A stretch of 64,000 bases of DNA from Macrostomum lignano. Lineage: Eukaryota. The position numbers and the translations under genes are program-made. The number at the start of each line of letters is the position of its first letter. The stretch's first letter is position 1. This document shows positions 1 through 64,000 of this stretch, in pieces. The notes beneath the pieces were generated by a model. That model did not search any database and was not told the origin of the DNA. It was given only the letters and a program-made list of their open reading frames with translations. The stretch is taken from contig NIVC01000665.1 in the NCBI GenBank assembly GCA_002269645.1, forward strand, positions 310,001 through 374,000. Reading direction: 5' to 3'.

Positions 1-25
1 AAAGATGCGCGAACCCGTTCTCCAG

Positions 26-3000
26 ACGGCACCATCCGAGCCGTGGCGAGCGTCATCCGCGACCGGGTTGGCGGTGACCAGCTGGCCAGGCAGTTCGGCA
101 GCAGCCTGGGCATCGGGCTCACCCACTGCAGGTTCGCCGGACGGCCCTGCTCGCTGCTCAACTTCCAGACGATGCTCCATCCTCAGCTGGGCGCCTGCCA
201 CTGGTTCAACAAGTCGAACTTTGCCGAGCTTCTGTCCACTAGCAAGGCCACGGATGCTCGTCTGACGTTCAGCTACTTCACGGACTCAACTGACACCTAT
301 GGAAGCCAGTTCGCCAACATGAGCAAGACGGCCGCCATCCTGAACTCGGGGCTGCTGGAGTCAGGCGATGCCGAGAGTGCCATGCGGGTGAGACGGCTGT
401 GGAATATGCGAGCACAATGCCATCGAATTGAGAGTGCATCCTGCACTTACCACATGTAGATAGACTGGGCCTTTTGCTAGCTAATGATACTACTATTCTT
501 CAGGGGTCTGTTCAGAGTTTTTTGCACATACTTATTGCAAAGCGCCATCTCTGAGCTCTCATTGGCCACGAGCTTTGTCTATGGCCAAATCCGACAGATC
601 TTGACGCTTCTTTATTGCATCGATGTAAATTGTACAAATATCGCATATTGCCTGTCCAAAGTCTCAAAATCAAGTTTTATGAAGTCTATTTTAATCTAAT
701 GTCAATCTAATCTAATCTAATCTACGAATCTAATCTCAGTCTAATCTAATATAATCTAATCTAGTCTAATCTAATCTAATCTAATCTAATCTAATCTAAT
801 CTAATCTAATCTAATCTAATCTCATCTAATCTCAGTATAGTCTAATCTAATCTAATCTAATCTCATCAAATGTCAATCTAAGCTCAGTCTAATCTACTAA
901 TATAATCTAATCTAATCTAATCTAATCTAATCTAATCTAATCTAATCTACTAATCTAATCTAATCTAATCTAATCTAATCTATTCTAGTCTCAGTATAGT
1001 CTAATCTAATATAATCAAATCTCATCAAATCTCAATTTAATCTAATCTAATCAAATCTCATCAAATGTCAATCTAATCTAATCCATTTGAACCTCATCTC
1101 ATTCAGGTGGCATTCGTGCCCACAGGCCAGTACCCGCGCCTCTCCGACACGGTGGCGGTGAGCCCCGGCCAGCACGCGGAGCTGAAGCTGCGCTATGACC
1201 GCAGCGTCCGGTACCCGAAGCCCCCCGGCCAGCCGTGCGCCCGGACTCTGCCGGCGGTCAGCTACGCCCTGCCCACCTGGAACACTAGCTGGAAATATGT
1301 TGCTCGACTGCCATGGTGATTGACATGATTCAGCAGCTGTCATAGTGTGCACTATTGCAATAGTTTTGCCTTTAGAACGGTGGAATCTGAGTTTATGACA
1401 ATGACCACATGGTTTTACATAGACACTGCACATAGCAAAATGACTTAAGGTACATAGAGAAATATTAATTTTCAGTAGTTGAAGCAAAACTAAAAGATGT
1501 GAGTCACAAGCTTGAGCAGTCAGTTCTAGATTCTTCTTCTTCTTCTTCATCAGTTCTAGATGTAGACATAGGGCCTGTCTGTGCGCCTACTTTCCAATAT
1601 TTTTCTTCAAGTTTCTTGAAAATTGGTCCGTCGTTCGCGCAGGGACACCTCAATCAACCTGGCCATGCTGTACTCAACACCAAATTGGATTGATAAAATC
1701 GAAATTCTGAAGACGATCTTGGCTGCGAAGGAGACTGGCACGTGAGTGAAAGAAATGATTTTATAGTGAATGAGTTTTTTAGCACTAAAATCACAATATC
1801 TCTCCCCTTCTGGAATTTTGAACTACAAACTGAACAAGTGTCTCTCCTGTCTGATCCCTTAGCTACCTATGACTTAGCTGCAGGGGGGTTCCGGGCATCC
1901 GGATGCAGCGAGGAGGCGTTGGCGCTCATTCCGCTAATCCCTGGCGACCACGGGCAGCTGGTGCTGCGGTGTCGCGCATGAAGATCTGTGGTGCTGGTGC
2001 CAGCAGCGTCGTCCCCCTCCGGAGAGTCCAGGAGGTGGATGTTCGCTCGCCCGGTAGCTCTTAGGTAGCGGACGAGCTGGCAGAGATTCTCGGGCCTGAA
2101 AACGTCAGAAAGGTCCGGGTTTGGGCCGAAGTAGGTGAGCCTGTCCCGTTTAATCCGAGTGGTGACAACAGGGGTGGGGGTTGGGACCTTCGTCGGCACC
2201 TGACGCTTCTGGCCAATGCGTGGAGTCCGATCTGGCATTCGCAGAGTTGCCGGCACCCTACTCAGAGGCGGCAGATGAGGCGGCTTCCGCTTCCGCTGTT
2301 GTTCTGTCGGCTTAATTCCTGGAAGCGAGCGATGCTTTAGACCTTGATACAGGCCTGGATGTGGAGATCGGGCAGACTCAAGGGCACCAGAACAAGTTCC
2401 AGTGCTGCAAAATGTCCACTTGTTCCAGCGCGTTCCAGCAGCATCAAGGGACGCGGTGGTTGTACGTTGGTTACTAAATAGATCGCCAAAAAGTAGATGT
2501 GGGCAAGGTGAGAGACTAATGGGCTGTAAACCCAAGCCCAACTGCCAGCCAAAAATTAGGACCGAGAAACTCCCCGGTTGAGAGCCCAGCTAAAGGTCCA
2601 TCAACGCGGTGCTACACTCGGCCCCTTGAGAGAGACTAGGAGGCTGTCACCGGAGCCTACGGACTGGCCGCATACCCGTTAAGCTCAGAGGTTACCTGCT
2701 CCTCAGAGCCGTTGCTAAAGCTACCTGATGCGCACAGATGCATTTCCGGGTAGAACCAGTTCCCAACACGGCCAAGACAGAGAAGCCGAGACCCCGGATG
2801 GGAGCCCCCAGTCAGTCCAGCAGTCCTAGAGCTGCCTGTAAAAAATGCTCGGCTTTGAGAAAGTTCTCCTACCATTCCTGCACCGGATCGATGGCGGTGC
2901 AGGTGTGTAGCATTGCAAACCTTAACTCGTAAGCCTGGTCTAGGCGTACTGAGCCCACCGTGGGTCAGTTAGTATTTGTTTTCTTTTTTGTTTAACATAG

Positions 3001-4091
3001 CTAAAAAGTTAGCCAAATGATAAACAAATGCTTTGACCTGCATGTACAGAACTGAGCAAAGCGATTGATCTTTAAGATACCTTTGAACTACAAAATTCCC
3101 CAACTCAACCAACATCCTCACGCTCAGCCGTCCCACTGGCGACTCCGTTCGATTCGAATCGGCCACTCAGGAAGACTGCATCTTCGCCTACAAAGTGCGC
3201 CAGTTTCTCAACCAGTGCGGCTGCCTGCCCTCCTTCCTGCCCATCCCAGTGGAGCTGAAGACCAGCGGGCGAGCGTTCTGCTTCGGCGAGCCGGCGGCCA
3301 GCTTCGGAGGCGCCGAGCAGCTGGACAAGTTGGAGCTGTGCGTCAGGGAGCAGATCCGCCTGCAGGCGCGTCACGAGCGGGACGCCAGGCGCTCCGAGTG
3401 TCCGCCACCCTGCGAGACTCGCGCCTACTCGCTGCGCCAGGCCGCCTACCCGTGGCCGGGCCTGACCACCGAGAATGCGCACAGATTCCTCATGGGCAGC
3501 CTGGGCGGCTGGTCCTATCCCTACAACTTCCTGCGGTCTCGTGGCATTGCAAGCCTCTACTATGCCTACCTGAGGTCCTACGACTATTCTGTGCTCAATA
3601 AGAGAGTGTACGATGCCTTCCATATGCAGACCTTTGATCAGGAGGTGCGCATGGTGGAAAGGCGACTAGTCAAGGCCACGGTGCAGGCGGCCAGCGACTT
3701 TGGACAGGATGTCACCGAGGAGCCGTCCTACACCATCAAGAACCTCATGGCAGACCTGGGAGGTGAGTCTGGCTCTGGCGACAAAGTTCCTGGGGGTTCG
3801 AAGCCACATAAATTTGCAGTCTGCTTTTACTTGCTAGATTTATTGTAAACACTCAAAACATTTCAACCCGCTGCCGCAGGCGCCCTCGGCCTCTGGTCGG
3901 GCGTCTCAGTCCTGACCGTGTGCGAGCTGATCGAGCTGGCTGCCCGCATCATCGCTCTCGCCGTCCATCGCCGTTTTCACCGAGGCGTGACGGCGACCTC
4001 GCTGTATCAGCAGTCAGCTGAGGCCAGCAGGCCAGCAGCCAACGAAGATAAAAAAGAGCTTGGCTCTTCGACAGCTGATGAGAGAGTTTAA
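26..4091 (+). CDS. DEG/ENaC (amiloride-sensitive Na+ channel / ASIC superfamily) paralog A, 3' part; the 5' exons lie upstream of the window
   Basis: Exons 26-387, 1107-1315, 3128-3762 and 3880-4091 have GT-AG boundaries and consistent phases (1/0/2/1). They encode HCRFAGRPC...GACHWFN (palm), a Cys-rich thumb (QCGCLP...CPPPCET) and TM2 [26 protein letters not shown], ending in TAA at 4089-4091. Confidence 0.92.
697..1085. repeat. (TCTAA)n pentanucleotide microsatellite in a gene A intron
   Basis: Direct reading of the sequence. Confidence 0.95.
1860..2150 (-). mobile_element. 3' fragment of a non-LTR retrotransposon
   Basis: DRLTYFGPN...[15 protein letters not shown] plus the downstream 3' UTR are shared with 27690-28015. 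Confidence 0.6.
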
Positions 4092-4099
4092 AGCACCAG

Positions 4100-4205
4100 A
4101 CTGAGATTCCATCCAGTGAGATCCCATCCAGTGAGATCCCATCCAGTGAGATCCCATCCAGTCAAATCCCATTCAGTGAGATACCATCCAGTGAAATCCC
4201 ATCAA
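4100..4205. repeat. 15-bp tandem repeat (gagatcccatccagt) just after the gene A stop
   Basis: About 7 copies. Confidence 0.9.
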
Positions 4206-5799
4206 ACTGAGTAGCTAGCTATAAAACCAGATCTCATAATATAAATATAATATCACAACAGTTTTAAAACCAATCATAGCTACCTGTAACTAAAAGTTCA
4301 TATGACATACTGAATGTTGTGTCGTGCACTTTCGCAGTGCAAGTGCACCTTGCCCTCCCAGACGGGTTGAGTCACCCCTGTTCGCATCCATTTTTTGTTA
4401 TCACACCCTTCGCGTATGCCGCAGCCAGTGGCTTAAGTCTGGTATTAGTTCTCTCGCCCTGCGCTGCGATTGGTTGGGCCAACTCAGCCGTGTTAGCGAT
4501 TGGCGGAGCCTGGCGGCGGGTTTGGTGCTGCCGTCCCCGGGCGGGGTGGTTGGCTCGGGGTTGGTGGGGTGGTGGGGTGGAGAGCGTGTGGCCACCTCCC
4601 CCCCCTGCGCGGGCGTGTGCTATTTAGCATCGCTCGCAGCGGGTTGGGGCGGTGCGGTTCTTGGCTATCCCTCGCTCTTACTACTCTGAAATTCAACCGG
4701 CTAACTAGCCAAACTAGCTAGACGGCTCCCTACTGCCAAGGCTACGGCCATACTGCTGCACAGCAAAATAAATCAAGAAAGGCCACCAATTCGTACCGGC
4801 CCTGGGCGACAGCCGCCAGTTGAGTAAGTGCGCACTCTGCCTTCCTTATTTCGGTTGCCTAGGGGGTGAAAGAGAGTCCGTGTGTCCTGACGCCGACTCG
4901 GCTCGATTAGAGGGGGACGTCGGTAAGGTACATATCGTACGTACATACTTCTGTACGCCAGCCAGCGCGTCCCGACGCCTCGCTGAAGGCGGCCGACACC
5001 ACTGCGTCCCGAAGGCTGCGTGGGCGCGTCCTGACGCCCCAGACTTTGGGATTGCTCGCCCTAGCGCCCGAGCGCAGGCTAAGCAAGGACCCGCCATTAC
5101 ACAGTACTGTACTCTGTAGTACCACCCTACTGCCGGGCCGGGGGCTGCAGGGATACAACATTAAAAAAATTACTTGAGTCCATTTTTCCATAGGAATATG
5201 ACTGCTGTTTTTATTTCAACTTTCATTTCAAAGACTTTTTATTTCAAAGAACCGTACGGAAACAACAACATCCTGGTGAACTGCTCTCCGGGTACCAAAG
5301 GTCAGGCGATTGCAGCTTGGGTGGCTCCGTGACTAACGGCGATAACAGGGCCCAAGAGTTGCAGTCGTCAGATTGGTGTGGCTTGGAGAGTGCCACGCCT
5401 CACGCCGACAAAAGTCGAGGCGAGACAAGACAAGACAACAAAAACAACTACAACAGCAATAACAACAAGATGAACCAAGCTTCCTTTTCCTGAGAATCAT
5501 TTACACTTTACAAAAAGTAACCCTGGATGTAGTCAGAAATCTGCAGGAAAGTACATTACAATCAAACCTAGTTAGAAAATCTAGTTTTACTAATCAATTT
5601 CGTCAACAATTTGTACTCCCTTTGTGCTCACAAATATTTAGGTCACCAAGCTTAGGCCTTGCAATGTCTAGAATTAACTTGATGTCGACCCCTCCCAAGC
5701 AGTCGGGCAGCTGGACAAAACTTCCGGGTTGTAAATATTCCACAAATTCCACAATTACAGAAGCAGTATGAACTGACACAGAGTTAAATATGACCATAA

Positions 5800-6108
5800 G
5801 GGGTTGTAGCCTGTGGTTAGACCGTCGGACTCACGACTGAAAGGTCGGGGGTTCAATTCTCGACCACTCGGAACATCTTGTGCTTAAGACACTTAACTCT
5901 ATATTGCTTCAGTTAACACAGCTGTAAAATGGATACCAGTACTAGCTGGGGTAATTGAGGGTGTGTGTGGTGACCACCCAGTCATTGGACTGAACAGCCG
6001 TACGCAGCCTTCAGATGCGCCGCGCGATCGCTGCAGCTGAGCTGTTGGTTGCATATATGCCCATTGGGCAGGTGTAATCAATTACTCGTATTACCTTGTT
6101 ATTATTAT
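5800..6108 (+). mobile_element. tRNA-derived SINE family 2 with a CORE-like central domain and (TTA)n tail
   Basis: tRNA-like head (B-box ggttcaattc) followed by aagacacttaactct...gcttcagtt...cagctgtaaaatgg, which resembles the CORE domain. Reverse copies lie at 14757-15056 and 39894-40174. Confidence 0.75.
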
Positions 6109-7118
6109 ATGACCACGTTACGGAAATACAATTGCTTCTATTCAAATAGTTTAATGTACTCGCGTACACCAGCAGTTCCTCACCGAGCAGCATACGCCCA
6201 GAGACCTGTGGCTGTGCATCTCCCAGCTCTTACTCAGCTCTCAGTCTCACGGATGCGTCAGCTAAATGAATCCTCGACATTCACATTTGGATTTTAACAA
6301 AGCCGCTGTAACTTTTCTTTACTTGAATGAAACGCTTTGAAATTTTACACATATTTCGAGTCAACCAAGTTGAAAAACGGCATAAAAGAACTTGACATTT
6401 GAAAAACGCTTCTACGTATAAAGTTTAAAGCCTGTACGAGTTATTTACCTGTAAATTGTTTCTTTATGTGCGAAGCATCATGACGAGTTCAAACTTGTGA
6501 TTCTACGCCACTCCAGCTTTTCTGCTAATTCGCAAAAGTACATTTGGACTAAAATACACAATTATGCTGTGACACCAGAAAAGCTGGTGTGCCAACGCTG
6601 CCGATCGAATGAAGAATTCAAATTCGACGACTGAGACCAGGGTTCGAATATTCGGAGTTTTAGATATTAAAATGTTAGAATAATTATATTAGAATATTAT
6701 AAGGTACCTGTAGCATGATACGTGGCTCCCCGCTGCAGGTGGCTTTTCAGCTTAAGTTGATAATCAACTTCGGACGTAGCATCCATGGACTGGCAATAAG
6801 CATCTGGAAACCATGGAGCTCACGTGCCCTCATATTATTCTTAGTAGTATGTATACTATGACTTAGTAGTCTGTACGTACGCTGAGCGTATCTTTGTCAG
6901 TCGCAACCACAAAGGATCCACGGCTGAAAAGTCCTCTGGTTGGTGTAGCAGACTCTAAATGAACGCCCAAGCAGAGTCCCATCTTCGACTTCCCGGGTAG
7001 CTCAAACAACTCCCGATCATCAGGGCCCGCCGAGTATAAGAGTTGGAAGTGATAATGTGCCCGCTCATAACGGGTAGTGGCAGCCTCCCAAAGGGGTCCG
7101 TAAAAAGTCTCTCCCTCA

Positions 7119-7464
7119 TTTTTTTAGAGGCAGGGGGGTTGTGTGCACCCTGGCGCACTTTAAGCGACATAGGCACACAACCGGAGAGAGGCATTACTGC
7201 CCATTCCGCCGACTCCCCTGAGCAGGCACACAAGCGCGCGGATACGTACGCAGGCACACACTCACACAGGAGTGTACAGCGGCCCTAACTTTATATTATC
7301 GTTAGGCATGTACACTTCACTGCGCCTTGGGGGGGTTGGCTCTCAAGGCCGTTAATTGCACGAGCAGAGCCAAGCCGAGATTCCAATTCGGCCCCAAATG
7401 AATGTGACTGCACTTGGAATCGAGCCAGGGTCGCTGGCACACCAGAGCCTGCGCTAGACCGCTG
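7119..7464 (-). mobile_element. tRNA(His)-derived SINE, family 1
   Basis: Reverse complement of the 24929-25289 copy, with a poly(A) tail at 7119 and a B-box GGCTCGATTCC. Confidence 0.8.
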
Positions 7465-8122
7465 AACGTTACCTAAAAATCCTAAAGAAATTGAGGTGCA
7501 TTACTGAACTCTCTACCATTGTCGGGGAAAAGGTCCTACACAACTGCAGCTTGTCCTGTGCTGACTCTGTGGTGGTCGCAACTCTCATCCTGCATTTCTA
7601 GAGCAGCTCGGAGCTGCCACCCAATCACAGTCAGATCTGCTGGGGCTGCGGCTTAATTTTTTCATAGTTAATTCGCTCAATATGTCTAGTGCTGTGTTGG
7701 ATACACCAGTTATTTATCGGAGGTGCCGCTTCCCAGCCGTTTCTATATGCCGTGTAGATTGGGTAGTTTTGAGACTTACGAGCTAGATAGCAGAAATTAA
7801 ACGCCAAACTTATTTTTATGAGCGGCTAGTTAGTTATACAGCCTCATGCCGGGGTTGAGGAAGCTGGAAATTTCGTGAATACAATTTATAATTTCAACCC
7901 CCTGTTTAATTAACTGCATACTGTTGAGCTCATGAGGTCAGATGTATCTTGACAAACAAAACTGCACGAATGCTGGTTTTAAAAATGGCGGTAATTAGCC
8001 AGCTGCATGTGTAGTGCTGCGTAAATACTGAGCATCTGGCTGCCCAGCTCACAATCTATCTGTTGAAGTGACCAGCTGTTGGACTTTGCAGATAGATATA
8101 CCTCAATAAGAAAAATCTACTC

Positions 8123-11100
8123 ATGTCCGAGAGGAGCAACGAAGCATCTGACGGTAGCGGCCTTCGCAGCTACCTGAATGAGTTCTGCAACTACACCACC
8201 GCCCACGGACTGGGCAGATTCGGGGCCCAGGCCAGCAACTTCGGCAGAACCCTGTGGCTCTGCTTCCTGCTGGGCACCTACGGCGGGTTCACCTACCACA
8301 TGTACACTCTGGGCCTGCAGTTCGCCAGCGTGCCGCTCTCCACCAGCCTGTCCACCTCGCTGCCGTTCGAGTTTCCCGACGTGTACTTCTGTCCCACCGA
8401 CACTGTGACCATGAGCCGAGCCAGTCCTCAGGTGGACATCTTTTCCCTGACCCGGCGGATCACCTGCGACTCCGACTGCAAGCGACAGATGAAGTTCGAC
8501 GTTTTCAGATCGGACGCCGTTCAGTACGGCGTGCCCGCCGTGGAGCTGCTGGATGCGATTACGGCTGTGGAAGAGAACGTGACTGATGCACTGCATTATG
8601 ACAACACCTGTAAGTGTGCATTGAGTAGATAACAGAAGTGCACTCTTTGCCTTTCGGAAGGCCTGGAAGGAGGTCTTCATCGGCAGCGGCAGTGCTCAAG
8701 CCCAAATCATGCACATGAAATAAGATATAATGAAAATACGAAGTAAGAAATAATGGACACGAGGATTCCTGAACCATAGACAACTAAACTCGAAGGACGC
8801 AACACTCGAAAATAGTTCAGAATTCGCTGGAGACTGGTTTTCGCTGCAAATTCGATTTGCAGATTGCAAATGAAGCCAGTGTTGTACGAGGTTCTTGTAG
8901 TTTCTGCTACCGTCCGCAGACGGGGTGATCGGGGTTTCGGGTACTGCATGGACTGTCCAGAGCCTGCCGAGTGTGATAGGAGGGGACCCCTAGGCGCACA
9001 AACACTGCGGGGCGGAAGTGGATGGGCCGGGAGCGTACTGACACTCCTACAATCCTACAAGAGGGAGGTGAGATCCGGGCAAGGGCCGTGCGCGCGCATA
9101 AACACTGCAGCACTCAGTGAAAGCGGGGGCTGGGTGGAGCTAAGCCACGCGGGCTGGGGGAGGGGGCAAAACTCACAGAGTTGAAGGGCGAAAGAGAGAG
9201 AGGGGGAAGCCAATCCAAAGACATGATTGGACTGGCCCAAACCAGAGAGGAACTGAAAGGGGCAGCCAATTTAAGTACAAACTACGAGAAATCTTAAACG
9301 AAAACAAGAATGGCAACTTCAGACAGGGGCAGTCTAGAATGAGCCAGCGGCAGGGAGAGGAGAGGCGGAGAGCGCAAGGGTCGGGCTATAAGGGCATTGT
9401 GAAGCGCAGCTGACAACACAAGTATGAGTTTCATTTGAGACACGTTCGTTGCTGTTTCATCATGCCATCTTGGACAACTTCAGAGATTCGCAGACTGCCT
9501 GAAAAGTCATTTTTTTCAAAAAACTTCCGACTGGTAATTTTCGTCCAGGCTTGTCCCGAACAGTGGGGGAAAGCATCAGGAGTGTTTAGTAGTCCCTGAG
9601 TGCGGGTTTCTGTGTCGGTACACGGGGTTTACGTCAGAACTCGGGACGGGACCTAGTCCGGGGCCTGGCGGTCTTTATTTTTATCAAATTCGACCCCTCT
9701 TCCGTTGCAGTGCCTTTGAACGTGTGCCGAATAACTCCGGGTGGAGAAGAGTACCGCGGCAACCTGTCCCGGGTGCCCGTGTTTGATGCTTCCATCATTG
9801 TTACAAAAATAAAAATGTACTTTCTGTTTTTTTATTATACACATTTCCAGTGGAAAGACCAGCCGCCCCATGTGAGCTACAGCGACTGCATCGGCTGGAA
9901 TGAGGCCGCCAGGGAGCTGCAGGCGGCCGGACTGCACCAGCTGGCTGGCAGAATCCTCGCCGCTGGCTTCGCCGACAGCCACCGAAGCTGCAGGCAGCCG
10001 CCCGGCCTGCCGCTCACCGCCTTCCACAACAATGCGACGCGTGAGTGGCCAAGAAATGGCATTTTAAAAGTTCTACTTGTATCACGGATATGATAATAAA
10101 TAGATTGGTACGTAGTTCAGTTGAAGCATTTTAATGTTCTTTCGGACATGACGGTGCTCCTGAACAGACATAGAGCAACTCAGGCTCACAAAATCCAAGC
10201 CAACGTTTTCCTGCGCACCTTCTCAAAGAAGAACCAAGACGCCAGCCCTTCAGAACGTCGAGATATTCAACGATCCACCCAGACACTTGAATTTTTCCAT
10301 AAGCGCCTGTGCGTATCTCACTGCTGGGTATCCTCAACGAAGTTCACAAGAATTCAGTCATCCCCCAAAGCTTTCGGTGTTTCAGCAGACGACACCAGGT
10401 GACAAAGTTTGAGTATCCGAGTATTAGGCTAACTCGTTGAATATCTCGACGGTCCGGAGGGCTGGTGACTTGATTCTTGCTTAGGAAGGTGCGCAGCAAA
10501 AAGTTGACTCAAGTGTCCTCAAATTTCGTGCGTCTTAGTTCCGTGCGGCGCAGCAATAAAAAGGGCAATTCCTCCTTTGAATGAAAACTCACATTCCTAC
10601 CTTCCAGCTTAACCCCTCCAATCCCAGCCTCACCGCCCAATCTTCATTGTCTGCTTCGGTGTTCCAGCCTCAAGCCTCCTTGCATATTTTTAGTTGTGCT
10701 GTCTGACGTACTCAAAAATTACGTACAGCTTCACTAATATATTTTAGTCTCGCTAAGATATTTACCGGTACTTCTCGTCAACAATAGCTCACGCATTATT
10801 CCTTGCTACTGAATTGAAAGCAGATTTCTGCAACCGGGTGTTCAAATGCAGGTCCGCTGCAAAATTACGTCGGTTGCTGGCCCGCAAGCGACGCACGAGG
10901 CACAGGGCTGCGGCAGCACAAGTGCCTGAGCGGCTTCATGTTTGACCAGCTCCGGCTCGGCCTGTGCGCCGAGTGCTGCTACAACGCTGCCTACAGCTAC
11001 ATGAGCCTGCTGGCTGGCGACACCTGCTACTGCGGCAACGAGCTGCCTGGCAACGACAGCCTCAAGCAGAAGAACTCTGCCTGCGGAGTTCGCTGCCCAG

Positions 11101-14100
11101 GAGATGCTAAGGAGATCTGCGGAGGCGAGAGCGCGCTCAGCGTCTATCTGGTGCGGAGTCCGGGTGAGCGTCACGAGTGCGTTTGTGCAATCAAGGTGCA
11201 GCGCGCCAAATGAAAACGACCTTCCATCGATTAAAATCGTGTCACTCTTTTCAAGACATTTTAAGTTGGAGATTAAGTAGTCCTGCTAAGCTTTCCTGAA
11301 TCATTTCATATTCTGTATGTGCGTGGCATTTATCGCTCATTTGCTAAGGCTGAGCTGCAATTCGCCCTGTCGGCTGTGATGTTAGCTGTCACACCTGAGC
11401 ACCTTACAGCGGCGTATCTAGTCCTACAGAAGACACTTGCGCAATGCACCCTATGCACATGTGATAGTCAATTACAATACGAGCGTAGTTTTTCAATGCA
11501 TTCGATGCTCTGGCATGCGCAGGCATTGATTAACTTTATTATTTCGATTTCTCACCTGCAGACCCCAAGCCTCTGTTCATCCCGTTCAGCCCCGCATTAG
11601 ACAGCCTCAGTGTCGGGCCCTACTGCTTCTACAGGGCCGCTGGGGGCCGCCTGGCTGCCACCTACTGCAATGTGCCTTACTGCCGTGAGCACCGCTGTTT
11701 TTACCTGGGAATTTGTTAATTTTTCAGTCATTACAGTTACAACTTCTCAGTGTATAAAATTAGCAATACAATTACGAGCAATAAGTTTTCAGCAGTATTT
11801 TCAACAATTTTTGTAATCGACTCAACAATCCTTATATTAATAGCATTTCACACAACCGAGGATTGCTGCCCATTCCGCCGACTCCCCTGAGCAGGCAAAC
11901 AAGCGCGCGGCTACGTACGCAGTCATACGCACAGGCAAATACTAACAAAGGAGTGTAAATGGGCCCTAACTTTATTTATCGTTAGGCATGTAAACTTCCC
12001 TGAGCCTTGGGGTTGGTCATTAAGGGCGTTAATTGCACGAGCAGAGCCAAGCCGAGAATTCAATTTAGCCTCGTCGTAGTCGTAGTGTGACTGTACTTGG
12101 GACTTGCATTGTTTTTACTTCATGACTTGTTTTCCGCATTCCCACAGCCATTTCCTCATCTTTCGACTGTCTATCCAGCAGCAACGATGGCTCCATCAGC
12201 GATTCGCAGTACCTTCGCTACACCGGCCACAGGTCCAAGACCAAGACTCGCGACAACTGCCTCAACTGGTCGGATTTAGAAACCACATTTTTAGGCCAGT
12301 GGAATTCTTTCAAATTAAGTTTCAGATTGCTTTCCTACGATGTGAGAATGAGTAAGTTTTTATTGCAAGACGTGTTCAGAAAAAATAATTAGAGTGCCTA
12401 CTTGCAGTGCGCACTAGAAATGTATAAAGTGACTTTAGAAAAACTCTGCGCCACTGGAGGTTTTCTGCAAGAAACCACCGGGAAAAAACAACCTCGTCTA
12501 CAAAAACACAAAAACCAACAACCACCACAATCAGTGCTGGGCGCCGCCGAAGCAGGTCACTTGGGTCAGGTCAGCGTGACGGTTGAGTGCGGCGTTGGTG
12601 ACTCAATCGTCAACTTATTAGCGTTTCAAAGCTGAGATAATAACACTTTACAAGCGGTACACAGTTATGCACCCAGCGGGTCAGGAGTATTTCAATCTAT
12701 TTCAGTTACTCTCCAACTCAACTAAACTCAATGGACAGAAATTTTATTATACAGCAAAGCCACAAAAACTTTACAACTTTCGCAGTTGAAATAAAAAAAG
12801 TGTACGTTGAGACTCCGGACTACAGCTTGTACACGAACAAGACGGGAAACTTCTGCCGGGCTGCCAGAGTGGTTATTGATGCCTTCGTCTATAAGACCGG
12901 CAGATCTGATGGGTACTACTTTATGTAAGTATTGACGGGCGTTCTTGGAGTAGCGCGATTGTCAGTAGAGGTTCCCAATCCAGACTCAACTGTCGTTTTG
13001 AGCACACAGAATCCAGATATGAAGGTCTAAGATCTAAGATCTAGAACTCAAGGACTACTTAACAACTCAGGACGCTACACTCGCGAATGGTAGAAATTCT
13101 AGAAAAGGCCGCTTGCTTTAGCTGTGTCTATGGCAATGAAGCCTTTTCACTAACATTCTTTCATATTCTCAATGCTTGTTCAGACCAGCACTGCTGGTTT
13201 GTAGCAATAATTTGTTTCGTCTAAAATCTTGATAAATAGCAACACTCTTTTTCATCAAAATGCCAATGAAGTGCTGCATCCCTGGATGCAGAAGCAATTA
13301 TAAGAGCGGTGAAAAATGCACTGTTTTTGGCTTTCCAAAGGAAGAAGCTGAAGCTGAGGCATGGCTCCATGCGTTGCCTGTGCAAATTAAGGTAATTTAT
13401 GTAGCCTTTTGAACCTAATTTTTCGTTTCTACTATAAAGATACTTATATTAACTGAATTGTGATGATCATTCCATTCTATCTGTAGAAGGCTAGCATCTA
13501 CATGGGAATCTGCAAAAATCACTGGCCTGAAAATGCACCACTGAAACGAATTAACCGCCATACACGCCCCATCGACCACCCCTCAATCTTTAAAGATTTT
13601 TCATTGACTTCCCTGCGTCAGACTGTCTCAAGTAAGTATGAATGGTTGTGTACTTAGTTTACTTACTAAGTTGTATCAGCCTGTTTCAAATATTTTAGGA
13701 CGCTCTAGAGATGCTGGTCGGCGAGGCGTGCTGTTAGTCGACAGAGCTAGGGCCCCTGATGAATTGACTGCCTTCAATGCTCTCTTTACTACACTTTACT
13801 ACACTTTACTTTACTACATTTGTGGCTACGTTTCACACAAAGAAAATTTGCCTGACCGAGCAATTGCAACAAGTTTGCCTGGTCTGGATACTTCCACTGC
13901 TTGTAGTGAGTTCACCACGCTTGTATCTCGAGGGAAACTGAGCCATCCGCCTGAATGGTTAGTTGTCTTTGCCTGCTTCTGTTATGCCCACTCTATTGGT
14001 TCTGGGCAGCGTTGTGTTAACAGTTCCGTGCTTGTATTTGAGAAAATCTTCGAAATTTTTTTTGATGTTCAACTGGACCGAGATCTGCTGCGTGGAGTGT

Positions 14101-17100
14101 CTCGAAGACTGGCCAACTCCATCTATAAAGGCATGGTGCGCAGAGATTCCGAGACGTCCAGACAATCAACCACCGTTTGCTCTCGCCGACTCCGCAAACT
14201 GAAGCCTAGCTGAATGTTTCTTTCAAACACCTGTATATTTTCAAACTTTGTTATAGCCATCTGTTTTCCTTATACAGTTATGTACGGAGTTTTCCGGTTC
14301 GTTGCATATCGTACTTTTCAATTGTCATTTACAATTCTTATGCTGGGAATATTTGCATATATTTATTGTTTGTATAACTGTAAAAATAATTATTATAGCG
14401 CAAAACTTTTATAATTATCTATCACTTAGTACTTGCTTCTTTATCCAAAAGGCTTATTAAAAAACCATAGACACAGCTAAAGCAAGCGGCCTTTTCTAGA
14501 ATTTCTACCATTCGCGAGTGTAGCGTCCTGAGTTGTTAAGTAGTCCTTGCTAGAACTAAGATCTAGATCTAAGATCTGGTCTAAGATCTAGAACTAGAAA
14601 TTCGAACAGGAAGCAGAGCTCTGTCACCAGCAATTTTCTTTACAACATTTAAGGCCATTAAATTTTCTTTAAGTAAGACCTTGCCCGAGTAAGTCTAAAG
14701 AGACAAAATTGCGAATCTGCTTGCTTAGATTAGTTGAATTTTCCACACTCCATACCAATAATAATAATAAATTGAATCCGCGTTAATGGGCAGATGTGCA
14801 ACCAACAGCTCAGCCGCAGCTATTGCCGGCGAATCTGAAGGCTGCATGCGGCTGTTGAGTCCAAGGACTGGAGGGTCGCCACACACACCCTTAATTACCC
14901 CTGCTGTTGGCTACTATTTTACAGCTGGGTGAACTGAAGCAATGCAGAGTTAAATTTCCTGCTCAATGACACCAATTATTTCGAATCTGTAGAGAATCGA
15001 TCTCCCGACCGTTCAGTCGTGAAACCGACGCTTTAACCACTAGGCTAGGACGCCCCTATTACATTCAATACATTTCTTAATTTTATACCAATATTTAATA
15101 GCTTTACATGTCTTTTTTGCTTCATTGGATGCACGAGACTTCATTATTTTAAAAAATTGCGAAAGTCACAAGTTCCCCACACACCCAGCCGTCACCAGAT
15201 TGTCAAATCCGATACTCCTGTCTGCTTCGTCATGATCAACCAGAGAAGTGCGATCCTGGGCGCCTGCAGAGTGGACGCCTGCTGTGAGTGACTTTATTGA
15301 TTTAATTTGCTAGAAAGGCGGGATTCCATTCAAGGTTGATCGATACAAGTCTTTTCAAGCCAATTCAAGGTCGTTACAAGCCTTTAAATCTTCATGAATT
15401 TAGTGAGTATTCAGTAAGGCGCTGGGCACTGCCGCAAATCAAGGAGACAGCCAGAGTGAAGGCAAGCATTCATGACCGTACCCCGTGACCCCTGAGCACG
15501 CACACGCTCACACAGGGTGCACAGCAGCCCTGACTGTCTAATCGTCTCGCAGTATTAACAATCTGTTCCTTGGGGTTGGCTCACGGAATCAAATCTGGGT
15601 ACTCTGGCGCGAGAGTCAGACACGGTACTGAGCTACTGAACTACTGAGCCCCAAAGCTCATGGCTAGGTTCAAAGCCTTATTCAATTTCGTGATTGATTC
15701 GAACTGATCCTGAGACGCTGCCGCAACCAAAATCTCTTACGCCAGCCCGAGTGACGCAGAGCATCCCCGGCCTGGTGCGGGACCAGGTGGGCAACGCCCT
15801 GCTGGCCAGCCGGTTCGGCAGCAGCATCGGCATCGGCTTCACTGGCTGCTCTTTCGGCAACCAGGCCTGTACAATGGAGGACTTCACCACCCTGCTGCAC
15901 CCGGAGCTCGGACTGTGCCACCGGTTCAACCAGGAAAAGTTCGTCGGGCTCACCAAAGATCTCAAGGCCACGGAATCGTTGCTGTCTTTTAATTACTTCA
16001 CCGACTCTACAGACTCCAAGGGCCGGCGGCTGCCCGGTCTGAGCCGGATGGCCAAAGTGATTTTTCCCGGACTGGTCGACGCGAATGACGACACGCTGAG
16101 CGCCATGAAGGCAAGAACTTTGTCCCAAAACTTGCGGCAAACTTGCGTAAGCCGCTTAAATAGTACTGCCTGAATAGAGATATAAAAATATTGTAAGAGC
16201 CGAGAATTTAGAGTCAACTCACGAAGTATATTTGGCATGCACGATAACTGGGGAGCGATTATAATAGTCCGCGATAGAAAGGTTATAAAAGGACTCACCC
16301 AACTGGGGTGGTGGCATGCACAGAGTAAAGCGAGATGCAAGTGTTGTAACCCGGGTCGGTTTGGGTGCCCAGTCCCGAGTACAATATATATTATACGTAA
16401 GATACAGGCGTAGTGACGCTCTGTCTGTACTTTTATGGATACGAGCAGGCGTGCGACGCTCTGCGATAATAGTTCGATCCCTCTGGTGTTGTGACACTCA
16501 GAGTTCACGCTGCGGCTCGGGGTGTGGTGACACTCTCGAGTGCTTCTAGTCTCAATACTTTAGGTTGTACACACTATATAGAGTAGACGGTACAATACTA
16601 CAAAAAGCTATATGATCTCCCGGCGTTATGACGCTCTGGCAAGAACTCGGCCTAACAAGCTCCCAGAAAAGAACGAACTCAAGCAGCAGGCGGCTTACCA
16701 GTGGCCAAATCGCCGTTACGTTTATTGATTCGCTCGTGCAGGTTCTAACTTCCAAGATTCTTCTCAAGGCTCTTCTGTTTCTTTTCTCGTATTCAATAGC
16801 TAGAATTGCTGTTTAACGGTCTAGTCTCGCACTTGTACTCTCCGAGCACACCAATTCAAAACACAAAACAGCACGAACAGAACAAACAGAACAAACAGAG
16901 CAAACAGAGCAAACCGAGCGAAGGGCGTGAGCAAGGCCCAGAGCCGCATTAAATAATAATCAAACCCTGGGGCAGATGGCCCCACCGGCTAAGCCCAACC
17001 AAACAAGCTACCCCAACAAAATAGAGACTGACCGCGCCGGCCAGCCAATCAAAACCCCGCCTAGGGGGGAGGGGCCGCACCCGCGCCAAAGCTGGCCCGG

Positions 17101-18864
17101 CCGCAGCCAACCAGCCCTGAGCACGGGGCAGGGGCACGGCTGGGGAGGGGCAAGCGCAAAGCCCGGCCGGCGGCCAGACCCTGCCACGCCCGCCAACCCC
17201 CCCCCCCCAACCAGACCCAAAGTGCAACGCGCCCTGCCAACTGACAGAGCAGCCCCACCCCAACTCCACAAATCAAACGCAACCTCACAATATTAACGAA
17301 CTAGACTAGAAATGGTGGGCAGGGCGCTCATGACTCAGAAAATGGAGTATAGAGCGAGAAAAAACGTTTCCGCAATAGCAAGTAACTACAACAGGGGCTT
17401 ATGGTTTGTTCCAGACCAGTTACTTCCAATTGAAATGAATAATGGCAGCCCGAAACCCTCCAGGTGATTCTGGTTCCTAAGGGCCAGTTTCCCTGGCGAG
17501 AAAACGCCATCACCGCCAGCCCGGGCCAGCACCTGCAGCTGAACATTCGCTTCGACAAGCTGAACAGGTATTCGAAGCCTCCAACGCAGGAGTGCCGTCC
17601 GCCCGCGGGGCCCACAGTCTACCGGATTCCCTCGTGGCGCACCAGCTGGAACTACTCAAGTCCTGAGTTGTGAGCTTGAATTTTCTGTTTAGCATTGCAC
17701 AGCCTTTGAACTGACAAGCAGAGCAAAAACGTCTTGAATTAAAATCTCCAGAGATTCATTCAATATGACGACTACAATTTCCTCACTGAACTGGTCAGCA
17801 AAGCTCCAGACTTTACGAGACCGGCTGAGGACTGTAAATAGCAGCATGTAAGTTCCTCTCTTGCAGGGCATTGCTGCTCTCAGCTTTCGCTTTGCCCTTT
17901 TCTGCTTAAACTTATTCCATTGCGACTTGCAGCAGTCCGATGAGCGAAAACTTGACATTCGAGATGCAAGATCAGCGCGACTGCGTCAACCTGTATGCGG
18001 TGAAGAAGTTCATCGAACACTGCGGCTGTCTGCCCTCGTTTCTTCCTGTTCCGGTGCAGCTCTTCCAGAACTACACCTACTGCTTCAACCAGACAGACAT
18101 GGAGAGCATCAAGAGGATGGAGAAGTGTTACACAGAGCGAATGAGCTCAATATCGCGTTACGAAATGGAAGCCCGCCAGGTCTGCCTAACGATGTGCAAC
18201 ACTCACTTCTACACTTTCCGACCCATCACCTACCCGTGGCCCGGCCTGACCATCGAGACAGCGGTGGACTTCATGCAGAACAGCCAAGGGGACTGGTCCT
18301 ACCCCTACAACTTCCTGTTCTCCAAAGGCATCGCGAATCTGTTCTACCTGGACATCCGGAGTAGCGAAATGTACAACCGCTCAACGATGCTCTCGGCCTC
18401 TGAGCTGCTCGATTTTAGAAACAAGCTGGAAGTTTTGCAGGAGAGCCTGGTCAAGGTGTCAATCAAGCCGGTCAGCGACTTCGGACAGGAGATGACGGAA
18501 GAGCCTTCTTACACCATCAAGAATCTGCTGGCCGACCTTGGCGGTGAGCATTTCAAAGCTACCGTGTTATGCTGTCATTTGCAGTTCCGAACAATGGCTA
18601 ATATGTAAGCATTTTTTAGGCGCTCTCGGTCTCTGGTCCGGCATCTCAGTTCTCACCGCGTGTGAGCTGATTGAGCTGCTGGTCTACCTGGTGGCAGCGA
18701 CTCGACGTACAGAGCAGCCCGCCCAGCCGCCAGGGCCTGCGACTGGCAACGCTGAGCAGCAAGACAGCGGCGAGATGAAAGCTGACGACTCAGCCACTCA
18801 GGTTGAAATGACAGACAAAATGACAGACATTGCAGCACCTGAGGTCTCCATCTCGGTTCATTGA
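8123..18864 (+). CDS. DEG/ENaC paralog B with an extracellular Kringle(WSC)-Kringle insertion, about 1038 aa (1021 aa if 9800-9850 is an intron)
   Basis: Exons 8123-8609, 9711-10040, 10852-11163, 11562-11684, 12148-12351, 12786-12924, 15189-15283, 15746-16110, 17464-17669, 17933-18543 and 18620-18864 total 3117 nt and all phases join. N-terminal TTAHG (HG motif), TM1, FPDVYFC, palm GCSFGNQAC...GLCHRFN, thumb HCGCLP, and TM2 [26 protein letters not shown]. Confidence 0.9.
9711..10040 (+). other. Kringle 1, N-terminal half (gene B exon 2)
   Basis: CRITPGGEEYRGNLS...DCIGWNE...HRSCRQPPG matches kringle C1-x-G-x-x-YRG, C2-x-x-W and C3-R-N-P. Confidence 0.8.
10852..11163 (+). other. WSC domain (gene B exon 3, 312 nt, phase 1-1)
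   Basis: YVGCW...LCAECCYNAAYSYMSLLAGDTCYCGN...ACGVRCPGDAKEICGGESALSVY matches the WSC consensus (GC...CxxxC...CxCGN...CxxxCxGDxxxxCGG...xVY). Confidence 0.9.
11562..11684 (+). other. Kringle 1, C-terminal half (gene B exon 4)
   Basis: GPYCFYRAAGGRLAATYCNVPYC matches the kringle GPWCY...YCxIPxC motif (C4-C6). The exon is absent from the ORF track in this frame. Confidence 0.82.
11850..12100 (-). mobile_element. SINE family 1, partial copy
   Basis: Shares ctgcccattccgccgactcccctgagcagg...gttaggcatgta...gcacgagcagagccaagccgag with 7119-7464. Confidence 0.75.
13049..14549 (+). mobile_element. Internally deleted P-element-family (THAP9-like) DNA transposon in an intron of gene B
   Basis: Perfect TIRs of about 85 bp (CAAGGACTACTTAAC... 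/ ...GTTAAGTAGTCCTTG), an exact 8-bp TSD CTAGAACT (13041-13048 and 14550-14557), CA...TG termini, and internal THAP and P-transposase C-terminal motifs. Confidence 0.9.
13260..14213 (+). CDS. THAP domain fused to a P-element transposase C-terminal region (263 aa, no catalytic core)
   Basis: Exons 13260-13391, 13487-13631 and 13699-14213 total 792 nt and are in frame. MPMKCCIPGCRSNY...VFGFPK...WLHAL...ICKNHW...HPSIF is a THAP C2CH signature. LYYICGYVSHK and SRGKLSHPP resemble the P/THAP9 C-terminal YIxGY and RGGLxxPS motifs. Confidence 0.75.
14757..15056 (-). mobile_element. SINE family 2 copy
   Basis: Reverse-complement match to 5800-6108, with an (ATA)n tail. Confidence 0.75.
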
Positions 18865-19546
18865 GAGCACCTACCGAACAGCAGTGAATAACTAACGGAA
18901 CAGCAAATATTTGAGGTTACTTAACTTGAGATCTCGTGCTGATCAGGATTGCATCGTTTAAAATACAGACTTTTTAGAATGGTAAAAAATCGTCGAATTT
19001 ATATTTTTTGCTGATACAAGCTGATTCAAAAGCAACCTTCCTTTTATTTTTAATAGAGTTTGAATTATTGCCATAATATTATATGAGCGTACCTTTGTCT
19101 AGACCTGATACAGCTTTAATGATAAATGTCTATTTGTCCCATATCCTCAGTGTATTTCTTCCTAGCAAAACTACCCCAGTTGTGACTGCTTTTTCAGCTT
19201 GAATGCCGCAGAGAACCAACAAGTTTTTTCTTTGTTTTTAAATTGTATTTCTTGCTCTATTCGCGCTGTTGCAAGTTAGTTTACTAAATCATTGTATTTA
19301 CCATCGCCGTTGTGTAGCCCTTGCTGTCAGGATTTTGGTCTCTCTCCATCTCATCATGAGCTCCAGGTATTGCCTCGATATTATTTTCTTTTTCTCCACG
19401 TACTTTTCTGCAATACATAGTAACGTTACTTTAATATCAGACCAGATTTCATCATTGGTGGAACCTTTGGCATTGCGAGAAATGCTGACTAGATCGCAGA
19501 ACTCAAATAACGTCAAAGGTTGAGTTTCGAACACGGTTTTATTGCT

Positions 19547-20450
19547 TTAGCTAAATTTCGGAGCTTTCGTCCAGTGAGTGATTCCATCCGGTGAGTCGTT
19601 TCGTCCGGAGATAGGGCCAAGCGCGACCTCAGGGCGGCACTGGTTCGCGCTGCAGCGTTGCCGGAGATCCTGCACTGCACAATCGAATTGACTGCTCAAA
19701 CCATTTGCAGGTGGCATGGTGGTGTGCGCTTGGTGGGGAATGTTCAGGAAGTCCAGCCTCCTGCGTTGACGTGTGCAGCGTTTGAGCTCACTGTCACAGT
19801 ACAAAGTACATGTAGGTCTGCTGCTTACTTCCTGGTTGGAAAACCAACCAGTCTGACAGGGACGCATGGCAGTGCACGCCCACATCCGCTGCAGTTGTCT
19901 GAGGCTGTCGCAGCAGGGTCTGTTTTATTTCACCAATTGCTAATCAGAACACCAGGCTTTGACGTCTTGCAAACTCAGCTTAAATCCTGGCTCGGCAAGG
20001 TGGGCATCAGTGCGGCCGGGTACTCAGTGCACGGCTTGCAAAGAGCTTCGGATACTTGGGCAGCCCGGGCCGGCCTGAATGTCCACCAGTCGCCCGTCCA
20101 GCGCATGGGCAGCTGGCGCAGCGATGGGGTGAACTGCTGATACCTTTTTAAAGACGATGCGGCGTTTTTTGCAGCTCAAAAATTGGAAGCTTCGGTGCTG
20201 GCGCTGTTTCGAATAGTTATTTTTCTTTACTCAATTGCCAGAGACTCTTGCTATTTTTTTGCTCGCGGTTTTTGTCTTGGCTTTAGGAGGGAAATGTGCC
20301 CTTGTTTCTGTTTTTGCTAGTTCTTTGTTCTGTCCCCGTTCTGCTTTTTTTGCGGGTGGCTGTGGAGACTTATACGTCTTAATTTTTTGGAGACTTATAT
20401 ACGATAAAACAACAAAAACAAAAACAAAATACGCTGTCATAGGGTATTAA
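19547..20450 (+). mobile_element. Relic of a DIRS/Ngaro-type tyrosine-recombinase retroelement
   Basis: GYSVHGLQRASDTWAARAGL...VQRMGSWRSDGVNC* is a degenerate form of the YR C-terminal HSxRRGxAT...xGxWxSD motif. A stop sits next to the expected catalytic Tyr. Confidence 0.6.
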
Positions 20451-21361
20451 TTAAATCAATAGCAGCGTCACAGGCCGTGACCCAGTGCTAGAGCTCGAAC
20501 AAAGACCGCCCCAGCCGACCGAATCCTGGGTGTCTACAACATTAGCAGCAGCTCTTGCACTGGCCGAGGGTTGTACAACTGGTGTCGTGACGGTAATTCA
20601 CTGGATGTTGATCTTGAAGGCGGTGTGTCAGCTTGCTGTTCTCGGCGTTGTACATCAGGACGGTCTCGATCAGCGCCTGGAACAGCGCCGCTCTCTACTG
20701 GGAATCAAACAGCCGAGCTAGACATACTGCTGACAGAAGTTCCGTCGCCCTTATGTCAGCCAGACAGGATCAATTCAATGTCAATGTGAGCAACCCTGTG
20801 ACTGAAAGAGCAAGTCATTTTCTAGGAAAAAACTCAATTAGTAAATATGCTACAAAAAACGGATTTTCGCAGCACTTCATCATTTGAAGAGACCGTCGAT
20901 CAAGTAGTTAGTTCAAGTTTTTGAGTACCCTTAGTTCGATGCTGTGCTCAAACAATCTTTACTGACGTTCTCCGACACTATTGCAAGAAAAATCTCGAGT
21001 TGCAAGTTTTCATCAGAATGATTGATTATTCATTCAACATGAATTACTTTATGTTGATACGCAGTTTATACAGACTAATTCCACGGTCGGAGCACGAAGC
21101 CAGAGAGACGCGAACTTGGGGGAACGAGGCACGCAGACGAGCAAAAGAGCCCCAAAGACGTGGGACAATAAAACGATTTATTGAGTTAAACAAGCGATCG
21201 GAAATAAACTTATAGATAAGCGTGACGGAGGGGGCGCGACGGAGGGACAGAGAGTACGCACGGAGTACAAAGCGGCCAGAGCAGGGGGGAGAGCGCAAAG
21301 GAGCGGACCCCGTAAAGGCTCACGCTTACGGGCAATTACCACCGGACCACCAGTGGACCAC

Positions 21362-21600
21362 GGGAGCCCAGTGGTCTAGCGCGGAGCTCTGATGTGCCAG
21401 CGGCTCAGGCTCGATTCCAAGTGCAGTCACATTAATTTGGTGCTAAATTGGAATCTCGGCTTGGGACAACTCGTGCAATTAACGCCAACTGAGGCCCAAC
21501 CCCCAAGGCACAGTGAAGTGTACATGCCTAACGATTAATAAAGTTAGGGCCGCTGTACACTCCTGTGTGAGGGTGTGCCTGTGCTTATGACTGCGTACGA
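21362..21600 (+). mobile_element. SINE family 1, 3'-truncated copy
   Basis: agcccagtggtctagcgc...ggctcgattccaagtgcagtcac head and body match the other copies. Confidence 0.75.
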
Positions 21601-21769
21601 ATCGATGATCTATTAAAGATGCAGCCGGAGCTTGATACTGTCTCATTGCGACACAGCCTGCAGTAGTTGCCTGAATATCCATCACCAGTAGCTTCTGAGC
21701 CTCTATATGGTATACTTCGATCTTTATCTACTACCTATATCTCCATCTAGTACCTGTAGCTCATTCTAC

Positions 21770-22320
21770 TACTTGAATCTTTATCCAGTACCTGAATCTT
21801 TATCCAGTACCTGAATCTTTATCCAGTACCTAAATCTTTATCCAGTACCTGAATCTTTATCCAGTACCTGAATCTCTATCTAGTACCTAAATCTTTATCC
21901 AGTACCTGAATCCCTATCTACCACCTGAATCTCTATCCAGTACCTAAATCTTTATCCAGTACCTGAATCCCTATCTACCACCTGAATCTCTATCCAGTAC
22001 CAAAATCTTTATCCAGTACCTAAATCTCTATCCAGTACCTAAATCTCTATCCAGTACCTAAATCTTTATCGAGTACCTAAATCTCTATCCAGTACCTAAA
22101 TCTTTATCCAGTACCTGAATCTCTATCCAGTACCTAAATCTTTATCCAGTACCTGAATCCCTATCTACCACCTGAATCTCTATCCAGTACCTAAATCTTT
22201 ATCCAGTACCTAAATCTTTATCCAGTACCTAAATCTCTATCCAGTACCTAAATCTTTATCCAGTACCTGAATCTCTATCTAGTACCTGAATCCCTATATA
22301 CTACCTGAATCTCTATCTAC
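21770..22320. repeat. 19-bp minisatellite (ccagtacctgaatctttat)
   Basis: About 29 variant copies. Confidence 0.95.
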
Positions 22321-22725
22321 AACCGGAGTCTCTATCCAGCACTAGTGTAAACTATGAAGACAAGACGAATACTAAATTTGACTGTCGGGAAATAAAATAA
22401 AAAAGTCGACCGCATCGCAGTTCTTGAGTTTTTTTCTCTGACACACAAGACCAACAAGAGCATCTGTTCACGTTTCGAACTTCTGAGCTCGAATTTCCAA
22501 GGAAAATATTGTCTCAGAGCGCTCAACTTTTATAATCAAACAGGACTGAATGGCGATGAAGTAAGAAACAATTAGCATATTTCTTCAAAGCAAAGACATA
22601 AATTTGATCATTTATAAAGTTCAAAAGTAAATATTGATGGGTACATAAATATACTAAGACTTACCATGGCTAAAACTTACATGTTAATAAACAAAGCATT
22701 GACAGTATATTTAATTAATCATCAC

Positions 22726-25700
22726 TTAAACACAATCGGAAATCGAGACTGGGTTCTCGTGCTCACTCTGCCGGGGTGCGCCGTTCTCTGACACTCGGGT
22801 GTGACCGAGCTTCTGCTGCAGAGCGATGGCCAGGTACACCAACAGCTCTATCAGCTCGCATGCCGTCAGGACCGACACCCCCGACCACAGACCGAGAGCA
22901 CCTGGTGGATGGGGAACAGATGATGTCAATTTTTCCCCAGCCCTTGCATCAGAGCAAGTCACAGCCTAAAATTTTTAACCAAGCACAGATGAGCTCGGCT
23001 ACAGACACGTGCACACTGCGCCCTGGGGTCGTCCTTACGTGAATCGAAATTTTCGTGTACCAGACATTGGCATGGGAGTCTAAAGCGTAAACAACTGAGC
23101 CAAAACAGCCGGTCTAGTTATTGAGACATGAATATTTTGGAATACCGTGACTGACTGACACAATTTGACTTCTATCAATTTGACTGCCGATAACATTTGA
23201 CTACCGACGATTTAGGTCAGGTCTAGGGTTAGAATTGGGGTCAGCAGTCAACTCGCTGCAGTCAATTGTCGTAGACTCATCCATTGTAAGGAGCTGAGTC
23301 ACTTGATCTCTATTTGCCCATACATTTCCCAAACTAAATCTATACCAGGTGGCTTGTTGCAACTCTTCTGACTTACCGCCTAAATCAGCCAATAGGTTCT
23401 TGCTTGTGTACGAAGGCTCCTCCTTGATCTCCTGACCGTACAGACTCGAAGCCTGCACAGTAACTCTGACAAAGTTTTTTTCAATCAGACTGAGATTTTC
23501 TGTGAGCTCCTTGACGGCCGTTGCCTTGTTAATACTGCCGTCTACAGAGGTGTCCATCTGGCTCACCAGTCTGGAGAAATAGTGCAGTCCAAATAGAGTT
23601 GAAATCCCCTCGGAGCCGAGAAAGTTGTTCGGATAATTCCAATCGAAGAGGTGGCTCTGGAAGAAATCGTGAGCATTCAGCGTGGATATCTCTGGCCACC
23701 GATAGCTGGCCAGCTTCACAGAGTAGCTGCGAGTTTCGCACAGGGGGACGCAGGCTTGGCGAGCGCTTTTCTGCAGTGAGGCCAGCTGTTCAATGTGGCT
23801 CTGGTAGCACTGCTCCACTGAGCCAATGCCCTCTAGCGAGGTCACATTGAAGCACTGTTTGACCTCGGGCGGGAATGCGCCCACTCGGACAGGCAGGAAC
23901 AGCGGGAGGCAGCTGCAGTTCTCAAGGAATCGGCGCGCAACGAACTCGTCTATGCAGTCGTCCACAGTGCTGGCTGCGAATCGCATGGTCGGGCTGATTG
24001 CCGATCTGAAACCGGTTAAAGATTGGCTCAGTAATGAAAAATTCCAGGACATTTTTGGTTATAAATTTTTCTGAAATCGATCACATAGATTCGTATAGGA
24101 CTAGTATATAGGACTAGCAAGCAGCGAAAATTCTTTACTTTTGACACAAGATCGACCTAAATTTGCGATGCTTAACAAATCTCTCGATCGATTTTTGTTG
24201 ACAACCGTTTGATTTTAGCTAGCAAAAGTAGCTGAATTAATATGCAAAGGGGATGTCAACTTAAGCACCAGAATGGAGCCCGAAGTTCAGCTCCGGCCCA
24301 AACCGACTGCAATCGATAACTTGTCGGGCCAGACGACTAGAATCGCCGAGACATCCCATCCGGCTCCCTTCCTTGGGGTCCCAGGGGATAAAGGGGATAA
24401 AATGGCGATTCTAGTCGTCTGGGCCGACAAGTTATCGATTGCAGTCGGTTTGGGCCGGAGCTGAACTTCGGGCTTCATTCTGGTGCTTAAGTTGACATCC
24501 CCTTTGTTTTTTAGAGTTTCTTTACAGCTATAGGGCGAGTATTTCAGTAGCTAAGTGAAAGCTCTAATATTTTAGAAGTCTACTTTTCAAAGACGCACCT
24601 TCCGTTGGTTTGTCCTTCGAGCATTTCACGAAGCAGATCCGTCCTCTCCATCCAATCGGAGGCTGATTGAAATGCTGTATAGTTCACATTCTCTCTGTAA
24701 TTCGTTTTGTAGCATTTCTGGAGTAATCCTTTGGAAGTAGTTGAAAAATAGATATTGGCAGGAGGGCTGCAAGCCCCGACGTGGCACAACTCTATCGACG
24801 AATTGTACAGCCAGCGGGGAGGCAATTCTGCCATTCGCCAATACTGTACGCATAGGGTGTACACCCGCCCTGACTCTAATCGTCAGGTATGTGCACTATC
24901 TGTGGCCTGAACTTGATGACTGAGAGCAGGGGGCCGTAGCCCAGCGGTCTAGCGCAGGTTCTGGTGTGCCAGCGACCCAGGCTCGATTCCAAGTGCAGTC
25001 ACATTAATTTGGGGCTGAATTGGAATCTCGGCTTGGCTCTGCTCGTGCAATTAACGGCTTTGACAGCCAACCCCCCAAGGCGCAGTGAAGTGTACATGCC
25101 TAACGATAATATAAAGTTAGGGCCGCTGTACACTCCTGTGTGAGTGTGTGCCTGCGTACGTATCCGCGCGCTTGTATGCCTGCTCAGGGGAGTCGGCGGA
25201 ATGGGCAGTAATGCCTCTCGCCGGTTGTGTGCCTATGTCGCTTAAAGTGCGCCAGGGTGCACAAAATCCCCTGCCTCTAATAAAAAAAAGATGATCGAGA
25301 GCAATGGGCACCGCAGCTCACCTTCTATTCTTATCAAACAGCCGAAGCGAGGACTTCCAATTCGGCAGAACGTATTCCACAGGCTGGGCCGAGGCAGCGC
25401 ATTCTTTACCGGTCAGCTTCGAGTATCGAACGGTTCGATCGTATCGGATCATGAGCCTCATGTGCTGGCCAGGACCCACGGTGACTGTGTCTTGAGGCCT
25501 GGGATATTGCCCCGGTGGCACTATAATCACCTGTAGATATAGAAATAGTTGTGCTATTGACTGGATTTTACTGGGGATTGAGCTTAATAATGTCAGGTTT
25601 CTTGCATGCAGCAGTAGTCTTTCTATTATTGCTTTCATTTCAGCTCACTTGTCCCAACGGGTCAACAAAGAAGTAAAAGAAAATTAAAATGACCCGCAAT

Positions 25701-28700
25701 TTATTCATTTTGAATAGTCCTTGATAAAAATGACCTGACTACATCCTGGGTTATATCGAAGATAAATGTGTTTAAAAGTTTTTTTGAATTTTACTGACCT
25801 TCATCGCTACTTTCTCGTCAGCTTCCAGTGCCCAGTGCGAAAGCGCGTTAGTCAGGAGTTTCGTGCCAGCGAACTGGCGGCCGCGACTGTCCGTCGCATC
25901 CGTGAAGTAGTTAATCACGAGTTCTGTGTCGTCGACATTAGAAGATTCTGAGTTAATTAACCTGGCTCCGCCCTGATTGAACCGATGGCAGACGCCCAGA
26001 TTCGGATGATGCAGTGTTGTGAAGTTTTCCATGCGGCAGCGGCGACGACCGAGGCGGCAACCGCTGAGTCCGATGCCCAGGTTGCTGCCGAACCTGCTGA
26101 GTAGCAGCTCGGCTCCAACTCGGCTCATTACAACAGAATACTGACAGCCGAGAACATTGTCTGCATAAATAGTTTTTAATGGAACATTAAGTCTGAAAGC
26201 TATCTGAGCCCAACCTAAACTCACTACGGAGAATGTCTTAGGCTACCTTAGAATTTCCTAAATCGAAGTCTTCCTGCCTAAAAGTGCAAGAAACTGCTAA
26301 AAGCGCATTTTTAGCTAAGAGACGATAGAGAGCAGAAATGGGAGACAAGAGAGGAGAGGAGAAGAGATGAGACGAGAGAGAGAGGGGAGAGAGAATATGG
26401 GAGAGAGAAACGAGAAGAGAGTGGAGAGATTAGAGAGGAGAGATGAGAGATCGTTTCAAAAGCCCCAAATTATAATGTTGTACACCGATCCGAATCCAAT
26501 GTACTTTTATTTTCAGTCGTTGCCCCAGCGTTTAATTTATTTGTCTGTGTCACAAGCAGCTACCGACTGACTCTATTAAGGCTTGCCTCGACTTATATCG
26601 TTCTAAACAAAATATAAATGCAACTTAAGCCACGCTCTTCGGCTCAACGCAGTGTCAACGCATAAAACGCAACATTCAATTTATCACGAATTTACTCTAA
26701 GCTTTTTTACCTCTATCCTAACTTAACGACTACTAGACACTAAGTGTTCGTAGTAGTCCTTGTTCTAACTACTCGTATTCACAAGTTTTTGTCGTAGCAT
26801 GGCTTCAGATTTAAGGTACAAAGAAAAACAAAACATTTGTTGTGCAATCGTGCCCTTTCTCGCCCTCCTGCCCCGCCCCAACCCTCCAGTCTGCCCCACC
26901 CCTCCAATCAATAATCAATGCGTACGCCGATCACGCCACCCCGCCCCACCTCCCCTGCTGTACCGTACATTTGTTCTTAAGGTATATTCATGTACGCGTA
27001 GGACCAATGAAAAATATATAGTCGCTGTCTGGAGGGCAGACTCCTCCCTTGCGCGCGTTGGTCCGCCTCCGTTGGCTATTGACTAAAACGACTCGTCGAT
27101 CTACCATAAAAAGTGCACGGCGAACTGCATCGGCTACGGTGTGTAAGTTCGTGTTCGCGATTTACTGTCCTTTTTCTGCTTCTCCCTAGGGCGCGGGACG
27201 GGAGCTCTGACTGGGGACCTGGGGGTCGCAGCTTCCCGACAGGTTAAAGCTGTAGGCGTTGCTCCGGAGGACGGGGCTCACAACACATTAGAAATAGTAG
27301 AAATACTTTAGAAATAGTTCCGGGGATTGAAATTCAAGCGGGTAAAATACCCGAGGGTTTCAACAGCTTGTCTTTTATAAGATCCCGGGTTTACGCTCTG
27401 TCCCGCTAAAAAAGCAATGGCAGCTGCTGACTGGCCTTGCAGCAACCCTCCTGGCTTACAGCAGAGCGGAATGCTGCAGTGTCCGATGCGGGCCTCGCCA
27501 GACTTTGCATAGGCGCAAGCAGCGCTGGAGAACTCGTGGATCTTGCGGCTGAAATGAAAAAATACAACTTCTGCTTAACGATATTTAACAGATGCACGGT
27601 GGGGATCGACTCCCTCGTTAGGCCGGTTCGATTCTGTGTGGGTGTTAGCAAAGCCGTGGTTGCACAAAGCCAGCCGTGATCCTGCCTCCCCGGTGTTGAG
27701 AATGCGGAGCACTTCATCTGTGAATGCCCGTTCTTTACTCAGGACAGGCTCACCTACTTCGGCCCAAACTCGTACCCTTGGAAATTTTCAGGCCCGAGAA
27801 TCTCTGCCAGCTCGTCCGCTACCTAAGGGCTATCAAGCGAGCGACCACCCCCTCCTGGACTCTCCGAAGGGGGACCACGCTGCTGTCACCGGCACCTCCG
27901 GATCTCCCTGCGCGACACCGCAGCACGAGCTGCCCGTGGTCCCCAGGGGTTAGCGTAATGGGCGTCGACGCCTCCCCGCTGCATCCAGATGCCCGCAGCC
28001 ACCTGCGCCTGAGTCAAGTCCAACAACCATTCTCTAAGTTTTTATTAGAGGCAGGGGGCTTTGTGCACCATAACACACTTTAGGCGACATTGTCACACAA
28101 CCGGCAAGAGATTACTGCCATTCCGCCGACTCCCCTGAGCAGGCACACAAGCGTGTGGATACGTACGCAGTCATACGCACAGGCACACACTCACACAGGA
28201 GTGTACAGTGGCCCAGACTTTATTTATCGTTAGGCATGTACACTTCACTGTGCTTTGGGGGTCGGCCCTCAAGGGCGTCAATTGCAGGAGCAGACCCGAG
28301 CTAAGATTTCAGTTAAGTCCCAGATAAATGTGAAATTTGAAATCGAGCCTGGGCTATAGAATTTGTATAGACATGAATACGCCGAATAAAAAAATCAACT
28401 TTCACCTTTCAACTTTCAACTATCACCCATCGATCGAAATGAGTTTGGCTGAAGCTGCAACCATTTTCTACATTGTTGTTTGACCCAAAACTTGTCTGGA
28501 CAGGGTCCTGAGATTTGCTGTCTTTTTTAATATAGTCTGTGGACTGTACCATAGTTTGGAAGACTTTGAAATCACATGTAAGAGTACATTCCCGACTCGC
28601 ATGTAAGAGTACACCCCCGACTCACATGTAAGAGTACACTCCCCGACTCACATGTAAGAGTACACTCCCGACTCGCATGTAAGAGTACACTCCCCGACTC

Positions 28701-31564
28701 ACATGTAAGAGTACACTCCCGACTCGCATGTAAGAGTACACTCCCGACTCACATGTAAGAGTACACCCCCGACTCAAACTCGTAGACAATCAAGTCAGCG
28801 ACCAGGCGAACGGCTCGGCAGTGGTTATAGGGCAGCGGGCTGCAGTCTCTCATTTGGTAGTCTGGCGTCTCTACGTCCAGACTCACCACTCGAGCTAAAC
28901 TCGAAGCGGAGGGCATAAAAATGAATTCAATGGAATTTGAAATTGAATGTTAAAAAACTCGTCTACTGTCAGGTGAGTTTCTTACCTACTCTATTCGCAG
29001 AGTAGCTGATGTCCCAGGTGTAGTTCAAATTCCCGGAAAGCACAAGCACCCTGAAGCTGCGCCAGTCCATGCAGCCTTCGCCGCTTTCCGTAAAGTTCAC
29101 GAAGCCGGAGTACCTCGCCATTTGAAGGTCGTCTGCTTGAGAAGCATCATTTGTCCGCAGACAGTCGTTGTTATGCGAAATTTCTGAAGCCCAAAATTGT
29201 TTTATTGGATTTTGAGGGGCTGCTCTGTTTAGAGTACACAATATTTGAATGCACTCGTGTCCTCACGGCAGTAGGGTATGTTGCAGTAGGACGCAGACAG
29301 ACTGTTTCTGGCGTCCCTAGAAAAGCAGTACGGCCCATTGCTCAGGCCTGCCAGGTTGGGCCTGAACGGCAGTACGAAACCCGGTACGCTGCCTGAGTGA
29401 AAACAGAGTGAACGTCAAGCTGAGGAATTCTCCACTTATCCTCGGTACTATTCATGGCTTACCAAGAGCAATGACTCTGTACACAGACAAGTAGGCTTCG
29501 CTTCCATCGCCTCCGCCACAGATTTGGTTGAGATGTCCCGGACACTTTTCAGTGCAAGAATTGTCCGCGTTGGTATCGAGGTCATCTTTCCGGTCAGAAA
29601 CTATTCGATCGGAGCAATAGCAAGCGAACCGATGCACCCCGGCGTAAGGAAACTGCTTGTTGTAGCAGCACTGCCGGCACATGGTCACCGTCATGACATT
29701 GAACTTGGTCTCAATGCAAGTTTCATTCTCCTGCCAGGCCCTCAGTCCAATGCAACCGACGAACTCCGATACCGGATCTGCCATTTTTTACGACTGTGGT
29801 GTCATGACAAAGCTGAAAGCTTGAATAGCCATACTGTGACCAAACAACTCACAGGTAAAATTTTGCTTTAGAGCCGTCAACGGCAGATTGGGAGGCTGCC
29901 TGCAGCTGCGGTCGGTGTCAGCGAAGCCTGCACTGAAAACTCTGCCAGCCAGCTGGTCCAGGCCTGCAGCTCGCAGCTCCCTAGCGGCCTCGTTCCAGCC
30001 GATGCAGCTGCTGAGTGTCACATGGGGTTTGGCTGGCGCAGTCGTGAGGGCGACATTCCTGAATTCTACAAAGAGACTTTCGTAGACGGGGACCACGGAG
30101 AGGCTGCCTGTGTATTCTTCGCCAGCCGCTGTGACACGACAGGTGTCGCTAGAAGCTGGAGAGAGGCGTGTCGGCGCGAGAATATTTCTATGGCGAGTTT
30201 TGAGAATCAAAACAGAAATAGGCATAGGGTCGAAAATTTGGTTTGTTGAAACATCTTATGAGCTTTTATGGTAAAATAGACTTATTTTATGCTCTCCCTA
30301 AATGGGATGTCAAATTAAGCACCGGAATGCAGTCTAAAGTAAAGCGGAACAAAACCAACTGGAATCAAACTGGCTGGCATGTCATGTCTAGTCCGGAGCT
30401 TTGCTTGTAAGTCCATTGTGTTGCTTAATTAACCCGGCATTCCTTTCGATGCCTGCCTGCACTGTTTAAAGCGAGCGGCCCCGTGTCGTCATTCGGCCGC
30501 GCACCGATACTAAAATTATGCGTCCGATGCTGTAAACATAAACGCTGTTTACAGCATCGGAAAACAAAGCATCATGGAGTTTATGAGTATCAACTGAAAT
30601 CATTTTCTGCTCTGGTTCTGGATGTTAGGTTGATTCACTAGCTCACATTTTTGTTCAAGAGTCTTGACTGCCTTTCTGCTCTCGACATGTGAATGGAATA
30701 ATAACATTGATTCCTTTGTGAATTTGTGATCCTTCTACAAAGTAGGATACACTGCCACTCAAATGATTGATTGCTAGGATGGAAAGTAAAATTGATTCTT
30801 TGGATAATTGGATCAGTTTCTCGACCTTTTAGACTATAGTTTTGTTTTATTACTACAAGCCCGTCAGGCACTCGTCACACCAAACATACCCTTCAGTTGA
30901 CGACCAATACTGGCACGAGAAATTCTAAGTTTAGATGAACTTACAACGCGCTCTTATTGAGGTTTACCTCCTCGAAATTACGAGCTTAGACAGGGAAAAT
31001 GTGTCTAAGAAAACATAAATGCAGCTTAGTCCAGTTGATCTTCATTCAATTCAACTTCAATAGAATTTTCTCACTTGTATTGCCATATTGCAGCTCGTTC
31101 AGGACGGCCTCCTCTGCAGAGATGACAGTATTGAGCAGAGCCTCTGTGCTAGCACTGTAGCTGACTTTAGAATTGATCTCGAACAGTAATTTTCTCAGAA
31201 CGCACTCGCTGCTGCAAAGACTGTTTCTTAATATTTCGTTGGTGTCAATTGGTGAGGCCAGCCGGCTCATGGTCACGGTGTCTGTTGGGCAGATGTACAC
31301 GTCGGGAAACTCGAACGGCAGTGAGGTGGATAGGCTGGTGGAGAGCGGCACGCTCGCGAAATGTAGGCCCAGAGTGTATATGTGGTAGGTGAACCCGCCG
31401 TAGGTGCCCAGCAGGAAGCAGAGCCACAGGGTTTTGCCGAAGGTGCTGGCCTGGGCCCCGAATCTGCCCAGTCCGTGGGCGGTGGTGTAGTTGCAGAACT
31501 GCGTCAAGGAGCTGCGGACTCCGTCACTGGACTGGGAAGATTTCTCCAAGCCCGATTTCTCCAT
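22726..31564 (-). CDS. DEG/ENaC paralog C with an extracellular Kringle(WSC)-Kringle insertion, about 1010 aa
   Basis: Exons (minus) 31564-31075, 30155-29853, 29777-29463, 29392-29267, 29183-28986, ~28563-28427 (tentative), 27548-27460, 26160-25799, 25530-25322, 24005-23377 and 22901-22726. Intron positions and phases match gene B except for one unresolved junction after the tentative exon. TTAHG, TM1, palm, thumb and TM2 [26 protein letters not shown] are present. Confidence 0.87.
24245..24506. mobile_element. Palindromic MITE, 262 bp
   Basis: Near-perfect inverted arms of about 105 bp (caaaggggatgtcaacttaagcaccagaat... / ...attctggtgcttaagttgacatcccctttg). A degenerate relative lies near 30300-30440. 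No TSD was recognised. Confidence 0.8.
24929..25289 (+). mobile_element. Full-length tRNA(His)-derived SINE, family 1, with TSD
   Basis: A-box TAGCCCAGCGG, CTGGTGTGCCAG anticodon-like arm (GTG), B-box GGCTCGATTCC and an A-rich tail. It is flanked by a near-identical 14-mer: gatgactgagagca (24915-24928) and gatgatcgagagca (25290-25303). Confidence 0.85.
27690..28015 (+). mobile_element. 3' fragment of a non-LTR retrotransposon (same family as 1860-2150)
   Basis: [24 protein letters not shown] is the ExxEHxxxxCP C-terminal zinc-knuckle motif of LINE ORF2. Confidence 0.65.
28039..28357 (-). mobile_element. SINE family 1 copy
   Basis: tttttattagaggcagggg tail and a body matching 7119-7464. Confidence 0.75.
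28575..28775. repeat. 25-26-bp minisatellite (catgtaagagtacactcccgactca)
   Basis: About 8 copies, abutting the tentative exon 6 acceptor of gene C. Confidence 0.92.
29267..30155 (-). other. Kringle1-N / WSC / Kringle1-C exons of gene C
   Basis: CRVTAAGEEYTGSLS...SCIGWNE...RSCRQPP (30155-29853); FVGC...MCRQCCY...ACYCS...SCTEKCPGHLNQICGG...LSVY (29777-29463); GPYCFSRDARNSLSASYCNIPYC (29392-29267). Confidence 0.85.
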
Positions 31565-33099
31565 GAACTCCCCCTATTATTGATTCTGATCACGCGCGAA
31601 TCGATATCTCATTTGCGCTGAAATATATTTCAAGCCAAGCAGTTCACAGTGAGGTATCGAAATAGTGTGATTCCGACACGCAGACACATTAGTTTTGGAG
31701 TCTGTGGACACAAAGATCGCATGGTTCCACTACCCAAAAGCTTCAAGCGACAAAATAACAAACCGAAGCTCATGTAGAAAAGATAGAAGATAAAGATAAA
31801 ATCTGCTTAAACTGGCTAGTCGCAATAGAGTTTGGATAGGACTCACCTTCCGGAGCTTATTCCGAGAAATTAGTCATACTGTTACACTGGGAGTGCAGAG
31901 ATGCCTGCCAGCCTGCCAATATTTAGCATTTCCCAAAGGCATTCAATAAGCTCAACCTTGTGCAGCAGATGCTGCCTGATTAATTGGCTGATGCCTCGTC
32001 CATCTACCTCAACCGTACCGTTGATTGGGCTGGGAGATTTTGAGTCCTTAATCAGTTATAATTTTTTTTCTGAGAGAGTGGCAGTTAGGAGTGGCAAACT
32101 ACCATCATCCCTGTGCATAGTCAGGCGGTACCCCTCGTACTGCATATTGAAATTTACAGACTTAACAACCATGGATGCTTAAAGCTAGAAATCTGGAAGG
32201 GAAACCTGGACAGCTCTGACCTGACCACTGGATACGCATTTTCAACGAATTTAAGTCAATGAAATTCTCCATTTACACACAAGAGATGGACCGTAAATTT
32301 CAAAAGCATATCGAAAATCGTTTTTTTGTAATCGAAACCCATTTTAAAGCTGGATAACCTATCCACAACTCCATTCATCACAAGCATTATAATTTTACGA
32401 GTTTATAAAACGTAAGAAATCTTATCAATCTATAAATTATAACAAAGCAAAAATCCGATTAGCTATAGAAAGTTTATTTAGCGTCAAATAACTCTCAGGT
32501 AGTTGTTCGAGTATGGTACACAGCTCTTGGTTGAGTGCAGATGGGCAAATTACAAAAATACAGAAAACGATTTTGAGACTGCCGCCCCAGATTCTAAAAT
32601 TAATTGGGCTGACGCATCCGGGAGACTGGGACGCACAGTCACATCTCTGGTGGGCGTCAGCCGCTCAGTGAGGAACTGTCCGGTATAGGTGAGCATATTA
32701 AACTATTTTAATAGAAGCCATTTTATCTAACTAAGAGATTTTTCCATACCCTGCGCAGGCCCAACTCTGCATCCCTCCCTGTCTCTTTAGTAATTAAATA
32801 ATATTTATAGCCCCGTGGGTTTCGGTCCATCTACCAGTCTGTTTGGGCGTGGTCGATAATGATTCAGTTCTACAAGCTGCAAGCTGAGCCTGGTAGACGA
32901 AGTAGCTCTCAGTCCTGAAAACACAAACAAATGAGTTGGCTACAGATAATCTGTCTGAAGACTTTTCTCATCCGAGCTTGAAACGATTCGATTTTAAACT
33001 TAAAGATGTACACTTCACTGCCACTCCTTCACAAAGAACAGAACAAAGAGCTGGCGAAAGCTAAAAAGAGGGCACAGAGCCTGCCCAAAGCCGAAGCCA

Positions 33100-33342
33100 G
33101 AGACAGGCTGTGCTCCGAGTACTGATGCCCGCCTCGCAGAGACAGGCTGTGCTCCGAGTACTGATGCCCGCCTCGCAGAGACAGGCTGTGCTCCGAGTAC
33201 TGATGCCCGCCTCGCAGAGACAGGCTGTGCTCCGAGTACTGATGCCCGCCTCGCAGAGACAGGCTGTGCTCCGAGTACTGATGCCCGCCTCGCAGAGACA
33301 GGCTGTGCTCCGAGTACTGATGCCCGCCTCGCAGAGACAGGA
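33100..33342. repeat. 39-bp minisatellite
   Basis: About 6 perfect copies of gagacaggctgtgctccgagtactgatgcccgcctcgca. Confidence 0.95.
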
Positions 33343-33921
33343 CTTTAACTGCGAGTCTAGTTAGCGAGACACCTTGACGTTTGGTGATCTGATAAACAAT
33401 TGACGGAAGTAAACAGACCCTGCTGCGACAGCCTCAAATGATCGCAGCGGATGTGGTCTTGCAGTGACGCAACGGGCTGAAGCGGGTGGCCGGGTGTCGG
33501 TGCTGGCAGCAGCAGTCTGTTCGTCCCTGTCAAACTGCATGGTTAGTTTTCCCGTGGCGGAAATTGAGCAGCAGACCTTCTTTACACCTTGACGGCGAGC
33601 TCAAACGCAGGCGCATCAACGCAAGGACGACTTGAGTAGAAGGACGGGAAACCTCGTTTCTTAGAAAATTTTAGAAGGCAGGTTTTCCCGAAAAAAATAC
33701 ACTACGGAGATAGGAAGTTTTCATTTTTCAGCACAAAAGTTGCTATTGCTTTCGATAGGAGGCAGACCCAGTGTTCATCTTTTGATATGTTGTGCCTTTC
33801 TTATTGCTCTATCGATATTAATAAAGCTTTTCGTTCAGAAAATTAGGATTCTATGTTAATTTTTTATTCCGATCCTATATTAAATCGGATAGAGCAATGA
33901 ATCGGATCAAATCTGTTTATC

Positions 33922-34088
33922 CCGGCTATTCGGGATAAACAGATGAAGCATCAGTTTGCACAGATACAGATAGAGAATCACTGAGTCGACGCCTCATCCT
34001 CCGGCATTGGCGACGGCGGCCTGACGGTTGGCGACGCCTCGCCGGAGAATTTGCCCTCGCCTTCGCCTTCTGCGCCCGCCGTTTTTGT
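33922..34088 (-). pseudogene. Orphan copy of the ECM29 3' end
   Basis: Near-identical to 36080-36249 (last ~35 codons, stop and 3' UTR), with one 3-nt indel. Confidence 0.85.
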
Positions 34089-34536
34089 ACTATGTTTAGT
34101 AAAAATTCGTTTGCAAATATAGGACACTTATTCGACATTTATTAATAAAGCACTGCAACAGTTATAATATACTGTGTAATATTGTTGTAATAATTCAAAA
34201 ATCTATGAAAGGAAAAGTAAGGTTGCTTTTTAAAACGGCTCGAAAAAGCGCTCGAATAAGCAAAAATATGAATTTGACAATTTTAGAACTCAGCTCTTTA
34301 GGTGACTGGCGTAAGTAACTGTTGTGTCGTGACAAGGAAGGGCTTAAAAGGGCCGTTTTGCTAAATAACAAGCTTATGTTTATTTAGGGTATCTTTCTTA
34401 CTACTCTACTATAAGTAGGCTTTTACGTAAATTTTTTGAAAATATATAATAATTTTTGTGTCGCCAAAATTATCGATCGTGTAATAATTATTGCTCGGAT
34501 TCAAATAGAAGCGCGGGGTTTTCAAACTGAGTGAAA

Positions 34537-35386
34537 ATCCATGGTTTTGTCTCGCATAGAGGCGCCTAACCGCAGTACCCCCGTGAAACTTGTCTCTGCC
34601 TGGCTGAAAGCTTGTAATGAGTGAGTAGGCTGGGTTGGAGGGTAATAGTGGATCGGGAAGGGCTGTGGGTAGCTGTATAGGAAGGCAGGCCTATACCTGT
34701 ACCAAGGTGCTCTGACGGTATCCCTCAGGCGCCCTCTGAGCGTACAGCCAGCGACCCTATTTAAGCTGGAGTGTGCCAGAACCAGGACTGAGTCTGAGCA
34801 GGACGAGACCGTTGGCACGGTCACTATAAAAATGGCGGGTTGGCGAAGCAAAGGGTGAAATAGTCCCGGCGATTAGCCCTCCTGCCGCTTCAAAGATAAG
34901 AGACTGTCTGGCAAGAGTACCCGGGGTTTAGTTGGGGGGAGGCTCCTCGGGGTGGCCACGGCCGTGGGGGCGGTCATTTGACCGGTTTTTGGCTTATCTA
35001 ACCCAGGAGAAGGCACGGGCTCCCCTGAATGGTTCTCTCAACCCCCTCTAGCCTCGGGGAGGTTTATGATTTGTACCCGGGGGTGGTGGGCGGTCGGCCC
35101 CAGCATGGTAGCCACGGCTCTCGGCCTTCGGGCCATCCCTAATAGGCTAAGGGGTCTATCTAACCTGGTTTTTGGGCACGGGCTTCCTGACTGGTTCGTC
35201 GAACCGCTGTCACTGTCCCCCGGGGAGGTTTGGTTTTTGTGATTCTGCCCAATGTACAGTCCTCTACAGTCTAACTTGGCTTTTAGTGTACTTAAGTACA
35301 CTCCCCATTAGGAAACTAATTTCACTAGTGGCGTAAGAGCCTATTCATTTGGCTGAGGCGCCGGAGTTACTTATTTAGTTAGTTAG
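34537..35386 (+). mobile_element. 850-bp retroposed insertion with a 16-bp TSD and (TTAG)n tail
   Basis: ttcaaactgagtgaaa occurs at 34521-34536 and 35387-35402, and the 3' end reads ttagttagttag. No recognisable ORF. Confidence 0.7.
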
Positions 35387-35498
35387 TTCAAACTGAGTGA
35401 AAGGATTGTTTTTTCGGATTCTTACTTGCCCCAATTACGAGTATCTGCCGCTCTCTGAGTTAGTTTATCGGAGACATCAAAGTAACCTAATTTTTTTA

Positions 35499-35634
35499 CT
35501 GTTCCATCAGTTATTTACTGCTGTTCGGTAGGCGCTCTCAATGAACCGAGATGGAGACCTCAGCTGCTGCAATGTCTGTCATTTTGTCTGTCATTTCAAC
35601 CTGAGTGGCTGAGTCGTCAGCTTTCATCTCGCCG
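35499..35634 (-). pseudogene. Orphan inverted copy of the DEG/ENaC gene B 3' end
   Basis: GEMKADDSATQVEMTDKMTDIAAAEVSISVH* plus UTR, near-identical to 18768-18903. Confidence 0.85.
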
Positions 35635-36135
35635 ACATCTCGACAACCGGCAGCTCGTTCTGTTGGAAAGATTTGCGATCGGGCAATGCAGACTGAGTTG
35701 TTCTGTATCACGACAGCGCCAGTGCTCAGACCGTGGCACACATTAATTAATAAAAAGCTAACTAATAAACAAGCAGACCTGTCTCATTTTTCAGCAAGCC
35801 TTCATTGCCAACAAAATTTCAACAATCAGTTCGACAAAGCCTGCATTGGCTGGGTTGATTTATTATTTATTAATTTCTTAAGAATTTAGCGCCATAGAAA
35901 AGCAAAAACAAACATATCGCTTGGTTGCGGATGATTCACAGTAGTAAGGCTCTGCTAACCAAACAAGCAGCACTGCGAACAGAGAGCAACTCTTGGACCG
36001 CACTAATTGACAACAACAAGAACAGTTCAAGTCGGCATAAAATAAATCCAAATCGCTAACTCGGAGCGGCGCGGTCAAGCCGGCTATTCGGGATAAACAG
36101 ATGAAGCATCAGTTTGCACAGATACAGATAGAGAA

Positions 36136-39100
36136 TCATTGAGTCGACGACGCCTCATCCTCCGGCATTGGCGACGGCGGCCTGACGGTTGGCGACGCCT
36201 CGCCGGAGAATTCGCCCTCGCCTTCGCCTTCTGCGCCCGCCGTTTTTGTTGCTGTCGATGCTGCAGCGGCTGCGGCGGCTGCGGCTGCGGCGGCGGCGGC
36301 AGCTGCGGCTACGCCTCCATCCTGCAGCAGAGGATCGAAGTGCGACTGCAGAGACGGCGAGGCCTGCTGCTGGGCCAGGTCGATGAGCGCGGTGCACATG
36401 TCCTGGAACTCGGCGCTGAGCTTGCTGGCCCCCGACGGGCTCATACAGGTGACCAGGCAGGTGATGAGGTGCAGCGCGTCCTGGTAGAAGTGAGTCCGGC
36501 GGTGCCGCACGGCGGTCAGCAGGTGTTGCGCGCAGGCAAGCAGAGGCTCCGGCGGGGAGCCGCCACTGGCCAGGGCGCAGTCCCGCTCTACCAGCTCCCG
36601 GCAGGTGCGCAGACAGCCGTGCAGGTCCTTATCGTGCGCAACTAGCTGCTCGCACACCTGGGCCAGGTAGCAGTTCTGCTGGTCCGGGTCGGCCACCCAA
36701 AGCTGGCCGAGAGCGGGCAGGGAGCCGGGCAGGTTGGCCTTCACCTGGAAATTGAGAATTGATATTGAGAATAGAACGCCTAGTTCAGTCAGGTAGTGGT
36801 AAATTAAGTATTGCGCAAATCCCCAGTTCACAGGGACTCAAGTCCCCAGTTCACCAGGGACTCAAATTCCCAGTTCACAGGGACTCAAGTCCCCAGTTCA
36901 CAGGGACTCAAATCCCCAGTTCACTAGGGACTCAAATCCCCAGTTCACTAGGGACTCAAATCCCCAGTTCACAGGGACTCAAATCCCCAGTTCACAGGGG
37001 ACTCAAATCTCCAGTTCACTAGGCACTCAAATATCCTGTTCACTAGGCACTCAAATATCCAGTTCACTAGGGACTCAAATCTCCAGTTCACTAGGCACTC
37101 AAATATCCAGTTCACTAGGGACTCAAATCCCCAGTTCACTAGGGACTTAAATCTTCACTTCACTGGGGACTCAAATCTTCACTTCACTAGGGACTCAAAT
37201 CCCCAGTTCACAGGGGACTCAAATCCCCAGTTCACTAGGGACTCAAATCTTCACTTTACTAGGGACTCAAATCCCCAGTTCACTAGGGACTCAAATCTTC
37301 ACTTCACTAGGGACTCAAATCACCAGTTCACAGGGACTCAAATCCCCAGTTCACTAGGGACTCAAATCCCCAGTTCACAGGGACTCAAATCGCCAGTTCA
37401 CAGGGACTCAAATCCCCAGTTCACAGGGACTCAAATCCCCAGTTCACAGGGACTCAAATCCCCAGCGCAGAGAAAAGCCAATTCCAAAGCTCACACACTC
37501 ATGAAATGATGACCCACCTGTTCCCACAGCCGGTCCAGCACAGGGGTGCCGCACAGCCGGACCACTTGGGCCGCCGGCGCCAGACAGGCCGACTGAGACT
37601 CGGCAGCGGCCACCAGCAGCTTTAGAGTGGCGGCCCGGGGCGCCTCGGCCAGCTGGGGACAGCGGACGCACAGGGTGGCGGCGGCCTCGCACATGACCCG
37701 CCTGACCTGGGCCTGCTGGTGCTTGGACTGCATAGCAGGGATGAGCAGGTCGTTGAGCAGCCAGGCGGTCCGCTCGACGCCCAGGTCTAGCTGAGCGGCC
37801 AGCTGCTTGACGGCGGCCGCGCCCTGAGCTCTGAGCGGCCAGTAGGCAGAGCGAATGGCCTGTCCGAACAGGGTCAGCGCCTCGGACACGCAGTCGGCCA
37901 GAGCGGTGGCCGAGCCGGCGCAGTCTGTCCAGGCCTCCTTCCACAGCGCGGCGTCTTCGGCGGCCGCGGCGGCGGCCTCAGCCTCAGCCGGGTCGGTGGC
38001 CGCGGCAGCAGTAGCGGCGGCCTCGGCGGGGTCGACAACATCAGCGGCGGCCAGGAAGATGAGCGGCAAAGCAGAGGCAGAGTGCCGGCGCAAGATGTCG
38101 GAGGCGTGCCTGGCGCAGGCGTGGAACAGCTGGCCGCAGGCGCGGCGCATATAATCGTCCTCCTTTTCCAGGTACCAGGCGCGCACGTGCGTGAGCAGCT
38201 TTTCAACGCTGGCCTGCTTGGCGTAGCTGATGAGCTGGCCGATGGCCAGGGACATGCAGCGTTGAACTACTGGGTTTCTGTCCGCCACGCCGTACAGCAG
38301 GGCGGCAAGCAGCTTGCCGGTGTAGGGGGCCACGATGGAGCCGCAGTGGTCGGTGATGCTGACTAGCAGCTGGGCGGTGCCGCATTTGGTGCCAAGACCG
38401 ACACCTTTGCGGATCAGCTCGGTGAGGTGCGGCACCAGCGAGTCCAGGGTCTGTTGGGTGCGGTTTCAGGGTAGAGGTGTGCTCACTCAGATAGATAGGG
38501 GAGTGCTCACTTAGATAGCTACGAGATTGCTCACTCAGATTGATGGGGAGTGCTCACTCAGATAGCTAGGGGAGTGCTTACTCAGATAGCTAGGAGAGTG
38601 CTCACTCAGATAGCTAGGAGAGTGCTCACTCAGATAGCTAGGAGAGTGCGAGTGCTTACTCAGATAGCCAGGAGTGCTCACTCAGATAGCTAGGAGTGCT
38701 TACTCAAATAGGTAGGGGTGCTCACTCAGACAGCTAGTAGTGCTCACTCAGATAGCTAAGGGAGTGCTCACTGGGATAGATAGGAGTGCTAACTCAGATA
38801 GCTAGGGGAGTGCTCACTCAGAAACTTATCTAAAAAAAATTCTCAAGAAGAACTCACCGGTTGGTCCACCTGTTTCACGCAGACTTTGAGCAGGTCAAAC
38901 ACTGGTGTAGTCTGCATAGCGCTAATTCTAGCCGTGTCTACCTGCTCCCTGGCCGCGCCAGACAGCCGCTGGCTGAAGGTGATGAAGGCCGCGGGCTCCA
39001 GGCCGGACAAAGCCTGCAGGAGGTCGGTGACAAGCTTCACCAGATGAGGCCGGAGCGCGGCCTCAGAACTACGGGCCAACTCGGTCAGGCAGCGCAGGGC

Positions 39101-42100
39101 GGCGGTCCGGGCCTCGGTGGCGCCGGAGGCGAGGCCCAGCTCAAGCAGCACCGGCAGCAGTCCGGGCAGTGAGGTCCGGGGTTCGCGCGCCGCCAGCCGA
39201 GAGCAGACGTTGAAAGCCTGGCTGGCCGCCTCTCGGACAGTGTCCCGGGAGTCGTCCGTGAGACGCAGCAGGCAGGAGACGAGGCGGGGCAGCAGAGCCG
39301 GCAGCTGCTGGGAGGTGGCGGCGGACGGCCGGGTGAGCAGCGCGGACAGGGCCAGGCAGGCGGACTCGCGGAGCCGCCAGTCGGCGCTGCCAGCGGCGAT
39401 GAGCTGCTCGGCCAGCAGCGGCTCCAGCAGACGGTCGGCCAGGCTGGCCTCCAGGCCGGACATGGCGCGCCAGACGGCGCCGGCCTGCGGTTGCAGACGC
39501 GGCTCGAACTGCAGCCGGTAGAGACGGGGCGCCAGCTGGTCCAGGTGAGGCCGCAGCTGGCGAAGGGCGCGCCGGCCGGCCAGGCCGCGGATGTCGGCGA
39601 ACGCGGCGAGGTCGGAGGAGGCGCAGGCGAGGCTCATTAGTGGATAGGCGAGGGCGCGGAGGCCGGCGGCGCGGCAGGCGGTGGCGAGCTCGGCGTAGGG
39701 CGCGGCGGCGCCGGTGCTAGCGTTGAGCAGGCCGGCGGGCAGGTCAGGCGTGGCGGCCTCGCCAAGGACTTCGCTGGCCAGGCAGAGGCACCGGCAGGCC
39801 AGCTCCTGGCATAATAATAAAATGTATAAGTTTGAAGTTTAACTACTTACAGTAGAAAAAGTAGCATTTTAATGTTAAATATGGCTACGTATAGGATGTT
39901 AATGGCCAGATGTGAAACTGACAGCTCAGCCGCAGCTATTGCGCAGTGCATCTGAAGGCTGAGTACGGCTGTTCAGTCTAAGGACTGGGGGGGGGGGGGT
40001 CGCCACACACACCCTCAATTACCCCAGCTAATGCTGACACCCATTTTACAGCTGGATGAACTGAAGCAATGCAGAGTTAAGTGTCTTGCTCAAGGATACA
40101 AATTGTTCTGAGTGGGTCGAGAATCGAACCCCCGACCTTTCAGTCGCGACGCTCTAACCGCTAGGTTACAACCCGCACTGCTCAATGAATGATAACTATC
40201 GAATTAGTTTACAGCCGATATGTATAGCAAAGCAGCATACCTGGCTCACTGCGTCCCGGTCGGTAAGGCAGGGCGCGGTGGCAGCGTGCAGCCGAACCAG
40301 GGGCATCTCCGGGTGTCTGGCCAGCCGGCGCAGCAGCCCCCAGCACCAGGCCAGTCCGGCCCCCCTGTTAGCCGGCTCCGAGCACGCCTTGCACACCTGA
40401 TCGCAAGCCCATAGCAACAGCTCGGACGATTTAGTTGGCACCTCCAACGGGTACTCGCGATCAAACCACTGACCACGATAGGGGCTGGCGGAGCCGAGGC
40501 TCAGCGCGCAGAGAGTCTCCGCGATGGACAGGTGCAGCTCCGGGTCGCGCTGGTTGCACAGCTCCACCAGGCCTTCAGCTGCCAGGCGGCTGTGCGGCAT
40601 CTGCGGCTCGCCGTGCGCCAGGCCTGCCAATGCGTTCGGGGGTTGGCGACCGGCGGCTTGCATTGGCCGCTGCATCTCGCAGGGTCCTAAGATGGGCCTC
40701 TGCATCCCACAGGGTCCTAAGATGGGCCTCTGCATCCCACAGGGTCCTAAGATGGGCCTCTGCATCCCACAGGGTCCTAAAATGGGCCTCTGCATCCCAC
40801 AGGGTCCTAAGATGGGCCGCTGCATCCCACGGGGTCCTAAGATGGGCCTCTGCATCCCACAGGGTCCTAAGATGGGCCGCTGCATCCCACAGGGTCCTAA
40901 GATGGGCCTCTGCATCCCACAGGGTCCTAAGATGGGCCTCTGCATCCCACAGGGTCCTAAGATGGGCCTCTGCATCCCACAGGGTCCTAAGATGGGCCGC
41001 TGCATCCCGCAGGGTCCTAAGATGGGCCGCTGCATCCCGCAGGGTCCTAAGATGGGCCTCTGCATCCCACAGGGTCCTAAGATGGGCCGCTGCATCCCAC
41101 AGGGTCCTAAGATGGGCCGCTGCATCCCGCAGGGTCCTAAGATGGGCCTCTGCATCTCACAGGGTCCTACAATGGTCTGATAGACTTCCGCATGGTCCTA
41201 CGATGAAATGATAGATCTCACAGGGTCCTACAATGGTCTGATAGATCTCACAGGGTCCTACAATGGTCTGATAGATCTCACAGGGTCCTACAATGGTCTG
41301 ATAGATCTCACAGGGTCCTACAATGGTCTGATAGATCTCACAGGGTCCTACAATGGTCTGATAGATCTCACAGGGTCCTACAATGGTCTGATAGATCTCA
41401 CAGGGTCCTACAATGGTCTGATAGATCTCACAGGGTCCTACAATGGTCTGATAGATCTCACAGGGTCCTACAATGGTCTGATAGATCTCACAGGGTCCTA
41501 CAATGGTCTGATAGATCTCACAGGGTCCTACAATGGTCTGATAGATCTCACAGGGTCCTACAATGGTTTGGTAGATTTCGGAGGGTTCTAAAACCTACCG
41601 CTATAACTTTAAGAGGACGAAGCAACCTACCGAAGGAGAGTAGCCTACAGCCCTTTCAAGCGCCACCCTTACCGCTGATGGCGCGCAAGGCGGCCTCCCT
41701 GCACTGCCGATCCGTGGTCGTGGACTTGACCAGAGCCAGCAGCCGCTTGACCAGGGCCTGCTTATTCGGCCAGGTGTCCTCCGCCTGGCCGCCGGCCGGT
41801 AGGTGGGCCAGCAAGCCCGCGTTGCCAAGGACGCTAATGCCGTTGCATAGCACCGTACAAGCGGGATGCCTGCCGGGCGACTGCAGGCGCTTTTCGGCCT
41901 CCTTGAGCAGATCGGTCACGTGACCAGCCAGGGTCATGCGGCTCTTGGCTTTGCCAGCCGAGCCGGCCCGCTTTTTATAAGCCAGCCGGTCCAGCAAGTG
42001 GCACAGGCCTAGCAGGGCGCCCTGGCTGGTGTCCGGCTCCTTGGCCCGCAGCTTGCTGGCGTACTCAGCCAGAGTGGCGTGCAGCTGCTCCTTGGTCTCC

Positions 42101-43600
42101 GTCTCCGCTGACACCAGCGCCAGGATGGTGGCGCACTCTGATCGGCAGGCGGCGCCGCGGCTTGTGTAGAGTACGTTGGTTCGAATCTTGTCGAACACCT
42201 GCTTGCAGTTGGTGACTAGGTCTCTGTCGGTGCGAGGAGGTGGGGAGTGTGGAGTCAGGCTTCAGTAGGAGGTCATGGGCTCGATTTCTGGTATAGGACA
42301 CGCAATCAGATTTTAGGTTCTTGTATGGGAGCCGCTACCCTTCCTCAGGGATGCTTCAGTGGGAGCCGCTACCCTTCCTCAGGGATGCTTCAGTGGGAGC
42401 CGTTACCCTTCCTCAGGGATGCTTCAGTGGGAGCCGCTACCCTTCCTCAGGGATGCTTCAGTGGGAGCCGCTACCCTTCCTCAGGGATGCTTCAGTGGGA
42501 GCCGCTACCCTTCTCTCAGGGATGCTTCAGTGGGAGCCGCTACCCTTCCTCAGGGATGCTTCAGTGGGAGCCGCTACCCTTCCTCAGGGATGCTTCAGTG
42601 GGAGCCGCTACCCTTCCTCAGGGATGCTTCAGTGGGAGCCGCTACCCTTCTCTCAGGGATGCTTCAGTGGGAGCCGCTACCCTTCCTCAGGGATGCTTCA
42701 GTGGGAGCCGCTACCCTTCCTCAGGGATGCTTCAGTGGGAGCCGCTACCCTTCCTCACGGGCGACCGAAAAGTAAAAAATGTCACCTGGTATGGCCCAGC
42801 AGAACTTCTTGCAGATAGGCTGTGAAATGTGACGTCACCGGCTGAGTGAGAATCACCACCTGGATAAGCCGGAAGTAGGTGTCAACAGCCCGACGCCCGG
42901 CGGACACGGCGCCATCCGGCCCGGGCTCCTCGGCCATGTAGTGTCGGACATTGCGCATGATTCTATGGTGAAACTCGGCCTCCTCCTCGTACTGTAGCGG
43001 ATCGGCGACGCCCTCGGGCAGACCGTCGTTGCCGGCCAGCAGGCAGAGCCGAATGAACTCAACAACAGGTATGAGGCGGCACACGTCAACAAAGGGATTC
43101 TTTTTGGCGTAGTGCGTGTCGTGATTGACAAAGTCAACAAATGGCGGCATTTTGATTCGGCCATCGACAATGTCCCGCATGACGTTGGGCTGCGTGCAGT
43201 AGGCGAACGCCTTCTGCGCTTCGCTCTTCACCGTCTCGTCGCTAGAGTGAGATGGGGGATAGGGATGGCTTTTTCTGGTGATTTTCCGCTAGCGCCTGCA
43301 AGTTAAGCAGGGTTGGCCGCGGTTAGAACTAGATTTTAGCGCCAACTTAGCATTCAAAATTCTAGGGGGGGGGGGGTAAATGACCCCCACGACCTATTTG
43401 CCCTACATGTTCGCACATTTCAGTGACTCTGGCTAATGTACATTACGTCTGCACTAATAGCAAGTTGTTAATAATCTGCGAGTCAGTACTAACACTGCCA
43501 TTCTTTCATATAATAGCTAACAAATTCTTTCTTACTACTGAACTCAAAGTAGAAAAACTTCTACTGAAAGTAGATAACACAGGCAGCCTATTCAGCTTGC

Positions 43601-43671
<71 letters not shown>

Positions 43672-44135
43672 ACTCGTCGCCCAGTCCCTGCAGGATGATG
43701 TAGCGAGACGGTATATGATCCTTCGGATAGATGACGTCAGCAAAGTGGATGACCACCTGACGACAGGCCGCGTCGTTTTTCTCGATATTCTCAAACAGCA
43801 GGGCCTCCATCAGCGAGCCGGATAGCCAGGTGCCAACGAAGATGGGGGCCATGGCGTTCAGGCAGGTGCGAACGGCCATTTTAACGTCTCCAGTTTCGTC
43901 AGAGAGAGACTGGAACAGCTCCTGCAGCAGGGCCAGGCCGTTGGCCGCGAACTCCGGACTCTTTGGCACCATGTTGCCGAATGCGATGAACGCCTTGGCC
44001 TTCAGGCTGGCGTCCTGCGCGGAGAATGTAGGGGGGAGGGTGTTCCCATGAGCAGCCAGTCATGCATATTTCGCTGGCAAATCCCCATCTGTCTGTCTGT
44101 CTGTCTATCTGTGTGTCTGTCTGTCTGTCTATCTG

Positions 44136-44188
<53 letters not shown>

Positions 44189-44191
44189 GTG

Positions 44192-44222
<31 letters not shown>

Positions 44223-44233
44223 GTCTATCTGTG

Positions 44234-44266
<33 letters not shown>

Positions 44267-44305
44267 GTGTGTCTGTCTGTCTGTCTGTCTGTGTGTCTGT
44301 CTGTG

Positions 44306-44340
<35 letters not shown>

Positions 44341-44361
44341 GTGTCTGTCTGTCTATCTGTG

Positions 44362-44422
<61 letters not shown>

Positions 44423-44441
44423 GTGTGTCTGTGTGTCTGTG

Positions 44442-44502
<61 letters not shown>

Positions 44503-44573
44503 GTGTGTCTGTCTGTCTGTCTGTCTGTCTATCTGTGTGTCTGTCTGTCTGTCTGTCTGTGTGTCTGTCTGTG

Positions 44574-44634
<61 letters not shown>

Positions 44635-44663
44635 TTTTATCTGTGTGTCTGTCTGTCTGTCTA

Positions 44664-44742
<79 letters not shown>

Positions 44743-44863
44743 TTTTATCTGTGTGTCTGTCTGTCTGTCTGTCTATCTGTGTGTCTGTCTGTCTGTCTGT
44801 CTGTCTGTCTTTTTATCTGTGTGTCTGTCTGTCTGTCTATCTGTCTGTCTGTCTGTCTGTCTA

Positions 44864-44904
<41 letters not shown>

Positions 44905-44929
44905 GTGTCTGTCTGTCTGTCTATCTGTG

Positions 44930-44962
<33 letters not shown>

Positions 44963-44997
44963 TTTTATCTGTGTGTCTGTCTGTCTGTCTATCTGTG

Positions 44998-45072
<75 letters not shown>

Positions 45073-46943
45073 GTGTGTGTCTGTCGTAGCCAATTTTCGC
45101 GCACAAGACCCCAAGTGAATGTTTGCGCACAGAATCGAATCAGGGATATGTGGCACTCACGTCAGGACACTTTTTATAGATAAACAGCATCAGCCGCTTG
45201 AGAATATCGTTGGCCTGCTTGGCGGTCAAGCTAGTGGAATACTGGGCTACGTGATTGATCAGATCCAGGCCGAGGCTCATCAACTTTTTATTGCTGCGCT
45301 CGCCCTCGTCTAAGCAGTCGAACACGATCTCCACAGTGCTGGCTATCATGGAGTTTGGCACTGTCAGCCGAGACCGCAGCAGGTACGGCAGCAGGCGGCG
45401 CCGGACCAGAACGGAGGCGGGCAGGCGGAACAGGCTGGGCTTGCTGGCCTCCGTCTTCTCGCTGCCCAGCAGCAGCACGAACAGCTGGCTGATCAGACTT
45501 TCATTCTCCCAATTGGCCGTCATGGCCAGAAACTTCAGGCAGGTCTCGGCCTCCGACACCACGCTGTGCCGGGTGTCCGCGTTGCCAATGAGGAAGTGCA
45601 GCACAATCTCCTCCGAGGTGTAAATCTTGTTGCCAAGGAACCGGAGAATGCCAATTTTGGCCGATTCGAGCTCTTCGGGGCTGCGCAGGAAATCCGGTTG
45701 GCCGGCGACCCGCCGGAAGTCCTGGTCGCAGACACCGTCGCATGCCAGCGACACGGCGCCGCTGCTGCCGGCCGCCGCTGCGCCGCCGGCGTCTGCGTCT
45801 GCTGCGATACTGGCGGCCGAGGGCGGGTCGGTCGGCTTCTGGAAGCTGAGGGGCGCAGGGCAGCTCAGTGGGTTGTGGACGGGTTGCCTGTCTGGACCTG
45901 CCCGTCTGAGTGTCTGTCTGTCTCTGTCTTAGTGCCTGGACCTGCCTGTATTAGTGTCTGTCTGGACCTGCCTGTCTTAGTGTCTGTCTGGACCTGCCTG
46001 TCTTAGTGTCTGTCTGTCTCTGTCTTAGTGCCTGGACCTGCCTGTATTAGTGTCTGTCTGGACCTGGCTGTCTTAGTGTCTGTCTGGACCTGCCTGTCTT
46101 AGTGTCTGTCTGTCTCTGTCTTAGTGTCTGGACCTGCCTGTAATAGTGTCTGTCTGTCTCTGTCTTAGTGCCTGGACCTGCCTGTAATAGTGTCTGTCTG
46201 GACCTGCCCGCCTTAGTGTCTGTCTGTCTGTCTGTCTCTGTCTTAGTGCCTGGACCTGCCTGTAATAGTGTCTGTCTGGACCTGCCTGTCTTAGTGTCTG
46301 TCTGGACCTGCCTGCCTTAGTGTCTGTCTGGACCTGCCTGCCTTAGTGTCTGTCTGGACCTGCCTGCTTGTCTGGACCTGTCTGTCTTAGTGTTTGTTTG
46401 TTTGTCTGTCTGTCTGTCTGCCTGTCTGTCTGCCTGCATTAGTGTCTGGCTGTCCACCCGTCAGCCCATTCCCAAATCTCCCTTACTCACTGGTAGCTGA
46501 TGAGCAGGACGCACTGGAAGAAGTGCAGCATGTACCGCCTGTCGTCCGGCCTGTCAGTCATTGAATAGGCCGCCCGGTTGGAGTCATCAATTTTCACGTC
46601 TTTCAGCAGGCAAAGCGACAGATGCAGGATTCTGGGGCGGATGGTTTGCATTGCGACGAATATGAAAAACATTTTATTCAAACAGTTTATGTTGAATTAA
46701 TCCTTACGAGTCCTTCTGCACAGGCGGCTTGCCGCTGTAGGAGCTCAGCAGCTCCGGCAGCAGCTGCAGCTGTTTCGGCCTGGGCATGCGCGGAAAGCCC
46801 ATCTTAATGTAGATTATGGAGAAATTCGTGATGAAGAAGCTGTTGTCAGGATTGGCGTACTGCTTGATGAGGCTGTCGATTGGCAGCTGGATCTGCGACC
46901 GGCTGCGCAGTCTTTTGTTGATGTGCACCAGCAGCTCCAGGAT
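36136..46943 (-). CDS. ECM29: Proteasome adapter and scaffold ECM29 (HEAT/ARM repeats); first exon(s) not located
   Basis: Exons (minus) 46943-46708, 46631-46491, 45845-45161, 44014-43674, 43241-42786, 42223-41673, 40623-40241, 39805-38858, 38450-37518 and 36744-36136 total 5283 nt with consistent phases. [23 protein letters not shown]...[16 protein letters not shown] and [11 protein letters not shown] match the ECM29 family. Confidence 0.9.
36820..37465. repeat. 23-24-bp minisatellite in an ECM29 intron
   Basis: ttcacagggactcaaatccccag variants. Confidence 0.95.
38465..38822. repeat. About 23-bp minisatellite in an ECM29 intron
   Basis: gagtgctcactcagatagctagg variants. Confidence 0.9.
39894..40174 (-). 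mobile_element. SINE family 2 copy in an ECM29 intron
   Basis: Reverse-complement match to 5800-6108. Confidence 0.75.
40670..41570. repeat. Two adjacent related 30-bp minisatellites in an ECM29 intron
   Basis: agggtcctaagatgggcctctgcatcccac x ~16, then agggtcctacaatggtctgatagatctcac x ~12. Confidence 0.95.
42325..42757. repeat. 33-34-bp minisatellite in an ECM29 intron
   Basis: gggagccgctacccttcctcagggatgcttcagt copies. Confidence 0.95.
44088..45085. repeat. About 1-kb (GTCT)n microsatellite in an ECM29 intron
   Basis: Direct reading; it explains the SVCL/TDRQ pseudo-ORFs. Confidence 0.97.
45885..46430. repeat. Degenerate ~26-bp minisatellite (gtctgtctggacctgcctgtcttagt) in an ECM29 intron
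   Basis: Direct reading of the sequence. Confidence 0.9.
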
Positions 46944-46999
46944 CTGATAAGGGCGGGGGGTCAACAAATGCATCCGTGACACCTAAACTACTCCCTACT

Positions 47000-47240
47000 G
47001 GAGGGCAACCCTTTATTTGAGGGCACCGCTACCCCTTTATTTGAGGGCACCGCTACCCCCTACTTGAGGGCACCGCTACCCCTTTATTTGAGGGCACCGC
47101 TACCCCTTTTATTTGAGGGCACCGCTACCCCTTTATTTGAGGGCACCGCTACCCCCTACTTGAGGGCACCGCTACCCCTTTTATTTGAGGGCACCGCTAC
47201 CCCTTTATTTGAGGGCACCGCTACCCCTTTATTTGAGGGC
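47000..47240. repeat. 22-26-bp minisatellite (ttatttgagggcaccgctacccct)
   Basis: About 10 copies. Confidence 0.9.
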
Positions 47241-49400
47241 AATTTTACATATAAACAGTATTGTATATAATCAGTTCAAAAATAATTAGGAATAAATGCT
47301 GTTCAGACAATATGATAAAATACTTGCAAGTTTTCAATAGCTCCCATGAGCCTAGAATTCCCCTTTTTATTATCTCCAAAGTAGCATTGGCATTTGTAGT
47401 CCATTATATAATAAGTAAATCTACTTGCATTACAGGGTATCTCAGCTAATAGCTAGATTTGGAATGCGACAGCCAATCACTTCTCATAAAGTAGCTTTAG
47501 CAAATAAAAGTTGAAAGGTTATTAAAATTGATAGATATGAGTATCAATCCTATTGATAATATTGCTTTGTCAAATATTTCTTTTCCTATTAGCAATATGG
47601 GAAGACTTTAAAACATTAAAGTTTATAAAAGCATAATAGACTTGAGACCATTAAAATCAATGTCATATATGAATACAAAAATACAATACATTTTTAAGGT
47701 CTTTAAACAATTGTATATGAATATTTATTAGAATATTCATTGCAACCTATATTTCAAAAGATGTACATTATGGTAGAAACTTTGGGCATATATAAACAAA
47801 CAATATGCATGAATTGGTACATCTTAAATATAGCAAAAGCCTAGCAGATATTTAGTGCACAATGGCATATAGCAAAAGCTAATCAATTTTTTTAGCTAAT
47901 AATAGGTTATCCAAACTATGTAATATATAAAATATGAGTATCCTTTTTAATTTTTTCCAAGACAATTGGTGTATACACTAATTATTTTAGTATTAATAAA
48001 TGAGAATTCAAAATGGCACTTTCCTAAAAAGTTTTAATTGATTTTAATTTGGTTAGACATTTTTAATCATAATATTGGCTAAGAAAAACACAAAGTTGCA
48101 AATTATAAATATATAAAATCTAAATATACTGATGTATTATTTATTCCAGGCTTTATTCTATTTTTATTGCTATCACACACTTTAGTTATACACTTGTCAA
48201 TATTGATTAAAGGCCTTAGTGTACAAATTGCAATTAGCCTATACATATTCTAAAAATATGCTAAAATATATTTTAACTCACATGTGATATCTTGAGTATA
48301 GAATATACTATATTTTGATAATAAATATTTAAACATATATTTATATTGCTATTAGCATTGCTAAATATAACTTTTTTACCATGATTTACAACTGTATATT
48401 GCTATAGCTATCATAGGACATATACTATTTTTAACTATATACTAGCAATGACTATACCTATTCTAATCCTAACCTTATATCCTAATCTACAGTTGGGAGT
48501 TGGACAAGATCTTAATACTTTTTAGGTCTCAATCTCACTTTCAAGATCTTATAAAAAGTCAAGAATTGCAATTATAATGCACAAGACTATCTATGGCCAA
48601 AAGGGATAGGAAATTGCTTTAGAAAATGCTTTAGCCTCTAGCTTGTATCTATAACTGCTATTTATATCATTCTATCTATGGCTCTATCTATTGCACCATC
48701 TATTGCTACTTTTATTGCCTTATCTATTGCTCTAACACTAGCTATTACTCTATGTACTATCTATAAACTGCTTTATCTAGTTCTTAGAGGCACTATTTTG
48801 TAATACCAATTCAAACTTGAAAATAATATTGAAAAACAAACTAGAAACTTGCCAATATGATTCAATATCATACTTACATTTGACATGTATTAAGTAATTA
48901 ACAAGCTTAATATTTATTATTCATTGTTTTTTTCTTTTAACATCATTATATATATTTAACAAATAACAATATTACTATACATGCACAACAGTTGACAGCA
49001 ATTTGGTCGCCAACCAAGGTAAGTTGCAAAAATTCCTATCCAAATAAATACCCAAGTAGTATAAGTAGATAACAAGGCATTTTGCCTTAATAAACCAGTC
49101 ATAGTTACTCCTGCTATTTACCCAAAGTTGCATTAATTTTGCTTTAGGGTTTCTTTTACATGTAAGTTGCATTTTTGGCCAAAAACTATGTCACATTTTT
49201 GTTAAAACTAAGTCACATGGCCAACTGAATTTGGAGGTTGCGCATATAATATATATGAATATTACCATTGATAAATAGAATAGTATAAATAGGAATTATA
49301 GTTACTTTGGTAATAGTCAGTTTGGTGAAAGTCACTTTGACATCTATTTTGGTGACAGGCCATAGTCAGAATGATGTACATTATGCCGGAAATTTCCGGT

Positions 49401-50093
49401 ATACAATTGAAAATTTTACTTTTTTTGGCGTACAATTGGCATAAAAAATGAGGCAAAATATATTTGGCGTACCTTTTGGCATGATGCCATGGCGTAAATA
49501 CACCAAGCAGCGTACACCAACTCCAACCTTCATGCCAAAGTTAATATTAACAATTGTTGGCATAACGCCATAACCTCAGAATCTTATTATAAAATCATAA
49601 AAACCGTAAAACTTGTAAGATGAAAGTTCATAACTATTTGTGATTTATAAAAATTTTAAATTCCACGCAAACTAATCGTGTTAATTTTCTAAAAAAACTT
49701 TAACAAAAAATTGATTTTTGTTGGCATTATCTGTAAGCCAATTTACTTTAAATGAAAACGACACATTTGTTAAATTTTTATTGTTAAAAAATGTGTAACA
49801 CGCAAAAATGGTCATTTATTGTTGCAAAGCCTAGAAAACCTGGTGTAAGTTCCTAGGAACTTGGCGTACATTTCAGTATGAAGTGGCGTAGATTTTTTAG
49901 GGGACTTTTTTTCTGGCGTATACCATGACATGATCCTGACTATGGGTGACAGGTTATTTTGGTGACAAATATATATATATAAATATATATTGGTAGCAAT
50001 ATATATATATATCGCCAAAAGGTATGCCAAATATATTTTGCCTCATTTTTTACGCCAATTGTACGCCAAAAAAAGTAAAATTTTCAATTGTAT
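49401..50093. mobile_element. MITE with 80-bp TIRs
   Basis: 49401-49480 and 50014-50093 are inverted copies with two mismatches, both at CpG positions. Confidence 0.8.
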
Positions 50094-50413
50094 GCCATTC
50101 ATAGACTAGAGCATTTACTTCATTATTCATAATTATAATATATTTTTATTTATTTTTAAAAGTGAATAAAAATGCATACAAATTTTCATGTATATTTGAA
50201 AACATTCTCATATATTTGCATTTCAAAATAGACTGCATAAAATATTTTATTAAATCTATTATATGAATTGAATGCCAATTACAATTACATATGTCAAGTT
50301 AGCTACAAATTAAAATGTGCATAAAATAAAACCTTAAGATCAAATCTCAGTTAACAAACTTCAGTTAATAAAAATAATATTTGTATATAACAAAGTGAAA
50401 GGCATTTAAAAAA

Positions 50414-53106
50414 GGGTATCCACGCTTTTCGGTGCCCAGAATTTTGGTGCGCCAGCTTGCTTTTCGGTGCCCAAATTATACATTGGAATTGGACACAAGA
50501 ATATAGAAATTGAGCCCTTATAATTTGGCAGTGAGTGCTTTGTCTTTGCAGTACTTACTTACTTTAAAAAACAAGGTATTATTCATTTTGTTAAGCTGAC
50601 CTGGTGTTTTAATTAAAAAAAACGGTTTTCGAAATTACTCGATTCGATTTACTTTACGTTGCTTGCCGCGTCTCATCCGCGTCAAAATTTTAAACTAATG
50701 CCCCAAATGTGCTTATAATAAAATCTTATAGATATTTTGTTGTACTTTTATTTGCGGCTTGGTTTGTCATAAATTACCATAGACTAATTTCCTTTTACAG
50801 TTCTTTCTCGCAGTTAAGTTTCTCGCCCAAGCCCTCTCGTCTTTAACTCATAAAATATATTGCAATTCAAATCTAAGTTAAGTCGTAGTTTCATTACAAT
50901 CTTATAGATTATGGTCCAATCATTTCAGCTCATCAAATAATACACACTTCATTTCCTAGGCAGTTTTATGAAACAAAACATGATCGTCGCGTATGATTCA
51001 AAAAATCAATACTAACTAAAATACATATAGACTTGTCACATTTCATAATTTCGATCAAAACTACATGTAGCATCGTTAATGGATTTCAACTTTACCTAAC
51101 TAAGTCTTTATAGCACTGGCACACTTGCTGACTGCTGCCAGATTGTATTGTATATTGGGTAATTCCACGAGATGACGGTTGTTGGGTTGGAGCAAATAAT
51201 AATCAGTAATCATACAAAAGACAAACTAAATTGAGACTTTGTGAGTTCTATATTTATGGGCGTGACCTCTAGATTGAGATGAGATACATTTTAAAGTCAT
51301 TTGTCTTACTGTGTTTATTTAGCAGAGAGAAACTTTCGATGACGGTCGTTTTTGGTGAAAGTTTATGTATCCAACTTTATAACTTAAGTTTAAGATTCCT
51401 GCGAATCAGGCAAGTTTTTGTCTCAATTGATCATTAATTGTAGTAAACAATAGCTAGATGAATGGTTACAAACAATTATTACATTTTAGTAGATAACTTT
51501 AACTGTGTTGCACATTTTTTCTTAAATGACGGTTGTTGACTGACGGTCGTTTGTTTCAAAAAACGACCTTCAGTTTTAAAAAGTGTATTAGGATGCTCTA
51601 TTTTTAGATACAATCTTGGTTAAAAGATTGTTTATAATCCATAGTTGTTCATATAAAAACTATAACTTGCTTGTCTAACCATAAAATTTATTATACCTGT
51701 TTCACATTTCAGATCAAACGTACTTATGCACCTTCAACAAAAACATCACTTCATGATTGCACAACTCAACATATGATCATAAAGATGGACAGTCCTAATC
51801 TATTCAAGAATTCAAAGAATAGAATATAACAATTAACAAAACCAAAGGCAAATACAGATTATTTGTTAGGCAATAAGCAGTAGCACCAATGGATAGTAAA
51901 AACTTGAGTCTAGTTAGACTACTTATACTGAAGATTGGGGCATGTGTTAAGGTGCATTGCAAACTAAAGTGGAGAGTTCTAGGTGCATGGTTAGTAATTG
52001 GAACAACCTTTTTAATAGTGCAGGTTGAAAATGATTTTAAGGTATCAAACAAGTAATTGACAGTATACATTTTTAATAAAAGACTTGAATTCCACTATAT
52101 TTTTCTTTACAATCAAAACTGTAAAAACTTTGAAAGAGAAATTGAATAAGTAATTCACATTAAAAAAAGACATGATTTTAGAATATCAGTAAATTCAGTT
52201 TTTTGTATAAAATTTAGGAATAAATGATAGTAATTCAAGTTTTATAAAGATCAACAAATTTCAGAATACTAGAAAATGATGGTCGTTAGGTAACTTTGCA
52301 GGGTTTTTTAGCATGATACACTTATCATAAACTAACAAAAATGACTATAAACTTAAATATAGGCTCAGAAAATATTTTAGCAAAAAATTATCAACTTATA
52401 AACCTCTTGAAAATTAGTACAACAACTTTTTGTAAAAAAAAATGATGGTCGTTTTTAACACTTTAAAAAAGGAAGTCAAACTTTTTAAAATAAAAAATTA
52501 TGATAGATAGAACTATATTAGATCATAAAACTTTATAATTTCAGTCTTTAGATATAAGAAAGAAAGATTTTTATTATTTATGCACTTGATGCATTATGTT
52601 TATTAACTTTTTTTCTTATTGAAAACTAGATTAAACTTTTTATAATGTCCTGCGGGACATTTAAAATCTTGCAAGGGTACCATGATCAAAACAAAATATA
52701 TATACCTAGAGGTAGATAAATGTGTATGAAAATACATAAAAATGAAACTATACATAATTATATGCAAAATGAAATATTCACATTTGCAAATAATTTTTTA
52801 AAAAATTTCTATACCTTTGATGACCCTATCATGGAATAACCCATTACATGATTATGTACTGTACAGCAAATGCATGCAATTAAATTGACCAGATTTTTCT
52901 AAATTTAAGAAGCATGCCAGCTTAATAAAATGAACACTGCTTTTATTAGAAATATTGAATGTTTTGTAAAGTATTTATTATATTTGTTATAGGAATTCAT
53001 TTTTATTATCATCATTTCGGCATCATAAATTGAGGCACCAAAAAGCAATTTGGGGCACCGAAATGCCAGGCACCGAAAAGCACGGGCACTGAAATGCATG
53101 GAAACC
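50414..53106. mobile_element. MULE/foldback-like non-autonomous element
   Basis: Inverted termini begin GG and carry tandem cttttcggtgcc sub-repeats (50414-50480 versus 53030-53106). A further inverted ttggtgacag-type repeat set lies at about 49290-49370 and 53205-53325. Confidence 0.55.
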
Positions 53107-56100
53107 AAAAAAAGAATGATAACTATTAATAAGAATTCCCTATCATTGATTCATTATAAAAACAAATTAGACTTATAAATAATAAATAAGCTATATTCTA
53201 TATATATATTTTGCCCCAAATTAACCTGTTACCAAAGTGGATATTACCTAAGTAACCTGTCATTAAAACAGATATCACCAAAGTGATTGTTACCAAACTA
53301 ACTGTCACGGTAACCAGTTCCCATTATAATTTTAATTATTATAAATGTGAGATAATTTTAAATGGCAGAATTTTAAATGCTTAAACAAATAGTGAGTATT
53401 CAGACAAAATGTCGATTGACATTAGGTAGAATGTCACTGATCCAATTTCAATACACGACACAGGAGCATATATATCAAATAATTTAAAATAATTAAATTA
53501 ATTATTTAAATTAAAATTTAAAATACTTAAAAATAATTTGAAAATAGGCCTAAAGTAGGCCAAAAAATATCTTACCTCCAATGACTTTTTCATCCTGTCC
53601 TCCCTGTACATCAGGATTTTGAAGAACACTTAGAAGTTCTTGTGACATTTAGCATTAGCTTTTAAGTAAAATAGACTAAAAAGCGAATGGGTCACACTAT
53701 TTTATAACTTAAGCTACTGCTAAAAGTGATAAACGTATAAAGGCTAGGCCTAGGCCTAATAAAAAATGAATTCTTTTTTGGATTAGACGGTTATCAACGT
53801 TTCGAATATCTATTCTTTGTGTCCGTAAAGAAATTTATTGAATTCGCTATCTGTTTATTTAGAGATTTAGGCTTTAGTAACTAGGCCTATGTTGCTTTTA
53901 TTGCGTTCAGAATATATACTGGTTGATGAAGCGAACCGACGTAATCCAAAGAAAACTGAAAAGTTAAAAATTGACTTGATTAAAATAAAATATTGCTTTG
54001 ATGCTGTCATATGTGTTGAAACAGGTAACAAAAAAGAGGTTCACAAAAATTTAACTGTTTAGGGACCGAGTCCTAACCGCGCCTCTTTTCCATTCCCACC
54101 TGACCGCTGCGCCCACCCGTATGGCACCAAATAAAAGAATAATAACGACGTCTATACTCCAAGTACCAGAACCTATGGCATCACCAACAATGGTTGATAG
54201 GTTTTTTGTTTTATTTAAATTTGCTTTAAGGTTTTATTAGCTAGAATGTTTAATTTCGGTGTTTTACTTTTAGTTTTTAAATAGGCATTTTAATAGGCAT
54301 TAGGTTATGCTGTAATGTAATTCGTTGAAACGAAATATTTTAAACGCTGTGGTAACGCTTATAGTAATTGCTAGAGTTGATTTTTACTATTTTAGACATT
54401 TTTCTTGGTTATTTTTCGTTTTTTACTTGTATTTTGTATTTTATTTTTTGGTACTGGTTCTGGTACTGGGAGTATAGACGTCTTAGAATTGAATACTATT
54501 CATTAAATTCTATTGAATACTATTCATTGAATACTAATTCCTTAAATTACATTAATTAAGGATTAAAAAAATTACTGGCTAATTCTAAGAATACGAAGTT
54601 ACAGACTTAAGATGTCCATGCATAACACTAAATTGTGAAATCCGCATCACATCCTTCCAAAAAATTCTGGTGCGCTTTTCACACCCTGAGTCAAATTTCA
54701 GGGTGCAATTTTTAAGACCAGGATGCTATTTGCATCCATTCACACAAAAAACCCAGCAATAGGCTAGACCTAAATTGAATTGAATAGAATGACTCAGTTT
54801 AATTGTCACTGCGGCACTGCCATAGTCAGATTCCAAAGACAAAGTTATACACTTGGAAAAACTGAGGTATTTGCAATTGGGTACAAGAATTGACTATGGC
54901 AGATTGCAAAGCACTTGTTGCTTGGCACTAATGCACTGAACGTCTTTAGGCCTAGCCAAATAGATAGAAAAAATGAAGATGTCAATAATAGCAAGCTAGT
55001 CCAACATAGGCCTAGGAAATGGTTGGGCAAAGTAACAGTTGAGGCAATCAAAAACAGAAGATGTTGCATCCTTGAGTAGATTCAATAGATATTGGCTGTC
55101 ATTGGACAAAAGCAGTTGCTTCATTTTGTGGTTAATTTTGTCTATCCTTCTAGTTTGCAGCTGACTTTGGTAGGAGTCTGAGCATTTGTAAGCAATGATA
55201 AGGCTACTTGTTCTTGTTTGGTTACGAAATAAAAAAAATTTTGTCCAATCTATCTGAATATTCTATTAGAGAAGGGTGTACACAAAAGAGAAATGCAGTA
55301 TATACCCATAGTTGATATGCTTGTAGCTATCCTACAACCCTATTGCAGCGCATGGCTTAAGTACGCCAGACGCCTACACAACCTGTGCCACGCTGTGAAA
55401 TGACTTACCTGTGAAAGAAACCCTAAAGCAAAATTAGTGCAGTTTTGGGTAAACGGCAAGAGTAACTATGACTGTCTTATCAAGCCTAAATGCCTCGGCA
55501 TCTAATTAGTACTATGTCCGTATTCTATGGGGTGGCATTTTTGCGACTTACCCCTGGTCCACCACCAATGCTGCACCGTGCAGGCTGATCCGCGCCGGAC
55601 GCCGTCCGCCAAAATGCCCATGCGCTGCAATCAGGTCCTACAACAACTAAACTTTTAGACAATAAGTTGATAAGATAAAGCATACAATACTAATGCAATA
55701 GTTCAGTTTGTTCAAAGTCTGCTTCTTCTCTACTGCTAGCCAACATGTCTTCTATAGCTAATAGTCAATAAAAGAGCTGACTTACCCAACTGAGTCATTA
55801 GCTATTAGCATGGCTAGCACGTTGAACAATGAGCTCTTCCTTTTTGGAAAGAAGCTTTCATCTGGCCTATAGCCAGGAGTCTGAAATAAAGAATGTGGAA
55901 GGGCAATAACTATCACATTCAACAGTATAATACACAAATTTTGAGATCAATAATATCTTAGTAAATAAATAAAATTAGTACCTAACTATGTGCATACTAA
56001 TAATAAAATTAATGATTATAATATGATCATTGTCTATTCACTTACTGGGATTTAGGTGCAGATGGTGCATTCCAATTATGTGTGCAATGAGAATATGCCC

Positions 56101-56329
56101 AAATGGTCTTAGAAATGAAAAAATCTGCTCACAGATCTCACATCAATGATGCCCATTCCAGATGCAATGTAGATAGAGTTGTTCAACTGAGATAAAAACA
56201 AAATTTCTGCTAAATGGTCTCTATGATATAGGGTATTGCTATATGTATTTGTATATACAGTTGCAATAAGCATGAAGATAATAATTTACACATTGCAGTT
56301 ATCATGCAATAAGTGTTTGTGGCAGGCTA

Positions 56330-57420
56330 ACTGTCCCTTATAAAATAAACAATAGGAGTACCAACAGGGGATTCATCCTTTTGGAATGTTAAAGCTAGGC
56401 TGTTTTTTCTAAGCCTTGACTAAGTAATGCAGACATACAAAATTCAATAATAGAACTTTCTATTGTGCACTTTATAAAAAACCATGTTGCAACCATCCAG
56501 GCTGTTGACATATTTCATGATTCTGACAAGGTCAAAGGGGCTAAAGGACTTGATATACCTACTGTTAAACATTTAAAGGAAATCCCATGCATGGTTAATA
56601 CTATTTACCCAACATTTTGACTCATGGCCATAGCCATGAAAAATGGGCACTGCTAGATTAGCCTTCACTTGGTTGCCCAGCTTGTATACAACATTGTAGA
56701 CAAAGGTAACAGACTCTTCTGGAACTCCAATATGCTGAACCCCCGATTGGAGAAGAGTCTTTGGGTAGATGAGACTGAAATGTGACAGGGATGGTATTGA
56801 GACATTGTATCAAAATATCTCAACTCTTAAACCAGAGCCTTTCTGTTAGTCTATTAAAGGTTCAGTTAATTTTTTATACTTAAAATTCCCTAGGAATGCA
56901 AATGTCAGAGCATGCCCAAATGAAGCTGTGATGACAGGCAATAATGAAAGAGCTTGCCTGCCATCTAATTAAAGCAAGCGCCACAGGTAGGCGCGATCTC
57001 TAATGAGATATCGATGTGTGAAAATTGAAATGGCAGGCTAGGCTTGGCAATCAAACCAGAAGCAACAGAGGCTCTTCACCTCTAGCCCATTAGAGCGTCT
57101 CTGTAGGTTGGTCAGTATCATTGCTCTTGTGCAGTTATGCTTCTTGCCATGGCCAATCTCTAATTGACAGAAAGAGCTAATGAGCTGTGGTTATGCTGCA
57201 TCAGCTGCCGACAGTGGATGTTCTCAAGATCAATCTAGACAAATGCAGCAGCGCCAGTACTATAATAGATAATGGAAGTGTCACCTTGCTGTTGTTCTTT
57301 GATCTGCTAAGTTTGCACAGTTGCAAGAGCAATATGGGTTATTTCTCATTGATAGAGGCAGACTCTGCAAGGCCAGCTACTATCTGCTCATAGTGATGAA
57401 ATAATGAAATAATGAAATAA
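56330..57420 (+). mobile_element. Heavily decayed LINE (RTE-like) reverse-transcriptase region
   Basis: One frame with scattered stops reads ...WRRVFG*MRLKCDRDGIETLYQ..., resembling the post-RT LRRIxG...RDxxxNExLY segment. Other RT motifs are only faintly recognisable. Confidence 0.35.
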
Positions 57421-57987
57421 TGAAACAAATTCAGTACAAGGCTTTCTACAAAGCAGACAGACTTTTTCTGCACTCTACATGTGATTTTTTTCCATTTGGC
57501 ATATTTCTAAAATTGGCTAGATTGGTAGTCACTGACACAAGTAGAATGCAAGAATCAAAATAATTTGGCCCTGACTTGATTGAGTGTTGGTTGCAATATT
57601 GAGTTAGCTATGAAAGTAGCAATCAATGTACATCTCTGACAGTCCAAAGCATATGTATATAGCAACAGTATGAATGTATATCCAAATGCTAATTTCAATC
57701 TTAGGTAGACACTGAGTGAGATCTAGAGTACAACAGTTTAATATCCAAGCTCGAGCATTATGCATAACATATATATTTTAGCAAAATAATTGCCTGTTTT
57801 GGCAAAAATACTTTTTGGCTATTACCATGAACTATGCATAAAATTTTAAGCGATTTATAATATTTGTATTTGTACTGGAATGGGTAGAAATAAACAAGAC
57901 TAAGATATTCAATATAACTCAAGGGATTGGACTAAATCGTTAGCTGCATTCTGTTTATTGATTAAATTATCTTCAGCCAGCACCAGT

Positions 57988-60344
57988 ATGCTGCGCCGGC
58001 AGAACCGACTCAGGCGTGAGTTCGTCTACAAGAAGAGCATTGAACAGCGGACCAGCAGATTGCCGAGAGGAAACAGAAGCTGCGAGAGACTCTGGCGGCT
58101 GGTGGCAGCTCCCAGCTTCCAGACGCCATGAAGCGGCAGGCCCTGCGCCTGCATCGGTGAGTTTATAACTCAATTTTGTAATTTAAATACATTACCGTAT
58201 TTGGCTTATCAACTGAACTTGAACACCGTCACCAATCTGCTGCACACTCGCTAAACACACCGTCACCAATCTGCTGCACACTCGCTAAACACACCGTCAC
58301 CAATCTGCTGCACACTCGCTAAACACACCGTCACCAATCTGCTGCACACTCGCTAAACACACCGTCACCAATCTGCTGCACACTCGCTAAACACACCGTC
58401 ACCAATCTGCTGCACACTCGCTAAACACACCGTCACCAATCTGCTGCACACTCGCTAAACACACCGTCACCAATCTGCTGCACACTCGCTAAACACACCG
58501 TCACCAATCTGCTGCACACTCGCTAAACACACCGTCACCAATCTGCTGCACACTCGCTAAACACACCGTCACCAATCTGCTGCACACTCGCTAAACACAC
58601 CGTCACCCAATCTGCTGCACACTTGCTAAACACACCGTCATAAATCTGCTGCACACTCGCTAAACACACCGTCACCAATCTGCTGCACACTTGCTAAACA
58701 CACCGTCATAAATCTGCTGCACACTCGCTAAACACACCGTCACCAATCTGCTGCACACTCGCTAAACACACCGTCACCAATCTGCTGCACACTCGCTAAA
58801 CACACCGTCATAAATCTGCTGCACACTCGCTAAACACACCGTCACCAATCTGCTGCACACTCGCTAAACACACCGTCACCAATTTGCAGCCACCTGGACT
58901 GGGACGGAGCAGGCGGCGAAGACGCAGACCCGGACCTGGAGCAGAGCAGCCAAGATGACGAGTACCGCTGGGCCGGCGTTGAAGACCCCAAGCTGGTGCT
59001 GACAACGTCGCGCGATCCCAGCTCCAAGTTAAAGCAGTTCGCCAAAGAGCTGCGCTTCCTATTCCCAAACTGTCAGCGAGTCAATCGGGGCAATTATCAA
59101 ACTGCCGATCTGGTCAAAGCCTGCAAAGCCAACGCTGTCACGGATTTGCTGTTGGTTAGCGAGACACGCGGCGTCCCAGACGGTCTGATTGTGTCCCATC
59201 TACCGTTCGGTAAGCGCAAGTCTTGTGCTTTATTTTCCTATTTAAGACGATCCCTATCCCGGCCCAGCCCAAAAAAGGTCCCAAGATCACTTGCATCGCC
59301 CCAGACTCGTAAGTAAAATAGCAGAAAAGTAGTGACTCTCAAGATGTTAAAACGAGATGTCACAGTACAAAGAGTCGTCTAAGGACCTTTTTAAAGCGTT
59401 TTACTGTCGGAGACTCTGAAACGACTCTGGGGCCGTAGAGTCGCATCTTCGGCGTTTTAGTGGCACTCTTCCGTCGCTAAAAAGTTGCAGAAAAAGCGCT
59501 TTAGCGTCACTTTAGAATCGCTTGCACGTCACTTCTGAGACGCTCTGGACGCGTTTCAGTCAGAGTTACAGCCTACTCAGTGTAGCCTACTGAGTTACGA
59601 GTAGTAGAAAGTTAGGCGCCAACATATCGTTTCTTGGACAATTCTTTTGCGGCTCTTACGATTTTACAACTTGCGTGACGTGATTGTGACGCAACAGTCG
59701 CCTCTCCGCCGCATTAAGCACGTTTGAGTCGTTAAAAAGTCACAAGAGTCGCACAAAAGTCGATAGACTGATGGTTAGACTTTTTAACAATTCTTGTCCC
59801 GATATGGTTTGGGATCCAATATCATTGAGTTCCATTGTTTCCCGACTGTTAAGTTTTTTGAGCCAGTGATAATTGAAAAATGCAACAATTCATGCTCTGA
59901 TCTGTGTTGCCCAATTGCACAGGCCCCACAGCGTTCTTCTCGCTGCACAATGTTCTCATGCGTCACGACATGCCCGGGGTGGGCCACCAGCCGCAGGAGC
60001 TGCCCCAGCTGGTCATGCACGGCTTTGGCAGTAAGCTGGCCCAACGACTGGCCTCAATTCTCAAGCACCTGTTCCCGGTGCCCAAGCCCGACTCGCGCCG
60101 GGTCTGCTCTTTCACGATTGTTCAGCACGACTATGTAAGCTTCAGGCAGTACAGCTATAAGACCGTTTCTGGTCAACCTGAGCTCACTGAGCACGGTCCA
60201 AGGATGGAGCTGCAGTTGTACCGTATCGTCCAAGGACCGCTAGACGAGGTGGACACAGCTGAGACCGAGTTCGTTGCTAGGCCTTACATGAATACAGCTA
60301 AGAAGAGGCGCCTCATGGCGGCGGCTGAAGAGGCAGCTGCCTGA
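57988..60344 (+). CDS. IMP4: U3 snoRNP protein IMP4 (Brix domain), with an apparent 1-bp frameshift near 58051
   Basis: Exons 57988-58156, 58890-59209 and 59923-60344. MLRRQNRLRREFVYKK, DDEYRWAGVEDPK.LTTSRDPSSKLKQFAKEL, IVSHLPFGPTAFFSL, LFPVPKPDS and ELTEHGPRMELQLY are diagnostic for IMP4. Confidence 0.93.
58224..58885. repeat. 34-bp minisatellite filling IMP4 intron 1
   Basis: caccgtcaccaatctgctgcacactcgctaaaca x ~19. Confidence 0.95.
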
Positions 60345-61214
60345 TTTAAGACTCCCTGATTCGCTGACATTCTTAGCTTATTGTCTTGGTTTCAATGCGC
60401 TTTTGCAGTCAATAAACGATTGTTTTTAAATAATGATGACAGCATTTTGTTTGATTGCCTTCATCTCTCTTTCTTAATTAAAATGTTCATGATACAGCCT
60501 TGTTTTTTATTATCATTTTGTGCTTTTAAGCTGTTTTTAGGGTCAGTGCGGTAGTGGCTCACCAAAGGGTTGTCAATGAGGTCATCTTGATAAGCAAACT
60601 GGATGTACTCCGTCCGGCTCCGTCCTAAACGCAGCTCCGTTCCTGCCGACATGGTCAGCTGGGCTGGCCATAGACTATAGCTAGAATCTTAATGCGCCTC
60701 TGTGCAAAGCCTTTCTAGCCGAGAAGGGAGCATTTTATACTACTCGGCTTGGACAGATCTAGCTAGGGTCGAAAAAAGCAGTTTCAAAGTGCATTTCACT
60801 TAATGCTCACTATCTAGATTATGCAGTGTGTACACTCGATATCTAGCAATAGACACTACAGTTCACTTTAAAATCTGCAAACAGGCCTTTTTGAAATAGA
60901 ACGCACTGCACTTCCTTAATACGAGTAGTGCATCATTTTATTGAAAAGTAAATCAGCTACAACCATGAAAATTTTGCATACATCGGATTATGAGACTGGC
61001 GATGTCATCACAGAGAATGCTGAAACCGAGTCGCTGCATTCCATTGCAGATAAGTATGACTTTTTTCACGCATTTTTCGTATGACCAGCGCTGCTGATCA
61101 TGCTCGGCAGGAGCGGCTACTGTGCAGCTCATAACTTTTCTTTTACCATAGACTCCAAAAAATTACCATCAGTAAAGGTTGTTGGTCCATGGTCAGCTCT
61201 GCTGACTATCCGGC

Positions 61215-62125
61215 AGCTTACCACGTAGCATCCCATGCAGCAGTCTTGCAATCAGAAGCCAGTCACAGTCCACCACATAGCATCCCATGCAGCAGTCTTG
61301 CAATCAGAAGCCAGTCACAGTCCACCACATAGCATCCCATGCAGCAGTCTTGCAATCAGAAGCCAGTCACAGTCCACCACATAGCATCCCATGCAGCAGT
61401 CTTGCAATCAGAAGTCAGTCACAGTCCACCACATAGCATCCCATGCAGCAGTCTTGCAATCAGAAGCCAGTCACAGTCCACCACGTAGCATCCCATGCAG
61501 CAGTCTTGCAATCAGAAGCCAGTCAGTCACAGTCCACCACGTAGCATCCCATGCAGCAGTCTTGCAATCAGAAGCCAGTCACAGTCCACCACGTAGCATC
61601 CCATGCAGCAGTCTTGCAATCAGAAGCCAGTCACAGTCCACCACATAGCATCCCATGCAGCAGTCTTGCAATCAGAAGACAGTCACAGTCCACCACATAG
61701 CATCCCACGCAGCAGTCTTGCAATCGGTAGCCAGCCAGTCACAGTCCACCACAGCATCCCATGCAGCAGTCTTGCAATCGGTAGCCAGCCAGTCACAGTC
61801 CACCACATAGCATCCCATGCAGCAGTCTTGCAATCGGTAGCCAGCCAGTCACAGTCCACCACATAGCATCCCATGCAGCAGTCTTGCAATCGGTAGCCAG
61901 CCAGTCACAGTCCACCACATAGCATCCCATGCAGCAGTCTTGCAATCGGTAGCCAGCCAGTCACAGTCCACCACAGCATCCCATGCAGCAGTCTTGCAAT
62001 CGGTAGCCAGCCAGTCACAGTCCACCACATAGCATCCCATGCAGCAGTCTTGCAATCGGTAGCCAGTCAGTCACAGTCCACCACATAGCATCCCATGCAG
62101 CAGTCTTGCAATCGGTAGCCAGTCA
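61215..62125. repeat. About 52-56-bp minisatellite immediately upstream of the FMO start
   Basis: agtcacagtccaccacatagcatcccatgcagcagtcttgcaatcagaagcc variants, about 17 copies. Confidence 0.95.
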
Positions 62126-62142
62126 AAGTCTGAAACTCAAAC

Positions 62143-64000
62143 ATGCAGCAGTCGCAACAGCAGCCCAAGTCGGTTGCCATCATTGGCGCCGGAGTCTCAG
62201 GCCTGGCGGCGGCAGCCAGTGCCTTGCGCGAGGGCCTGGCGCCAACCGTGTTCGACTCGGCGCCAGGCCTAGGCGGCATGTGGGACCCCGACCTGCGGCC
62301 TTGTTGGCAGTCGATGCGAGTCAACGTGTCCAAGTTCAGCACGGTGCTGTCTGATTATCCATGGCCGCGAGAGGCGCCACTGTTCCCTAGTCAGGTGATT
62401 GTATATATTTAATACGCCATGTATATCACGGCAGTTTAAGCAGGAGCCAAGGTGTGGTTTGAGCTTACGTCGTTGCCCAAAATGTTCCCCATTAGAGTCA
62501 AGTACAAAAAAGCGCTGTATTTTAACCAAACAGCGTACTTATTTAATAAAATGATTCACCAAATCAGTGTCTAAAAGTTCGGGGTCGGGTCGGGTTTTGG
62601 TACCGTGTTCGGGTTTGAAAAAATGTTCGGGTCGGGGTTTGGGGTTAACCGTCCCGAACACCCCTACTTTTGAGTTGGAACTAAAAAAGGTTTAGCATGG
62701 CTTTGTTTTAACCATTCTATCGCTACCTAGGCACACGTGTTTCTCCATCTCAATTCTAGAGACAATTATTTAAGTAGTTACGAGTATCGTGCTTCGATTG
62801 CGTTGTTTTGCAATCGGTTGTTTTATAACGCAATCCTGTTGGCAGTCGATGCTTGACTTACCAAGAACTCCGCTCCGAATTCCTTAGTTATTACACTTCT
62901 GACAGCAAAGTTTATGCACTTCGTATCATTACGCACTTCGCAGGCTTCGGTGCACGCGTACTTAAGAGAGTACGCCCGAACTCGAATCCCGGCCGACGTT
63001 ATGCGGTTTGGAGTTCGCGTCGTCCGGGTTGAGCGCAACCCGAACGGCTCCGGCTGGTTTTTGCAGACGACAGCCGCAGGCGATGCTTCTGCAACCACCC
63101 GCCTGTTCGATTTCGTCATCGTGGCGTCGGGCTTCTTTGCCGAGCCGTCGCTGCCGGCTGGCCTGGAGCAGCGGCTTCACCAAGCTGGGGATGGCCTCGT
63201 CAAGGGCGTCCTGCACAGCAGCCAGTACCGCGGCAACTTCCAGGTGGCCAATCGTCGAGTTGTAGTTGTTGGCAGCTCGCTGAGCGCGTCTGAGATCGCC
63301 GCGGACGCGGCTCTGACAGCTAGCGAGCTGGTGCACATCGCGCCGCACGGATTCTGGGCGTTGCCGCGCATCATCGTGGCTCAAGCCAGCGACAGCTGCC
63401 CCGCTGCACCAGATTTTGTGCCGCTTGATGTGGCGTTCTACCGGGCTGTTGAGAGGGAAACCATTGGCGAAGTCGTGAGTACAAAGCGATGAAAATTGAA
63501 AGTACAGTATACATGTAAGCATTAGACCAAGACAAACCTACTTACGAGCTACACTTGGTACTGAATATTAATAGTTACGGCATAAACTGTTGTTATTCAT
63601 CGTTATTAGCACGTAGTGCATCTTTTCGCGATCATTTTTCAACCTGTATAAGGGTTGGAAGTCTGAAAAGAAAACTATAGAGCTCCAGATCAGCCTGAGT
63701 ACAAGAATAAGTGTAGTATTCTGACTTAACCAAGCGTATAATGTACAATAGTTAGACAGCCAAACGTCCACGGGCGAATTTCGTAGACCCTTAAAGTCGC
63801 TTGCAAGTCACAAGGGCAAATGAAATTTTGCATCTTCAGAAAATCCGCACCCCGGGGAACTGGGCCAAGATGTCGGCTTACTTCGAGTCCGTCTGCGGTG
63901 GCCGGCGTCAGCTGTGCTGCGGGTCCGTCACTACCGACTCGCCCCAGTGGATCACCATCTCGGATCTGTACCACCAGCTGCTGGCCGCCGGCAAGATTCG
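62143..64000 (+). CDS. Flavin-containing monooxygenase (FMO-like), 5' part; runs off the window
   Basis: Exons 62143-62394, 62944-~63478 and 63840-64000+. FAD-binding VAIIGAGVSGL, GLGGMW, FDFVIVASGFF, fingerprint-like VKGVLHSSQY, NADPH-binding VVVVGSSLSASEIA, and ITISDLY...GKI. Confidence 0.88.

What the first reader, a model, noticed from the sequence alone, without database searches (positions are those of the whole stretch)
8123..18864. DEG/ENaC ion channel with a Kringle-WSC-Kringle cassette in its ligand-sensing finger region
Seen in sequence: between the post-TM1 FPDVYFC segment and the palm motif GCSFGNQAC...GLCHRFN, gene B has six extra exons (1203 nt, about 400 aa) encoding two six-Cys kringle patterns and a WSC domain. 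Gene C repeats the cassette with the same intron phases, so it is conserved rather than an artefact. Established: this is the hypervariable finger region that holds the ENaC protease-sensitive inhibitory tract and the FaNaC peptide-binding site. Kringles are protein/lysine-binding modules. WSC domains occur in fungal wall-stress sensors, polycystin-1 and Kremen, where kringle plus WSC bind Dickkopf. Inference: these are trimeric channels with a built-in receptor module, possibly gated by a protein or glycan ligand, by protease engagement, or by tethering to matrix or mucus. I know of no characterised DEG/ENaC with this architecture, but cannot confirm novelty without a search.
Basis: partly seen in the sequence, partly recalled or inferred. 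Interest (0 to 1): 0.95.

Follow-up and report, generated by a model that had tools for sequence, protein, structure and literature searches.

The report
Flatworm sodium channel with kringle/WSC insert
Two neighbouring genes of the flatworm Macrostomum lignano encode DEG/ENaC-type sodium channel subunits whose outer "finger" carries a ~380-residue cysteine-rich module (two kringle-like domains, one split by a WSC domain). This is a real, lineage-specific and so far undescribed way of attaching a binding module to this kind of channel; what it does is untested.

Summary
Gene B (8123-18864, +) splices into an intact 1046-aa DEG/ENaC subunit (Pfam ASC 1.6e-40). Seven exons (1131 nt, 377 aa, 22 Cys) lie between the post-TM1 FPDVYFC strand and the GCSFGNQAC...CHRFN motif. 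Gene C (31564-22726, -) has the same exons and phases.

The WSC domain passes Pfam's threshold. Both kringles fall below it, but profile comparisons support them (K2 family profile against PDB: only kringles at the top, 1e-6 to 1e-5; hhalign against canonical kringles about 94% for both).

One refinement: the order is not K-WSC-K. The WSC exon sits inside kringle 1, between Cys3 and Cys4.

The window is Macrostomum lignano. At least eight paralogues carry the cassette, and three are ORFs of RNA-seq-derived transcripts. An exhaustive HMM search of 1.84 billion representatives found whole-cassette matches only in this species. No paper describes the architecture, although uncharacterised database entries exist.

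Function is inferred, not shown. The most likely reading is a built-in matrix-, glycan- or protein-binding arm on the gating-relevant finger. The canonical kringle lysine-binding residues are absent.

Verdict: new variant of a known kind, moderately high interest.

The parts
8123..18864 (+). Gene B: DEG/ENaC subunit, 13 exons, 1046 aa (1070 aa if the 72-nt segment 9779-9850 is retained)
   Evidence: Spliced ORF is intact, with GT-AG introns except one GC donor. Pfam ASC 1.6e-40. 98%-identical public fragments P0002 and P0020 have the same junctions.
8123..8609 (+). Exon 1: N-terminus with HG motif (TTAHGLGRF), TM1, FPDVYFC strand and the first finger segment. Ends in phase 1.
   Evidence: Alignment to FaNaC/ASIC5 TM1 and the beta1 strand.
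9711..10040 (+). Kringle 1, N-terminal half (Cys1-Cys3: CRITPGGEEYRG...DCIGW...SCRQPPG). Contains a probable 72-nt in-frame intron at 9779-9850.
   Evidence: (P0020 junction NLSRVP|WKDQ). hhalign to canonical kringles 93.9%.
10852..11163 (+). WSC domain on a single phase 1-1 exon (312 nt, 10 Cys), inserted between Cys3 and Cys4 of kringle 1
   Evidence: Pfam WSC 3.7e-11, above cutoff. phmmer to yeast Wsc1 7pz2, 7.6e-6. Foldseek of the paralogue model to 7pz2, E 9e-4, TM 0.56.
11562..11684 (+). Kringle 1, C-terminal half (Cys4-Cys6: GPYCFY...YCNVPYC), phase 1-1 exon
   Evidence: Pfam Kringle profile positions 58-79 match the gene C equivalent. Aligns to Kremen and plasminogen kringle C-termini.
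12148..15283 (+). Kringle 2 (about 138 aa, long loops) on three exons: 12148-12351, 12786-12924 and 15189-15283. The 2.3-kb intron holds a THAP/TIR transposon.
   Evidence: K2 family profile against PDB: top ~39 hits are all kringles (HGF 1.3e-6, tPA K2 3e-5, ROR1 5e-5). hhalign 94.9%. Junctions match P0002.
15746..16110 (+). Exon 9: distal finger helix plus GCSFGNQAC...GLCHRFN (beta-ball/palm). GC donor at 16111, or an in-frame GT donor at 16147.
17464..18864 (+). Exons 10-13 (17464-17669, 17752-17847, 17933-18543, 18620-18864): palm, Cys-rich thumb, TM2 with the GIS (GxS) filter, C-terminal tail
   Evidence: (TM2 aligned to FaNaC, ASIC5 and ENaC).
22726..31564 (-). Gene C: paralogue, 12 exons, 1044 aa, 44% identical to gene B. 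Same cassette (exons 30155-29853, 29777-29463, 29392-29267, 29183-28986, 28894-28753, 27548-27460) and same phases.
   Evidence: P0007 (A0A1I8HZ70) confirms the junctions.
37..4082 (+). Gene A: third DEG/ENaC paralogue, cut by the window start at the exon homologous to gene B exon 9. Whether it has the cassette is unknown.
   Evidence: tblastn.

Best explanation
Shown:
- Genes B and C belong to a Macrostomum lignano-specific DEG/ENaC subfamily with at least 8 paralogues.
- The finger domain of each subunit carries a ~377-aa, 22-Cys module: a divergent kringle whose Cys3-Cys4 loop holds a complete WSC domain, followed by a second, loop-expanded kringle.
- The whole cassette is bounded by phase-1 introns. 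The WSC exon and both kringle-1 exons are each phase 1-1, which is the classic signature of exon shuffling into a phase-1 intron of an ancestral channel gene. Gene duplication then spread the arrangement.
- Channel hallmarks are intact: HG motif, FPxVxxC, Cys-rich thumb, GxS filter in TM2.

Inferred:
- The product still assembles as a trimeric Na+ channel.
- The three cassettes project from the upper outer corners, where finger-thumb movement is coupled to the gate in FaNaC, ASIC and ENaC.
- They act as built-in binding arms that couple an extracellular macromolecule to gating.

My ranking of the coupled partner:
- Matrix, mucus or glycan tether, giving mechano- or contact-sensing: about 0.35.
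- Soluble protein or peptide ligand, Kremen-like: about 0.25.
- Ligand-independent role in assembly, trafficking or autoinhibition: about 0.25.
- No gating role: about 0.15.

The confidence of 0.75 applies to the shown architecture and its origin, not to any single functional reading.
For: - Intact spliced ORFs with identical phases in B and C.
- Junctions reproduced by independent public models.
- Paralogues P0001, P0152 and P0156 are BOX15 models, and that annotation was derived from RNA-seq transcript assemblies.
- Pfam ASC and WSC are above their cutoffs.
- Kringle homology is supported.
- All 22 Cys are conserved across paralogues that share only 30-55% identity.
- WSC fold match to yeast Wsc1 and to Kremen.
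- Position in the finger and the gating role of that corner (PMC11026163).
- The same K1-N | WSC exon boundary is found at an unlinked paralogous locus.
Against: - There are no functional, expression or junction-read data for genes B and C themselves.
- Kringles are below the Pfam gathering score.
- The K1 profile is not significant against PDB (0.63).
- AlphaFold models are poor (pLDDT 40 and 58), so neither the kringle folds nor the nested topology is structurally confirmed.
- The lysine-binding residues are absent.
- Other domain-fused DEG/ENaCs (C. elegans EGAS) and tested M. lignano DEG/ENaCs gave no currents in oocytes, so channel activity cannot be assumed.
- One paralogue (P0156) has a degenerate WSC.
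Confidence: 0.75

Rival explanations
1. Annotation or assembly artefact: the kringle/WSC exons belong to a separate gene nested in a long intron of the channel gene, or they are normally skipped. Exon 1 to exon 9 is in frame and would give a 669-aa conventional channel.
For: Skipping is frame-compatible. I could not inspect RNA-seq reads for this locus. The introns are large and loaded with transposons.
Against: The same arrangement occurs in at least 8 paralogues at different loci. Three full-length RNA-seq-derived transcripts join the cassette and the channel in one ORF. There is no start codon, signal peptide or stop within the cassette, and the phases are conserved. Alternative skipping as a minor isoform is not excluded.
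Confidence: 0.07
2. The cassette genes are no longer ion channels. The DEG/ENaC scaffold serves as a trimeric membrane anchor for an adhesion or receptor module, or the genes are decaying duplicates in a recently polyploid genome.
For: No currents have been reported for the EGF-fused EGAS channels. None have been reported for the three M. lignano DEG/ENaCs tested by others, whose identity is not linked to this family. The genome is highly duplicated.
Against: The ORFs are intact. The HG motif, GxS filter, TM2 LGLWSG(I/V)SVLT.CELIE and the thumb cysteines are conserved across paralogues at 33-56% identity. That pattern argues for selection on the pore.
Confidence: 0.15
3. The 'kringles' are not kringles but unrelated Cys-rich spacers. 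Only the WSC is a genuine module.
For: Pfam Kringle scores are 16-18 bits against a 34.3 cutoff. The K1 profile against PDB is not significant. The AF2/Foldseek run returned no kringle hit.
Against: The K2 family profile retrieves only kringles at the top of PDB, with collinear N- and C-terminal matches. hhalign gives 94-95% to canonical kringles with Cys2-Cys6 in register. UniProt names one paralogue's K2 a 'Kringle domain-containing protein'.
Confidence: 0.1

Closest known systems
ENaC alpha/gamma subunits (GRIP domain in the finger)
   Same: Same superfamily. A lineage-specific extra domain is inserted among the finger helices at the outer corner of the trimer, and it controls gating.
   Different: The GRIP domain is a small beta-sheet domain with furin-excised inhibitory tracts. 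Here the insert is a 377-aa disulfide-rich kringle/WSC module. No conserved cleavage motif was noted by eye, and no systematic search for one was run.
[quoted passage not shown]
   Same: DEG/ENaC subunits fused to shuffled extracellular modules. Function is unknown, and no currents were seen in oocytes.
   Different: Different module type (EGF). From memory, the EGF repeats are not inside the finger; I did not check this here.
Kremen1/2 (Kringle-WSC-CUB Dickkopf co-receptor; PDB 5fws)
   Same: The only well-studied animal protein that combines kringle and WSC. It gives weak sequence and fold matches to the cassette.
   Different: Kremen has a linear KR-WSC-CUB layout and a single-pass anchor. 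Here the WSC is nested inside kringle 1, a second kringle follows, there is no CUB, and the host is a channel.
FaNaC (FMRFamide-gated channel)
   Same: Best PDB sequence match of the channel core (7yvb, 2.5e-14). The ligand pocket is formed by finger helices alpha1-alpha3, the same region that hosts the cassette.
   Different: The FaNaC finger is about 60 aa of helices. There is no evidence of peptide gating here.
Yeast Wsc1 cell-wall mechanosensor (PDB 7pz2)
   Same: Best sequence and fold match of the WSC domain (7.6e-6; Foldseek 9e-4). It is a precedent for WSC acting as the head of a force or glycan sensor.
   Different: It is a fungal single-pass sensor that signals through Rho/PKC. It is not a channel.

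Membership tests
DEG/ENaC (Pfam ASC, PF00858) | ASC profile match above the gathering score | tested here: met
   140 bits against 23.6 for gene B and 141 bits for gene C.
DEG/ENaC (Pfam ASC, PF00858) | Two TM helices flanking a large Cys-rich ectodomain; HG motif before TM1; FPxVTxC after TM1; GxS filter in TM2 | tested here: met
   TTAHGLGRF, FPDVYFC and LGLWSGISVLTACELIE are read directly and align to FaNaC, ASIC5 and ENaC.
DEG/ENaC (Pfam ASC, PF00858) | Trimeric amiloride-sensitive Na+ conductance | not testable with these tools
   Needs electrophysiology.
WSC domain (PF01822) | Profile match above the gathering score, with the Cys framework | tested here: met
   43.5 bits (B), 35.2 (C) and 39.1 (P0001) against 27.8. 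Yeast Wsc1 7pz2 at 7.6e-6.
WSC domain (PF01822) | WSC fold | tested here: met
   Foldseek of the AF2 model of the P0001 cassette: 7pz2 at E 9e-4 and TM 0.56, with Kremen next. The model is of moderate confidence only in this region.
Kringle (PF00051) | Pfam profile match above the gathering score | tested here: not met
   16.5-18.9 bits against 34.3. Only partial matches, to profile positions 8-35 or 58-79.
Kringle (PF00051) | Significant, specific similarity to solved kringles using family profiles | tested here: met
   K2: HGF 1.3e-6, tPA K2 3e-5, ROR1 5e-5; all of the top ~39 hits are kringles; hhalign 94.9%. K1: hhalign 93.9% but hmmsearch against PDB is not significant, so K1 is weaker.
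Kringle (PF00051) | Six Cys forming 1-6, 2-4 and 3-5 disulfides in a triple-loop fold | tested here: inconclusive
   The six-Cys pattern is conserved in all paralogues. Connectivity and fold were not resolved because the AF2 models have pLDDT 40 and 58.
Kringle (PF00051) | Lysine-binding site (Asp55/Asp57 in NPDxD), which defines only the lysine-binding subclass | tested here: not met
   CRQPPGLPL (K1) and CRAARVVID (K2) align to CRNPDxD. The WSC is inserted in exactly this loop of K1.
Kremen family | Linear Kringle-WSC-CUB ectodomain on a single-pass protein | tested here: not met
   No CUB hit in Pfam, the WSC is nested in K1, and the host is a two-TM channel.

The most novel reading that the evidence does not exclude
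The kringle[WSC]-kringle arm is the actual gate-controlling sensor. Binding or pulling by an extracellular macromolecule (matrix, mucus glycan or a secreted protein) on the three finger-borne arms opens or closes the pore. That would be a DEG/ENaC gating modality with a covalently built-in receptor or tether, rather than separate accessory proteins as in the MEC-4 complex. The WSC-inside-kringle nesting would also be a new composite fold.
Probability: 0.25. Interest if true: 0.85.

Novelty: new variant of a known kind. Interest (0 to 1): 0.6.

Why it matters
DEG/ENaC channels are gated by very different stimuli (protons, peptides, proteases, force), all acting through the variable finger/thumb corner. 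How extracellular tethers or macromolecular ligands couple to that corner is still debated.

A subfamily that has fused a recognisable binding module into the finger would be a natural experiment on that coupling. Macrostomum lignano has transgenesis (PMC5730564); from memory it also has RNAi and in situ methods. The question is therefore directly testable.

The locus is also a clean example of phase-1-1 exon shuffling into an ion-channel gene, and of one shuffled module (WSC) inserted inside another (kringle).

Tried and rejected
1. The first gene model split 9711-10040 at 9772|9851 and missed exon 17752-17847. I corrected it using P0001, P0020 and gene C.
I worked around this with per-exon translations plus database paralogues. 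Three alignments (A3-A5) had misplaced fragment ends and were discarded.
3. The word-indexed homologue search was very insensitive for this family, returning 1, 2 and 5 hits. Its silence about other taxa therefore carries little weight.
4. AlphaFold with 3 effective sequences gave pLDDT 40 and was unusable. With 10 rows it gave 57.9. Foldseek then recovered only the WSC and Kremen; the RNA-polymerase beta hits are noise from long hairpins.
5. The K1 profile against PDB was not significant.
6. Literature searches for degenerin + kringle, ASC + WSC, and the Mlig gene identifiers found nothing.
7. dN/dS between B and C was not attempted, because divergence at about 44% amino-acid identity saturates synonymous sites.
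Full report
**Observation**

The + strand between 8123 and 18864 contains a series of stop-free, GC-rich segments flanked by canonical splice signals.

Splicing them gives an intact ORF. The exons are 8123-8609, 9711-9778, 9851-10040, 10852-11163, 11562-11684, 12148-12351, 12786-12924, 15189-15283, 15746-16110, 17464-17669, 17752-17847, 17933-18543 and 18620-18864. The product is 1046 aa.

An independent public model of a near-identical copy (P0020) removes 72 nt (9779-9850), giving seven exons, 1131 nt and 377 aa with 22 cysteines.

My remaining cassette junctions are identical to those in P0002, a 365-aa UniProt fragment that is 98% identical to gene B.

One donor (16111) is GC. An in-frame GT donor 36 nt downstream is an alternative.

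**Gene C and gene A**

tblastn with the gene B exons finds a second complete copy on the - strand and a third copy cut by the window start.

Gene C (31564-22726) splices into 12 exons and 1044 aa. Every intron phase equals that of gene B. P0007 confirms its junctions.

B and C are 44% identical overall and 40% identical in the cassette. All cassette cysteines are conserved.

**What the domains are**

- **Channel core.** Pfam gives ASC 1.6e-40 for B and 6e-41 for C.
- **WSC.** Pfam gives 3.7e-11 for B and 1.4e-8 for C, both above the gathering score. The WSC also matches yeast Wsc1 (7pz2) at 7.6e-6 by sequence.
- **Kringle by Pfam.** Only partial, sub-threshold matches (0.011 and 0.0044).
- **Kringle 2.** A profile built from eight paralogues retrieves only kringle proteins at the top of the PDB: HGF 1.3e-6, tPA K2 3e-5, ROR1 5e-5, then ROR2, prothrombin, plasminogen, apo(a) and Kremen. 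The N- and C-terminal matches are collinear.
- **Kringle 1.** Its Cys1-Cys3 are in exon 9711-10040 and its Cys4-Cys6 (GPYCFY...YCNVPYC) are in exon 11562-11684. The complete WSC exon lies between them. With the WSC removed, the K1 family profile aligns to canonical kringles at 93.9%, E 1.6e-7, with Cys2-Cys6 in register. The gap falls exactly at the CRNPD...PWC loop. K1 aligns to K2 at 60%, E 9e-5. Against PDB the K1 profile is not significant (0.63).

The architecture is therefore kringle[WSC]-kringle. The WSC replaces the loop that carries the lysine-binding aspartates in plasminogen-type kringles, and those aspartates are absent from both kringles.

**Structure prediction**

Structure prediction was of limited help. 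It gave pLDDT 40 with three sequences and 57.9 with ten rows.

Foldseek of the better model returns yeast Wsc1 (E 9e-4, TM 0.56) and then Kremen. That supports the WSC fold. The kringle folds and the nesting remain structurally unconfirmed.

**Where the cassette sits**

With the cassette removed, FPDVYFC aligns to FaNaC YPSVTIC and to ASIC5 FPAVTFC. TGCSFGNQAC...CHRFN aligns to FaNaC HCRFNREEC...CFTFN and to the ASIC5 equivalent.

So the cassette lies within the finger, between a first helical segment and the helix that precedes the conserved C.F....C strand.

The FaNaC structure paper describes this external corner as the FMRFamide pocket. It also describes it as the site of ENaC protease and ion modulation, and as coupled to the thumb and the gate (PMC11026163).

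**Origin and distribution**

The window is Macrostomum lignano.

An HMM of the cassette was run against 1.84 billion cluster representatives. Whole-cassette, single-stretch matches were found only in M. lignano proteins: P0001, P0002, P0006/P0152, P0008, P0010 and P0011/P0156. P0129 is a further partial match in two stretches (profile positions 54-215). These proteins carry ASC by Pfam, and all but the degenerate P0011 carry WSC.

The other roughly 2800 hits are WSC-repeat proteins, and they crowd the visible top 150. Weak cassette-bearing channels in other taxa therefore cannot be strictly excluded.

P0001, P0152 and P0156 are BOX15 models. That GenBank annotation was built from RNA-seq-based, genome-guided transcript assemblies (PMC5730564). 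Cassette and channel therefore lie in one transcript in at least three paralogues.

P0001 lies at an unlinked locus with the same K1-N | WSC exon boundaries.

All cassette boundaries are phase 1, and the WSC exon and both K1 exons are each 1-1. This is the expected footprint of exon shuffling. It also means the whole cassette could be skipped in frame.

**Mechanism**

Shown: the architecture, its conservation, and intact channel motifs (HG, GxS, thumb cysteines).

Inferred: a trimeric Na+ channel with three disulfide-rich arms on the gating-relevant corner.

I rank a matrix or glycan tether first (about 0.35). WSC domains head the yeast wall mechanosensor, and the best matches of this WSC are to that protein. 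A Kremen-like protein-ligand receptor is second (about 0.25). A ligand-independent structural or regulatory role is third (about 0.25).

Lysine-dependent or plasmin-like binding has no support.

**Comparison with what is known**

The nearest precedents are:
- the ENaC GRIP insertion (same site, different fold);
- C. elegans EGAS channels, described as 'EGF plus ASC' and silent in oocytes (PMC10424705);
- Kremen, which combines kringle and WSC but in a linear layout, with a CUB domain and without a channel.

Three M. lignano DEG/ENaCs tested by others gave no peptide responses, and kringle or WSC domains are not mentioned in the passages I read (PMC9234716).

No paper combining these domains with DEG/ENaC was found. 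The proteins exist only as uncharacterised database entries.

**Verdict**

It is a new variant of a known kind. It is lineage-restricted and functionally untested, but it sits in a tractable model organism.

Noticed in passing
window 13049-14549 (inside the gene B intron 12925-15188): A 1.5-kb element with perfect 85-nt terminal inverted repeats (13049-13133 / 14465-14549). It encloses a THAP-domain ORF (13236-13409, Pfam THAP 6.6e-7) and a further 191-aa ORF. It looks like a recent DNA-transposon insertion.
   Followed up: partly
window 28572-28776 (- strand, 3' end of gene C exon 6 and start of its intron): A 25/51/76-nt minisatellite (about 8 copies, 91-95% matches) begins inside the last ~17 nt of the exon. 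It repeats the exon end plus its GT (sometimes GC) donor, creating a ladder of potential alternative donors.
   Followed up: no
window 16111 and 16147: The paralogue-like end of gene B exon 9 uses a GC donor (AAG|gcaaga). A strong GT donor (TGC|gtaagc) 36 nt downstream is in frame and would add 12 aa (ARTLSQNLRQTC). Gene C uses GT at the homologous site.
   Followed up: partly
window 9779-9850: An AT-rich 72-nt in-frame segment inside the kringle-1 N-half exon of gene B. It is spliced out in the public model P0020. It is absent as an intron from gene C and P0001, where the exon is continuous. It may be a recently gained intron or an insertion.
   Followed up: partly
window 35541-35642 (- strand): An orphan copy of the last 34 codons of gene B (91% amino-acid identity) with no other channel exons nearby. 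It is a duplication remnant.
   Followed up: no
window ~37400-45800 (- strand): Exons of an ECM29 proteasome-adaptor homologue: ECM29_N 5e-30 at 45140-45754, and HEAT_ECM29 at 38843-39637 and 37491-38435. They are interleaved with many 22-44-nt minisatellites and a (TCTG)~250 array at 44088-45085.
   Followed up: partly
window 62914-63492 (+): An ORF with a flavin-monooxygenase-like match (FMO-like, 8e-12). It is probably an exon of a neighbouring gene.
   Followed up: no
window 48000-57000: A block with GC of only 27-37%, against about 45-60% elsewhere. No ORF of 150 aa or more was listed there.
   Followed up: no
P0156 / P0011 (paralogue, not in the window): The WSC of this paralogue has lost several cysteines and no longer hits Pfam WSC, while both kringle frameworks are kept. 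The WSC may be dispensable in some family members.
   Followed up: no

What the first reader, a model, noticed from the sequence alone, without database searches (positions are those of the whole stretch)
9711..11684. WSC domain nested inside a kringle fold, not in tandem with it
Kringle 1 is split. C1-C3 (CRITPGGEEYRG / CIGWNE / SCRQPPG) lie in exon 2 and C4-C6 (GPYCF / TYCNVPYC) lie in exon 4. A complete 104-codon WSC exon sits between the CRNP-like and GPWC-like motifs. Gene C shows the identical split (30155-29853 / 29777-29463 / 29392-29267). In Kremen the two domains are sequential, so this is a three-level nesting: channel finger > kringle > WSC. HMM searches would probably miss or half-call the kringle, which would hide this family in automated annotation.
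Basis: partly seen in the sequence, partly recalled or inferred. Interest (0 to 1): 0.85.

Follow-up and report, generated by a model that had tools for sequence, protein, structure and literature searches.

The report
WSC exon inside a split kringle
In a family of flatworm (Macrostomum lignano) sodium-channel genes, a complete WSC domain encoded by one exon sits inside a surface loop of a kringle-derived domain, which itself sits in the channel's outer "finger" region; this arrangement has not been described before, and standard domain searches do not detect the kringle.

Summary
The window is Macrostomum lignano DNA (97-100% identical to its UniRef proteins). Gene B (8123-18864, +) assembles into a 12-exon, 1031-aa DEG/ENaC subunit with only GT-AG introns.

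- **Exon layout.** C1-C3 of a kringle-like module are encoded at 9711-10040. A 312-nt exon with phase-1 introns on both sides follows at 10852-11163. It matches the whole Pfam WSC model (E 1.6e-12). C4-C6 are at 11562-11684.
- **Conservation.** Gene C and two paralog loci outside the window, one only about 34% identical, have the same split, so it is ancestral to the family.
- **Native sequence.** Pfam finds no kringle in it.
- **Exon-only deletion.** This gives a half-call (E 0.12).
- **Whole-insert deletion.** This gives full-length kringle matches: Pfam E 1e-4 to 1e-5 (below the curated cutoff), only kringle chains among the 60 PDB hits listed, and hhalign 96%.
- **Halves tested separately.** Each half maps to the complementary part of a kringle profile, far above shuffled controls.
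- **Cysteine counts.** The pattern 3 + 10 + 3 is consistent with a disulfide between the halves, though only if every Cys is paired and none pairs with the WSC.
- **Not tested.** Disulfide geometry could not be measured because no coordinates were available. Function is inferred.
- **Distribution.** The arrangement was found only in M. lignano.

It is a new variant of a known kind, of moderate interest.

The parts
8123..8609 (+). Gene B exon 1. Encodes the cytoplasmic N-terminus with the FCNYTTAHGL (HG) motif, TM1, the first palm strand (PFEFPDVYFCP) and the start of the finger.
   Evidence: ORF and translation. Aligns to FaNaC 66-151 and ASIC5 37-115. Donor GTAAGT, ends in phase 1.
9711..9778 (+). 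Kringle 1, first coding piece. Contains C1 and the EEYRG motif (canonical YRG). Enters in phase 1.
   Evidence: hhalign places GGEEYRG on kringle columns 4-13.
9779..9850 (+). A 72-nt in-frame stretch with no stop codon, of uncertain status (GTGTTT...CAG). Spliced out in model P0002 and retained in P0003. Its first codons (VFDASII) resemble coding sequence of the paralogs.
   Evidence: Gene C and loci L001 and L002 encode this part of K1 as one exon.
9851..10040 (+). Kringle 1, second piece. Contains C2 (CIGWNE), a helix-predicted stretch, C3 (SCRQPPG) and the conserved GLPLxxF linker. Ends in phase 1.
   Evidence: The equivalent stretch of the P0004 model has pLDDT of about 90.
10852..11163 (+). 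WSC exon of 312 nt (104 codons), a symmetrical phase 1-1 exon with 10 Cys.
   Evidence: Pfam WSC 47.9 bits, E 1.6e-12, profile positions 1-82 of 82. PDB sequence hit to yeast Wsc1 7pz2. Foldseek to 7pz2 on the paralog model, E 4.8e-5, TM 0.76.
11562..11684 (+). Kringle 1 C half of 123 nt, phase 1-1. Contains a structured linker, then GPYCF (C4) and TYCNVPYC (C5, C6).
   Evidence: Aligns alone to kringle columns 57-78 with score 29.4, against a shuffle maximum of 15.4. Pfam Kringle positions 59-79.
12148..15283 (+). Kringle 2, a second degenerate kringle with long C2-C3 and C3-C4 loops. Encoded by exons 12148-12351, 12786-12924 and 15189-15283.
   Evidence: Exon model. hhalign 94.9% over kringle columns 6-78 on the unmodified sequence; shuffle maximum 19.7 against 46.9 observed. 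A paralog fragment is named 'Kringle domain-containing protein' by UniRef. The AlphaFold model gave no kringle hit in Foldseek.
15746..18864 (+). Remainder of the DEG/ENaC extracellular domain, TM2 ([19 protein letters not shown]) and the C-terminus. Exons 15746-16146, 17449-17669, 17933-18543 and 18620-18864.
   Evidence: Pfam ASC 135.8 bits. Alignments to FaNaC and ASIC5.
29853..30155 (-). Gene C kringle 1 N half (C1-C3) as a single 303-nt exon, phase 1 to 1.
   Evidence: 73% identical to gene B over the C2-C3 part.
29463..29777 (-). Gene C WSC exon, 315 nt, phase 1-1.
   Evidence: Pfam WSC E 1.5e-9.
29267..29392 (-). Gene C kringle 1 C half (C4-C6), 126 nt, phase 1-1.

Best explanation
**What it is.** Genes B and C encode subunits of a Macrostomum lignano-specific subfamily of DEG/ENaC cation channels. 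Their extracellular finger region has been expanded by about 400 residues. The added block consists of a kringle-derived module (K1), a WSC domain nested in K1's C3-C4 loop, and a second degenerate kringle (K2).

**How the nesting arose (inferred).** A self-contained WSC exon with phase-1 introns on both sides was inserted by exon shuffling into a phase-1 intron. That intron lay in the surface loop between the CRNP-like and PWC-like motifs of K1. This happened before the paralogs diverged.

**How it folds (inferred).** The WSC folds on its own, with its first and last strands adjacent, while the two kringle halves come together around it. The halves are linked by the canonical inter-half disulfides, and the conserved linkers (GLPLxxF and PLFxPF) are structured.

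**What it does (inferred).** In other DEG/ENaC channels the finger is where peptides, proteases and protons act on gating. The kringle-WSC block is therefore most likely a binding platform for an extracellular protein or glycan, either a ligand or a matrix tether, that gates or modulates the channel.

**Shown here:** the exon anatomy, the WSC identity, the kringle homology of both halves, the conservation across paralogs, and the position within the channel.

**Inferred:** the assembled fold, the disulfide map, the insertion mechanism and the function.
For: **Gene model.** A complete 1031-aa open reading frame with canonical splice sites. Pfam ASC E 3e-39 and WSC E 3.8e-11.

**Kringle homology of K1.**
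- Pfam Kringle E 1.2e-4, 1.4e-5 and 4.6e-4 after excision. For gene B the match is one stretch covering profile positions 5-79.
- All 60 listed PDB hits are kringle chains, with C3-C6 in register. Best single-kringle hit is ROR2 at E 1e-3.
- hhalign 96.2% probability, E 2.4e-9.
- Observed score 51.4 against a shuffled null of 10.7 +/- 2.4.
- Each half scored separately: N half 23.6 (null maximum 18.3), C half 29.4 (null maximum 15.4), mapping to kringle columns 4-30 and 57-78.

**Conservation.**
- All six kringle Cys are invariant. Most WSC Cys are conserved in paralogs down to about 34% identity.
- Cys counts per piece are 3, 10 and 3 (sequence). If every Cys is paired and the WSC's ten pair among themselves, at least one disulfide must join the two halves.

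**Exon structure across four genes.** The flanking introns are phase 1 in all four.

| Gene or locus | WSC exon (nt) | K1 C-half exon (nt) |
|---|---|---|
| Gene B | 312 | 123 |
| Gene C | 315 | 126 |
| L001 | 312 | 123 |
| L002 | 300 | 123 |

**Structure prediction.** The AlphaFold model of the P0004 K1-WSC segment has pTM 0.69. The C2-C3 core and linker have pLDDT of about 90 and the C half about 85. The WSC part matches Wsc1 and Kremen1.

**Finger location.**

**Background.** Class 1-1 modules are the usual currency of metazoan exon shuffling (PMC8001218). In Kremen1 the WSC strand order is beta1-beta5-beta3-beta4-beta2, so the terminal strands are adjacent (PMC5014086).
Against: - No Pfam kringle score reaches the gathering cutoff (at most 25.8 bits against 34.3).
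- The native sequence gives no kringle call, and exon-only deletion gives only E 0.12.
- I chose the excision boundaries that work so as to restore canonical C3-C4 spacing.
- Foldseek could not see a discontinuous kringle. It found only an 18-column local hit at E 1.5.
- No coordinates were available, so the 1-6, 2-4, 3-5 pairing is untested.
- The C2-C3 stretch is predicted helical, unlike classical kringles.
- The K2 model does not resemble a kringle in Foldseek.
- The structure alignments were shallow (8-10 rows).
- There is no transcript, expression or functional data.
- The WSC exon is a multiple of 3 in length and could be skipped.
Confidence: 0.8

Rival explanations
1. The flanks of the WSC are not a kringle. 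They are a lineage-specific Cys-rich scaffold that resembles kringle motifs by convergence or chance.
For: The native sequence gets no kringle call. All Pfam scores are below the gathering cutoff. The C2-C3 region is predicted helical. The neighbouring K2 model does not look like a kringle in Foldseek.
Against: - Kringle is the only significant family out of 24,736 Pfam models; the only other listing is a non-significant DUF5746 match at E 0.28.
- All 60 listed PDB hits are kringle chains.
- Both halves independently map to complementary parts of the kringle profile, 6-10 SD above shuffles.
- Six Cys are in canonical order and register.
- K2, with no manipulation, reaches 94.9% in hhalign.
Confidence: 0.07
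2. The two halves descend from two different kringles. In an ancestral KR-WSC-KR arrangement the first kringle lost C4-C6 and the second lost C1-C3. On this view there was no single exon insertion into one kringle.
For: Tandem WSC and kringle arrangements exist: Kremen and a mussel protein with 6 WSC plus a kringle. The family already carries a second kringle immediately downstream.
Against: This needs two precisely complementary deletions. The single symmetrical 1-1 WSC exon flanked by phase-1 introns in all four genes is what one insertion event predicts. No intermediate forms were found.
Confidence: 0.06
3. The WSC exon is a facultative cassette. The main isoform skips it, giving a plain long-looped kringle, so the nested protein is a minor or non-functional product.
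For: The exon is 312 nt and phase 1-1, so skipping keeps the reading frame. No transcript data were available.
Against: The WSC exon is kept intact in paralogs down to about 34% identity, with its Cys largely conserved. This implies selection on the included form. Public gene models include it.
Confidence: 0.07

Closest known systems
Kremen1/2 ectodomain (Kringle-WSC-CUB)
   Same: It uses the same two module types, kringle and WSC, packed together as one extracellular binding unit. Foldseek matches the model to Kremen1 at E 1.6e-4. The K1 profile hits the Kremen1 kringle at E 0.017.
   Different: In Kremen the domains are sequential and the kringle is contiguous, with C32-C114, C55-C95 and C84-C109 (PMC5014086). 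Here the WSC lies between C3 and C4. There is no CUB domain. The carrier is an ion channel with two transmembrane segments, not a type I receptor.
Classical kringles (plasminogen, tPA, HGF, prothrombin, ROR1/2)
   Same: Six Cys in the same order. The motifs C-x-x-G-x-x-Y-x-G, C-x-x-W, C-R-x-P, G-P-[WY]-C-[FY] and C-x-[IV]-P-x-C are present. Profile-profile probability is 96%.
   Different: - The domain is interrupted by about 140 residues in the C3-C4 loop.
- The C1-C2 loop is longer.
- The C2-C3 stretch is predicted helical.
- The two Asp of the CRNPDxD lysine-binding centre are absent (CRQPPGL), and Trp before C4 is replaced by Tyr. Classical lysine binding is therefore unlikely. The residue roles come from my own knowledge and were not tested.
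Nested small disulfide-rich modules: laminin L4 domain inside an LE module; integrin beta PSI > hybrid > beta-I (from my own knowledge, not tested here)
   Same: A globular domain is inserted into a loop of a small disulfide-bonded module, and disulfides bridge the insertion. In integrin beta the nesting is three levels deep.
   Different: The host and guest folds are different. To my knowledge, and in the literature searched, no kringle has been reported as a host.
DEG/ENaC finger elaborations (ENaC protease-sensitive finger segment, MEC-4 extracellular regulatory and Cys-rich domains, FaNaC peptide site)
   Same: The same variable finger region between the first palm strands and the beta-ball carries family-specific regulatory additions (position shown; roles from my own knowledge).
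   Different: Those additions are family-specific sequence. They are not recognisable mobile extracellular modules such as kringle or WSC, and none contains a domain nested within a domain.
Mytilus galloprovincialis LOC143076337 (P0021): six WSC repeats followed by a canonical kringle
   Same: WSC and kringle are combined in one lophotrochozoan extracellular protein.
   Different: The arrangement is tandem, the kringle is contiguous (A7 profile E 2e-25) and there is no channel.

Membership tests
Kringle domain (Pfam PF00051) | Six conserved Cys in canonical order, with the flanking motifs (YxG after C1, CxxW at C2, CRxP at C3, PWC-like at C4, Cx4C at C5-C6) | tested here: met
   Invariant in every paralog aligned. 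C3-C6 are in register with the HGF and ROR2 kringles. The full register over kringle columns 4-78 is shown.
Kringle domain (Pfam PF00051) | Score at or above the curated Pfam gathering cutoff (34.3 bits) | tested here: not met
   Native sequence: no hit. Exon deleted: 13.1 bits. Whole insert deleted: 20.9-25.8 bits, E 4.6e-4 to 1.4e-5.
Kringle domain (Pfam PF00051) | Statistically supported homology to canonical kringles over the whole domain | tested here: met
   hhalign 96.2%, 75 columns, score 51.4 against a shuffle maximum of 19.9. The halves scored separately lie above all shuffles. The canonical set was verified as Kringle by Pfam, 10 of 10.
Kringle domain (Pfam PF00051) | Contiguous domain of about 80 residues | tested here: not met
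   C3 and C4 are about 140 residues apart, with a WSC domain between them.
Kringle domain (Pfam PF00051) | 1-6, 2-4, 3-5 disulfides and the kringle fold | not testable with these tools
   The AlphaFold model (pTM 0.69) is returned without coordinates. Foldseek aligns sequentially and cannot join the halves. Indirect support only: the 3/10/3 Cys counts and the high pLDDT of both halves.
WSC domain (Pfam PF01822) | Full-length match above the gathering cutoff, plus the WSC fold | tested here: met
   47.9 bits against 27.8, profile positions 1-82 of 82. Foldseek to Wsc1 7pz2, TM 0.76, rmsd 2.7 A. The exon has 10 Cys where Kremen1 WSC has 8.
DEG/ENaC (Pfam PF00858, ASC) | ASC profile match, two transmembrane segments, pre-TM1 HG motif, TM2 GxS motif | tested here: met
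   135.8 bits against 23.6. TAHGL, the TM1 and TM2 sequences and SGISVLT can be read in the model. Alignments to FaNaC, ASIC5 and ENaC. Channel activity was not tested.
Kremen family | Sequential KR-WSC-CUB ectodomain on a single-pass receptor | tested here: not met
   The WSC is nested rather than sequential. Pfam finds no CUB. The protein is a DEG/ENaC subunit.

The most novel reading that the evidence does not exclude
The kringle-WSC-kringle block is a Kremen-like ligand-binding platform grafted directly onto an ion channel. On this reading these flatworm DEG/ENaCs are gated or tethered by an extracellular protein or glycan, for example a secreted Cys-rich ligand or a matrix or cuticle polysaccharide. 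That would be a new gating modality for the family, created by exon shuffling. Inclusion or skipping of the in-frame WSC exon could switch between two sensor states.
Probability: 0.2. Interest if true: 0.8.

Novelty: new variant of a known kind. Interest (0 to 1): 0.55.

Why it matters
**Domain evolution.** This is a clean genomic example of a mobile class 1-1 exon landing inside another small disulfide-rich module rather than beside it. The exon phases are still visible, and four paralogous genes preserve the arrangement.

**Annotation.** A real kringle goes undetected by standard HMM annotation because of a nested domain. Public records call these proteins only "WSC domain-containing" or "amiloride-sensitive sodium channel".

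**Ion channels.** This is a DEG/ENaC subfamily whose gating-relevant finger carries recognisable binding modules. That offers a route to finding new ligands or tethers. Macrostomum lignano is a transgenic-capable model, so this can be tested.

Tried and rejected
Pfam gave only a C-terminal half-call (E 0.12). phmmer against PDB found nothing. The 5-paralog profile gave kringle hits only at E 0.6-1.6. hhalign aligned only the C half. The conserved linkers must also be removed.
I used substrings of paralog P0004 instead.
- **Foldseek on the K1-WSC model, to see the kringle.** It finds the WSC and Kremen but only an 18-column kringle fragment. It is not suited to a discontinuous domain.
- **AlphaFold plus Foldseek on K2, as an indirect structural test of kringle identity.** The model had pLDDT 68, there was no significant hit, and the top hits were RNA polymerase fragments at E about 0.1. 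Inconclusive.
- **Third word-indexed homolog search with a WSC-less profile.** It returned only three M. lignano fragments and not even the known paralogs. It is uninformative for distant relatives.
- **Literature searches** for kringle or WSC in DEG/ENaC channels or nested in each other found nothing relevant.
- **Assembly or gene-model artefact.** Considered and rejected. The same exon order and phases occur in two genes in the window and in two further loci on other contigs.
- **Kremen orthology.** Considered and rejected (no CUB, different topology).

Full report
**Source and gene model.** The window is eukaryotic and intron-rich. A protein search with the spliced peptide returned only Macrostomum lignano (free-living flatworm) proteins at 97-100% identity. 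I assembled gene B from conserved blocks shared with two neighbouring paralogs, public fragment models and splice-site reading. The result is 12 exons from 8123 to 18864 on the + strand, all GT-AG, giving an uninterrupted 1031-aa protein. Pfam calls it an amiloride-sensitive sodium channel (ASC, 135.8 bits) with one WSC domain and nothing else.

**Checking the observation.**
- C1 (CRITPGGEEYRG) is at 9711-9778.
- C2 (CIGWNE) and C3 (SCRQPPG) are at 9851-10040.
- A 312-nt exon lies at 10852-11163.
- C4-C6 (GPYCF...TYCNVPYC) are at 11562-11684.

The kringle-like module is entered in phase 1 and left in phase 1. The WSC exon and the C4-C6 exon are each symmetrical phase 1-1 exons. The middle exon matches the whole Pfam WSC model (profile positions 1-82 of 82, 47.9 bits, E 1.6e-12). 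Gene C on the minus strand has the same three pieces at exactly the coordinates given, with exons of 303, 315 and 126 nt and the same phases.

One public model removes it as an intron and another retains it. Gene C and the two paralog loci outside the window encode this part as a single exon. The first codons of the stretch resemble paralog coding sequence. Its status needs RNA data, but it does not affect the finding.

1. *Native sequence.* Pfam reports no kringle.
2. *Exon-only deletion.*
   - Pfam finds only the C-terminal quarter (E 0.12).
   - phmmer against PDB finds nothing.
   - A 5-paralog profile finds only kringles, but at E 0.6-1.6.
   - hhalign aligns only the C half.
   - The reason is that about 38 residues of conserved linker (GLPLxxF... 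and ...PLFxPF...) remain between C3 and C4 where kringles have 11.
3. *Whole-insert deletion (CRxPPGL joined to xxGPYC).*
   - Pfam Kringle aligns in one stretch across the junction over profile positions 5-79 of 79 for gene B (E 1.2e-4, 22.7 bits). Two paralogs give E 1.4e-5 and 4.6e-4. Kringle is the only family with a significant match, but all scores are below the 34.3-bit curated cutoff.
   - A 7-paralog profile of this form hits 68 PDB sequences at E<10. All 60 listed are kringle chains: HGF, ROR1/2, prothrombin, plasminogen, tPA, neurotrypsin, apo(a) and Kremen1. C3-C6 are in register.
   - hhalign against ten canonical kringles gives 96.2% probability over 75 columns covering kringle positions 4-78. 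I entered those ten sequences from memory and then verified them as Kringle with Pfam, 10 of 10.

Because I chose the excision boundaries, I added two controls.
- Column-shuffled versions of the profile score 10.7 +/- 2.4 (maximum 19.9 of 200), against 51.4 observed.
- The two halves scored separately, with no junction at all, align to complementary parts of the kringle profile. The N half aligns to columns 4-30 with score 23.6 (null maximum 18.3). The C half aligns to columns 57-78 with score 29.4 (null maximum 15.4).

The sequence evidence for a kringle split between C3 and C4 is therefore solid.

**Fold.**
I therefore modelled the equivalent segment of the closest full-length paralog, P0004 (53% identical), with a 10-row alignment. 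Mean pLDDT was 74.7 and pTM 0.69. The C2-C3 core and first linker have pLDDT of about 90 and the C half about 85.
- *WSC part.* It superposes on yeast Wsc1 (TM 0.76, rmsd 2.7 A), and Kremen1 is hit at E 1.6e-4.
- *Limits.* Foldseek is a sequential aligner and recovered only an 18-column kringle fragment.
- *Indirect evidence.*
  - A pTM of 0.69 for the whole segment suggests a defined mutual arrangement.
  - The Cys counts per piece are 3, 10 and 3. If all Cys are paired and the WSC's ten pair among themselves, at least one disulfide must cross between the halves.
  - All six kringle Cys are invariant in paralogs down to about 34% identity.
- *Departure from the classical fold.* The C2-C3 stretch is predicted as two helices, which is not classical, so 'kringle-derived' is the safer term.

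**Second kringle.** Immediately downstream, K2 (exons 12148-12351, 12786-12924, 15189-15283) is a second degenerate kringle. It has long loops, including one at the same C3-C4 position, which also holds an intron.
- On its unmodified sequence hhalign gives 94.9% over kringle columns 6-78. Shuffles reach at most 19.7, against 46.9 observed.
- UniRef names a paralog's K2 fragment 'Kringle domain-containing protein'.
- Its AlphaFold model (pLDDT 68) gave no kringle match in Foldseek. I record that as an inconclusive negative.

**Position in the channel.** Residues 16-99 align to the pre-TM1, TM1 and first palm strand of FaNaC and ASIC5. Residues 573-602 align to the conserved C.F..C..F..C.FN segment. 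About 470 residues therefore occupy the place of 58-69 residues in those structures. That interval is the finger region (my knowledge of ASIC architecture). The description 'finger > kringle > WSC' is fair.

**Age and distribution.**
- Two paralog loci on other contigs of assembly GCA_002269645.1, one only about 34% identical, have the same layout. It reads: K1 N-half exon ending in phase 1, then a WSC exon of 312 nt (L001) or 300 nt (L002) in phase 1-1, then a 123-nt C-half exon in phase 1-1. The nesting therefore predates the family's expansion.
- An exhaustive HMMER search of 1.84 billion representative proteins with the K1-WSC-K2 profile found full-length matches only in M. lignano. These include three further paralogs, P0009, P0011 and P0061.
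- Every other listed hit checked by sequence or name is a multi-WSC protein, from fungi, bivalves or a diplonemid. One is a mussel protein with six WSC repeats followed by a canonical kringle in tandem.
- Limits of that search: only the top 150 of 3,794 hits are visible, so weak relatives scoring below about 100 bits could be hidden. Other Macrostomum species appear to be absent from the database.
- No paper in the searched library links kringle or WSC to DEG/ENaC channels or describes this nesting.

**Mechanism.**
- *Origin.* The most economical account is exon shuffling. A class 1-1 WSC exon was inserted into a phase-1 intron in the C3-C4 surface loop of K1. Class 1-1 modules are the standard mobile units of metazoan extracellular proteins (PMC8001218). 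The WSC suits insertion because its first and last strands are neighbours in the sheet (Kremen1 strand order beta1-beta5-beta3-beta4-beta2; PMC5014086).
- *Function.* In Kremen1 the kringle and WSC together form the Dickkopf-binding face. In yeast the WSC domain of Wsc1 is a cell-wall stress sensor (title of 7pz2). The DEG/ENaC finger is where ligands and proteases act on gating (my own knowledge). I therefore infer that the block is a binding or tethering platform that modulates gating.
- *Lysine binding.* The canonical lysine-binding acidic residues of kringles are missing (CRQPPGL in place of CRNPDxD), so classical lysine binding is unlikely.
- None of the functional part is shown.

**Rivals.**
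- *Convergent Cys-rich scaffold.* Contradicted by the profile evidence.
- *Two complementary half-kringles left from KR-WSC-KR.* This needs two matched deletions and has no intermediates.
- *Facultative cassette exon.* This is possible because the exon keeps the frame when skipped, but conservation of the exon argues that the included form is functional.

**Verdict.** The assembled fold and disulfide map remain untested. This is a new variant of known phenomena: domain insertion by exon shuffling, and finger elaboration in DEG/ENaC channels. It is confined, as far as can be seen, to one flatworm lineage. The reasons are that it opens no long-standing question and has precedents in other nested disulfide-rich modules (laminin LE/L4, integrin beta PSI/hybrid/beta-I; my own knowledge). 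It remains unusual both for kringles and for ion channels.

Noticed in passing
window 1-3960 (+), 8123-18864 (+), about 22800-31564 (-): Three DEG/ENaC paralogs lie side by side. Gene A is cut off by the window start, so its kringle/WSC part is not visible. Gene B is complete. Gene C is convergent with B.
   Followed up: partly
window 9779-9850: A 72-nt stretch inside kringle 1 of gene B is in frame and has no stop codon. One public model splices it out and another retains it. Three paralogs encode this region as one exon with similar residues (VPVY/VPVF). It may be a young intron formed from coding sequence, or a retained intron.
   Followed up: partly
window 11848-12103; also 24986-25226 and 28118-28318: The same element of about 250 bp, 55-80% identical when translated, lies in an intron of gene B and in two introns of gene C. 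It is probably a dispersed repeat or transposon fragment.
   Followed up: no
window 12148-15283: Kringle 2 is a second, degenerate kringle with a long insertion and an intron in the same C3-C4 loop as the WSC insertion in kringle 1. Profile-profile evidence is strong (94.9%), but its AlphaFold model shows long beta-hairpins and no kringle match.
   Followed up: yes
window about 36136-47000 (-): An ECM29-like proteasome adaptor gene (Pfam ECM29_N, HEAT_ECM29, ARM_ECM29). Between its coding blocks are long minisatellites with periods of 22-34 nt at 36816-37465, 38472-38822, 40665-41590 and 42326-42757, plus a 1-kb (TCTG)n array at 44088-45085.
   Followed up: partly
window 48000-58000: A block of about 10 kb with very low G+C (0.27-0.37, against about 0.5 elsewhere) and no ORF of 90 aa or more. 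It is flanked by a 34-nt minisatellite at 58223-58887. Its nature is unknown.
   Followed up: no
window 58996-60344 (+) and 62914-63492 (+): Exons of a Brix-domain ribosome-biogenesis gene and of a flavin-monooxygenase-like gene.
   Followed up: partly
public proteins P0002, P0160, P0165 (fragments of this family): UniRef names for fragments of these channels ('Peptidase_M16_M', 'Mab-21', 'GON domain-containing') do not fit their sequences. The full-length members are named only 'WSC domain-containing'.
   Followed up: no
P0021 (Mytilus galloprovincialis LOC143076337), residues 555-624: A mussel protein has six WSC repeats followed by a canonical contiguous kringle. This WSC-kringle combination outside Kremen could be related to the source of the shuffled modules.
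   Followed up: partly
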